From Botryllus schlosseri (Eukaryota), in the NCBI GenBank assembly GCA_051294905.1, contig CM119373.1, positions 684,001 through 748,000 on the forward strand: a DNA stretch of 64,000 bases, given 5' to 3'. The translations under genes and the position numbers were made by a program. Position 1 is the stretch's first letter, and every line of letters starts with the position of its first letter. The notes below the pieces were generated by a model that saw only the letters and a program-made list of their open reading frames with translations, had not been told where the DNA came from and searched no databases. Below, piece by piece: positions 1-64,000 of the stretch.

Positions 1-180
1 TAGGGTTGTTAAAAAAAGTTTTTCTTCAAATTATACTGGCTATTCGATACAATTTTCAGTGTGGTCTGGAGTGGGACTTGAACCAAATTAGCTGTGTAGC
101 GTTAACATTTAAGTAACCTGACAATTTATTCAATAGGCCAGTAAAATTTGAAGTAATAATTCCTTTTTTTGAAAAATCCA
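1..180. mobile_element. Short decayed palindromic MITE, hATm-type (TAGGG end)
   Basis: tagggttgttaaaaaaag...cttcaaat..actggctattcgata is mirrored by ...tattcaataggccagtaaaatttgaag...ttttgaaaaatcc. Same terminal motif as 44845-45500 and 56148-56814. Confidence 0.5.
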
Positions 181-1037
181 AACGGACGAGCAGTATTCCA
201 TAACATGCTATTGCGACCCAAAATTGTCAATTTTCACGCGAGTAATGCCAGATCATACAGTTGCGCCCAACGCAGCTTGATAGTTCTAGATTTGGGTTTT
301 CTCAACAAAATATTTTAAACCAGAGGTTCTCAACCGGGTATCCGCGTACCCATAGTGGTCCGAGAAGCATTTTCAAGGGGTCGGCGCAACCTCAAAATTT
401 GCAAAATCGTTGATAACCTAGTATTCTTTTAATTAGGTAAATGATAAAGCAATTTCACTTCATAACGGCTAAAACTTCCGGACTCACAAAAACAGAATGG
501 CCGTCTGAGATGAAATATTCTGCTGTGTTTAGTCGCGTAGAATTGCCAATAGCCTATACTGGTACAGACATATTGCTGTTTAGAGAAGTTTTGTTGCGGT
601 TATGGAATATATTTGTTTGAAAAAAAAACATGTTTCTCCTTTGATATACATAACCAATATAACTTCAGGCATGGCCTACTAAAGGCCATGCTTCAGGATC
701 AGCTGCTAGATAGAAATGACCATAGATTGGACGCTATATTGGTGCCATATCTGTTGCGATTATACACAAAGATATCGTCCGAAGCATTACGCGTTATTAC
801 TACATTCGCCACCACCTATTATTGTGGATATCAATGAATTTTCGGCCCTAGCTCATGTCAAATCGAAAGCTTGGATTTTTAAGACATGGCCGTGTATTTC
901 AAGAAATACCGCTACAGAATTCGATTTGAAATAAGAAAACTCTTTTCAATTTCTATATAAATCGTATGATGTTATTTTCAAGAGGCGTCATTTTGTTGCT
1001 GTTTATCACTAGCCTACGGTTAATATTTGCACTGGAG

Positions 1038-2212
1038 CAGTGGTTATCAACCTTTTGTCTTCGCGGACCCCTTTCAGACCGTCACGGATCCCCGCGGGCC
1101 CCCACAAGTTTCAGCTCAATTTTCATGTAACCGTCATCTGTCTTGGGCAAATAGTATCTATAGGCTAGTGATAAACAGCAACAAGATTACTTTTCGTGGA
1201 AATAACATCATACCATATGTAAAAACTCGGTATCAGTACGCAGTCGTGTCTTGGAAATCAACGCCTTCGATTTGATATAAACGAGTGCCGAAATCTATTT
1301 CTACAAAGATAGGTGGTGGCGAATAATATTAACGCGTATCGCTTCCGACGACACCTTTGGGTATGATCGCAACATATACCTGGCTCAAAATTTAGATAAA
1401 GACGTTTTAATGTTTGCTTGTGGTGTTCCTGGTTTTTGTCGACCTCAAATGTTAATTTACCCCAGGCTGACATTCTTCATTTCTGCTCCGAAACTGTCGA
1501 CTTGCATCACGATCCACTTCTAATACGTTTTTTGCAAGACACCGCTTATGCGGATCGCATGGCGAGTAGGAGCCTCGATAACCCCCAATTCATAGGTAGG
1601 AACTCTGAACTCGACCTCAGTCGGACTAGAAACCGCAATCCATTGTGTTGCAGCCGTGGATTTCACCACTACGCTATCTAGCCACGTAATTTCCACGTAG
1701 CAGCTCACCTTGAATTTATTATGGAATAGGGCAATGTATATTAGCCTACATATTAAAATGGATTCCCTGGCGAGGTTTCAATCCCGTTACGTTACTCGGT
1801 TATATTAGGAATAGAAACTTCAAGAATTTCTATTTCAAACTACTGTTCACTAATTTGCCGATACTGACAACTTCAAATCGAAGATGATTTGCAGACATTT
1901 CGAACTCACCCTGATTGACCTTACTACTGCAACTTTCTATTATTTTCCACAAACTTTATCAGAACAGACTTCAACGACAATATGTTTGTATCGGTAGGCT
2001 ATTGGGACTTTTACTTTTACCATGCGTTTGTATAGTCGGATTTTTCATCTCAGACGGCCATGCTGTTAATGTGAGTCCTGAAGTTTTAACGGGTATGAAG
2101 GGAAACTGCATCGTGATCTCCCTATAATTAAAAATTTGGTTATAAATCATTTTTCAAATTTACAGGCGGACCCCCTGAAAATGCTTCGCGGACCCCCGGT
2201 TGAGAACCATTG
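1038..2212 (-). mobile_element. Second copy of the same Buster-like family, nested in opposite orientation
   Basis: TIRs cagtggttatcaacc / ggttgagaaccattg, TSD cactggag/cactagag. Its ends are reverse complements of the host ends. FATTYLC remnant on the minus strand. Confidence 0.85.
1411..1685 (-). mobile_element. tRNA-derived SINE, family A
   Basis: Minus-strand head gtggctagatagcgtagtgg (A box)...ctgcaac...ggtttctagtcc (decayed B box). The 3' tail ends in a (caaa)n-like repeat. Homologous copies at 41512-41637 and 54572-55737. Confidence 0.75.
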
Positions 2213-2556
2213 CACTAGAGATATGACGGTACCACGATAATAGAGCTCATTTTGAACTAGAACTTGTGGTTCCGCGGTGGTCCGCGACGGTCCAATGGAG
2301 GTCCGCGAAGACAAAAAGGTTGCGAATCACTGTTTTTAACTGTATGCGTATAGGCCCGTCTTTGACAGGTAGTATTTATTTATTTCGAAAAAGGTATCAC
2401 CGAACATATACGCTCGTAATTTTACGTGCATAATGGGAAAGCTTCATCAAAGTCTTAGTTTCTGTTCCTATGACTGAATATACAGTGGGAAATAACTTCA
2501 GCTTACTGTTGGTTGTAATACTAGATCAAGGAAATTGAACAGGGCTCGGACTAGCC

Positions 2557-3697
2557 CAGGGGTGGGCAAACTACGGCCCGCGGGCCGCATGCGGCCCGTA
2601 ACACCATTTTGTGCGGCCCGCGAGAGTCTAACGAAACTTATTAGAAATATTGATAAAATGCGTACCAAATATCGAATTAATGCAGGGACTAATTAATCTT
2701 TTTCTTAGTATATTTCACCATGATAATTCTAAGGCAGTGGTTCTCAAACTGGGGGGAGCCCCCCTGCGGGCGTGAAAGCATCTGAATGGGGGGCGAATCT
2801 GAGCTCAACTGAAAAAAAATTTTCGCGCTCCGCACGATTTACACCTAATTCCTGATTATTGCTCTGTATTTAGTCTGAATTTCATATCTAAAAATTTCTC
2901 ATCCACAGTCGTAACCTTACATGCCATCAAATTATCCGTTAGGTTTTCGAGCATCCTGGTTGCGTTTTATGATATGACGATAGGGGGCGCGAAATCGTTC
3001 ACCATCATAAGAGGGACGTGTCTTAAAAAGTTTGAGAACCACTGATATAAAGTAAATATTTCCTATATTAATTTTATGTTCAATTTCTGGCGCGACCATC
3101 TTAAGGCCCACAGAGTTTGAAAGGTTTCAACTGCTAAAAACCACAGAAATCCTAAACGAGATTGACATAATTCGGATCGCGAGTGTGATTTCAGATTGGC
3201 CACTCCAGTTTTAACTATTTTAGTGATGTGCTTATAGATTCGTTCTATGCGTCGACTTAGGGTATTTATATTTTATCTGCAAATAGTAGAAGCGTGTTTA
3301 AATGTAACATGGTTATGATGCTGTCAGCATTGTGTGTCCTGGAACTGAACCAAAAGTGGAATTCGTAAATCTATGAACAGATCGCTGCTAACAGATTTAA
3401 ATTTCAATCCTGTTCTAAGAATCGGGACAACCGACTTTCATCTCTATAGTTTTGACAAATTCGTCATTGAGCTCGACCAGCCTATGAAATCTCGCCACTG
3501 TTTCTGACGCGTGTATGATATCATCAATGCTATATTTGGTTTGTTTTAAATAATCATATATATTATCTCCATGTCCTCACTGTAATCAAATACCAATATT
3601 GCATTTTGGTTTATAATCCCAATTTTATATAGTGCGACCCGCTAATGGATTCAAATGTTGAATGCGGCTCGCGAGCTCAAAAGTTTGCCCACCCCTG
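2557..3697. mobile_element. hAT MITE (CAGGGGTGGGCAAACT ends)
   Basis: Perfect 8-bp TSD gactagcc. TIR caggggtgggcaaact / agtttgcccacccctg. Subterminal cggcccgc repeats. Confidence 0.9.
2735..3044. mobile_element. hAT MITE nested in 2557-3697
   Basis: TIR cagtggttctcaaact / agtttgagaaccactg. Homologous along its length to 36415-36704. TSD decayed. Confidence 0.8.
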
Positions 3698-3733
3698 GAC
3701 TAGCCTGTATATCAACACCTATTTGGGTAAACA

Positions 3734-3950
3734 TGGGATGGTGTGAACCTCTGAAAGGTTCGTGTGAGCGTGGACCTTTTTGAATAGTTCTGTGTGAACG
3801 CGAAGGTGAACCTCGTGACGTCATATTGATAATTCCAACCCTACATTTCAGTGAAGTGATATATAGCCTATTTATGTACACGATACTTAGCGACGACTAG
3901 GGCCACAGAATGCCACAATGCTGAAGTACATGCAGTCTTTACCGTTTGGC
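3734..3950 (+). mobile_element. Left-end fragment of the TAGGGATGGTGTGAAC hAT family
   Basis: Matches the left end of 4317-6257 and shows the empty site for the 4454-4755 insertion. Confidence 0.7.
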
Positions 3951-4453
3951 ACCGGCGTGTCTATTTTTCGACATGCCGGTACGAGAGAAGAGTGCCGTAA
4001 TTGAAACCACGATATATTACATATTAATCGTGCTAGGTCGTTGCTGTTCATTTCTGTGAATAGATATTGTTCGTACAAGTTCATTGATACATTGGTATTT
4101 GATATTTATTATATCGAAGACGTCAAAATCGTATATCAAACACCGTAGATAATATGTTGTAAAATACACTGTGTCGGCAATTCGCGCGTCATTGACCACT
4201 CTCAGATAACGTTCTGTGTGTTTCGTTCTAGCCGTCTTCGGGCATAGTTGTTTCATTTTGTCAATAGCTAGTGTCCATACAAGTCCACACATATCTTCAC
4301 ATCTGATATTAGTTACTAGGGATGGTGTGAACCTCTGAAAGGTTCAGGTTCGTGTGAACGCGAACCTTTTTGAAAGGTTCTGTGTGAACACGAACGTGAA
4401 CCTCATGACGTCACGTGACGTCATATTGCTAATTCCAACCCTATCTTTCGATG

Positions 4454-4755
4454 GGTCCGTGGACATATGAGCATGCGACATTACAGCATGCGACACTTCG
4501 GCATGCGACAATTTGGCATGCGACACATGAGCATGTGGGTTAAATTACGGGTTAGGGGTAGGTTAGGTTAGGTTTATGGTTGTGTTAGGGTTAGGGTTAG
4601 GGTTTAGGTTAGGTTAGGCTAGGTTAGGTTAGGTTAGGCTATGTTTCGGGTAAGTTTTTGGGTTATACAGTTACATGCTGAAGTGACGCATGCTGATGTG
4701 TTCCATGCTGAACTGTCGTTTTCCATTGTGTCGCATGCTCATATGTCGGGCAACC
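4454..4755. mobile_element. Mutator/Merlin-like MITE with a central telomere-like (ttaggg/ggtta) tract
   Basis: GG...CC ends, TSD ctttcgatg/ctttcggtg. About 15-bp gcatgcgaca subterminal repeats on both arms. Empty sites at about 3840 and 34330. Confidence 0.75.
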
Positions 4756-4869
4756 CTTTCGGTGATGTGATAGCCTATATTAATGTACACGATACCTACC
4801 GACGACTCGGGCCACATAATGCCACATTTCCGAAGTAGGCCTACATATTGGTGTTTTAAATGTCCCCGA

Positions 4870-5487
4870 GGGTGGAGATAATAAAGTTAGCTGATCCGAA
4901 AGAATGCTAATCGTGTGATTAAATACTGCTAATCGCGACGCATGAAGTTGGAGAAGGTTACGCGCGATGGTTAGTCGCGGTGTCCCGAGTTTTCAATCAA
5001 GTGACGTTATCTGTTGCATCATAATCCGAAAATGCGTTATACATAGGCTGCTAGTTGGTGAATGAAACTTAGAGATCCCACAATCTCCATAATGAAGCAG
5101 CAGCCTGCTAATGACGATACTGCCACTGTAACAGGTAGAATTATCATCATCGCGAAATGAAAGTCGTGTCCAATTCGTACGGTACAGCTAAGAAACGGAT
5201 ATCGCTTTGCAATGGCGGGTAGGAATACATAATTCGTTGATTGTTTAGTGAAGCCATAACCTAGGAGACAATAGGCACGGTCATTATCCGGAATAATTAG
5301 ACGTAGGAATGGTACGCCGTTTCTATACATAACTATAGAAATCTACAGTTGTTCCAGTTTGTTAAATCATGAGATTAACACTAACTTTATTCGCCGCGAT
5401 CAACCGGTTTCCTTAATCCTGGGTAGATAAATCCTGACGAACGCGCTAATCAACTTTATTGCTAATCCAACTTTATTATCTTCACCC
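4870..5487. mobile_element. MITE with GGG ends, possibly PIF/Harbinger-like
   Basis: TIR gggtggagataataaagtt / aactttattatcttcaccc. Absent from paralogous host copies at about 7330 and 36230. TSD ambiguous (cga/taa). Confidence 0.6.
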
Positions 5488-7319
5488 TAAATGTATCAAC
5501 TGAGGTAATTAAAGGATATAATACTCTCATAAAATCAATATCTTCCGTCGCTTTGCCAACAATTTCGACGAGGACTTACCAGGGAACATAAACTTACGCC
5601 TTAACGGTCGAGACCAGACCGGACAATGTATTCGGCGTCTGAGTATCGCTACATTGATATTGAGCTGAGTGTAAAACAGGTTTCTATACTCGCTACAAAT
5701 ATTACCCCATTAACAAGTTATACACTACACAGCAGTGGCCAACACCTCAATCGTATGGATTTGGTTTTATTGATGCAGTAAAGATATGAAGTCAAGATTG
5801 ACCCCGTACGCCTGCTAGATTTTTTTTCATCAGAAAACGGTATCAACTTCATTGATTGGTTGAATAAGCATAATTCGCTGACTACGCAAGTACGCATATT
5901 GCTTGTGATGTTTTTGAATGCGGGTCAAACTCACAACAGAGAGTCACTCAATATTCACAAACGGAAACCTGGATATTTCGAGCAAACTTTTGTAACAAAG
6001 CAAGTAAAACATTTGAGATTGTCAAGGTGCATGCTTGTTTAGTGTTGATTTTTAATGCTGCCAGCGCCATGTATAGAGTGGCCCGCAGTTGAAATGCAAT
6101 AAATATGAACCAATGTTGTAATGAAGTGAAAATTGTAATATATGAAAAAGGTTCACAGTGTAGAACCTGCCAAGGTTCTGTTGTGAACGCGAACCTCTAA
6201 ATTTCCGAGGTTCACACACAGAACGCGAACGTGAACCTCACGTTCACACCATCCCTATTAGTTACATCTAAGCTGATCAAAAGCTATGTGATAGGCCGCG
6301 TGACAAAAATATCCGCCGAGGCATCATTTCGCAGACACGCGCGTTCCTCATACCCGCCATATACACTGTCGTTTAGTTGGTTTTATTCGTCATAACCAGC
6401 TGTAGTTTGTTGCTATGAATAGCGATTGTCAGTTTCTGTTTATATTGTGCTAAAGCAACTATACTAGTTAATTCTATACCGCTCAAGGTTTCATTTGAAA
6501 ACCGGGAAGCGAATTCCGTCAGACTACCGTACCAGCCTCAAGCACATGGCTGAATACCCGTCACATAACGTGAAATATATCGTGTTCTAATAGGCATACA
6601 CCTTCATAGATTGTGTCTGTGAATTGTTGTTGTCTATATGATTCTAAATAACGGCTAATGGTAAAGTATAATTCGGAATACATACAATATTACTCAGCGA
6701 TTACACCTACGCAAAAGCGTGCGTCTGGGTATACAAAGAGCTGTCCTATATCGATATATATCTTACGTTTGTAGTAATGATAAGCATTTGCAGTAAATCA
6801 TTATGGTAAGGACTGTAAATATCCGTCTACGAATACTAAAATGACTAATATAGGGTCACAACAGTTTGAGTTATAAGCCTTAGAAGTTACCATACGCGCG
6901 CGCATCACTAGCCATGACTGGCTCTCTCGGCGGCCTGCCGCGAGCTGACTAAAACGGTCGGTATTGTTTCGATTAGAAATTAGCGCCTGCTAGACGTAGA
7001 CCGTCGACTCAGGGCTCTCTAGAACGATGAATTCTGAGCCTGTACAATACACCAGACTGTATGGTCGTCGAATACCTATACTAAGGTTCACAAGGTCCGC
7101 AATTTAGCATTTCTGTCTCCAACCAACGTTTTCTCGGCTTGATCGGGATATCAGTGGCCAGACACAGAGCTCGAAATGATTTGAGTGGCGCAATCCGATC
7201 CGCGTTGAAATTCTGAATCGAACGCTACCTTGTGTATCGTGCTCCAATCCCATTAAGGCACAGTTTTTCGATTTTGAAAATTGAAGTAAAATTTTTCAAA
7301 ATTGCAGCCGGTGCCATTC

Positions 7320-7915
7320 GGTTAAACGTCGCCAAATGTACCAACTGGAGCAATCAAATGATATATTAATCCAATAAAACCAATATCCTTCGTCGCTTTG
7401 CCAAAAATTTCGACGAGGACTTGCAAGGGAATACAAGCTTACGCATTAACGGTCTGGGCAGACCGAACAATGTATGTTGCCGTGGCGTCTGAGTGTTGTT
7501 AGGTTGATATTGAACAGAGTGTTAACGGGTTTTACTCCATTAACCATTTATACAGCAGTAGCCAACACTCCAATCGCACGGATTTGGTTTTTATGATACA
7601 ATAAACATAAAATCGAGATGGACCCAGTACGTTTGCTGGATTTTTTTACATCAGACAACGATATCAATTTCATTGATTCGTTGAATAAGCATCATTCGCT
7701 GGCGACCTACATGTAGCGTATTTCGCGGTTGATGTTGTGTGATTTCGGGTCAAGCTCACAGCAGAGCGTCACTATATATATTCACAAACAGAAAGCTAGA
7801 TATTTCGAGCAAACATTTGTAACAAAGCAGGTAAAATTTTCGAGATTCTCAAGGTGCATGCTCGTTTAGTGTTGACTTTTTATGCTACCAGCGCCATGCA
7901 TAAAGTGGCAACGCA
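7320..7915 (+). mobile_element. Internal fragment of the TAGGGATGGTGTGAAC family
   Basis: Collinear with 5490-6090. Broken at 7916 by a LINE 3' end. Confidence 0.75.
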
Positions 7916-8656
7916 GTTTGTTTGTTTGTTTTTGGGTATTCATGGTGTTTTATCGACTACTATGGTCATTTACACCAGGCTAAACATGTATCACTAGATC
8001 CGTGGATCTAGTTATGCGTGCATCTGCCAACCGCTCATGACATGTGTCATCGCGAAAGCAGAGAGTTGTGCATTTAGATAGCATATCCCACCATGCGTCA
8101 ATATATTAATCATCATTCAATATCCACAATCCATTAGGTTACAGCTGCAAATGCAGACCGCATACATACGCAATACGTAATGTTAGATAAAATGTTAACG
8201 CATAGTGACGTATTGATGGAAGTTAGTACGTTGGTGCATAGATTCATTTACTATGTTGTGATGTTGAGAATGATTTTATTGGCGATTTTAAATCATTTTT
8301 TTCGCCATTTTCGCGACAATTGTTTAACTTTCATGCGTTAGATGATTGCATTCATTGACCCAGTGAAATCTATGAACTTCCTGATGACCCGTGGGTCTGC
8401 CATTAGGACTCCAAATTCATTGGTACTGCATTTACTATGTATATGTGGCACGTTTATCTCATTCTCACTGCTCACGACAGTTCACAATAGCCATACAGAC
8501 GATACGAACAGTAAATCGCACTCCAACTGATAATCATACAGTCACCCAAGTCGAATGTTTAGTGATCGGCTTGTTAAATTCAGTTGTTAGGGTTCACGGA
8601 GTCACCAACAAAAATTAAGTGGTTTGCGCTATAGCAGAAACGTTATAAACCGCTCC
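7916..8656 (-). mobile_element. 3' end of an I/Nimb-like LINE (ORF2 C-terminus remnant, 3' UTR, (caaa)n tail)
   Basis: The minus strand gives fragments NIRLG, YGYCEL..NVPHIHSKC (decayed CCHC finger) and FGVLMADPRVIRKFIDFTGSMNAII*. It ends in aatgaccatagtagtcgat...caaacaaacaaac. Confidence 0.6.
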
Positions 8657-8664
8657 GTTAGAGG

Positions 8665-9958
8665 CAGGGCCGTAACAGCACTTCGTCAGGCCCCCCAAAA
8701 CGTTAGGGGGGGCCAAGGCTAACTTCTGGGTGACCCCCCGTTGGCTATCCGCTTTTTGACGCTATTTCACATCTCCACTGGGTGTCCGTTATGTGAGACA
8801 GCGTTTCCCGTCTAGACGCGCGAAGCGCAAAAACTTTTAGTAATTCCAGAATGTAATCGGGCAATATGATCGGGAATTACATATATATTGCTATCAATTT
8901 TGATCGTCTTTCTGCTCACGTAATCAGATTTACCGGTAGAGCTGAGCGAAGTCTGTTTTTAAATTGTAGGACATCTCAATAATAATTAGACATCTTCGGG
9001 CGTATACCCGTTGGCAGGAACGAAACAGCACTTCGTCAGCACCCCCCCCCCCCATACACACAAAAAAAATTGGGTTTGGGGTTCTCATATAGGGTGAAAA
9101 ACCGACCCCTGATAACGGTGTTCGCTTTTGCCGAGAAATTTGCTGCACTGTTTAGTGAGCCAGCTCGAAGCGCGAAAATTTTCGATAATTCATGATACAA
9201 TCGGCCAATAAGAATGCATTGCATATATATTGCTATCAATATCTTGCTTGTCCTCTCTGCTCACGTTATCAGATTTACCGGAAACTGTAGGGCCCATAAA
9301 TAACAATTAAACATCTTCGGGTGGGCGGACCCGTTGGTATGACTTCGCTGCATGATTTTATTTCGTGACCTCCTGTCTGCTGTATCAAAAATATAGAATC
9401 GCTCTAACGTACTAAACTAAAAGACGCACACGATTTCAAATTGGTATTTCTTCACTGGTATATATTTTTTCCTGCTGGATGGTATTTGTCTTCTGAGGTT
9501 CAGATTGCCAAGACAGGAACATATGGCGCCAGTCATTTAGGCGCCTATGGACAATTAAAGCTATTATTTGGAATTTATAACGAAGTTTTCGGTCTGCGTA
9601 AGGGCAGTCCGTTTCGGCCAAGCTTTTCGCGCTGCCGATCGTTCTGGCACACTTCTTGGAGTCGCATGTAATAATTACTAAATCATTATATATATTGGTG
9701 CGTGGTGGCGTGTTAATGGCCAACACCGATATGTCCATTTCTATAAATGTTGCGTGTTTTTTTCTTGGGGGAAGAGTACCAAATAATGAGGATAATTGGC
9801 AACTTTAAATCGCGCGCAGCGCGAAAAAGTTTGGAAAAAAATGCATAAATTTTCAAAAAATACGCTATCATTTATGCTAATTCACGAAATAATTTGGGGC
9901 CCCCTTCGAGCTCGCCCCCTCCAATTAGGGGGTTTGGGGTGCGGCAGTTACGGTGCTA
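8665..9958 (+). mobile_element. hAT (Tip100-like) element, CAGGGCCGTAAC family
   Basis: TIR cagggccgtaac / gttacggtgcta, TSD gttagagg/gttggagg. Fragments recur at 23071-23585, 33494-34270 and 34490-35693. Confidence 0.8.
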
Positions 9959-10156
9959 GTTGGAGGAGCTCATGGATCACAGCATATTCAAACATATAAT
10001 CGGAAAGATTTTCTCACCCTCGACATCATGCTGAAATAAAATGAGACATTTATTAGATATTAATTTCTTTTGCCCCAACTATAGAATTTGTCGATAGAAT
10101 AATTAATAGAAAAGCTTCTTAAACTGAGGTCATTGGTGGTAATAAGGGGTCCATGG

Positions 10157-11054
10157 CAGTGTTGGGATCGAGTCACCACCTTCGACTCACAAGTCATTGG
10201 ACATTTTGAATCAAGTCGAGTCAAGTCAAGTCACTCGATTTTGGAGGCGATTCGAGTCCAATCAAGTCCCTTCACGAGTCAAATCACAATTCAAGTCAAA
10301 TTGAATTTTTGAAGTATGAGATAACATAACATAACAGGTTGCTAGCTGTCTGAAACACAGATAGATTCTCCATTTATTTCGAATCAAATACCGAATATAG
10401 AGTCTAATATATATTCAAAAAGTCGTTGTATGGCTTACGCATACGTAGAGCTGATAATAAACTACGCGAGTCAAAGTATAGCTCCAGTATCTGTATTTAT
10501 CAGCCAAAACAAGGGATCGAATACGAAACCTCGAGTAGTTGGAACAAATTGATGATGCAATACAGTGAATACACTACTCATCTCCACATCCGTGAGATAC
10601 AATTCAAGCCTGCTACTGTTGAAGAGTAATATAAAGGTATGAACTATATTAACTCGACGTCAATCATACAAGATGGTTGGTTAAGGTGTGCACTGCTCCA
10701 TGTCAGCAATGAGCAGTCTGAGGAACAGAGACTCATTTCTATTAGATGAATATACCGGGTAGGCCTACTACTAGTACCTCAACGTAAGCTAAACTATGGT
10801 CATTCCGTTGGCGGTCAATTCATTTGTGACGTAGCCATGGACTGTATATCTCGAACAATCCCAACGTACGCAAGATACATCGATTTATAGTCGCACCGAT
10901 TATTCGATGACTTGAAATTGACTCGTAAATTTTGCTCCGAGTCACGAGTCAATCCAAATCTCTGAAACGCCGAATCGAGTCAAGTCATTTTTGCAAGGTG
11001 ACTCGGGTCGGGTCAAGCCATACGAAAAAGTTGACTCGATTCATCCCAACACTG
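10157..11054. mobile_element. hAT MITE with gagtc/gactc subterminal repeats
   Basis: TIR cagtgttgggat / atcccaacactg, TSD gtccatgg/gttcatgc. Confidence 0.8.
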
Positions 11055-11174
11055 GTTCATGCGAGTTTCATGTTGAAAGTACAACTATAAACTATAAACC
11101 ATAATATTGCATTGTCCTATTTATTAGATATGTCCGTATTCCTGACTTATGTCCATACTTTTAATGCTAACTAC

Positions 11175-11634
11175 CAGACTCGCACAACTATAGATGATCC
11201 CAGTTGTATATTTCGAGTATTTAGAGCGAGATGCAGGTCTTCCAATTTTAATTCAATTATAATTATAATCTAATTTGTGAAATGTTTGTATGCTCCAATT
11301 TTGATTCGAGTCTAATTTCTGTTTTTCTCCCACCTGTAAATGTTACATTAGAACTGCATAGTTCGAAACGAGCCAAGCGTGGTGTCCAGACATTTGCTAC
11401 TCTCATGTTCGTGAGAATCGAGTCTGATTCCATGCCCGAGTTATCGCAAATTCCAAAATTCTCATTCAAGTCTAATTTGGAATAAGCTGTGTAGCCGTAA
11501 TTCTAATTCAAATCGAATTTGGAAAAATATTGTGCAGCTGTAATTCCGATCCCAGTCTAATTTTGAAAAAGCTGTGTCGCCATAATTCGAATTCTAATCT
11601 ATCTAGCCGGAGTATTTTTAGTTGTCCAAGTCTG
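11175..11634 (-). mobile_element. MITE of the CAGACTTGGACAACTA family (aattag-rich)
   Basis: Ends cagactcgcacaacta / tagttgtccaagtctg. Inverted relative to the copy at 12257-12765. Confidence 0.7.
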
Positions 11635-11859
11635 AAATCAGAGGTTCATGCTGGGTTGTGACTTACATTAAAATCGGGGCAACGCCTATGTATTGTCATT
11701 AACTCATTATTATAGATATTGTCCTGTCATCTGACAGATGGGATAGCACATGCTGCAAACAACCATAAATGGAATTCAAAATGAATCACAATGGTAGGGA
11801 TATGTTGGTGGACAACGATGCTATTCACTGTACTGATTCAGAAATTCAGCCAGGAATTA

Positions 11860-12063
11860 ATTTTCTTAACCAGTTCTCTCCGTGACTACAAGGACTTGTT
11901 GCCTGCTCCGTATAAAATTGTTGATTTATACACTGTTATTTTGAATCCTCTACTAGTTGCCGACGATTACCCCTGAGGAGTGTCACCCGAAAATATTCAG
12001 GTTTATTTCATTTTGAATTTATCATTCAATTGTATATTGAAGTTGTGCACCTCCAAGAAGCTC
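11860..12063 (+). mobile_element. Penelope-like 3' end fragment with a hammerhead motif
   Basis: ccCTGAGGAgtgtcaccCGAAAatattc core at 11973-11998. Shared 3' boundary aagaagctct. The upstream peptide RDYKDLLPAPY loosely resembles PLE ORF ends. Confidence 0.55.
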
Positions 12064-12256
12064 TCGATTCAGTATTAGCTAAATAAGTCTTGCAATGAGT
12101 TGAACTTACCACCGTGAATGTATTCGAGCAACCTTCCGGTCCAGGAGGATCTGTAGAATAAGATCAGAGTGAGATTGATTGGATTTAAATATAACATCGA
12201 TAATAAGTTGATGGTTCGCCGGTGAATCGCACTCCGTAAAAACAAATTCTTAGGAA

Positions 12257-12765
12257 GATTTGGACAACTAAAGTACCTTCATCTTTTCCAAATTAGATAT
12301 AAGAATTAGATTTATAGCTACACAGTGTTTTTTTTAATTAGATTAGGATTAGAATGATAATTATATCCAAACATTCTATTCCAAACTATATTGGAATTAT
12401 TTATAGCTACACAGTTTTTTCAAATTAAATTAGAATTAGAAATATTAAATTCGCAAAAACTTGGAAATAGAATTCAATTCCTAATTTTAAGGAAATACAA
12501 CAAAAATAGCGATCAGTTGATATCAAATTATAGTTTATTCTCATAAGTCGGAGAATGGCAAATGTCTGCACAGAGAGGTTGGCTCGTATCGCGCCATACA
12601 GAAGATCTCCTGTTGCATTTTCAGGACAACCAGAAATTGGATTGGAATTAAAATGAAAGCATATAAACATTTGACAATTTATATAAGAATTCATAAATTA
12701 GATCAACGACATTTCGCTGTAATTAATCTAATTAGTCAACTAGTATTATCTAATCCAACGTTGTT
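12257..12765 (+). mobile_element. MITE of the CAGACTTGGACAACTA family
   Basis: Starts gatttggacaacta, has aattag repeats, and is homologous to 44577-45715 and 52060-52405. Confidence 0.7.
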
Positions 12766-15700
12766 CCATGACACCTTTCAATACACACTGTTACGCTTAC
12801 ACATGTCAGTTATGTGACCCGTCGATGACCGCCACTGCGCTGAATTCTAAAGGAATTGGCAGTATGTGGCAATGGGGGAGAGGCAAATTCTGTAGACTAC
12901 GCCGAATAATATCACAAATAATATCAAGGCCGTAATATATAAATTGCGGATGGATTGATTCCAACGTATCACATACAACGACTGTGTTGTCGGCCGTGAG
13001 TTGTAACAAGATTAATATTAACATGCCATGTTAAACGTAGCCTATGTCTGATTTTCGGTAACAGGGAGCGCAAGTATCGTACGTAATACCACAATTACTA
13101 ACCTGTGGAGCAGAAAACTTCCGCGGTTAATGTAGTGACAATCATGTACATGTGTAGCATCGAAAACATGACCATCGCCGTCCGTTTCCTATGTCTTAGT
13201 TAGACATTGGTTGATACAGTTACTTATATGATATACCTATATGAGGATTGAGGAATTCATAGATGAAACAAGTAACTGTAAGTAATTATTTAATATGGTG
13301 TAGAATTATGGTGTTGCATGCGTGTATAAATATATACCTAAATGATGGTCTATTAATATAGGGGAGTGGTTTGGATGCAGGGAGATTAGAATTTAAACTT
13401 CTATTTTACATAATATAGAGCAAGGCAAATATAGCACGGCACACTCTCCTGCCACTAAAAGTTAAACTATTAACGAGAACTATGGTTTCGATACTAATTA
13501 CCAACGTGGAAGGCTGTAAAGTGTAAACCTCGATTGGTCATATCGCCGCATACGAATCATGCTGTACAAATTTAGCGCATTAGCTGTTACGACATTTCCG
13601 CGAAGTCATGATCAACTCATATATTCTTTGTATTCGCAAAAAGGTGCATATTTGTACTTTACACATCTTTCATGCTGTCATAGACTGATAAGGTGATTAC
13701 GATTGACGTTCACTATACGCCAGGTGCTTTTTGCGTGGGATGTAAATGTTCGCCACGTTTTAAACTGTACCCGTGTGTATGTAAAGCGATAGGTTGAAGA
13801 ATCTGATTGGTATTTTTCCTCGCTCGCACATCAAGAAGACATAGTCATGGCGTGACCCCGTGCTAGTATACTCCATACGGTCTGTCTGTATATAATCTAT
13901 GGTACCTCACTGGCAAAGGAAACTTTCCAATATAATTTTATTGGAAAAGGCAGACTGAACTTCACGGCCTTCTTACTAAATGTGCCGTATAAGAGCAGCT
14001 AAAACCCACCCCATCAAGTCTAATGCTGAATAGCCTACCATTGACAGTCAAATGTAATTTCATTCTTTGTAACTCGTAACAAGGAAGTTTGAGTGTAGCT
14101 TTGCGTCAACAATACGCACAGTCATACGCCGAATCAACATTGCGCAACCATTTTTAGAATATCATTTCTAGGGGGAAATGGATGATATGCGAGACAGACG
14201 GATAAGCCTACGCCACGCCTTTTAACGCGTTTTGCGCTTCAAATGCATTGGTGTGGTTTGGAGCTCAATCCCTGTGCTCGTCCGTTTTGATAAATAGACT
14301 TCGGCGAGCAATGATTTCATCGGGAATATTGATAGAAGTATTTTTAAGCAAATTCAAAACGCATTGACAAACTTGTGCTGTCTCCAAAAACGTCATACAA
14401 TAGAAGGATTGGCTGGTTCTGAATATCCCTTCGCACTGGAATATCAAGACAATCAAGTGGACGTACAATGTACGTCTTCTTATTTAACTACCGTTGACAA
14501 TTCGGTGGTGATACCCTAATAAAGATAAATCATGTAAGACGATTTAATAAGCAATTACAGACCTAACTAGTCGTTCTTGACCGGTTTTCCACCGAAAACT
14601 GGGGGTTCTCTGCGTCAGTCTCAGAAGTTTCCTAGAGGTCAAGACCAATGTTCCCTCTAAGCTGCACACGTGCGCAAATGCGCAGTGCTGAAACGGTCTT
14701 TGCGCACAGAAAATCTACGCTGCGCACAAAAAATCAGAAATGATGTTTTTTTATAGTTGTTGCGCACTGTTGTCCAATGGACCACGCAGGCGCGCAGATT
14801 CGTGAAAATTAAGATGGAACATTGCCAGGGCCAAATAGTGTTATCACTGAAGTCTGAAACCGACAGTGGCGGCTCGTCCTATAGGGCAACTGGGGCATTG
14901 CCCCACCTAAAATTCTGTTCAATAACAATTTAACCATTTATAGACGCACAGCAATCAATACATACCGAGATCACAGCGAAACCCGCGTTCTTCTTGTGCT
15001 TTCGCTTGCAAATGCCCATACATAGAGAAGTCTCTGCGAAAATCGAATTCTCTTCTGTGTTTTCGCTTTGAGAATGCCTAGCCGGGGCTTGCCCCGGTAT
15101 CGCTCATAACAAGCTTTCACTATCTATTCTCTCAAAGCCGCGCACAATAAAGAAACGGTGATTTACTCTCTCCTATTCGTAAAATGGCCGAGCAACCGGG
15201 GCAAATATACCTGTCGCCCCTAAGGTGTGATGTAACAATCGTATCTATATCTGAACTCGGTTACCGTAATATGCGCTGAGTCGACCTTTGCTGGTATAGG
15301 TCGATTTTGACTGTGTTTCGCACCATGATAATTCTTGAAACTTGGTATGATATGTCCTGAAGGTAGTATTTACCACTGCTCCAAGTTTCAGGCTTGCTAC
15401 TTAAAGATAAGGGTAGTAATTCCGTTTCCGAAGTTCAGTGTGTGCTGATCTATCATGTACAATTGTACATAGTACAGCAAACAGATTTTACTCAAAAGCC
15501 AGTATTGGTCTCCATTGATTTTGACGATGCTCTATACCGAGATCGGTCATGACATTTGGCACGGTAAGTTTTAGTATCGACCGCTGTAACAAGTTTTAAG
15601 TTTGTCACTGAACTATGTGGGTGGTAATTTCGTTTCCAAAGTCGAGTAAGAGCTGACCAGGGTTGTAACCAAGTCACATGGTTCCGAGTCACGAGTCAAT

Positions 15701-16370
15701 CATACTTTTGTGGTTTTGACTCGAGTCGAGTCATTTTCAATTCATCACAGACTCGAGTCCGAGTCCAAGTCACCGTTTAAAGGGTCAAGTCCGAGTCATG
15801 GTGTTATGACTCGAGTCGAGTCCAAGTCACAGTATTGAAGTCATGTTCAACTCATGTTTTCAATCCTGCCTGGGTGATATCGAATTCCCTGTTTGCGAAA
15901 CATGCTCATTTTGTCCCTATCAGAGTCTTGGCACATGTTTATTCAGGCAGATAACGGACAGGCCCTGGCCTCATTTACCGATGCTAAAGATAAGTTTACT
16001 AATCTTAGAACTTAAAATCAAATATCTCTCTTGTCAGTCTGATACATCACCAATACAAGCATTCAGTTTTTATTATGAACACATCGACGATAGCTCACGA
16101 ATAGCTGATAGACAACCAACGAATTCACGTCTACATACTATCTGATAGAGAACCAACAAATTCACGTCAAGATACTAGTTGATAGAGAATCAATAGATGC
16201 ATGTTTATGTAGAGGTATTTACAACATGCCAGCATGCTGTAAAAGCGTGCATGCAACTATGTGCATTGTGCAGTGACAACAGAACAGATACCTTTTGATT
16301 ATACTAAAGGTTTTCCCAATTGCATTACAGACTACATCGCACTTACAGCATTGGAGAAATAATTGTACAA

Positions 16371-16857
16371 TGGGGCTGTTCAAAAACATTTTTTTCAAAT
16401 TTTCCGGCTACTTCTTAATATTGCTAGATTGCCTAAAAAATCAAATTTGGCTCAATTCCAACCAGTAGAAAGCATTGCTATGAAAGAAAATTTTAGACTA
16501 ATTACAAATAGAGATTTTCGAATTTTACCGGCTATCTTATGATATTGTTACATTGTGTAAAAATATGATTCATAGCAAATTTGACTCAATTCCAACTAGA
16601 AAAAGTGAAGTTATTAGAGTAGAATGTTTTGGATATGAAAAAATAGTTGGCTTACTACTATGTAATTATATTATATGAAAGAATTTCTCAATAAAATACT
16701 CCATTTATTTTCAAATCCAAAACATTCTCCTCTCACATCATTGATTCCACTTTTTTTCAAATTAAGCCAGATTCAATGTTCCTTTTATGCAACATAACAA
16801 TTTTATCATGTAACCACCCAGTAAAATAAAAAAAGAAGTTATTTTAGAACAGGCATA
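16371..16857. mobile_element. Decayed palindromic hATm-type MITE
   Basis: Perfect TSD ttgtacaa. Ends tggggctgttc / gaacaggcata. Similar to 44845-45500. Confidence 0.75.
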
Positions 16858-16970
16858 TTGTACAAACATCACACAACATTAGCCATTCATTATTACTCAC
16901 GTGCACAATGCACATACCTAACAAAACGTCAAATGGACGAGGGGCATTGTGTGTTTTCACAGACAGCAGA

Positions 16971-17350
16971 TCAAATCAATGAGTTACACCTCAAAAATAC
17001 TAATGTGGAAAGGAGATCCTCAAATATGTTAAAGCGGCATGGCAGTAGAATGAATCCACATCTACTGAATACACGTTCCACTAGTGCACTAGGTGCAGGA
17101 ATTGACAAGCATTTTTGAACCACACTGAAGAGCATTGAATACTCATTCTTTCTAGTCGCCCAAAAATGGAAAGAATCATCGCCTTCAAATCTACACATGA
17201 GCTTATCAGTCTCTTCACCATCTGAGTCATTTCATTGGCTCTAATTGAACTTTGATTCAATTGTTTGCTTGCATAATTGAAAAGTCTTGAGTACTTTAAT
17301 TGCGGAGGATCTATTACCTCTTCATCACTGGACGATTTTGTACAATGCAT
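16971..17350 (-). pseudogene. hAT transposase C-terminal dimerisation-domain remnant
   Basis: FWATRKNEYSMLFSVVQKCLSIPAPSALVERVFSRCGFIL...LSTLVFLRCN matches the hAT W..P..S..ER.FS signature. Frameshifted, with no catalytic core. Confidence 0.85.
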
Positions 17351-18849
17351 TGCTACTATGTATCATTTTCTGTTGTTTTTACGGCGGCATATCTGATATC
17401 AGACAAGTGCAACGAAAGCAGTGGAGACAAATAGCGATGTCGGCAGAATTCGTCGGATGCGTTGATCTAGCCATTATGATTCGCAAATTTCTTCATCTTC
17501 AAGTCATATAAAATAAGTCGAGTCAATGACTTGGGTCGAGTCATGCGTAATGACTCGAGTACAAGTCGAGTCAATCCAAATATTGACTCGAGTCGAGTCG
17601 AGTCATTTTCCCATTTCAAGAAAATGACTCGAGTCAAGTCGAGTAATAAAAAAATCGTGACTCGAGTCTGACTCGAGTCGAGTCATGACTCGAGTCATTA
17701 CAACCCTGGAGCTGACTCTTCATTTATCGCTAACAAATTTACGCAAAAGCCGTTATTGGTATCTATTGATTTTAACGATGTTCCATACCTAGATCTGTCA
17801 TGAGCTTTTGCACGGTATGTCTTGATTTTAGTATCGAACGCGGTGCCAAGTCTTAAAGTTGACACTCAATGATTGAGGCAGTTATTTCGTTTTCGAGGTC
17901 GAGTATGGTAGAGATGCGCGCTGATCTGATACTTAGCCTACCTACGTCATTGCGGATCTCACGCAAAAGCCGGTGTCGGTCTGTGCTAATCTATAGTCTG
18001 CGTTCCCATAACGAGATCGGTGATGATATTTCCAATGGTATATCTCGATGATCGCATGAAACAGCTAACCAAGATTCTCGGTTTGCATTCAAATATTCAC
18101 ATAATTTTATGTTCGCCAATGTCCATTTCACTGTGAAATTGTGGCCTTCAAACCATTTGCTTACAATCTTCTGTCAAATGCGATAGCTATTTCATTTTCG
18201 ATGTCGGCTAACAGCTGATCATTCGATCAGCCTATTCCTCGATCTATTTTAGTCAAAGTTCGGTGTTCGTCTGTTTGTATTGATTTTGACAGTGTACCAT
18301 ACCGGAATGGGTTATGAGATTGCGTATGCTACTTCTCGATGATTTCTTGTAACAGTATACTAAGTTTACGGCTTTTATTCATGTATTTATTGAATAATAT
18401 ATTTTCCAACGGCGATTTCGCAGCAGACTTATAGACAGTAAGCCGTATGTGTTGTGTCACAGTCTCCAGTTTCAAGGCCAAAATGTCCTATGTTGTTCCG
18501 AGACCGAAGTTCCGAGGCTGCTGTCCTTAGTTCTTCAAAGACCATTCAAATTGATGTTCTGGATTCAATATGACAGGCCCAATCTATGAGATAACAATTG
18601 CGTATGTGTCCGAACTCGTTGACCTTTCCAGTTAGGCTTACGCAATCTCTCGAGTTCTAGTCATTGGAATTAGTCAGGTCAAGTCAAGCGCGAACATGAA
18701 TCGTATTGAATCTTTGCTCCGTACGTAGTTTACGCAGTTGCCTTTAGAGCGAAAATGAGAGGTCTAGAAGTTGTCCACTGTCCAGTCTATTGATCCAATC
18801 GTACGCCGGGTGCCTCCGCTTTGGTTGCCTATTATCACCTGGTCGTAAC

Positions 18850-19124
18850 CAGAGATGGCCACAGTCCAGTTCTGGAGCCGGAGCAGGATTTCAATGTTTT
18901 TTTTACCTGGCCGGACTGGATCCGGATTTTGAATTTGGGGTGACGGTTGGATTTTAGCCGGATTTTTTTGCTGTGATATGATTAATTAGCATTGTTCTGG
19001 CAGGATTTTTTCGGATTCCGAACTGGACATTCACCAGCCGGATTTCTTTGGACTCTGAATTTCCAATTGCAAGCCGGATCCGGATAGATTCGGATCCCGA
19101 AATTTTGGAATCCGCCCATCTCTG
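18850..19124. mobile_element. hAT MITE (CAGAGATGG ends, ccgga repeats)
   Basis: Perfect TSD gtcgtaac. TIR cagagatgg / ccatctctg. Confidence 0.85.
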
Positions 19125-19734
19125 GTCGTAACCACCAGCTCAGTGGTCGTAACACACCAGGATCGTGTACGGGCAATTCCCTGCACAGACAACCGATGTT
19201 CCCACCACTACCTCTCCAAATCTCCTGAAATTTGGTACAAGCACAGATGAGCTAATTCCAAACAGGATGAACTTTATTTTATGAAAATTGGACTTGGGGG
19301 TCAAAAGTTACGTCACTTTGAAAATTGACAATTTTCTGCTCATTTCGGGTCTGCACTTTCGGGTTTTATCAATGCAATATTCAAGGAGGTGTAGCTAGAT
19401 GTTAGACGACAGTTGAGATACGGCACTTGGATTTATCTGAAGCTTGTCTGATCGTCTATATTTCCAAGTAAAATTTAATGCCCTGTAGGTTAGGGTCAAA
19501 GGTTAAATTGAGGGGGAATTTGGTCAATGTTCTAAAATCAGTCAGGCGTTACACGATTTAGACTGCGGATTGCTCAAAAACATTAAGATATTTTGGAAAA
19601 TAGGATCTTAAATGAAAGTTTGCTTCAAAGAGACTTCGTTCATAGCTGTTAGATTTTGGCTATTAGACTGTAAAGTGATGAAATTGCAGTTTCAAGAGCA
19701 CACTTCATTTGCACATGGAAATGCAGTAGTAGTA

Positions 19735-20095
19735 GGGTGTGTCCGGACATCGAGTCTGGGGTGTGTGTGGACATCATGTCTGGGATGTGTTCCGACATCA
19801 TGTCTTGGGTGTGTTCGGACTGTGCTGCCATTGAAACGTAGTGTCTGGGGTGAGTTCGGACTGTTTTGCCCCTCGGACATCGTGTCTGAGGTGGGTTCAG
19901 ACAGTTTTGCAACTCGGACATCGGACCGAGGGTGTGTTCGGAATGTGATGCCATTCGGACATCGTGTCTAGGGCGTGTTCGGACATCATGTCAGGGGTGT
20001 GTTGCTACTCGGGCATCGTGTCTGGGGGGGGGCTCGGACATCATGCCTGGAGTGTGTTAAGATTGTGTTGTCAATTGGACATCGTGTCTGGATAT
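19735..20095. repeat. About 21-bp degenerate minisatellite (gtgtgttcggacatcatgtct) in the foldback arm
   Basis: Tandem units visible directly. Mirrored at 21530-21840 and repeated at 20695-20880. Confidence 0.85.
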
Positions 20096-21104
20096 TTTTG
20101 TGCTGCGCCAGATATGCCTCAGACCTGATATCTGCGCACAATTCTTATCCAGACATGCTCCGGAGCTGATGCCTGCGTACTAAATACCTTCAGGCATTGT
20201 CCGAAACGGATATCTGCTCACTTAGTGGACACAGACATACGTCAGACGTGATACCCGCGTACTAAACGACGCGTGACCTATATATGACCTCTTTATTTGC
20301 GGTTTTTGCGTATATCTGCGAGAGCTGGGTATATTCACAGTAGTGATAGCTGAGTATATCCACATCCACAGTAGTGATAGCTGAGTATATCCACAGCTAT
20401 CACTACTCTGGATATACTCACCTCAACTATCACAGATATCAATACTGCGGATGTGGAAATACTCAGCTATCGCTACAGTGGATATACTGAGCTATCGCTG
20501 ATATCAACAAAAACCGCAAATATAGAGGTCATAGGTCAAACGTCGATTAGGACGCGGGCATCACGTCCGACGCATGTCTATGTCTATCAAGTGCGCAGAT
20601 ATCCGGTTCGGACCATGCCTGTGGGTATTTAGCACACATGTATCAGCTCCGGAGCATGTCCGGATAAAAATAGTGCGCAGATATCAGGTCTGAGGTGTTC
20701 GGATTGTTTTGCAACTCGGACATCGTGTCTTGGGTGTGTTCGGACTGTTTCGCAACGCGGACATCGTATCTGGGGGAAATTCGGATTGTGCTGTCACTCG
20801 GCCATCGTGTCTGGAAGGTGTTCGGACGTCATGCCTGTGGTGTGTCCGGACTGTGTTGTTACTCAGACATCGTGTCTGGGATATGTTTGTGATGCGCCAA
20901 ACATGCCTCAGACCTGATATCTGCCACTATTTTAATCTGGACAGTGGACATGCGTCGTAGCTCTTACCTGCGCACCAAATACCCCCAGGCATATTCCCAA
21001 TCTGATATCTGCGGGCTTAAGGGACACATACATGCGTCAGACGTGATACCCGCGTCCTAAACGACATTTGACCAATATATGACCTCTATATTTGCGGTTT
21101 TTGC

Positions 21105-21365
21105 TGATATCTACGATTGCTGGGTATATCTACAGCAGTGATAGCTGAGTATATCCACATCCACAGTAGTGATATCAGTGATAGCTGAGTATATCCACAG
21201 TAGTGATAGCTGTGGATGTACTCAGCTATCACTACTGTAAATTTGGATATACTCAGCTACCACTACTGTGGATATACTCAGCTATCACTGATATCACTAC
21301 TGTGGATGTGGATATACTCAGCTGTCACTGCTGTAGATATACCTAGCTATCGCAGATATCAGCAA
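21105..21365. repeat. About 25-bp minisatellite (gatagctgagtatatccacagtagt) forming a local palindrome
   Basis: Units flip orientation near 21210. A second such block lies at 20310-20510. Confidence 0.8.
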
Positions 21366-23070
21366 AAACGCGTCGTTTAGGACGCGGGCATCACGTCTGA
21401 CGCCTGTCTGTGTCCAGATATCCGTTTCGGACAATGCCTGAAGGTATTTTGTGGCATCAGCTCCGGAGCACGTCTGGATAAAAATAGTGCGCAGATATCA
21501 GGTCTGAGACATGTCTGGCGCAGCACAAACATATCCCAGACACGATGCCCGAGTGGCAACACAGTCCTAACACACCCCTGACATGATGTCCGAACACGCC
21601 CTAGACACGATGTCCGAATGGCAACACATTCCGAACACACCCTCGGCCCGATGTCCGAGTTGCAAAACTGTCCGAACCCACCCCAGACACGATGTCCGAG
21701 GGGCAAAACAGTCCGAACTCACCCCAGACACTACGTTTCAATGGCAACACAGTCCGAACACACCCAAGACATGATGTCGGAACACATCCCAGACATGATG
21801 TCCACACACACCCAAGACTCGATGTCCGAACGCACCCTACTACTACTGCATTTCCATGTGCAAATGAAGTGTGCTCTTGAAACTGCAATTTCATCACTTT
21901 ACAGTCTAATAGCCAAAATTAAACAGCTATGAACGAAGTCTCCTTGAAGCAAACTTTCATTTAAGATCCTATTTTCCAAAATATTTTAATATGTTTTTGA
22001 GCAATCCGCAGTCTAAATCGTGTAACGCCTGACTGATTTTAGACCATTGACCAAATTCCCCCTCAATTTAACCTTTGACCCTAACCTACAGGGCATTAAA
22101 TTTTACTTGGAAATATAGACGATCAGACAAGCTTCAGATAAATCCAAGTACCGTATCTCAACTGTCGTCTAACATCTAGCTACACCTTCTTGAATATTGC
22201 ATTGATAAAACCTGAAAGTGCAGACCCGAAATGAGCAGACAATTGTCAATTTTCAAAGTGACGTAACTTTTGACCCCCAAGTCCAATTTTCATAAAATAA
22301 AGTTCATCCTGTTTGGAATTAGCTCCTCTGTGCGTGTACCAAATTTCAGGAGATTTGGAGAGGTAGTGGTGGGAACATCGGTTGTCTGTGTAGGGAATTG
22401 CCCGTACGAAACACTTTCGGACGGGCTTAGAAAAATTAGGGTCAATCGATTTGCGTAATCTCTAACTCTACCATGAAATCATAACGCATGCTACTAAGGA
22501 TGACCTGATACTTGATTCGTGGCATAGGGCGATTCTTAATTCACGTTCATTTTGTAAAATAATCCTTTGATTAAAAATAAATGAATAAAACATTTGTTAC
22601 CACACTTCAAGTCACGGCTCACCTGCAAACCTCTCGCGGCACCTACGTTAAAATCACTGTTGTCGGGAAATTCATGTGACCATTATAAAGTTACTTTTTT
22701 ACGTTGGAAAACGCCATTGTGACGTCATCTTGATAAAAGTCGCTCGCAGCCCTTGCCCTACCACCCGATATTGTCACGAGCCGCCACTGGAAACCGAGGT
22801 ACTAGTGCGCCCCGCAAAGGTAACTATTGCGCTCCGTGAAGAAATTAGAGTTCACAATCAACTGCGCCTCACGGAAGATATTTTTTAGTATGGCCTCGTA
22901 CATGTGAGCGATACTGATATCATTTCAATAGCGCATTATTTTCTGGGAATGGCGAAATAACATGGTTTAACAAAGTTATAAATAACAATGGGCTAGCTCG
23001 AAGTTAATCTGCGAGAAACTATCGAATGATAGTCTTCTTCGCGTGGCATGAACATTGCGTAAGATTTACT

Positions 23071-23585
23071 CAGGACCGTAACTTTCGCACCCCAAACCCC
23101 CCAATTGGAGGGGGCGAGCTCGATGGGGGTCCAAAATTAATTCTAGAATTATCATAACTCATGGTGTATTTTTTGAAATTTTTCAGGAATTTTTTTTCGC
23201 GCTACGCGCGTTTTAATGTTGTAAGATATCTGATTATTGGGTACCCTTTCCCAACAAAAATTAGGCATGATTTATAAAAACGGGCAGTTGGGCTTCGGCC
23301 ATTACCGCACCATGACGCGCCAAGACATAGGAAGTTAAAGGCTATATAACATGCGAATCCAAGAAGTGCGCCAGAACGATCAGCAGCGAGAAAACCTTGG
23401 GCGAAAAAGACTGCCCCGGTGCTGACTGAAAACTTCGATATATACAAATATATGTGTAAATGTAAATGGCTGGCGCCGAATGTTCTGTTCCTGTCCTGGC
23501 GATCCGAGTCCCACAACAAGACAAATGCCATATCGAGGGAACGTTATTTTCCAGTTAAGAAATACCAATTTGAAATCGTGTACGA
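23071..23585 (-). mobile_element. Right-end fragment of the CAGGGCCGTAAC family
   Basis: Reverse complement of 9425-9958. Confidence 0.75.
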
Positions 23586-24164
23586 CTCTTGAAAAATTAG
23601 AGGGAACATTGGTCAAGACGAACAATCGACTCATTCATATGATTTGCGATGATACGCTCGTCTTAGTCACCATTGGTTGCTCTTAATTGGGCCCGATCAG
23701 TAGTCAAATTGTCACTTTTGGTTTGGTACGTCGTGTGCAATGGCGTACGCTGGGGTTGAATTCGGAAATGCAAATGCCATCTCCAATATTTATAAGCTCA
23801 TATGCAATCAAGCAATTATTATCATGCTATTGCGTTTCGATCAAACAATACGATCAAACAATACGCTGACACATTCCACGGGGTGAAATCATGCATTTCT
23901 GAACTGGGATCTGAAGGGAAACAGCACAACTCACAATGATTTGCCAAAAATACTCATGCTTTCTATTGGTGTTGAATTTATATTTTAAAGTGCAGTTCAC
24001 GTTACGCACCAGTAATCTGTAGCGGTGGTTTTAAACCTTTTTGTAAACAAAAATTGTGGACCGGTGAAACAAAATCTCCCCTTAAGTTGATTACGAAAAA
24101 TGCACGATTCGTAAATGTAATACGAGAAACTTCCTTTAATGATATGTGCTTCGATATTATATAT

Positions 24165-24782
24165 TAGGGATGATGTGCACGTGAGGATCACGTTGGCGTT
24201 CCGTGTGTGAACCTCAGAAATTTAGAGGTTCACGTTCACAAACGAATCTTGGTAGGTTCTGCACTCTGAGCCTTTTTCATATAATACAATTTTCACGTCA
24301 TCATAATATCGTTGGTTGAAATTTATTCCACTTCAACTGCGGGCCACTCTATGGATGGTGCTGGCAGCATAAAAATTAACACTAACAGAGCATGTACCTT
24401 GGCAATCTCAATAATTTTACTTCTTTTGTTACAAAAGTTTGCTCAAAATATCCAGCTTTCTGTTTGTGGACTCTCTGCTGTGAGCGTGACCCGCAATCAC
24501 ACAATATCAAGAGCGGAATACGCTACATGAAGGTCAGCGAACGATGCTTATTCAACCAATCAATGGAATTGATATTGTTGTCTAATGTGAAATAATCTAG
24601 CAAGCGTACTGGGTCCATCTCGATTTCATATGTTTATTGTATCATAAAAACCAAATCCGTGCGATTGGAGTGTTGGCTACTGCTGTATAACTTGTTAATG
24701 CGGTGAAACCAGTTTTACACTCTGCTCAACACCAACGCAGCAGCACTCAGACGCCGAATACATTGCTTGGTTTGGCCTAGAT
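24165..24782 (-). mobile_element. Right half of a TAGGGATGGTGTGAAC-family element
   Basis: Reverse complement of about 5605-6257. Interrupted by the element starting at 24783. Confidence 0.8.
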
Positions 24783-25460
24783 CAGTGGTTCTTAACCTTT
24801 TTTCTCCAGCGCATCCTTTCAAAAATTGTCCTGGGTCTGGCGCCTCCCTATTTTTAGGACTGTAGTAAAACAATGGGTAAGCGGTTGAATTCCGGTTTCG
24901 GATTGATAACTCACTATTAGAACCCTCGACTAATTAACGGTATAATTGTATGTTATATTTTCGGGATCAAATCCAGGTTATTATAACAACCATCGGGTAA
25001 GGCCATCGGGCTCATAACATTTGGTTCCAGATCGATGTACACATCCCGAATTCTCCTCTGCGATTGGCAATGCGGGGAAATTTATTGTATTTGGGTTTGC
25101 TGTATAGCTTTGTGCGACTGCTAAAGCAACTTAGAATTTGGTGGAGATTTCCTCACATTCAATTTAGTACTGCATCAAGCTCTTAACTTTAACATAAATG
25201 GCGGTAACAACACTAAGCAGTATCATCCTTTATGATACAATGAAGAAAGATTCTGACGATGTAATTTTGTAGCTCTCAAATACAAGTATATTTAGTTAAT
25301 CACTTCAGCCAAAACGCTTCAAAATATCTTTAACGTACAAAGGGTATAACTCTCAAAAGTTGTACAGTACAGTGCCTTTTCGATTTTGACACGCAATGCA
25401 CTGCAGGATACAATACCTAGTTGAAAACATTTTGTGGAAAATAACCCGAGTAATCAGTAT
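24783..25460 (+). mobile_element. Left portion of the CAGTGGTTCTTAACC hAT family (right end not found)
   Basis: Left TIR and interior homologous to 42218-42770. Confidence 0.7.
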
Positions 25461-26364
25461 AAGTATTCGTTTATTAACATTGTCATCATGTCAAAACATC
25501 ACAAACGGCGATACAATGAAAAGATAGGGAGGTGTCGAAACGACTTGGAGTAGCTAGCGTGACGAGAATGTTTTAACAATCCAAAAGTCCGCCAAATTCA
25601 TTTTATATGAATTAAAATAAACCACTGCATTCATGGAAACATCGTCAGTGGATAGTCGCGATGAGTGCAACGAAAAACTTTGTGATTTGACAGATTTGGT
25701 CGAATGTGAGTATGCAATCACAACTCAGGGATATATCGAACTATTGTTCTATTATATAATCATATGTCGTTACAACACCATCTACTCGCGACGCTGACGT
25801 ACCACCTCGCAGAGTCTGTCTGGTACACCCGTATACCAAATCACACGGACAACTTTCTTGTTTCTGTCTCCACCACTTGTAATTTTTATTGAAGTTTAGT
25901 GAAAATGTCGAATTGACTGAATGAATATTTTACGCTGTATTCCATGCATATATAAACGCGTATTATTTTCTCTCGATATTTCATATACACACATCATATC
26001 ATATACCACATTTCCTGTATAACATATCGAGATACTGCACGGACTTCAATCTACATTATACCTAAAACATATGTTTCATTTCCTGGTTCATGTTTCAAAA
26101 TATTCTACCGAGCTTATTCTATTTGTTATTACCCAATTCATTACCAATATATATACTGTTATAACGTGTTTCTATTGAAGTTTCTTTTGAAGGTCACTAA
26201 CCTGATTGTTCGGTATCCTTCGAAAGAAATGTGACTGATATTTGCCATAACCTCTATTATACTGCCAAGTGTCGGAATTTATCAAAGTTTGTTTAATAGT
26301 ATCCGCAGTTTTACGTAAATTTGTCCTATGCGAATTATAGGCTACTTTTTGACACTTGCACCAT

Positions 26365-26640
26365 AGTGTCCTGTATGGTGTCGACACAAGCAAATCTCAC
26401 GGCTCAGTGAAATTGATTCACGTCACAATTTCCATTTGGCTACAGGCAATTTGACGGTCATTTTTGACCGGCTTGCCGAGCATTAGATTTGGTAAAACGG
26501 ATATCAATCGAAAGCTTACTCTGCGCTGATTACGGAAACATAAATTTTATTTTGCTCGTGGCCCTGGAACTCCCACAATCGTCCTCGAATTTTTCATTGT
26601 TATGGAGATTCGCATTGGGACGCAACAATGCTGTCTGGCT
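26365..26640. repeat. Dispersed repeat fragment, unclassified
   Basis: Collinear with 43185-43438 (tgtcctgtatggtgtcgacac...ctgtctggc). Confidence 0.7.
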
Positions 26641-26699
26641 CTTTTGCTTTTGAGCTACTCTCTCGTTTCGCCAGACAGTCTCGTGCAAGAAAGAACTGT

Positions 26700-27438
26700 A
26701 GAGAAGTAATAAACAGCAACAAAATGACTTTTCTTGAAAATATCACCATAACATATGTTTAATTTGGAATACCTTTTTAAAATTCAAACCGACTTTTGCA
26801 GCTGCATTCCCTGCAATATATGGTTGTGTCTCGAAATTCCGAGCCTTCGATTTGTGTGAACGAGCACGGAAATCCATTTCCACAAAGATAGGTGGTGGCG
26901 AATGTAATATTAATGCATAACGACACCTTTCGGTATGGTTACAACATACATGACACCAAATTTGAGAAACATATTTTTTATTGAACTTACAAGCTAGACA
27001 TTCCGATCTATAGCAGCTCATCGTGAAGCGATTCTTGAAAAGTGGATTCCTTGGCGAGGTGTTAATTCGTCTATTTGAACAGATCAAGAGAGTTGTAATT
27101 TCTATTTTAAACGGCTGTTTCACTAATTTGCTGGGACTGACAACTTCAAATCTTGTCGTCCTGATTGACCTTACTACTTCAACTTTTTATTTTTTCAACA
27201 AACCCCGACAAAACATCTCTGAACAGTATATGTTTGTATCAGAAGGTTATTGGCAATTTGGCAATTAAAATGAGTATACACGGTAGGATATTACTTCTCA
27301 GACGGCCATTCTGTTGTTATCAGTTGAGTGATTTCTCTCATTTAAAAAATACAAATTAAGGTTTCAATCATTTTCCAAATTTGGAGGCTTCGCGGACCCC
27401 CTGAAAATGCTTCGCGGACCTCCAGTTGAGAACCACTG
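26700..27438 (-). mobile_element. Buster-like hAT fragment (same family as 321-2332)
   Basis: Ends cccctgaaaatgcttcgcggacc..gttgagaaccactg. Minus-strand remnant ..HKSKARNF.. Confidence 0.75.
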
Positions 27439-28159
27439 GTATAATGTATATGAATATTGCCCCTGCCAAGTGTCAGCCGAAAATATTCCGGTTGATTTCA
27501 ATATCAATCAATATACTATGCAAGTGTATGTTGAAGTTCTGTACGTTAAGGAAGATTCGTTGAATAAAGCATTGTTTTTAGTCCTATTTTCCCAGGACCA
27601 CGCGGGCTCATTTTCTTGCTTGGTCATTATATTCTGTCAAGCGTCTTTCGGGTCAAAAGGTTGCGTTTGATCTATACCGACCTTAAATATTCACTGTCAA
27701 GATTAGACAGATTCCAGCGCCTTACAAGTAGCATAGCCTTTATTTATAAGGGCTATGCTAGTAGCCACCCGATCATTTATAGTGCAACGGAGAACAGTGC
27801 TGTGATACGCAGACTGTCGTGGGATTCACCAGACCGCCTTGCCTCGCTTTGGGATTCATTGTAAAAAAAATCACAGCTGGTGTATAATAAGCTCCCAGCT
27901 GTCACCAAGCTTTAGACGGTACAGTGTGCACTGTGCAGTGCAAGAGCTAATTCACAGCTGCTGTATAATCGCCTCCCTACTGATATCGTACTTTAACAGA
28001 TGGCAATTTACCTCGCCTGGATATACAGAGCTAGTTTTACTTCTTTCATGGAAGCGCATGGAAATATATGCGATGAACAGTCGGCTATGCGTATCAGTTG
28101 AGGTCGAGTAAGCGACTGTCGTCGAACATGTTGGATTGTGGCCGCATCATGCTTTAGTT

Positions 28160-30366
28160 CAGTGTTTTTCAACCTGTTTGACGGTTCTCACTGGTGCGAA
28201 TGACGAAGGTGGTGCGAATGGTGCAAATGAAAATCGTCGAATAATTGTTAATTTATCTGACGTGGAATATTTCAAATAAACCTAATAGGAAATTCAATGG
28301 CATTGTAACTGTTGTAGTTGGGACGCAATTGTAAACACTTGTTTAACATTGAAACACCACTAATCATAGCTCTAACAAGCCTTAGTGAATAAATATTTTC
28401 GCACTATAATTATTACGTAATCAAAAACCTGGTTTGGAAGCTGGTGAAGCTGCAGGCAGACATATACAGTGTATCGGCCTGTCAGAGCTTGCGACAGGCC
28501 GGAAAAATGACGTCGAATTCACTTTGCTTTCTTTCGCTAAACTTTCATCATATTTTCGTAATGTCTATTTGATAAGTGCGAGGCACGAGGATAGTACTAA
28601 ATACCGTCATTACAGACTCACATTTGCAATTTACTGTAACGCAAATTTTTACCCCTTCAAGGGTTGTTAAAGTATGGACCGCATGGGTATAATTTTATGT
28701 CGACACGGTGCGAGAGCTATCTTTTAATATGTATGTAATATATTGCAAAAATCCTGCGAGAGTTTTTACATATCTTAAGTACTGTACTGGGTACTGTAGG
28801 CAATAATCGAAACATGCAGAAAATATGGTTTGATCATGAGAATCAGCCGGCCTTTGGTTTGAATTCATGATAAGATTCGTCCGAATGTTTGTTTTTTCTT
28901 CTGGAAAATGTGCCCGAAGACCATTGGGATGAACTAGTGTAGGCGTAGGGGTGTGCAACGAGCAATTTCAGGCCTATGAGACTCATTCATTTCAAAGTCA
29001 ACTCCTTATGCATCGGGGCACATGAAGACATGAAGTTAAGTTTTGGCCAACATACCGCTGATAAAATGCAGTGCCGCAGCTAAAATACGGTGTCAAAACA
29101 TCAGCGACAATACCTTGGCCCGAAATGACCGCTTGATGGCCAAACCTTTCGATACGGAATAGTCCTGTTTTCGTAATCTTAGTAGACAGTAGTTCAAGTG
29201 CGACGCGCAGAGGAATTAACTTCACCCCAATTAGAAATTACGTACGCCAGACATATTTTAAAGAGCTGTATTGGGTAGAACTGTGGTGTGTGCGTTCTGT
29301 ATGTAAAATAAAAAATGTAAAATCGTAGCATAGTAGGCTACTGTGATACTAAGAGGATTTCGTTTTCATGGGTGAGGCTCGGGTCCCGAGATGACATAAA
29401 AATTCAGATTTTGGTGGTAGTCTAACAAGCTATAGTTATTAACCTGGCCATCCAAGCAGCGTTGATGTACAAAATCCAACAATAACTTGTTCGGTCGAGA
29501 AGCGTTTTAGTGAAATAGTGTAAATCAAAACGAGGGAAAAGAGTTGCCTTTTCAATGAGACACTTCATGGCCTAAAGCTATAGTACAGGGTTGTAACCAA
29601 GTCACAAGGCTCCGAGTCACAAGTCAATCTCACTTTTTTTAGTTTTTTTCAATTCGCCACCTAGTCATGTCCGATTCCAATTCATCGAGCAGAGGTTCGA
29701 GTCCGAGTCATGTATGACTCGAGTACGAGTCCAAGTCATTGTGGTTACGGCTCAGTTTTCAGATAAAGTCCGGTTAAACCCACTGTTATAACTCTGTTCG
29801 GTGATATTGAATGGTTCGCATTAATAATATACTAATTTTCCTCACTTATAATAGTTTCTGGTCGCACTTTCAAGTACCAGTGCCACTCTGTTTGGTGATA
29901 TCGAATGGTTCGCATTTATAATATACTAATTTTCCTCACTTTTAATAGTTTCTGGTCGCACTTTCAAGTACCAGTACCAATAGACGAACTCCCAATAGGT
30001 TGGTTATACTTTACTACTCTTAGAAATTACAATGAAACCTCGCTCTTGGCCGTCTGGGTCTCGAGTCATGCGTAAGGACTCGAGTCCACGTCGAGCCAAT
30101 ACACATATTGACTCGAGTCGAGTCATTTCCGTATTTTGAGAAAATGACTCGAATCAAGTCGGATCATCAGAAAATCGTGACTCGAGTCTGACTTGAGTCG
30201 AGTCATTACAACCCTGCTATTGTAGCCAATTTGTTGCGCATCTGAACAGAGCATTCCTAAGTATCTTCATCTTCTTTTTGTATAACAATTTTCGGTTGGC
30301 ATGTGCGAATGAAATTTATTTTCAAAAAAGAGTGCGAATGAAGTTCAAAAAGGTTGAAAAGCACTG
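28160..30366 (+). mobile_element. hAT element inserted upstream of protease copy A
   Basis: TIR cagtgtttttcaacct / aggttgaaaagcactg, TSD ctttagtt/ctttagag. Absent from the paralogous segment near 39970. A remnant PTITCSVEKRFS..IKT..LFNETLHGL lies at about 29475-29575. Confidence 0.75.
29586..30216. mobile_element. hAT MITE (CAGGGTTGTAA family) with an internal tandem duplication of about 95 bp
   Basis: TSD ctatagta/ctattgta, gactc arrays, and a duplicated unit at about 29790-29980. Confidence 0.85.
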
Positions 30367-30823
30367 CTTTAGAGTTAATATTTACCAAGATTCCATTGTG
30401 GTTACCAGCGTGTTTCATTACTTCAGGACAGTGTGGACAGACTTGTATATAAACTACCAATTTAGATTTTTTACGGTCAATTGAATAGCCTACTGTTGTT
30501 TTGATTTTCCGAGCTGAGTATAACTATAGTTATGGTTGTGCATTTTGAAGATCCAGTGGTTTGTGTCAGAAGTTTGTGCAAGCTTTTGCTTCAGATTTCA
30601 CCTAGGATTCGCTGCGGATCATCCGTAATTTGCTTGTCGTGTGCGAAATTCCTGTAAAATCCGGTCGGTGTACGGCATCACGTTCGTGGTGCAGAAGACT
30701 TAATAATCTCCACTCTGTTAACATCGTGTTATTTGTTTTATCATCTCAATGTCCGCCCAGGTGTAAGGACGTCCACACTATCAATAACTCAAGAGTAGAG
30801 TAGAAGCATCAGACAAGCACACC

Positions 30824-31414
30824 ATGTTATATTCAGCAGCAAGAAATAATCCTTGCAAAAGCCGCGGATCAGCGAGTGACTCAGCCCACGCCAAATCGCG
30901 TGCTGGATTCCGAAGAAATTACACCCATCACTCGCCGACAGATTTTTTTGGAATCCTGTGTGATAGCGGCGCATCTTTTCATGTGAGTCCGAGGAAGGAA
31001 TTATTTCTCAACCTAAGACCTTGCAACGAGAAAGTTGAAATAGCTGATGGAAGAGTTCTTGCTGCCGAATGGAAAGGAACTCTTCGGATCGTTGTATACA
31101 GAAATGGCGAAGAGTATGGGATGGCCAATTTACGAAATGCACTGTACATACCGGCGTTGTCGACAACTCTATTTTCTGTCCGAGCATTTACTGCCAATAA
31201 CAACTATGAAGTTATATTTAACTCGGACCAGTGCCTGATTTGGAATCGAAGCGACGGGCAGACCATTGCAACCGGAACATTGAAGAATGGCCAATACATG
31301 TTGGACTATCGCACGTGCACGGAGAGGGAGATGGAGGAAGGCCTATCATCGAGGAACAGAAATAGCGAAACCGTTTGCCTCGATTTCGAAATTGCACGGA
31401 ATGCACGCACCTGA
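30824..31414 (+). CDS. Stand-alone Ty1/copia-type aspartic protease (copy A, 196 aa)
   Basis: CDSGASFH catalytic motif, then IADG..KG, LRNALYIPAL..TLFSV and IATGTLKNGQYML, the copia protease pattern. Start context caccATG. aataaa at about 31522. Confidence 0.75.
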   Translation: MLYSAARNNPCKSRGSASDSAHAKSRAGFRRNYTHHSPTDFFGILCDSGASFHVSPRKELFLNLRPCNEKVEIADGRVLAAEWKGTLRIVVYRNGEEYGMANLRNALYIPALSTTLFSVRAFTANNNYEVIFNSDQCLIWNRSDGQTIATGTLKNGQYMLDYRTCTEREMEEGLSSRNRNSETVCLDFEIARNART

Positions 31415-32049
31415 TATAGAACGTATAGTTCGTTACAAGAGTGTCAGCCAAAAACATTTCGGTATATTCGAACAGGAATATATTTTCAGTTGTATAGTAA
31501 CGATAATTATATAACTATGTCAATAAAAGGATTACTGAACTAATTTCTGTATTTTATGTCTCTTGACAGTAGTTAAGTCATAGCTTTGTCGTGAAGCAGA
31601 AGCTCAGCGTGCGAGTGAGCAAAGATAGTCAGTCGTACAAAGCAATAATATAAAACCCGATATAAATAACTTTCCCGTATTGCCAATCACAGATGTGAAT
31701 TCGGGTTGTATACATCGGACTCGAATCAGATATATCAGCCCGTACCCGAGGGTGGTTATGTAAAGACATAAATTCGATCAAGAATATAGCACATATGTAT
31801 CGTTTATTAGTCGGGTGGTCCTCACTCGCGATGCCAGCGCGAAATACTCCCAATAGTAAAGTCTTAACCTGAAAAGACTGACCGGTCTTCTCTTACCCAT
31901 TGTTTTTTACTACAATCTTCAAAACGTGGGGGCAGGCCTACGCAATTTATGAAAGAGGGTGTTGGAGGAAAAAAGGTTACGAACCATTGATCTGGAATCT
32001 AGGGGTTGTGTGACCTGATCTGGAATCTAGATGTTGTGTGACTGCAGGT

Positions 32050-33091
32050 CTCAAGTGCGGGTCAAGCTCACAGCATAGAGTCACTAAATATATTCACAAA
32101 CGGAAAGCTGAATATTTCGATCAAACTTGTAACTAGGGCTGGGCAAAATCGAGTACCTGAGTGATTCGATTCTGAATCACGCAAAATGCTTCGAGTCGAG
32201 TCGAGTAATCGAGTATCATTCATTATGACGTCACAACAGAATGTGATATGTCAAAGTTCAAATATGTTCCTTTTATGCGACCATAAAGACGATTATTCCT
32301 GTTATCCATCACATGAAAGATACTTTGGTATTTTTCGACCATGCCGATTTCATGGCATTTGGTGACAATGTTGTGAGATGATCATGACTTTGGAAATGAG
32401 TTATTTCCAGTAACGTTCGTAGCTTTGTACTATATGTTTCATATGTTACGATACGGCCAGTCCAGGTTTCAAGGCTTCGACAGTGAAAATTAGTATCGAA
32501 ACTATAATTCTCGCTGATAAATTACCTTGCAGCGGCGAGGAGAGTATAATTTCAGTACTCGAAAATATCGTCTTTTACTACTCGACTCGAATCATTAAAA
32601 TTATACTCGATTCAGATTCGAGTACTCGAATCATTGTGCCCAGCCCTACTTGTAACAAAGCAAGTAGAATATTTGAGATTGGCAAGGTGCATGCCCGTTT
32701 AGCGTTGGCAAGGTGCACGCCCGTTTAGCGTTGCTTTTTTTGTGCTACCAGCATCGTGCAGTGAGTGGTCCGAAGTTGAAAAGAAAGAACCTCAACCAAA
32801 GATGTTATAATGGCGTGAAAAATTGTAATACATGAAAGGGTGCACATGCACAGTGCAGAACTTATGCCAAGGTTCGTTTGAATACGCCAGCCAGTAAATT
32901 TAAAGGCTCGCTGTGAACGTGAGCCTCTAAATTTCAAGGTTCGTTTGTGAACGTGAACCCCTAAATTTCAAGGTTCGTTCGTGAACGTGAATCTCTAAAT
33001 TTCAAGGCTCGTTTGCGAACGTGAACCTCTAAATTTTTGAGGTTCACCTTCAGAACGCAAACGTGAACTTCACACGTTCACACCATTCCTG
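32050..33091 (+). mobile_element. Right half of a TAGGGATGGTGTGAAC-family element with an expanded 34-bp subterminal repeat
   Basis: Ends gttcacaccattcctg. gtgaacgtgaacctctaaatttcaaggttcgttt occurs about 4 times at 32910-33045. Confidence 0.75.
32134..32648. mobile_element. hAT (Ac-like) MITE, TAGGGCTGGGCA ends
   Basis: Perfect TSD cttgtaac. TIR tagggctgggca / tgcccagcccta. An orphan right end lies at 41645-41718. Confidence 0.9.
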
Positions 33092-33493
33092 GTGGACAAT
33101 ACATCCAATAACTACAAAATACACTTACTTTACAGCAATGACTCCAAACGTGTCAGCAATTATGAGAGAACGTAATGGCTGCTAAGATGGGATGCTTTTA
33201 GTCTTCGGGTCCGCTCTGAACAGGCTGGGAGCCCGACCCTATTAGAACCTGGTATTTTGGCCCTGGGTGTTTTCAAGTAGGACATGCGGGAAACCTGTGA
33301 CTCTGTGAAGTGCACTCCTTAAAATGATTGGCGGCCAAAACCTTCGATATTGATATGGCCACTTTGTGCAGGACATTGTATGTAATGTTATGTTAAGGAA
33401 GTCTGGTATGGAACGAAATTTCGGTGTGGAATATGGAAATACGCAAGTATGGTAAATCAAGCAAGTGCTCTCAAGTGCTTGGAAATTTCCAAT

Positions 33494-34270
33494 CAGGACC
33501 GTAACAGCACTTCGTCGCGATGGAGCCCAGATAAACATTTGGCTGTGTTGTTTAGTGAGTTAGCTGATTTCGCCTAAATGCGCCAAGCGCAAAAACTTTC
33601 TATAATTCATGATGGAATCGGTCAATATTATCGTGAATTGCATACATATTGCTATATATTATTTATCCTCTCTCTGTTCACGTAATCAGATTTACTGGTA
33701 TAATAGAGCTGGGCGAGGTGTGTTGGAAAAGGTACGACTCCTAAAATATCATGAAACATCATCGGGCGGACCCGTTGGTATAATGCCTTAGTTACATGAT
33801 GATAATTCGTGACCTCTTCTTATCGGCTATGTCAAACGATAATTAAATCGCTCAAACTTTCAAACTAAAAGACGCACACGGTTTCAAATTGGTATTTCTT
33901 TACTGGCCACTAATTTTTCCCTTCGAGATGGCATTTGTCTTGTGGGGTTCAGATCGCCAGGACAGGGTCATTCGGCGACAGCTATTTAGCGCCTTTGTCC
34001 AATTATACATTATATATATATATATCGAAGTTTTCTGTCAGAACAAGAGCAGTCCTTTTCGGCCAAGGTATTCTCGCTGCTGCTCGTTCTGGCACACTTC
34101 TCGGTGTCGAATGTTATATGGCCTATAACCTCATATGTCTTGGTGCGTCGTGGCGCGGTAACGTGTGTGTGTTTTGTCAGGGGAAGGGTACAAGGGTATC
34201 CAATAATCATGATATCTGGTAAGATTAAATCGCGCACGGCGCGAAAAAGATTTGAAACAGTTGCATAAAT
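33494..34270 (+). mobile_element. CAGGGCCGTAAC-family fragment
   Basis: Starts caggaccgtaacagcacttcgtc. Collinear with parts of 8665-9850. Confidence 0.75.
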
Positions 34271-34353
34271 TAATAAACGCGAACGTGAACCTCATGACGC
34301 CACGTGACCTCATATTACTAATTCCAACCCTACACTTCAGTGATGGTCTATAT

Positions 34354-36153
34354 CAGTGGTTCTTAATTTGATTTTGAAGGGGGCGGAAACGCTCAGGGGG
34401 CGATATGGGGGGCGCTGGAGAAAAATAGCTTCGCAGTAGATGATGTGCTGGTGGGACATATCCCTAATGAGTATTCAGGGCACATTAACACCGAAAACTT
34501 CGACATATAGGTTTAGTTGTCCATGGGCGCCTAAATGACTGGCACCGAATGTTATTGTCTTCGCAATCTGAACCCCAGAAGACGAATTCCATCTGGCAGG
34601 GAAAAATTACATGCCAGTGAAGAAATCCCAATTTGAAATCGTGTGCGTCTTTTAGGTTAGTACGATTGGGCGAAAGGGATATCTAAAGCTAGATATTCCT
34701 GTTGGGCGATATCCCTGTTGTGCGATTCTATATTTTAGATATATAGAAGACAGGAGGTCACGAAATAACATAATGCAACGAAGTCATACCAACGGGTTCG
34801 CCCGCCGAATATGTTTAATTATTAGTTACGGGCCCTACAGTTTCCAAGACACCTCACAATGTTCGCTCTACGTTTTGACGAGTCTGCGCACACTCAACAA
34901 CTCACTGCGCAGACCCTTGGATAACAGTGCGTAACGACTAAAAAAAGGTCATAACTTCGGATTTGTTGTGCGCAACGTAGATTTTCTGTGCGCAGAGACC
35001 GTGTCAGCACTGCGCACGTGCGCAGCTTAAAGGGAACATTGCACCTCACTCACCTCTAACGGTAAATCTGGTAACGTGAGCAGAGAGGACAAGAAATTGA
35101 TTGCAATATATATGCAATTCCCGATCTTACTGACCGATTTTATCATGAATTATCGAAAGTTTTTGCGCTTCGCACTGGCTCGCTAAACAGTACAGCTGAT
35201 TTCGTGGCTAAAGCGAACAACGTGATGGGGGCGGTCGGTTTATCACCCTATGGGAGCCCAAGACCCAAGTTTTTTCATGGGGGCTGACGAAGTGCCGTTT
35301 CGTTCCTGCCAACGGGTATACGCCCGAAGATGTATCATTATTATTGAGGGGTCCTACCTTTTCAATTACACATCACTCAGCTCTACCGGTAAATCTGTTT
35401 ACGTGAGCAGAGAGAGGATAAAAATTGATATCAATATACATGCAATTCCCGATCATATTGACCAATTCAATCATTAATTATTTAAATTTTTCGCGCTTCG
35501 CGCGTCCAGGCGAGCATAGCTGGCTCAGTAAACGGACACCCAGTGTAGATGACTAGTGTCAGCAAATAGCGGATAGCCGAAGGAGGGTCTGGGGGCGAAG
35601 CCCCCCAGAAGTCTGGCTTATCACCCGATGGGGGGGCCAAGACCAACGTTTTTTTCGGGGGGGGGGGGCTGACGAAGTGCTGTTACGGCCCTGGTAACTA
35701 ATTAATTGTACCTACGGGCACGCCCGAATATGTTTAATTAATAATTACGTGCCCTTTATTTACCCATACAACAGCTCACTCAGCGCTACTGGTAAATCTG
35801 ATTACGTGGGCTGAGAGGATAAAAAGTTTATAGCGACTTATACACGTAATTACCACCTATTCATTCAGGCATTATAGAAAATTTTGGTACCTTAGGGCGA
35901 CCGGGCCGCACAAACATTACCTACCATCGAAATCACGCTACGGCGTTCTTGGGGGCGAAGCCCTCAGAAGTTTGGTTTATCACGCTATGGGTGCGCAAGG
36001 CAATCGTTTTTAGGGGGGTTAACGAAGTGTTGTTACGGCCGTCACTCTTAGTCATTGTCTTTATTACATTCCTTACAATATGAGGTTGGGGGGCGCTGGA
36101 GCACGATAATTTTTGAAAGGGGGTGCTGGAGGAAAAAAGGTTAAGAACCACTG
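34354..36153 (-). mobile_element. CAGTGGTTCTTAA hAT element carrying fragments of another family
   Basis: Perfect TSD gtctatat. Termini match 42218-43092, but the interior is CAGGGCCGTAAC-family sequence. Confidence 0.85.
34857..35041 (-). mobile_element. Short CAATGTTCCCTCTAA MITE
   Basis: caatgttcgctcta / taaagggaacattg, flanked by cacctca(c). Reverse copy of 14646-14824. Confidence 0.8.
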
Positions 36154-36159
36154 GTCTAT

Positions 36160-37255
36160 ATAAATGTAATCGATACCTAGCCACATAATACCACAATGCT
36201 GAAGTGCATATTGACGTTTTAAACGTCGACAAATGTATCAACTGGGGAATTCAAATGACATAATAATTCCAGAAGATCAATATCTTCAGTGACTTTGCCA
36301 ACAATTTTGACGAGGACTCACAAGGGAGTATAGGCTTACGCCTAACGGTCTAGGCCTGACCGGACAATGTATTTATTGCGCGTCTCGGTATTGCTACGTT
36401 GCTATCGAGTAGAGCAGTGGTTCTCAACCTGGAGGCGTTGAAGCTCTGAAGGGGGCGCGAAGAAGCGATCAACTGAAAAAAAATTTCCCACCTCGCGCGA
36501 TTCACCTCCGATTCACACGTGTTTCTCTATATATACACCGATTTCATATTTTTTAATTCTCTCAGCAGTTATAACCCCCATGCCATCAAAAAATCTGTTG
36601 GGGTTGACAGCATCCCGGTTGGATTTTGTGAAATGACGATAAGGAGGCGCGAAATTTTTCACTATCATAAAGGGGGCGTGTCTAAAAAAGGTTGAGAACC
36701 ACTGGAGTAGAGCGTAAAACGGGTTTCGATATACTTGCTACCGACATTACCCCATTAACAAGTTGAACAGCAGTAGCCGATACCCCAATCGCACCTAATT
36801 CGGTTTTATGATACAATAAATATATGAAGTCAAGATTGACCCCCTACGCCAGCCAGCTAGAATTTTTACATCAGACAACGATATCAATTTCATTGATTGG
36901 TTGAATAAGATTCGTTCGCTGACTACATGCAGTGTATTTCGCTCTTGATGTTCTGTGATGCGGGTCAAGCTCTCAGCAGAGAGTCGCTAAAAATTCACTA
37001 TCGGAAAACTGGATATTTCGAGCAAACTTTTGTAACGAAGCGAGTTAAATTTTTGAGATTGTCAAGGTGCGTGCTCGTTTACTGTTGATTATTTTATGCT
37101 GCCAGCGCCATCCATACGACCATAGAGTTCTCGCAGTTGAAATGCAATCTATTTCAATCAAATGATGTTATAATGAAGTGAAAATTGTAATATATGAAAA
37201 AGGTTCACAGTGCAGAACCTGAGGTTCACACACAGAACGCGAACATGAACCTCAC
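36160..37255 (+). mobile_element. TAGGGATGGTGTGAAC-family body (continues from 34270-34353)
   Basis: Collinear with 4780-4865 plus 5490-6240. Confidence 0.8.
36415..36704. mobile_element. hAT MITE
   Basis: Perfect TSD gagtagag. TIR cagtggttctcaacct / aggttgagaaccactg. Confidence 0.9.
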
Positions 37256-39409
37256 CGCAAACACTATTTATTACCTATAATTATTCTAATCTGAATATAA
37301 TAAAACGAATGATATTCGACCGTTGTCACGTTACAACTTACATTTCGCTTATAGTACCTAAACTACCAAAAATAGTTTCAAAATCATAGACTTTATGAGT
37401 GTCGCCGTTACATGAGTATCAATATCAATTTGTTGAAATTTGAGTGTCTTTTCTTGCGCTTTACTCGAATGATCATCACGTAACATCTATTTGACATAAG
37501 CATCATTGTAATTAAAAAATATGCAGCTTGTCTCGGAGCGGCGCGACACTCTGTCGGCCTTCAACTAGGGTTGCATTCGAAATAAAAACTAATTAAAAAC
37601 AAAAATGTTCAAAACAAGGCCCTAATTCGAAACATGTTTTTAAGCCATGACGTCTCGAATATTCAATTGTGACGTTATAATGGACTGGCTTGCAAATTTA
37701 GGGTAAATATAGCTCAGATCTATAACTGTTGAACCGGCTATTTTGAGGGCTTCAACCATCCCATATCGTTATACGTTGACTAAATCGGGTGGTAATTGTC
37801 CGTAGGCTCATACAACATGTATTTTGGAAAGTATTTACACCGTTAGTTTTAAATGCAACCGTAACTCCAACACGAATTGTAACTTCATTAAATCTGATTA
37901 GAAGAATGGACCCCCTGACATTGGCTAATGGAGACAATAAGTATGACCTTCACACTGGTGTAGGAATCGAATATAGTTGATCCGCTGCCCCAAAATCAAT
38001 AATGATTGTTGCGATGTAAAATTGTATTCCAAGATATATAATCGAACGGGACAATACCTTTGTTTAATGTAATTTTGTGGATGTTTAATGTAATTTTGTA
38101 GATGTTATAAGAAGATGAATTCTCCATATTACTGCTCGCAGTGTGTTGCCACACTAGTTGCACATGTCATGAGAGCTCTGTTGTGCTTCCAAAATAATTC
38201 CGCTTATATGTTCGGTACAGTTTTCGATGATTAGGCAACCTACATCGCTGACATATGAAATTGGGGATGGGATTGGTGCATGAGGGCTGTTTAAACGGAT
38301 CACTTCATCCGAAATAATTAGAAAATACCGCTGGAAAATTTCCACACATCAAAATTTGAACAGTATCAGAGAGGTTGGTCAACTGTAAAAGTATGGAAAA
38401 AGTATCAAATATGGTATGGAAGAATGTTGCTATGGTATGGAAATGTAAATATGGTACATGGGACGATCCAGGCGGGTATGTAGTATCGAAATTTCCCATT
38501 CCATACCGTACCATGCCCTGACAGTGTCATCAATCCATTCTACAGCGGCGGGCACATGTTTCATGATCAAGTCACACCGTCGTAACAACGTTGGTGCGCG
38601 TGTCACTTATTGGCTATGATACCGAACTGAATACACTGAATTCGGAAACTACAAAAGCAACCACAGAATATCGTTCTTAGCGCAAATATATTTTTGCAAT
38701 AAATATTACGTACATTAAATAATAGCTCTGGTGGGGTGACGATCAGAATTTGTACCTTTCGCGTCCATACTTGGAGAACCACTGGCATAACCGATGCCAT
38801 TGCCAACTTCAGACAAGCAGTTGTTAGAATTCCTTCATTGAAACGAAATATAATCACGACAGTAAGTATATGTTTGACACGCTAGATGATAATAATTTCG
38901 AAAGTGACATGTTTCTTCACGCCGCACAAGAACGGTTGCCGACCCCTGTTGTAGTTGCGCAATTTTAAAATCCAGTGGTTTGATTGTCATCGTGTATAGT
39001 GTGTTTGTTGAAATATATTGCGACCTCTGTGATTCCAGGCAATTATAACATCAAGGCGTGTAAACACGCATCACTTCTCGTTCACACATACTGAGCAGCA
39101 ATTGCCGGTGTCTTTTATAATAGGAGTGCAATCTCATTTGCTTCGAGTAATTGTGATCGATTTTAGCCAATGTTGCTGTGGCCAGAAACTTGTAAATTTA
39201 CCCGGTTCAAACGATATAGCAGTAGATGACAATAAATAGAATCAATGGAACAAATGACTATTGGGAAGTCATGTTAACGACTGAACGGATCAGCATTTCA
39301 TTTGGTTTCAATTCAATTACCACGCGGATTGATCGAATCATCATTATCGATCAGCGTTTTCCTTTATCCGTATATATTCAATCGCTTACTTAGTTATTTC
39401 GGATTACAG

Positions 39410-41262
39410 GTTTGTGAAGATTCGTTGAGTATAGCAGTGTTATAAACCCTTTTTTCTCACATACATCTTCCTTCATTCCCTACGCGCTCATCATATTCCG
39501 TCAATCATCTTTTGGAATAGAAGTTTTGTGTTTGATTTATACCGACCTCAACATTCACTGTCAAGATTACACAGATTTCAGCGCCTATATTCGCTGCCCG
39601 ATCATTTGCATGCGGCAGGGAACAGGACTGTGATGCGCAAGACTGTTGTGGGATACACCAGACCCTCTTGCTTCGCTTTGCGATTCATTGCAAGACGAAA
39701 TTCACAGCTGGTGTACAATAAGCTCCCTGCTGTTACCAAGCTTTAGACAGTGCAGTGTGCAATGCAAGAGATAATTCACAGCTGCTGTATACTCGCCTCC
39801 CTGCTGTTACACTACTTAACCACATGGCAATTTGCATCACGTGGATATCATGAGATTTTTCTACCGCTCTCGTGGAACGCATGGATATATCTACGCGAAA
39901 CAGTCGGCTCTGCGATTCAATTGAGGTGGAGTACGAACATGTGGTATTGTGGCCGCATCAAGTTTTAGTTAAATTTACCGAATAAGTCTACGTGGGCCAT
40001 ACGTGGGCCACACAATTAGAATATAATTTCATTTGCTCAAAAGGTTCGAGCAAATATTTATCAAGGTTCCATTGCGGTTACCAATGTAGTTCGTTACTTC
40101 TGGACAGACTTGTATATACACCACCAATTTAGTTACTTTGCGGTCAACTGACCACTGTTGTTTTGAGCAATTCAAGTCAATTTTCAAAGCTGAATAGCTA
40201 TAGTTATATGATTGCGCAATTTGAAAATCCAGTGGTTTGTGTCGATAGTTTGTGCAGGCCTTGCTTTAGATTTCAGCTGATCATCTGTAATTTGCTGACA
40301 TCGTTGCATTTGTTTTATCATTCCAGTGTCTGTCTAGGTGTAACGCACATCAACGACATCAATAACTGAATAAATAAAAGCATCGGAGAAGCACAGCAGA
40401 AACACAGCATGTTATATTCAGCTGCAAATAATATTCATTGCAAAAGCCTCGGATCCGAAAGTAACTCGACCCACGTCAAATGGCTTGCTGGAGTCCGAAG
40501 AACTTACATCGATCAATCCTCGACAGGTTTATCGGATTTTCGACGACAAATCGTGTGTGATAGCGGGGCATCTTTTCACGGGAGTCCCAGGAAGGAATTA
40601 TTCCTCAGCCTTGAACCTTGCCACAAGGAAATTGAAATAGCTGATGGAAATTTTATTTTTGCCGAATGGAAAGGAACTATTCGTATCGTTTTATACCGAA
40701 ATGGCGAAGAATACGGCATTGCCAATTTACAGAATGCACTGTACGTACCAGACCTGCCAACAACTCTATTTTCTATACGAGCATTTGTTGCCAATAATAG
40801 CTATGAAGCTATTTTCAACTCGGAGCAATTCCGAATTTCTAATCAATGTGACGGGCAAACCATTGCAACCGGAACCTTGAAAAATGGCCTCTACTTGTTG
40901 AACTACCGCACATGTACGGAGAAAGAGATGAAGGAAGACCTATCATCGAGCACCAGACAATACGATAACATAATCCGTATGCCTCGAATATTCGAAATTT
41001 CACGCTTGTAAGATAGAAGTTATTGTGAATTGTGTATTAGTTGCTGACGGAATATATCCCTGGCTGACCAGCGTCGGCCCTAAATATACGGGTTTATTCA
41101 ACATGAATATATTATTCTATTATTCAATTGTATATTGACGATCTCCATGTAATGATAACATAATCATTACTGGACTAATTTCGATATTTTATGACGCCTT
41201 GACAATTGTCAGATGATACACACAAACGGGAGCTTAGTCGTAAAAGCCAGAAGCTCAGCGTG
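39410..41262 (+). repeat. Segmental duplicate of 27550-28159 plus 30370-31611
   Basis: Collinear non-coding and coding similarity from gaagattcgttga to agaagctcagcgtg. Confidence 0.85.
40409..41011 (+). CDS. Stand-alone Ty1/copia-type aspartic protease (copy B, 200 aa)
   Basis: CDSGASFH, IADG..KG, LQNALYVPDL..TLFSI and IATGTLKNGLYLL. Same ATG and N-terminus (MLYSAA) as copy A. Confidence 0.75.
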   Translation: MLYSAANNIHCKSLGSESNSTHVKWLAGVRRTYIDQSSTGLSDFRRQIVCDSGASFHGSPRKELFLSLEPCHKEIEIADGNFIFAEWKGTIRIVLYRNGEEYGIANLQNALYVPDLPTTLFSIRAFVANNSYEAIFNSEQFRISNQCDGQTIATGTLKNGLYLLNYRTCTEKEMKEDLSSSTRQYDNIIRMPRIFEISRL

Positions 41263-41304
41263 TCTTAGCTAAGTGGGTAACAAACTGTCTTAGCTAAATG
41301 GGTA

Positions 41305-41510
41305 ACAAACTGAGTTTAGAACTTGACAACATCCGCAAAATCTTACCTGATAACGTCATCACACGTCATCAGCCGTGGCATAGAGTGGAAATTAACGCAA
41401 TTCAATGCAGAAAAGTCAACTGAGCCGAACGAACGAACAGCCAAGGATGTTTACATCCATCTACCTTGGACTGGTCCCATTTCCACCCACTTTGAAAAAC
41501 GATTGATTTT
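41305..41510 (+). pseudogene. Penelope-like RT C-terminal/linker remnant
   Basis: Fragments LELDNIRKIL..PDNVI and VYIHLPWTGPISTHFEKRL resemble the PLE region between RT and GIY-YIG (recalled pattern). Frameshifted. Confidence 0.55.
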
Positions 41511-41511
41511 T

Positions 41512-41637
41512 GGAGGTGGAGCCTAGATTAACCTCCAACACTTAGGTATCGGAATTCGGAAGTCGACCTCGGTCGGACTCGAACCCGCGCCCATTAGTGT
41601 TGCATCCGCGGATTGTACCACTGCGCTATCTCGCCAC
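41512..41637 (-). mobile_element. tRNA-derived SINE, family A (head)
   Basis: Minus strand gtggcgagatagcgcagtgg...gggttcgagtcc with clean A and B boxes. Confidence 0.8.
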
Positions 41638-41754
41638 CGTATTATACTACTCGACTCGAATCATCACAATTAATACTCGATTCAGATTAGATTACTCGAA
41701 TCATTATGCCCAGCCCTAACAATGTTGTTTTCAATTCTGTACTAGTTGCTGACG

Positions 41755-41795
41755 ATTAGCCCTGACGAGTGTCAGCCGAAAATATTCGGGTTTAT
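41755..41795 (+). ncRNA. Minimal type I hammerhead ribozyme motif
   Basis: cc-CTGACGA-g(tgtcagc)c-GAAA-atat-TC-gg: complete core, palindromic aatatt stem III, UUC triplet. Predicted cleavage after 41787. Activity untested. Confidence 0.65.
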
Positions 41796-42217
41796 TCAAA
41801 TATGAATATACTATTTAATTGTATATTGATGTTCTGTACCTTCAAGAAGCTCTAATAACTTTTTATGGGCTACAAATGATTTTCAAAAGAGATATATGAT
41901 ACTGTAATTATATTGTCGGGCTTCTTGTACCGTTTGTTTCGACGCGGCACTGCAGTTCCAATGAGTCCTAATTTATCAGGCGTCGAATCCTGTCTGCTGT
42001 AGGCTGCTAAATCTTGGTAATGTAAACTAGGCAACCGTTGCGTATCGGTCTTCTTTGTATTCTCGAATGTAAACAAGCGGTCCAATTGAACAATATTGAA
42101 CAGCCTGGTCCTGCGCGGAGCGACAGTCGAAATGGTGGTTGCTCGTCCGATAGTTGGAGCGTAAGAAACAGTACGGTAGAAAATACCTGTGGACCACAGA
42201 CGACGCAACAATTAAAT

Positions 42218-43092
42218 CAGTGGTTCTTAACCTTTTTTGGTCCAGCGCCCCCTTAAGAAATTTCGTGGTCCGCCCCCCCTATTTTGGTATCATTCGGTTC
42301 GAGCCCGATGTAAATATCCCGAATTCACCTCTGCGATTGGCAATACTGGAAAGATGATTGCAGTATGCTTTGTTTTATTGCTTTGTGTGACTTAGTGCTG
42401 TCCCCAGCCCCCAGTCCCCAGCCCCCAGTTATTAACTTTAACATGAGTATATTCCAAACAAAGCAACCGGTATTACATAATGTTCATGAGAGGTTATGTT
42501 CATGAGAGGTTGTGGGTCAAAACACTAAACGATATGATCCTTCGTGATACGGGGAATAAATATTTTGACGATTTAATTTTGCATTGGTCCCAAATATAAC
42601 TGTATTTAGTTAATCATTTTCGCCAAACAGCATTAAAGCATCTTTAATGTACAAAGGGCTCTCACTCTCAAAAGTGGTAGGGCCTACACTGCCTGCCTCT
42701 TCGATTTCAACAAGCTGTGCGCTGCAGAATACAATACCTAGTTCGAAGCATTTTGTTGAAAACAGCCCTAACAAGCGTGACGAGACTGTTTTAACGGGTA
42801 ATTTACGATCTAAAAGTTCGTGCAATTCATTCAGCAACAATTATAACACACTTCTAACACGGTCGGAATATATTACACGCGGAGCGCGAAGAAAAATTTC
42901 GAGAGTTGACAGCTTGTTTCGAATGTTCATTTGCATTGAGAACTCATTATTCGTATATGTCCCTACTATACCATCTATTCTTCGATTTTTCTTCAGCGCC
43001 CCCATACCGCCCCTCTGAGTCCAGCTCCCCCCCTTCTAAATCCAAATCGCCCCTTGGGGGGGGGGCGCTTCGGACAAGGTTAAGAACCACTG
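42218..43092 (+). mobile_element. hAT MITE, CAGTGGTTCTTAACC family
   Basis: Perfect TSD aattaaat. TIR cagtggttcttaacctt / aaggttaagaaccactg. Confidence 0.9.
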
Positions 43093-43617
43093 AATTAAAT
43101 TAATCAATCAATCAGACCAAACAGAACAATTAAGAGTTGATGAGAAAAACGAACCAAATTCAGATAAAGGACAGTTAAATCATTGTGTCCTATATGGTGT
43201 GGACACTAGCAAATCTCACGGCTCAGTGAAATTGGTCTGCGTCACATTTGACGGTAATTTTTGACCGGCTTGTCGAGCATCAAATTTGATAAAACGGGTA
43301 TCAATCGAAAGCTGCCGCTGTACTTATTACGAAAATATAAATTTTATATCGCTCATGGCCCTGGAACCCCCACAATCTGCCTCGAATTTTTCAATGTTAT
43401 GAAGAGTGGTATAGTGACGCAACAAGGCTGTCTGGCGAAACGAGAGCGTAGCTTAGGAGCTAATGAGTGGGTGCGCGGCGAGAGTGAGTGCTCAGCGATT
43501 GTATTCACCAAGACAATCTGACAGAGTATTGCTGTTCAAAGAATTTCTGTAGTGAGAGGCTTTCAACGATTTGCTTTTGATCGAGACTTTGTGGGCGTAT
43601 GACTGTTTTGACATTGT

Positions 43618-43821
43618 TTAAGAAGCAAGGAAGCGGATACCAAATCCCATGTACGTACGTGACGCCTCGCTTCGAGGAATGAGAGGTTTGCCCTCTCTTT
43701 GACGATTCAAATGAATTTTTGCCTCGTCCTTGTAGACGGGGCACCCGCCATTAGCGACGCTATGATTTTCATTGCAGTTGATCAATTTTTTTTGGTTATT
43801 TTGGCATTCCTTGTGTATATA
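43618..43821 (-). pseudogene. LINE ORF1 (gag-like zinc-knuckle) distal part
   Basis: HKECQNNQKKLINCNENHSVANGGCPVYKDEAKI is the end of the second and the third CCHC knuckle. It continues in frame from 50995. Confidence 0.75.
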
Positions 43822-44576
43822 CACTCTTAGCGAAAAGAGTGGTTATACACACCCCAAAAGGTGGTACACGAAAACAGAACTTACGTAACCCTGCCGGTGT
43901 GAATGACCAGAATCCACCCCATTCCTTGCGGTGTATATCGGATATCTCACCCTAGCCATTAGAATTGATTGGGGCGGAATTTCAATATATACACCCCACT
44001 TGAAATCCTGCATCTTCTTCCAAATGGCACGCTATTGCAAATAAACTTTCTTGATTGCATATATTCGATATCAATTGAACCATAATAACATAAAATGGAA
44101 ACATATTTCGTGAAATAACAAAAACAGAGATCCCAGCGACGGAGAAAAAATTCACTGAAAATACTGCTCGAAGAACATTGCCCATGTAGTATTGGGAAGT
44201 CGCCTCCTCCAGGTTTCCGAAAAACGCTCTTGTACGGCGAAGGCTGAGTCACTATCTTCAGCAAGATCTTGTGGCATCATCCTGAAATCAAAATGCATAT
44301 TCACAACCCAAATAACAGGCACATATGCTAACATGCATAACTTAATGAAAGACCACAAAAATAGAAGCCATTACAAAGTATATATATTTTCACAAAGTAC
44401 TTACAAAAAATCAGATGTTACACTTGCTAAGGAATTGCAGCACAGACTGTGGTCCGATAGGGTGAACTTACCAATATAGGAAACATGTTCACACACGATC
44501 ACTGTACGTGTGGGCAATTAGGCATCGACAAGATGGAAATTGATGGATAGTTTTCATGCAAACCGCATGTAACAGG

Positions 44577-45715
44577 CAGACTTGGACAACTAGAAAACGT
44601 TCCCTTTTTCCAAATTGGATTGGAATTATAGTACAACTACAAGTTTTTTTTCGAATTAGATTAGAATTAGAATTTGAGCTACACAGTTGGAAATTAGATT
44701 AAAATTATAAATATAGCTAACAGTTTTTTTCAAATTAGATTAGAATTAGAATTACTGAAATCGCCAAAAGTTGAATCAAACTCCGTTATCATCAAATCAT
44801 AGTTCATCTTATGTGCATGAGAATAGCAAATTTCTACTGTACAGTAGGGGTGTTCAAAAATGACTTTTTCTTTCAAATCTACTGGCTACTCGATAGAATT
44901 GTTAGGTTACCTAATTGAAGCCTTCACACCAAATTTGGTTTGATTCCAACTAGTAGCCGCATTGCTACAGGAGAAGAAAGTTTTTTATTTATTATATGAA
45001 AATGAACGAAAAAAGATTTAAAATTTTCTGTTCACCCCATTAAATTGTTAGGTTGTCTATAGCAACAATGCTCAACCGATTTGGCTCAATTCCAACCAGT
45101 GGAAGCGGAGTTATTGCCGTCACAAAATTTTGGATTTTAATAAAATAGTATTTACGGTGAACGATTCTTTAATCATTTATGACTGTTGTGCCCACCGTAA
45201 ATACTATTTTATTCAAATCCAAATTTTTCGAAATCAATAACTCCGCTTCGGTTGGTTTGATTTGAGGCAAATTTGGTGGGCATCGTTTCTATAGACAACC
45301 TTACAATTTCATGGGTGAACAGTTGAATTTTTTTACTAATTTTTAAATAATAAATAAAATAACTTTCTTCTCCAGTAGCAATGCGGCTGCTGGTTGGAAT
45401 CAAACCAAATTTAGTGCGCAAGCTTCAATAAGGTAACCTAACAATTTTATCAAGTAGCGAGTAGAATTTGAGAATAAAAATTCATTTTTGAACACCCCTC
45501 CTGCACCGCAAGTTTGGCTCGTCTCGCATTCTACGGTTCTCCTGTAGCCTTTTCAGGAAACCCAGACATTAGATTAGAATTAAAATTACCGTAGACCATA
45601 GAAAGATTTCATAAATTCGATTAGAATTAGAATTAGAGCATAGAAACATTTCACAAATTAGAATAGCTTCAATTAGTATAATTAGACAACTGGAATATCT
45701 AGTTGTCCAAGTCTA
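44577..45715 (+). mobile_element. CAGACTTGGACAACTA MITE split by a hATm-type MITE
   Basis: TIR agacttggacaactaga / tctagttgtccaagtct. Confidence 0.8.
44845..45500. mobile_element. Palindromic hATm-type MITE
   Basis: taggggtgttcaaaaatga / tcatttttgaacacccct, whole element hairpin-like, TSD ctgtacag/ctgcaccg. Confidence 0.85.
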
Positions 45716-46372
45716 GCAACACAACCTGTGCCAGGAATAACTGAATATATCTTTGAAGATTGTTCCTGTTAGTAGTGTAGTGTCATATGCCATTAGTAAT
45801 TTTATATTAGTCGCGAAGATTCATATTGCAATTTTCAAAGTACAAACTTCCGAAAAACTACTTACCATACTTGACTATTTTTCCGACATTTCGTATTCTA
45901 CTTCCACTTGACGTAGTTTTGACTTGTATTGGGAACTGTTGCATCTACTTGTAATCGAGTATAAATTGACGGGGTATTTCTACATCGACTTGAGTAGCAA
46001 CGCTAGTAACTTTGACCATCTCTGCTTTGGTTTACTTCATATATGCGACTACGAAAGTTGACATCAGGTGTCGTTAACAAAGTTTTCATACCTGCTGGCT
46101 TGATAACGAGTCTTTCAGTTGTCGCAGCATACTCCTAAACTCGGTCAGTTCCAGTGATATAATCTTGCTCTTGGAGCATGCAGTCTTTAAGCAGCATCCT
46201 AAAATTTAAAAAATAATCAGAGAAAGAGATGCATGGACTTGGTTTAAATTTGACTACTTGGTATTAATCCAAAACACGAAACGTTTTCTAGTTGGGCAAT
46301 ATTGACTTTCAGAACGGATTCAAAGCGACCGCAGATACAGGTCTGATTAGGAAACCTTGACTTGCCTTGGCC

Positions 46373-46839
46373 CAGTGGTTCCCAACCTTTTTCGACCCAT
46401 CGCCCCCTTTTCAAGGTCAACACCGATCATCGCCCCCAAAATTTTGTGTACCGAAAATTGGGCATACAAACTGTAATCACCGGCGGGTTGACTAAAAAAA
46501 AGGTGACGAGTGTCAGCCGAAAATATTCGGGTTCATTTCAATATGAATATACTATTTAATTGTATATTGAAGTTCTGTACCTCCAAGAAGCTCTTCAAAA
46601 AAAAAGGTCAAATTTTCGGCTCGATGTCTAATTTGACACACTTTTGTAACTAAATTTCCGTGGGTTGACTAAAAAAAAAAGGTCAGCCGTTTTGACGCGT
46701 CATCGCCCCCCTATCGCACCTTCCTATTTTCGCCCCCCGTCGCCCCCTCTGTCCATTTTCGCCCCCTTCGTCATTTTCGCTCCCCTAGACCGCCAAATCG
46801 CCCCCTGGGGGGCGATATCGCCCACGTTGGGAACCACTG
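46373..46839. mobile_element. hAT MITE with cgcccc repeats
   Basis: TIR cagtggttcccaac / gttgggaaccactg, TSD ccttggcc/ccttagcc. Confidence 0.9.
46504..46596 (+). mobile_element. 5'-truncated hammerhead/Penelope-like repeat insertion
   Basis: Near-identical to 41763-41853. Flanked by aaaaaaaaggt on both sides. Confidence 0.75.
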
Positions 46840-49800
46840 CCTTAGCCTATACATGGAAATTTGCAAATTAGCTGAATGATAATGATTACCTTGGAATATA
46901 AGCTGTTTGATAACGATCCTTTACGATTTGGTTGAAATTCCATGATATTAGCTTGTATAGCAGCATCCTAAAATTGAAAAAATAACCATGAGGCATACGG
47001 TAAACGTTTAGTTGACAATTTGGATTGGATTCGAAAGGCCCACGACATCCGAAATGTGTACTGATGTTGTAGCCTTGACTTGCTTTATGCTTGTAAATAA
47101 GCGAGTTAACCCTTTTAAAATCTGATTCCGTATACGGAATCGGTCAACTTCATCTGGCCCTATCTTTATTTGTCTACGTCCTATAGGCTTCATTTTTGTT
47201 TGTAGGGAAAGCTAGCAATCTTCTGATTTATATGATACCTAATTCGAAGGCATAAGGCATGACAATTTTCGAGCACCGACGATCTTACATAAGGAGTTCG
47301 GCCGAAAATACGCATGCAGAAAAAAGTGGTTATCACCAAAAATTTCCAGATATTTTCCGAGTGGGAAATCTAGGCAGACATTCTGCCAGAACATTAGAAG
47401 TCGACTTTTACGGTGTTCTGTGTAATTTTTCACCGTCTCAAACATCAAAACTTGTTCTTGGAAGTATTCTGAAGGGGTTTGGTAATTGCGGTCACGCTTC
47501 GGTGATTTTCCAGAACATAGTTAAGTTCGTGACCGAATATGAGTCATAAACTGGTTTGCCATGCCTGCAAATGGCTGGATACGACAAGACAAAGTATACC
47601 ACGTTGTTTCATGCCATTAACTGGGTGGTCGGGGTCCGATTCGGTATTGATCTTGAAGTTGACCATAGTGACCACTTACTGACCACGCCCATATGTAAAT
47701 TTTTCATGTATTTTTGATTTTTCGATAACTGGCGAGCGGCATGGTTTACGGCCAAGGTTGACGGCTTGTTTGAAACCAGGCAACGGTGGCTACGCACTCA
47801 TGCATCATTTTTGACTCTCTGGCGCTATCCTGGGGGTCAGTCTTGAAGAATGAGAGAAAGAAAGAGATTTTTTAGAGAAAAAGTTTGTTTATTTAATTTA
47901 GTCTTATACAAAACCCTAGACATGTCTTGGGGTGTCGATCGAGGGCGGAAACGGTAGAGGGATATAGTCCGCCCACTTTTAAACTGAAACAGCCCCGAGT
48001 TAAGTCTTGCAGAGGTCACGGTATGAATTTGAAAAGTGATGGTCAGTTTCGCGAAAACTGACCAGATTTCAAAAGGGTTAAAGTACAATTTTGTAACTAT
48101 CCTACGCATAGTATATTACTCACCAACAACATATTTGATTTCACATTCACAGAGTAAGAGTCTGCTACTAATAGCAATCAGTCCTTGAATCTAACAAAAA
48201 GCAGATTTGTGCATATGCACAGATCGTGTGTATGTCATATCATGAGTCAAGAAGTGCATGTATTATGATTTGTTTATATTGATCGAAAGGATAGTTTGAT
48301 AAACTTTGGCAAGGCTATGTTTGCCTCTTCATATTGGTCAAAACATTGAAGACCCAGCTAATCCGTGCATTGTTGCACACCGAGTTGACCGCAGTAGTGC
48401 GCATTGCTACTCAAGCAATAGATGTCAATTTCTACTCAATGACAAGCATATAGAAATGGTTATGTCAAATCCATGTCAAGCTGCTTCAAATTAAAATAAA
48501 TATATGAACAGAACTCAGAGAAGTAGTTTCAAAAGAAGTAGTCTGGTTGATGGGTCACATACTCTTAACAGATAGTCTGAGTTGGTCACTGCAAAATATG
48601 TTCAATGAGGTAAGCCTGTTCCTAGTCAAGTCTCTCATATTCATAGTGATAGCAATATAGCATCGTCATATTTTCACCCATGTCATAATATCATTAACAT
48701 TTACTGGCCCCTATTTACGGGGATCGAAAGCTTTCATCAAATGTCCATTGCTCACCTTAGATACCATTGCTTCATATGCTTCAGCCCTTTGCTGTTTGTA
48801 TGTTACACTTGTTTTCTCATGAGGAGAAATCGATAATTTCATTCTTCAAGAGCCCCAAATTTGCGATCTTTGCCCATGCAAGTCTGAAGTAGAATAGATA
48901 ATATGTTTACCTTCCTACCATAACATAACATAACATATAATGTGTATATAGCTCAGTGATAATGACAGGGTGATAGGCCTATAAACATAGCTCTGCATAG
49001 TCAGTGGTAGGCTACCCTTTACACTTAAACAGGTCGTGATGTGCTTTGGTAATCAATATAACGACAATCGAGTCGATTTTTTTCTCAATGCCCTTACAAA
49101 CGATGTCGCACAAACCCAAATTACCGTAGTTTATAATCATAGCTAATGCTGGACCTGTCAACAGTATCTCCATTAGAGACATTGAGCTACTGTGTCTTGG
49201 AGATTGGTATCGGTACTGGTGATACAACAATTTATGTGAATTCAATGTATCGTCATTCGTCACTACCGGTACGTTTAAAATTCCAACTTGCTACATATAA
49301 TTCTGTTCAGTACAGCTGCGACACTGAGCAACAGGAATCGGATCTGTACTGGAAACGCAACGGAACAAATGTTCTATACTACAATAGTACAGATACGAAA
49401 TGTAACTCACCATCCAGATATTTTCAATCTCGAAAGAGGCTTTCTTCACAGATTCACGACGACTAATACGGTCAGTCGATAGCCAGTCTGGTCTCTTAAG
49501 CGCGGAAATACGGTATATAACGAAACATTTTACATAGCTGTAGCCAAACATAGCAGCAGCTGTTCTGGTGACGACGGTTTGTATATTCCATTATGATGTG
49601 ACAATTGACTCACTGATGTAATAACTATATTGAAGTTAAGGATCTCCGGAATATTTGTATGTATAATAATTGATTTATCGGAAATATGGATTTGATAGCT
49701 GTGAAGCTGCAGATTGCATCGTAATAAGCTTCAAAAAGTCTTCCAGTACTAGATTTATCTTCATAGATCGAACCATTGATACGATCCGAAAGCTGTATGC

Positions 49801-50994
49801 GAATTGTCGGTTAGGCTTAGTGTGCAATTCATAAAGCTACCAAATAGTGAATAACACATCAATATAGATATGAAAATAACCAGGAAACTTTGCCCAATTT
49901 AGTCCCTCTTTCGCCCAATTCAATGATTGTTCCGTGACGTAACCTGGTGTTCCATTCTAATTTGAATTCTTGCTACGCCCATATTGCGTACTGCTCATAT
50001 AAGTATGTGGCTGAAATTTAACTCCTTCTAGTATTCCCAGCTCTAAATACCCTTAACCTGCATTATATTGTGGTTATACACTAATGCTGTGCGGAATAGG
50101 CCCGATATATTTTGTACATATAGGCTACGTACAATGTACAATTGTGCATTTGACGTGACATGAAAGAAATTATAAACCAGTATCGTGACAACTTCATAAT
50201 GTGTCGTATTTTTGCGACACATTTGAGATACATCGGTCACACTATAGTAGACAGGGTGAAATTTCAGCCAAAGTAAGAGTACCGCAGTGCACGATAAATG
50301 TGAATTACAATATGATATTGCAGACTTAGCTATTATTCATTCATGTCAATATAGCACACGAATGTTATACAACGAATTCTTATTTGTCACTGAAGCTGAA
50401 ACTATATGCGTAGGCGAATTTACTTGATCGAACCGGGTTAAATCCATAAAAACTGAACAATGGAACATTGCCGAAGCCTACCCAAGAAGCCTTAAAGACA
50501 TGGACAACAATAAAGTGGGCGAAAACACGCATTTTCGGTGGATAATTCAACCCCAAAGAGAATATGTCCTACACGACCTACAGTTAGACACAGCAGAGAA
50601 GTTCTCAAGTCCCCATACAATGATCAGTATACAGTGATTCGACTGAATTTTTAACAAGAATGCAGACTTGCCGCACCCCTGCCTGCTTAACCAGGCTTCT
50701 GACCGACACAGGACTTAAAACTTCAACAGTCAAGTTTTGTGGAAGCGGCTAGCGCGGATTGAATCCCAAACTTCATATTTGTCTGACAAAAGGTGTAATC
50801 TTTAACAATTCACCCCAAATGCCAATGCTTTGGGTGTATATCTTATGGTATATGTGTGTAGGGGTGTGTTCGGCTCATTTCCACCAATAGCTTAGGTGTA
50901 AATGACAAATTCAGTACCCAATAGGTGTGATGACCCAAAACACACCCTACGCTAGGGTGTGCATTGCGAAAACACACCATTTTCGTTTACAGTG

Positions 50995-52052
50995 TATGGT
51001 CCATGGCGCCACCCGCCTTTTGTACAACTCCGTTTTCCGCGGCAAGATTTAGAGGTGTGGCCAAATTTATTGCATTTGACGCAGCGAGTTCGCGGTGGGT
51101 TGTAAGTGTTCGTACGGGAGAGTATGTAACCGAATGTAACATAGTTGGGTACCTCTGCGGAAGTTAAGTATCGTCTGCGGAAGTGAAGTATAGTAAGACG
51201 GACAGGACAGACTTGGCTCAAACAGCTCTCTATCCTCCGTTTCAGGTGCGACACGCTATTTGCTGACAGATCTTTTAGCAATTCGCTCTCCGGTATTTCT
51301 ACATGATCCCTTTTAATGACGGCGCGACCTGGGCATGGCTTCTGCGCTGAGTGAGATGTAACTTTGAAAGCAACTTTGATATTTGTGATCGTGTCACTAA
51401 ACGAATCGCAGCCTAACATTTTGGTAACTTGCTTCAGTTGCTTGTGATTATGACACGCAAAGAGAAGATCTCTCGAAGGAAGAGTCGCTTGATGACTGCG
51501 TAAAGAGCTCTATTCACTTTACCAGGATGATATCGCGTCGTCACCCTATCTATGCCCGAAATCATAACGTTCATACTATTGACGGGATCCGATTCAACTG
51601 TGGACCCCATGCTTGACACCGGTGAAGCGCTGCTCTGAATAATGCTCTGTTCCGAAGAAACATCAATTAGCTGGCTAGAAGGATGGCTGGGAAGTCATCG
51701 TAGCGTGGGGATCATCTACTGCTGCGAATTCCCTGGCAGGAATTTTTGGTATTATCGCAAGATCCAACAGCCCCCTCATCGCTAACTGAAGATATTGGAT
51801 CTTCCATTCTACGTTCGAGATTAGAGGATATATACCCTTCAACGCCTACCCTTCTCAAGGCAGGAAGTGGATAGGCACTGTAAACTGCCTGCCAAAGTTC
51901 GAAAGAGACAGTAACTTCACTGAACATGTACTACGTAAAGACCTGACCTCGCTGAGTATCGATACCTGACGAGAGTAATGACGACTAGCGATAATTACTC
52001 TTTCTCTTTCGCGAGAGACCTTCGGACTCGACGACGGTCATTCGAGAATGGC
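50995..52052 (-). pseudogene. LINE 5' UTR and ORF1 proximal part (I/Nimb/Jockey-like gag-type ORF1)
   Basis: YNPPRTRCVKCNKFGHTSKSCRGKRSC CCHC knuckle, preceded by VEIPESELLKDL. Upstream frames are broken. Confidence 0.75.
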
Positions 52053-52059
52053 TTTCAAA

Positions 52060-52656
52060 CTTAAATTAGAATTAGAATTGGTAAGTTCGCTAAACTTAGC
52101 AATTGAATTCATAAGAAATGCAACAAAAATCCTCATCAGTTCATATCAAATCAGAGTTCATTATCATAACGCAGGATAACTTCAAATGTCTGTACAGTGC
52201 ACTGCGAGTTTTGGTCGTTTCGCGCCATTTAGTTATCATATAGCATTTTAAGTAAAACCTGAAATTAGATTGGAATTAAAATGCGAGCATAGAAACCTTT
52301 GACTATTTAGATTAGAATTTCAATCAGAGCGATGAAAAATTTCACAAATTAGATAACGACATTTCTGTTTAATTAGTCAACTAGAATTATCAAGTCCAAC
52401 TCTGGTCCACGATACCTTTCAATATACACTGGCTACACATGTCAGTTATGGGGCCCGTCGATGACCGCTACTATGCAGACATTCTCAATGAAATGACATT
52501 ATACGGCAATGGGAAAGAGGCAAATTCTAATACCACGCCGAATAATATCACAAATAAAATCAAGGCCGTAATACGCACTGCAGGTAGATTGATCCCAACG
52601 TTTCACACACAACAACTGTGTTGTCGGCCGTGAGTTGTAATCATACAGCATGATAT
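52060..52656 (+). repeat. Paralog of 12430-13030 (MITE end plus unique flank)
   Basis: Shared cacatgtcagttatg..cccgtcgatgaccgc..gccgaataatatcacaaataa..ctgtgttgtcggccgtgagttgtaa. Confidence 0.85.
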
Positions 52657-53620
52657 CCCAGCAAACACAAAACCGTAAAAGGATCATCCGGGATCATCTC
52701 GATTAGGTTCTGATTTTCTAAGTGTCGAGGGAATGTCTAAAATACGTAGTAGGATGGTCTTGTGGTTATATTCAATCAGAATAAATTCATACTCGGTGTT
52801 GTTCCATCTCATGCATTAGGCTTCGTTATATCCGGTAGTTAACCTAATAATGCAAATTTTCTATCTCTCGCGGGTACGACTAAAATACGTAGAAAGGATG
52901 ACTTTGTCGGTACATTCAATCACGATGAATTCTATCCGGTTTTGTTCGATCTCATGCGGTAGCTTCGTTCTATCCATTAGAAAACAATGTTCTCCCTTCG
53001 TTTTATTGCGTGGGGATGTCACCGGTGTTGTATATTCGTGTTGTTGCTCTAAGGTCGAATAGTTTTGTTTTCCTCTGATATATATGATCTTCATTATATA
53101 TATATTCGCTCTTTCGGTAATCTCGCATGTTCAACGAGTATGGTTAATAGTTTTATTCAGAGAATAACTAAATAAGTGATATGTTGTACGTTTAGGAATA
53201 TGATTATCGATGCGTGACTTCTAGAATATTTCGGCGATTCAAATTTTACGTCATCGCGCCATAAAAAGATTTGAAGCGCAACAGGTCGCAGCCAGGCATA
53301 GTTCGCTCTTTCTGTATGGTAAATGCCGTAAATATATAGGAATTGTGACTGACTGAGGTAGCGGGTTGAAGGTATATATGCAGTAGCATATAGCTTATGG
53401 GGTATTTCGAATTGCCTGTAGTATATGACGCCTAGAGCTGTTTGACTTTCTGCAAAACAGGTGTAGATAACTATAGAAAAGTTTCTGCTTTTCCAGGTTA
53501 GAATTAGAGCTAAACCGTTTTTCCGAATTAGATTACAATTATATTGCTGGCATTTCGCTCTAATTTAGTGAAATTAGACCACTATAATTCGCTTCAAACA
53601 TCTGAATTACCGGTACTTAT

Positions 53621-54117
53621 CAGTGATGAGCATCGGAGCGGAGTCGGAGTGGATTCGGAGCGGAGTTTTGCCGATTTTGTGACAGTCGGAGCGGAGTCGG
53701 AGTTTACTACAGATATTTTTTCGGAGTATTGTAACTTTTGTCTCCGATATATTAAGATAGCTCTGACCAAAATACCCTATTGCTTATGATTACAAACCAA
53801 AACACAGACAGTTGACACCTTGTAAAGCTGTAATATGACGGGTAACATGCAAAAATTATCGCCAAGTGCATAAAAATCAGTCATCTGCACTGCAATTGGG
53901 GACTGGAGAGTAAACAATACTATGAGGCCAACCATATTATCACATGTAGCATGTTGTACCATGTACCATGCTTGCACTGTTTCGGATACTTGACGAGATT
54001 CATCGGAGTATCTCGGAGTCTGGGATTGAGCTCTTCGGAGTCGGAGGGAGTTTTCCTCGGACACTCAAGTTGTCGGAGGGATTCGGAGTCTCGAAAAGCA
54101 CTATCCGCTCATCACTG
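53621..54117. mobile_element. hAT MITE with cggagt repeats
   Basis: Perfect TSD gtacttat. TIR cagtgatgagc / gctcatcactg. Confidence 0.9.
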
Positions 54118-54571
54118 GTACTTATACCTACGGTATATCATAATATTTATGCTTGAATTTTCTAGGTATATAAGTCATATAGATACATTCCTGTAGAACA
54201 CTGATTCATGATTTTATAAAAGTTGGTGCAAGAATGGACATTTTCAACTTGATGTTGATTAATGGAGCAAAATTTGATATTTGAGTGCAATTATACCTCG
54301 AATCCAGTGACAAGATTATTAATCGTTGAAACCAAACGCAGCTTGATTATGTTGGCCCAGAGAATTTGGCTAGCCAGACCATATTGATGGAATATGGTCA
54401 CAGTAAGATAATATTTTGGGCTATTTTACATGAACTTTCCAACATTTGATTTGATATGTCCACTAAAACAGTTGTTATTCTGCTTTCGAATAAGACCTTA
54501 ATTGCTGGTTTCAATGGTAACTGTGTTTGTCAAAGGCTGCAAAGGTAATTTCTTTTCCTTGTTAGATGTTT

Positions 54572-55737
54572 ATTTGTTTGTTTGTGGTGTTCATGGTGGT
54601 GGTTCGACTACACTGGTCATTTTATACCAGGCCGGTTCTTCTTATTATTATTCCGTATCTGCCCGATTACCAGTGAACTCGGCACTTAGTGAATTCGGCC
54701 GCACAAACTCGGCACTTGGTGAATTCGGCCGTGGTAGATCTCGTAGCGGTACCATGATTGGTTACTTGAATGTTTGCCGGTGAACTTGGCACTTTGAGTG
54801 GTTGTCAATGTTGTACGGCGGTCAGGGCATGCGTAGATCACACAGTCACGGCGTGATTGGATCACAGATTGCGTAATTGCGGGAAATAACGCGACGCTCT
54901 TCACTTGGTGAACTCGGCCCTTGGAGGAATTGGCACTAGAACACCTTCGCATTAGAAATGCATTTAGTATGAATGAACAGTATCAAAAAGGAAATTTAAA
55001 CGTGTCGTGGCTCGTGGTAGATCTCGTAATCTTGGGATCCTTCAACCGTGTTATCGAGACACCCTAATCCCAGAGTGGAATCGTCTCTCCAAAGGCAAAA
55101 AATAATTTATTTTGACGTGATCATGCGAAACATTTGTTGATGAGGAACACTGGCTTGTCGTGATCGATAAACGAAGAAGCGCCGCTTGATGTTCCACAGT
55201 TTTGATCTCACATACAACGCCAAGGTCCATCTTCTCAAAACTTACACGACACAGGCCCGTGACTCACGCCATCGATTCCAAGCAGACCGCGCGTTGTCGG
55301 TATATGAGCGCTGTGTTATTTCCCGTGGCTACGCAATCCGTGATCTAATCACGCCGTGACTGCGCGATCTACGGATGCCCTGACCTCCTTACAAGATTGA
55401 CGAATCACTTGATAATACTATTATTAGTTTGATAATTCATATTAATAGCTGTAAATACACTTCATTTCAAAATTTCCCGAGGGCCGAATTCACCAAGTGC
55501 CGAGTTTGTGCGGCCGAATTCACCAAGTGCCGGGTGCATCGGCAACCATCTGCCCACTTACAGCACGGCCCACTCCTAGGCTTTTTAAGACATGGCTATG
55601 CGAATCAGATGGCGAGGAGGAGCCTAGATAAACGGCCAACACTTCGGTAGGAATTATGGAGTCGACGTGTCACGCTAGAACCCGCAATTCATTGGTGTTT
55701 AGCTATAATGGAACGTACCACTACGTTTCCTCGCCAT
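54572..55737 (-). mobile_element. SINE family A copy split by a TIR element
   Basis: Tail at 54572-54664 and head at 55556-55737, matching 1411-1685. Confidence 0.7.
54665..55547. mobile_element. Merlin/Mutator-like MITE
   Basis: Perfect 8-bp TSD atctgccc. Inverted ggcacttggtgaattcggcc repeats on both arms. Confidence 0.8.
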
Positions 55738-56147
55738 ACCTTGTAAAATGAGACCGTAGCATTTGGCATTTCGTGTGGCAATTGACTTTTGTGTGGAAAA
55801 TTGTGTTCGTTTTAGAACTTATCCGAAACTTTTATTCCGCCATAGATTGTATATGATAAAACAATATTGGAATTGATCCTAGAAGAATTCCAAAGCAACT
55901 CACCACAAAGGAGGATTTAAAGAAGTTTGCAAGAGATGTGGTATGTTGAATCTGTTTTGGTATTTTTAAATAGGCCTACTTTGTTGTGCCGATAGCAGAC
56001 AGTATATATAAACGTAAGATGTGGAAGCTATCAAGGTGTTTTTAGAAATTCAGTCAGTCAAAGTGGACGATCGTATTGCTTGGATTATTTTTAGGCTTAT
56101 TTTAGCATCTTTGAGATGCAACTCTAAACGTGGACGGTCATGAACAG

Positions 56148-56814
56148 TAGGGCTCTTCAAAAATGACTTTTTTTTCTCAAATCGTACTGGCTACTTGATA
56201 AAATTGTTAGGTTACCTAATTTAAGCCTACAAACAAAATATGGTTCAAATCCAGCCAGTATCCGCTTTGCTACAAGAGAAGAAAGTTCCTATTTAATATA
56301 TAAAAATGAATAATAAAAAATTTGAAGATTTTCTGTTAACCCCATGAAAGTGTTAGGCTGTCTATAGAAACGATGCTCACCAAATTTGGTTCAATTCCAA
56401 CCAGTGGAAGCGGAGTTATTGCTGTCGAAAAATTTGGATTTCAATAAAATAGTACTTACGGTGAGCACAACTTTAATAAGTAAACAAAGAATCGGTCACC
56501 GTAAATACTATTTTATTCAAATCCAAATTTTTCGACGGCAATATCTCCGCTTCCACTGGTTGGAATTGAACCAAATTTGGTGAGCATCGTTTCTATAGAC
56601 AGCCTAACACTTTCATGGGGTGAACAGAAAATTTTCAAATTTTTATTACCTATTTATTTTTATATAATGAATAGAAACTTTCTTCTCCTGTAGCAAAGCG
56701 GTTACTGGCTGGAATTGAACCAAATTTTGTGTTTAGGCTTAAATTAGGTAACCTAACAATTTCATCAAGTAGCCAGAACGATTTGAGAAAAAAAGTCATA
56801 TTTTAAGAGCCCTA
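56148..56814. mobile_element. Young palindromic hATm-type MITE
   Basis: tagggctctt / aagagcccta. Arms of about 320 bp are near-perfect inverted repeats around 56470-56495. Confidence 0.9.
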
Positions 56815-58916
56815 ATGTCCATGTCAGAGAAACGTTTTAGGGTAGGCCTACTCATATGTCTCGCAGCGTTCTCTACATAATTGTCAATTGCGATACAAAC
56901 TGTTTGCTTGTATTGGTAAAGCCATCCAACTTCGAATTGTAAAATGTTGGGAGTCTTGATATCAAATTTTTGAAAGGTGCACTTTGAGAAGATTTCGGAA
57001 TCTGTCAAATTATACAAAAATTTAGCAAATTCTTTGACATATTTCATCTATTTGGGACTCGATCAACGTAAAAGAATTGGTAATCATTTTATACAATATA
57101 TTGTATTTGTAGTTGAAGTATAGTAATAATTCTTATGGTTACCGCACTTGTAACGATTCACGGCCATAACTGGAATAATTAGAATGATGTAACTTTCAAA
57201 TTGTCATGCATTTTGCAACAACATTGTTCTCAATTTTCAAGGTGCTGACCATTCGAGGAAGAATCACCCACCGGGAATTCACGATCCGTAAACGCGGCCG
57301 ACTGTTTCTCTTCTCAAGCGGAAGCGACAGAGAAGAGGAACGAAGAGAAAAAAGGAGCAGAAATAGCAAGAGTGTGACAAGTCGCGTCCGTTCGCTTTAA
57401 TGCGTATTTCCATCCGCGAAGTAGTAGGTGGGAAAACTAATGGGCGTTTGGTTAGGGCTTATATAAGGTTGACTCCAGCGCTGTATTTGCTAAATGTTGC
57501 TATGAAATAGGGGTGGTGTCATTTGGTATCAATATTGACTATTGAAAGACCATTTGTTAGTGGTCATGGATTTGTTCGGCCAGTATGCAGTAATTTCTGA
57601 TGGTCACTTCCCGGGCTTCTGTTCTCTAACCCCTCATGATTGTTAATCTGCTTCTAGTAAGACTGTCGATTCTAATGTTTTATCGTATCATTTGTCGGAG
57701 GTTTCGCTCGCTTTATTTACAACGTTTTGCTCTCTGCTAGGTCAATTACTGGCTGAGTATCACTACAGCCTAAGAAACTGCACTAATTCTCATTTTAATG
57801 TCTTGCTGGTTATCTTGCTGTCAATTCTAATAATTTATTAATGTCTATACCAGTGCCGCCACTCAAATGTTTTGTTCTCTGTACACAATATTGTTAGGTC
57901 TTCAGCTTTCCAGGCAGAGTATCATTCCACTTTCTAGACTTGAGTATATATCTCTCCAACTAGCTGCCAAATAACTGATTCATTTGGATTGTTGAATTGA
58001 TCATTTTGGACAGAATGTGAAGAAATTTTAGTCAAGAATTCTTTTTGTGTTAGTGGCTGTTTTCAAAGAGTGCTGAAGTAGTCATCGTTGATCTTGATAA
58101 TCAAGTAGAAGTGACGATTGAAGTCAGTTCTCTAGTCATATAATATTAAAAAATATAATAATAAAACTTGAAAACTTGAGTGGAAATAGTTCAGAATCGA
58201 ATCCATTTTAGTAAGTATGGGCGAAAAAAATGTAGGAGTCATTCGTTAGTCGCTACCTCTGCCATTTTCGCAGTACGAATGTCTTAGCTATTAATCATCA
58301 TTTTCATTTTATTTCTGCAGGGTGTTGAAAAAAAAGGCCGCATGCAGGTTATTTAACTGGCTCATCAGAAGATGAAACCTGATGATAAGGACTGTTTTCA
58401 CTTTCTTTCTAAAGACATTCGTTCGTTTGTTCGTTTTATTTTTTACAACGGCATTATTGCCAATTCGTTTGAAATTAAATTATCACAAATGTGATTAATA
58501 TGTAGTAAATAATGTGGTGTGTGTACGCAGCCGTGATCAGGTTAAGCCCATAGTGGTAGAAAACAGGTTATTATATCAGGATCTTCTTCTTCTAACGTAG
58601 GATCTACATTCTACTCACCATGTTTAAAGGCTGTAGCATCTGCATAATATTTACATTATTGAAGGACATGGAAAAGACGTTGAATTGAGTCGACACAAAA
58701 TCCCCCTTTCTACGACCTGCCGAGATCTAATATCTACTATATCGGCTCGGCTTTTCTACATCTTTGGTCTGTACTGTGTTTGCTGGGATGTTATACGTAT
58801 GTGTGATTATCCGAATCAGGGAAAGTAAATGTCGTACGTAATACAACCAATACTGACATGCGTAGCAGAAACGTCCATCGGTTAATATCGTGACGATCAT
58901 GTACTACATTGCACAT

Positions 58917-61866
58917 TAGGGTTGTTCAGATTTGGGCAATTTTTTGGAAACTTGTTTTGCGTAATTCCAAATGATAGTTTAGTGCATAAAAACACCTCTA
59001 AAACTGATTTTGGTCATTTTCATCGCGGTCTTCCCTGCGCGCAAAGCCCCCAAAGACCCACGGGTCAATTCTCCTTACTAGCGACGATTCACCATTGCTG
59101 GTTTGTAGCTTTTGTGAAGTTTGCGGTAGAAAACGGCCGAGTAGAGCTGGGAAATATCAGGTTGAATTATCTTTTTGACAATTGAACATACCTACATTCC
59201 TATACATGCCAAATGTGTTTCACCTTCCCGTATTTGGTATAGGTAGCCGGGTGGTAGGCCTATGTATGAAATGAACGAATACAGGCATTTCCAGCCGGTT
59301 TCAACTCTGTAAATGTTAATCAAAGACATATTGTATATGAATGTAATTTCACCTTTATAGTAGCTTCAATTCACCTAATCCGCATCAGGTTTGCAGTATC
59401 TAATACGTCTGAAAGAAAGTTGACACCCCCCTCCCCCACCACCTCCGAACGCAAAAACTCAGACCTGTCCTGTCCAAGACGTTGTCACAGTAGCGAATAC
59501 GGCCAGAATGCAAATGTCAAAAGCTCACGACACTAGGCTTCTTCTCAAATGATCATGACAGGTAAGTCTAAATGGGGGTCCTGATCCTCAACTACCAATG
59601 CGTTCTGTCTGAAAACGTCCCCGGTGTTCTTACGGAAACAGAAACAATCTGAAAACATATTAGTCATTGTCGTCACCCACTATGGTATGTGCTTACAACT
59701 GAGTTAACTTAAGAAATCTGGCACAGACTATGTTTCTGAAACTTGATGAATTTATTGTATGGAAATTTGCATTATCAAACTTGAAAAGCAGAATAAGGCA
59801 AAACATAAATCCGGACATAGTAGGCCGACCATTTAAGTGACTTGAGACAATTGTGAAAGATGAAAAGACAGGTATTATCATTGAAGAACATGTTGAGAAT
59901 TAGGTAAGCATAAAAACAAAATGTGGATAACAACAGGCTCTAGTCTCAGGCAGGCTCATAGGATTTCAGTGTGGATTTATTGAAGTTGTGATACTTCTGA
60001 CGGTGTAGCTAAACAACTTGCAGCATACTTTTCTTTTGGCGCTCATCATCTGTGATGATCGAAGCAAAGTCGGTATTGAGTTTAACTCCTAGTTCAGCAG
60101 CGTCATTAACGACTTTGACATTACTTACAAAATGGCTCATTTCATTGTATTGTATTGTATAGTATTGTACTTAGGCCATTGTTCCACAGGCTGATTCAAC
60201 CATTCTCCAGAACACTCAAATTCGTTGAACAAATGCCATGACTGAGGGCCCACTAAATCAGCCAAAGTGGTGTTATCCTCTATAGTCCCTTCTGATGAGA
60301 GAATGCATGGCCCGCGTCGATAAGATTGCGGTTTTTCAACTTTCAGTAGGCGGCTTGCAATACTTTTTCTGGTATCACAACTTTCTTTTTCTGAGAACAA
60401 GGCATAAACCAAAGTTTCTTCCACAATGTACGATGGATGCTTCCTCAACTTATTGAGAGCAGATTCAGCAACATCTTTATCGGTAGTTGTTTTTTTGAAA
60501 TTGTTGAATAATGTATTTTCAGGACCTGTTGTTTCAGGTCCAAAAATGATTGTCCAGACACTCTTTACCACCAACTCCAATACATGATGGCGACAAGCAT
60601 GATACAACATTTATTTACCTAGGCGGTCTTCCAGTAACTTTGCAGCTCCTTTTTTCCATCCACTATTCCTTGATGTCGTGTCAAATACCAACGTGGCAAT
60701 GGAATTCTGCTAACTCCAAGTCGTTATCAAATCAAATGCAGTTTTACCTTGGACCTCTCCTGTGGCATTTTCAATCTTTTGAATTCCAAGTAATTTTCCA
60801 TTGGTATGCAGAGGATGAGAAGACAAAATAACAGCAATGCTTCATACTTTGTTCCATACCTGTCTTCTGTCAACTTTCCATCCCAGTGTATAGCAGCATG
60901 ATTCGGCAGGTCTTGTTGAAATGACTCGTATATTTCATGCGAAATCTCAAGACGATTAGCTTCTCTACGTCTCTTTATAGTTGGCCTGGATAGCACAAAG
61001 TCATTTAAGTCCCCACCGCATGCCTGTATGAAGGCACTAATCAACATAGTTGCTTCATTATCGGTCAATCCTGAGTTTTGATCGTTTTAGAGGGCATTCC
61101 TCTTTCAGATACAGCAAATACTGTAGAACTTGGCGTAGAGTGGGTAACTTGGAGTGAATATTACACTCAGATGAATATCCAATCAAATTATGACCAGACT
61201 TCGATCTTGTTCTTGGTGGGTCCGACACAACCTTTCTCCGCTTTGTTTCAGACATTCTTCTTCAACCAAATTGTAGCCTACCAGCAAATTGGATAACTCA
61301 GTATTTTACAGTAACACTAAAATTGAGGCAAAGATTACTGAAATAACATATTACATGCCTTCCAGTAACATTTACTAGCTTAACACCAGCTGGAAATGTC
61401 TGTGCATCTGTTCTCGAGCTCGACTCACAATCACAACAGGATGGTGCTTCTTCGGTGTACGATTCATAACAAACGTGCTACCAATACATGCTTCCCATGA
61501 ACACGATATACCGGTTCTGCATGGTATAACGAAGATTCATCTGGCATTTATAGGACTGCATTTCAGTACAGTTATGAATACAGATATATTTCCCATCCTT
61601 ACATAGCCGTCTTGAACCGATAACTTCACAAAAGCTCCAAACCAGGGACACGGTCAACACTACAGATAAAGATATGACGTAAACACTCTGGTGGATCGTC
61701 AGAAGTAAGGAGAATTGACCCGTGGGTCTTTGGGGGCTTTGCGCGCAGGGAAGACCGCGATGAAAATGACCAAAATCGGTTTTAGAGGTGTTTTTATGCA
61801 CTACACTATCATTTGGAATTACGCAAAACAAGTTTCCAAAAAATTGCCCAAATCTGAACAACCCTA
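58917..61866 (-). mobile_element. hATm transposon with decayed transposase
   Basis: Perfect TSD ttgcacat, TAGGG ends, TIRs of about 175 bp. Empty site at about 13145. Confidence 0.9.
59946..61255 (-). pseudogene. hATm-type transposase pseudogene
   Basis: Motifs LPTLRQVL, IHWDGKL, ACRHHVLEL and VKVVNDAAELGVKL in order across several frames. Frameshifts, a stop and an internal deletion. Confidence 0.85.
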
Positions 61867-62446
61867 TTGCACATGCGTAACATCGAAAACATGACCATTG
61901 CCGTCCGTAGTGCAGTGTCCGTAGTACACCACTAAATTCAAGTAAAATGTTGGTAAATTGGGAGTCGAATGAAAATGATGACCTTTGTTGTAGTCAACTG
62001 AACAAAAGTCCGGTAAATATCACAAAATCGACTGTTTTCAATATCTTCTTTCTGTTTGAACATTCATGGTTAGAGTAGGAACAAGTATGAGTATATTATG
62101 ATTGCAACGCATTCGATATCACGCAAGTGTTTAAAAATGAGAGTAGAACCCCTGACTTGAATTCAATAATTAACAGTGAACATTATGACTGGAACTCGGG
62201 TCTCAACTCGTATTCAAGCCGTCGTTCCTTGACACATCGAAATTATCTCATGGGAACCATACAGGTTTCTGAAGAAAAATATGTTTCAAATGACAATATT
62301 CCGTTGGAACGGTTACAGCATGCGTCATCGTATCGTGGTCTCTGTGTCTACAAGACAGGCTGTCGCGTGTTACGACAAAGTAATACACGTGGAACGGTCC
62401 GTCAGAAGAAAGAAATACGCAGCGGATACGCAACGCACCTTCCGGA

Positions 62447-62500
62447 GTCAGATTACATATTAGTAACATCAGATTACATATTAGTAACATCACATTACCT
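62447..62500. repeat. 21-bp tandem repeat (tcagattacatattagtaaca), about 2.5 copies
   Basis: Read directly from the sequence. Confidence 0.85.
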
Positions 62501-63339
62501 TATCTCTGCGTTATATTATAGATTACTAACCTACGGATAGATACGCAAGTCCTGTCGTTACGGTCCGGCTAGCAGTTACACTTGTTGCTGAGCAATCTAA
62601 AAGCAGCATAATTGGTGGAGTTATAGCTTGCGACCCGAGGGCTGATATGTAATGAAACTGGTCTTAATCGAGAGCTACTGCCGCACTGATTCCGAAAATA
62701 AAAATCTTGTTAAGGATATGGAACCACCTCAAAACAGACCTAAAAATCTGAAAATCGGCATTGTTCCAACAATCACACCACCACAACACGATGAACATAA
62801 CAATGGCCAATTTGGTCTAGCGATTGTTCAGAACAATGCCGATTTTCAGATTTTGAAGGATGTTTTGACATGGTCGGAATTAGACTAAGGGTTTCTACGT
62901 GCGACTTTCGGCAAGAGTTTAAAGATGCTGTTGACAGTTTTGATCGACCACAGATGTTTCATTGACTCCAAAAACTATTGAAGTACATTACGTTAACGGA
63001 ATGTTTCGGTCTCTATCGTTCAAAGTCAAAATTTACATATCATCGTAACTGGCAAGACGTTATTGAACGACCACGCCGATAGTGGCCAGAGTAGGAGAGG
63101 ACTTTCATTCATTTGCAGCGGTGATCTTGTCGAAGGCGGACGTGGTTTGCGCTGAGCGGGTATGGAGGCGCGTATTTCAGTTAGTTGAGGGACTTTTGAT
63201 GCCTATAGAACCCCATGTCATTTATTTCGGGGTCTGGTCTACTTTCCTACCCGCAAAGAAAAGTGTTCCCCATGAATATGTATAAATTTAAAGTGTTTCA
63301 CCATTTCATCACATATGCTCCCACTACACTAGATAGAGA

Positions 63340-63594
63340 GAGAGATATGATATGATATTCTTTTTCGCCTGCACCATCGAGATGCTTTGTCGACGGAGTT
63401 GCGATACGGCCCCATGAGGTCATCTAGTCTGCGCCCCCGTTTTTTTTCTCCATGTTATCCGTGATTGCTGAGCGCCTAGCAGGATAGCTGCGGATACCAA
63501 TTTTTGAGTCTTTGGTATGACCCGGCCGGGGATCGAACCCACGACCTACCGCTCTAGAAGCCGGACGCATAACCATTACACTATCTCGCTCGGT
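63340..63594 (-). mobile_element. tRNA-derived SINE, family B
   Basis: Minus strand accgagcgagatagtgtaatgg (A box)..gggttcgatccc (B box), then gtcataccaaagac..ctgctaggcgctcagca and an (atatc)n tail. Confidence 0.8.
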
Positions 63595-63605
63595 AGATAT
63601 TAGCC

Positions 63606-64000
63606 TAGGCTTACCATATTTTGGAAATGAAAAAAGAGGACACTTTTTCATAAATTTCAGACATGCAAAACTGGAGAAGAATTCTCAAAAACCGGTAAAT
63701 TTTACCCACTTCATGATCGGTTGACTAAAAGAAAAAAAAGGTCATCACTTCCGCTCAGAGCTCAAAATCACGTTTTTTACTCCACATTGCCAGGTGAATG
63801 ACTAAAAAAAAATAAGGTCTTCTTTTCGCTCAGAGCTGAAATCACCGCTTTGCCTTCCGAAATACCCGCCGGAGCTTCACTTCTGCGCTAATTTGCGGCA
63901 TATCACTCGCAATTTCCTCTCAATTTGACCTAAATTTTCATAAAAGAGGACAAAATCTCAAAAAAGAGGACAAAAGGGCGTCCTCCGAGGACACTTTCAA
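63606..64000. mobile_element. hAT MITE left part, cut by the window edge
   Basis: Starts taggcttaccatattt. Has aaaagaggaca and aaaaaaggtc subterminal repeats. Confidence 0.6.

Follow-up and report, generated by a model that had tools for sequence, protein, structure and literature searches.

A locally duplicated pair of stand-alone Ty1/copia-type aspartic proteases, candidate domesticated genes, in Botryllus schlosseri

The protease of Ty1/copia elements (Pseudoviridae) is cut out of a Gag-Pol polyprotein, and that of yeast Ty1 is described as a protein of 181 residues with N- and C-terminal extensions (PMC6952103). Among host genes, the single-domain clan AA proteases ASPRV1/SASPase, DDI, and NIX-1 are presented as relatives of the Ty3/gypsy-type enzymes, with Ty1/copia and Bel/Pao excluded (PMC2642776). 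The mammalian RTL3 and PEG10 also contain domesticated protease domains; in some lineages, RTL3 is reported to survive as two genes, one for CA and one for PR, and the survey that covers it reports no Pseudoviridae capsid sequences in human (PMC11011659). In Saccharomyces cerevisiae, one transcript of DRT2 is described as starting in an unrelated solo LTR (PMC13709905). In the literature searched, domesticated retroelement proteases are of Ty3/gypsy or retroviral type, the Ty1/copia case, DRT2, being a capsid fragment; no domesticated copia protease was found in that literature, although the gene lists of genome papers could hold one.

The window considered here, i.e., the whole stretch of 64,000 nucleotides that was analyzed, contains two ORFs:

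30824..31414, forward strand: ORF A, a stand-alone Ty1/copia-type aspartic protease of 196 aa, with the codon of the catalytic Asp47 at 30962-30964
40409..41011, forward strand: ORF B, a paralog of ORF A of 200 aa, with the codon of the catalytic Asp51 at 40559-40561

Besides them, no stop-to-stop frame longer than 185 aa was found in the window. Both ORFs carry the CDSGA motif, with D-S-G-A and the His kept in each, and a TLFS stretch corresponding to an ILS-type motif (in place of ILG; PMC2642776), whose Leu and Ser columns are conserved in 94% and 96%, respectively, of 149 homologs. Moreover, the nine core columns that are at least 90% conserved among these homologs are all kept in both A and B, and the Pfam family PF22936 (Pol_BBD) matched A with 57.1 bits and B with 53.9 bits (cut-off, 27). 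At the level of sequence, these features confirm that A and B are Ty1/copia protease domains (MEROPS A11, clan AA).

The first-pass annotation had described two intact ORFs of 196 and 200 aa with a catalytic DSG and a core about three-quarters identical, and this description was borne out, the identity between A and B being 73.6% in the core (125 codons) and 68.4% when 177 codons are compared. The in-frame difference of 4 codons in N-terminal length, also noticed there, corresponds to a 12-bp gap, the sole one in the alignment of codons 1 to 181. Past approximately codon 183, the tails differ by short indels, some of them out of frame, which by eye sum to a multiple of three before FEI.R; the frame is restored, as had been claimed, but this is weak evidence, because the chance of such an outcome is 1 in 3. 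The resemblance of FEI.R to a remnant of the integrase WHxR motif is likely an alignment artefact. The common ATG and N-terminal extension are present as well, but they are the element's own (KHAMLYS occurs in the polyprotein) and not a host addition.

A and B resemble the Ty1/copia protease in the DSGA, in the xLS-type C-terminal motif that replaces ILG, in the span of approximately 180 residues with N- and C-terminal extensions and, in the model of A, in the retropepsin fold and in dimerization through a strand of the C-terminal region. Different from that protease, they are encoded alone, with their own ATG, in a putatively spliced two-copy locus, and their catalytic loop and flap are remodeled. 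With ASPRV1/SASPase, DDI, and NIX-1 they would share the status of host gene and a retroelement-type homodimeric protease (the dimer of A being modeled) without other pol; those genes are old and widespread, whereas A and B are young, with an active source family and no added domain. RTL3 and PEG10, unlike A and B, are of Metaviridae origin and capsid-linked. DRT2 is similarly one Ty1/copia-family fragment with an intact ORF, under purifying selection among LTR relics; however, it corresponds to part of a capsid and shares 91.5% identity with its target, while A and B are protease sequences approximately 50% identical to living families, duplicated, and found in an animal. Finally, non-autonomous copia derivatives (TR-GAG-like), which are present in this genome, also keep part of the polyprotein in frame, but they are dispersed and retain gag and both LTRs, and A and B have neither gag nor LTRs.

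A and B descend from a copia element whose remaining parts have been lost. Over 181 codons, A is 47% and B 52% identical to the nearest resident copia family, and, at the DNA level, homology with the nearest intact family begins approximately 10 to 17 bp 5' of the ATG and ends at approximately codon 176 to 178. In the tree, A and B were grouped at 100/99 on a long stem, and 19 residues common to them are absent from all 33 genomic copia copies included. The source lineage is still active in the genome, where resident elements have single ORFs of 1456 to 1477 aa and LTR pairs 98 to 100% identical. A tblastn search of the window with a full 1456-aa copia polyprotein of this genome returned only the two protease matches, the others having E values of at least 5.5, and nhmmer with six whole copia elements gave no LTR or gag match beside either ORF. 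One of these six elements (L040) showed short nhmmer matches elsewhere in the window, far from both ORFs. No LTR pair around A or B was found, nor gag upstream or integrase/RT downstream of either. The earlier observation that gag, integrase, RT, and LTRs are missing nearby holds for those of copia type, but a decayed BEL/Pao solo LTR does lie near. Among the 30 best protease matches, all 28 loci other than A and B had gag and/or integrase-region sequence within approximately 1.5 kb, and five of five more distant protease loci had such sequence likewise; A and B are the only protease loci without gag, integrase, and LTRs among the 35 inspected. The genome also carries LTR-flanked non-autonomous copia families, with 765-aa gag-protease ORFs or 781-aa ORFs without RT, and deleted copia copies are present too. 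The possibility that the flanks themselves are decayed copia LTR, gag, or integrase is not supported: one of 10 anchored upstream tests gave a p of 0.028 and none of six downstream tests was significant, local alignments of the flanks to copia fell within the shuffle range save for a marginal one of 20, and the sequence upstream of A that at first resembled an LTR had matched DNA lying beyond the LTR.

The two copies are preceded by paralogous blocks and by traces of a BEL/Pao LTR:

27548..27793, forward strand: 5'-truncated remnant of the Pao LTR, paralogous to that at 39306..39621 (LTR positions 139-336, E 1e-8)
27551..28159, forward strand: distal upstream block of A, 72% identical to 39416-39970
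30369..30603, forward strand: proximal upstream block of A, 74% identical to 40045-40278, with a TATA-like word at about 30447
39306..39621, forward strand: decayed solo BEL/Pao LTR in sense orientation (LTR positions 41-336 of 340, approximately 66% identity, E 1e-18)
39416..39970, forward strand: distal upstream block of B, paralogous to 27551-28159
40045..40278, forward strand: proximal upstream block of B, paralogous to 30369-30603

The flanks common to A and B amount to approximately 1.1 kb, collinear and in two copies (repeat counts are lower bounds), and the protease unit has therefore been duplicated locally; since these common flanks are not part of the element, the duplication is later than the loss of gag and pol. 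Between the distal and proximal blocks of A there are approximately 2.2 kb of other, largely repeated DNA. ORF and flank together occur in two places only, by counts that are lower bounds, and no dispersed multicopy family was seen; the copy-number check that had been proposed consequently points to a two-copy unit, on lower-bound counts, without flanking copia LTRs. The Pao LTR has two matches in the window, both upstream of the ORFs, and no Pao ORF was found there; the LTR at 39306..39621 may represent a borrowed promoter.

The A/B pair has been under purifying selection since its immobilization, with a constraint which is moderate and not significant for each copy separately. With the GY94 method applied to A versus B, omega was 0.364 in the core, i.e., codons 48 to 172 (p = 0.0005), and 0.506 over codons 1 to 181 (p = 0.006), with the first 47 codons neutral at approximately 1.05. 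The dN/dS is below 1, unlike the value near 1 that, according to the first-pass annotation, would count against the proposal; most of the contrary signs named there were not seen. Moreover, the 531 bp compared hold no frameshifting indel, although the rate in 1145 bp of flank predicts 9.3 (P = 9e-5), and no stop against approximately 5.5 expected at flank divergence (P = 0.004). The differences between A and B avoid conserved columns (8 of 43 versus 49 of 129; p = 0.024), and core pN is 0.135 versus 0.204 in the flank (p = 0.007); the K2P distance of the whole ORFs, 0.21, is slightly smaller than that of the 5' flanks, 0.24 to 0.25. With the codons touching CpG dropped, omega was 0.51 with p = 0.07 (95 of 134 codons). 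Just one of 12 per-branch tests rejected an omega of 1 (the core of A versus L004) and none did so for B, whose point estimates of core omega are 0.30 to 0.51; branch-specific dN/dS is uninformative here, because the synonymous distance to the element is near saturation.

The transcript evidence concerns the following elements:

30736..30760, forward strand: pyrimidine-rich tract ending in CAG, 3' splice acceptor of A (AG at 30759-30760; the match of contig X3-1 ends at 30759)
30761..30823, forward strand: part of the 5' UTR in the coding exon of A, with no ATG and with an in-frame stop upstream of the start
31522..31527, forward strand: AATAAA, a candidate polyadenylation signal of A by motif only
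40313..40337, forward strand: acceptor-like site of B, TAG followed by GTGTAA, paralogous to that of A and without read support

Contig X3-1 (693 nt, from run X3, whose library type is unrecorded) aligns to 30759-31395 with 5 mismatches, and its agreement with the genome breaks off precisely at the splice acceptor conserved in both copies, beyond which it holds 49 further, unmatched letters. Splicing of A is supported by this one record. The place of the 49 letters in the genome was not found among the 15 of 92 joints listed, and donor-like sites at approximately 28101-28108, 28208, and 39925 are candidates upstream. The contig also carries 7 extra letters, which agree in number with the single 7-bp gap found when the 5' UTRs of A and B are aligned and which, if inside the ORF, would be a frameshift. 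Its unmatched letters may come from a trans-spliced leader instead of an upstream exon, but 51 letters are probably too long a piece of a shared leader to be expected in a gene-specific contig. A fusion to an upstream coding exon was discarded, as in this assembly the exon has in-frame stops before both ATGs. In raw RNA of three runs (1.3 to 1.9 Gb read each), A had approximately one read-length of coverage, which may stem in part from a repeat at 31439-31496, while the internal bin of ORF B had zero depth in four of four runs, and no AATAAA was found within 590 bp past its stop. The search for transcripts suggested in the first-pass annotation was thereby answered in part, with one contig broken at the acceptor covering A and no reads in the ORF B bin.

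The model of A has a pLDDT above 90 for residues 41 to 170 and is predicted to have the retropepsin fold. With Foldseek, the top rows were XMRV protease (E 1.9e-3) and the top five were all of retropepsin type; with VIA, the top rows were the Ddi1, FIV, EIAV, and HIV proteases (Z, 5.2 to 5.9; rmsd, 2.8 to 3.3; 79 to 97 aligned). Both sets of scores are middling. A homodimer model of A scored 0.78, compared to 0.14 for the best of three controls, with a pLDDT of 86 and runs agreeing in at least 80% of contacts, among which are Asp47-Asp47, Ser48-Ser48, and the flaps; an Asp-to-Asp homodimer geometry is supported by this model. In calibration, 21 of 30 microbial homodimers but 0 of 23 monomers attained the dimer mark; among eukaryotic proteins, it was attained by 17 of 29 homodimers (animals, 7 of 16; without an older solved relative, 1 of 7) and by 0 of 30 monomers. 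The score of A may come from its likeness to solved retropepsins.

In regions drawn after viewing the alignment, the catalytic loop and flap of A and B are identical to the nearest family at 14 of 31 and 17 of 32 positions, respectively, versus 27 of 32 for two element families compared with each other (p = 0.0015 for A; p = 0.014 for B), and there is no such deficit outside these regions. This clustering of changes suggests a new specificity. W87 replaces, in both A and B, a Gly held by 72% of the 149 homologs, and G58 of B occupies a position where homologs are hydrophobic and Gly occurs in 0 of 149; judging from these substitutions, activity could be weakened or lost.

It is possible to hypothesize, with a confidence slightly better than even, that A and B are a lineage-specific pair of domesticated, cytosolic copia proteases with a changed substrate. 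An old copia insertion would have lost gag, integrase, RT, and LTRs, leaving a remainder of about the size of the mature copia protease whose start is a Met inside the polyprotein; a spliced host gene would then have formed with this remainder as its coding exon and would have undergone tandem duplication later. The earlier proposal of a copia protease recruited by the host and then duplicated is largely supported by a dN/dS below 1, by the two-copy unit without copia LTRs, and by the contig that ends at the acceptor. A hydrophobic N-terminal stretch is absent from the pair, and the product would be a cytosolic homodimeric aspartic endopeptidase whose single active site is built from two DSG motifs and covered by two flaps. 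As the substrate pocket would have been remodeled before the duplication, the enzyme most likely acts on a host protein, and does so in a limited tissue or stage, like the mammalian ASPRV1; catalysis, changed specificity, a host substrate, and restricted expression are what we infer. In a bolder formulation, to which we assign a low probability, A and B would be the first case of a host protease family taken from Ty1/copia (A11), with a re-cut pocket, expression from a borrowed BEL/Pao LTR, two diverging copies, and the parent still active, and in its boldest form would serve protease-based defense, destroying retrotransposon polyproteins before particle formation; no protease-based restriction of this kind was found in the literature searched.

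The main rival to a host substrate is an anti-copia restriction factor, the protease counterpart of yeast DRT2: a free protease would cut Gag or Gag-Pol before assembly or would poison the protease of the element by heterodimerizing with it. Active targets are present in the genome, the modeled interface strand of A (residues 128 to 135) is similar in the nearest family (YEVIFNS versus YEVTFNS), DRT2 is described as a domesticated Ty1-family fragment and offers a precedent (PMC10951436), and narrow expression would probably fit a germline role. Nonetheless, we judge this unlikely, given that Drt2m is described as 91.5% identical to its target and subfamily-specific (PMC13709905), compared to only 47% and 52% for A and B, and that the changes are found mainly in the catalytic loop and flap, which would be needed to recognize the cleavage sites of the element.

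Somewhat less probable still is that the locus is functional without being two active enzymes, either as a weak or non-catalytic peptide-binding dimer or with A alone retained and B decaying after early constraint. The departures from conserved residues at W87 and G58 would agree with it, as would the lack in B of reads in the ORF bin, of an AATAAA, and of a significant branch test, and many domesticated retroelement domains are said to lose their ancestral activity (PMC3670739); yet D-S-G-A and the His are intact in A and B, and B, frame-intact and stop-free with its low core omega, retains 63, and A 53, of the 92 residues that do not vary among four element copies. The least probable reading, and one largely refuted, involves no host gene at all: A and B would be protease-only non-autonomous relics, or fragments open by chance, with a dN/dS inherited from mobile life. 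LTR-flanked non-autonomous families and deleted copies do exist in the genome, each copy is preceded by a Pao LTR remnant, and the locus was picked because its ORFs are intact; but the flanks are collinear and in two copies (again lower bounds), no LTR pair encloses either ORF and the two Pao LTR places in the window are both upstream, the deficits of frameshifts and stops (P of about 1e-4 and 4e-3) are too strong to result from the picking of intact cases, the synonymous divergence exceeds that of the flanks, which argues against recent gene conversion, and the contig breaks at a conserved acceptor.

Protein searches, confined to 104 to 350 aa where stated, returned only distant copia proteases. 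The exact protein A or B is absent from the collection searched, and of the 59 candidates from a word-indexed search with B, none had an E value of at most 0.001. HMMER against 1.84 billion representatives gave 663 matches, the best with 75 bits and none above 47% identity among the 150 matches listed, and a four-sequence profile matched 136 of 8,000 candidates, at no more than 42% identity among the 120 matches listed. Among the lineages sampled in these searches, the pair looks lineage-specific, which limits its reach. If true, a selected, spliced, and duplicated copia protease would extend domestication to family A11; because this genome still harbors the living donor family, a direct comparison with it is possible for the 19 residues fixed en route, which makes the acquisition of a host substrate by a polyprotein-processing enzyme testable. 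As stated in PMC6952103, no Ty protease structure had been solved as of 2020, and none was among our fold-search results; A and B provide a naturally free-standing A11 protease.

Both intact ORFs (196 and 200 aa) that the first-pass annotation had described as duplicated copia-type aspartic protease genes were recovered, and both match the copia protease profile PF22936; their core identity, there put at about three-quarters by manual count, is 73.6% over the 125 codons compared (codons 48 to 172). By motif, profile and fold, the protease domain of A and B belongs to the copia protease family, and the locus itself is not a copia element. The two ORFs, as read in the window, and their shared flanks are as follows:

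30824-31414 (+): ORF A, copia-type protease, 196 aa
40409-41011 (+): ORF B, paralog of A, 200 aa
27551-28159 (A side) with 39416-39970 (B side): distal shared block, 72% identity
30369-30603 (A side) with 40045-40278 (B side): proximal shared block, 74% identity
27548-27793 (A) and 39306-39621 (B): decayed BEL/Pao solo LTR opening the distal block, same orientation as the ORFs

With a full copia polyprotein as the query, the two protease ORFs were the only matches in the 64-kb window, and the flanks of A and B gave no significant alignment to copia LTR, gag or integrase. The earlier statement that no gag, integrase, RT or LTR lies nearby therefore holds for copia parts, but not for LTRs in general, since the BEL/Pao solo LTR is nearby. 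Among the 30 best protease loci of the genome, gag and/or integrase-region sequence occurs within about 1.5 kb at 28, and A and B are the only loci devoid of gag, integrase region and LTR; other element parts were also present at 5 further, more distant protease loci. Of the 54 matches outside the window, 21 are known from the listing rather than from extracted locus sequence; most of these lie within frames of 397 to 1476 aa, and short ones either contain stops or span only part of the domain.

A and B also share about 200 to 250 bp of downstream flank, and all shared flanks are collinear, which bears out the proposed duplication. In the genome DNA searches, where repeat counts are lower bounds, the flank blocks were found at length only at these two places; neither Pao coding sequence nor a third copy of the Pao LTR was found in the window. 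The pair is thus a tandem duplication of a locus already stripped of the rest of the copia element, and it follows that the divergence between A and B arose after immobilisation. B lacks an 85-bp stretch that lies upstream of the acceptor of A (30619-30704) and has short dispersed counterparts elsewhere, matched at about 78%.

Searching the 495.5-Mb, 219-contig assembly with B returned 56 matches among 61 candidates, the best after the window ORFs being copia elements with 52% and 48% identity. Since one intact element (L031) has LTRs 100% identical over 287 bp around a single 1456-aa ORF carrying gag, protease, integrase and RT, and two others (L033 and L034) have ORFs of 1477 aa and LTRs 98 to 99% identical, families related to A and B have been recently active. 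The alignment of B to the nearest family starts at its residue 1, where the element reads KHAMLYS; therefore, A and B start at a Met from inside the polyprotein, and their N-terminal extension, although shared as noted earlier, came with the ATG from the element and is not an addition. DNA homology to the element runs from 10 to 17 bp before the ATG to near codon 176 to 178, a span resembling in extent the mature Ty1 protease, described in PMC6952103 as 181 residues including a 40-residue N-terminal extension. In a tree of 35 protease rows of this genome (restricted to matches with at least 95 aligned residues, and rooted at the midpoint merely for display), A and B group together with support 100/99; the stem of their clade measures 0.38 changes per site, and 19 residues common to both are absent from the other 33 rows.

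The comparison of A with B gave a Nei-Gojobori dN/dS of 0.50 for codons 1 to 181 (bootstrap 0.32 to 0.76), 0.34 for codons 48 to 172 (0.19 to 0.59) and 1.2 for codons 1 to 47; a codon model with free kappa put it at 0.364 in the core (p=0.0005) and at 0.506 over codons 1 to 181 (p=0.006). Furthermore, the flanks contain 25 gaps in 1145 aligned bp, 20 of them not multiples of three, whereas the 531 bp of codons 1 to 181, for which 9.3 frameshifts would be expected, contain a single gap, of 12 bp (P=9e-5). The ORF tails are counted within the 3' block; with only the 5' blocks, which have 16 such gaps in 893 bp, the expectation is unchanged. No stop was seen where about 5.5 are expected at flank divergence (P=0.004), and the differences avoid conserved columns (8/43 versus 49/129, p=0.024). 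However, at 0.21 the ORFs as a whole have diverged almost as much as the 5' flanks (0.24 to 0.25), which counts against strong constraint; with CpG-touching codons removed, dN/dS is 0.51 (p=0.07), and single-branch tests rejected a value of 1 in 1 of 12 cases and in no test of B. Selection thus stands for the pair, where constraint is moderate and limited to the folded domain; for either copy taken singly it is unproven.

The AlphaFold2 model of A has pLDDT >90 at residues 41 to 170 and low confidence at both ends; its best structural matches are retropepsins, namely XMRV protease by Foldseek (E 1.9e-3, with no match at E<=0.001) and the Ddi1, FIV, EIAV, HIV and XMRV proteases by VIA-align (Z 5.0 to 5.9). 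Two copies of residues 30 to 175 of A are modelled as a dimer with Asp47-Asp47, Ser48-Ser48, flap (71 to 79) and strand 128 to 135 contacts (score 0.78, best of 3 controls 0.14, pLDDT 86, at least 80% contact agreement between runs). In eukaryotes, 17 of 29 homodimers and none of 30 monomers reach the mark used; of the homodimers lacking an older solved relative, however, just 1 of 7 does, so that the pass may reflect resemblance to known retropepsins. A and B retain every one of the nine core columns whose conservation among 149 homologs is 90% or higher. Both depart from the element in the catalytic loop and flap (GATSHM to GASFHV/G; EGIG to EWKG), at positions nearly fixed among the genomic copia copies; loop and flap identity to the nearest family is 14/31 and 17/32, versus 27/32 between two element families, and no such deficit was seen outside these regions. 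By homology, the residues right after DSGA correspond to those lining the S2 pockets of retropepsins such as HIV protease. Neither protein has a signal-like N-terminus.

Four runs were mapped to 27000-42000: X3 (assembled contigs, 10.5 Mb, library type unrecorded) and the raw RNA runs X7, X11 and X5, from three studies, of which 3 to 13% each was read. A 693-nt X3 contig of depth 7.66 aligns to 30759-31395, differing by 5 mismatches and 7 gap letters, and lies on the minus strand, a direction taken from another minus-strand record of the same table, with letters 1 to 644 aligned, leaving 49 letters beyond 30759. The AG of a pyrimidine-rich acceptor ending in CAG occupies 30759-30760; the site is conserved in B, where it reads TAG. 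The two bin depths equal that of the contig alone, so the 250 bp upstream of the acceptor are uncovered. This is most simply read as a spliced mRNA in which the coding exon of A begins at 30761, the alternative being a structural allele in DNA; no upstream exon of A appeared among the 15 of 92 joints listed. Since coverage of A in X7, X11 and X5 amounts to roughly a single read-length or is nil, and the bin inside ORF B has zero depth in all four runs, expression of the pair is narrow or low, and for B unproven.

We lean towards a cytosolic homodimeric aspartic endopeptidase that would be translated straight from its own ATG, needing no release from Gag-Pol, and whose substrate pocket, altered before duplication, would serve to cut a host substrate only in a particular cell type or at a particular stage. 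Active copia targets are present for a product restricting the resident families by premature cleavage or heterodimer poisoning, yet this role appears unlikely: Drt2, a known Ty1 restriction factor, is 91.5% identical to its target (PMC13709905), and A and B are not so close. Somewhat less probable still is a weak or non-catalytic product, or a decaying B. With these three readings taken together, it is very probable that A, B or both are, or were until recently, under selection as a host gene. That the pair is an element relic seems improbable: non-autonomous, in-frame deleted copia families do exist in this genome, but they keep gag and LTRs, unlike A and B.

A host protease at this locus would work like an ASPRV1-type domestication. 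PMC2642776 names DDI, NIX-1 and SASPase as the single-domain peptidases of clan AA in eukaryotes and sets the copia enzymes apart from them, PMC3670739 and PMC11011659 concern Metaviridae-derived genes, and PMC10951436 offers a precedent of Ty1-family gag domestication. No domesticated copia protease was found in our searches of mostly open-access literature.

Other elements were also observed. One copia family (L013, L014, L016, L021; also L017, L025, L029, L030), non-autonomous and dispersed, has elements of about 3 kb with paired LTRs; it keeps gag and protease in one in-frame ORF of 765 to 767 aa, with integrase core, most of RT and RNase H deleted in frame, and is thus a TR-GAG-like family in an animal. 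In a 3.35-kb copia element (L042:2757-6105), LTRs of 100% identity flank a 781-aa gag-protease-integrase ORF that lacks RT, and the 14 matches heading the PF22936 listing, with open frames of 397 to 781 aa, may be its family. Young BEL/Pao elements (L043, L044), with 340-bp LTRs 99 to 100% identical and an ORF beginning with a SAP domain, are relatives of the solo LTR upstream of A and B. In the window, the 185-aa frame at 50952-51509 (-), which has no Pfam match, contains a CCHC knuckle (CVKCNKFGHTSKSC) and resembles a remnant of LINE ORF1; an inverted repeat (58914-59157 and 61586-61869; 181 bp, 96%) encloses broken minus-strand frames at 60137-61086, transposase-like by eye and without Pfam match over the cut-off; and 49143-49466 (+) and 62091-62540 (+), also without Pfam match, are possible host exons, the first Ig-like by eye. 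The closest host gene that can be recognised, a 276-aa single-frame pentraxin/LamG-domain ORF (L047:2221-3048, -), precedes the window by about 7 kb; together with introns and LTR elements, it suggests an animal genome. At 19167-22407 lies a large foldback-like inverted repeat, which contains internal palindromes as well as short tandem units and whose arms of about 1.5 kb share 84% identity, and two related MITE-like palindromic elements of about 670 to 690 bp, 81 to 83% mutually identical, lie at 44838-45506 and 56139-56823.
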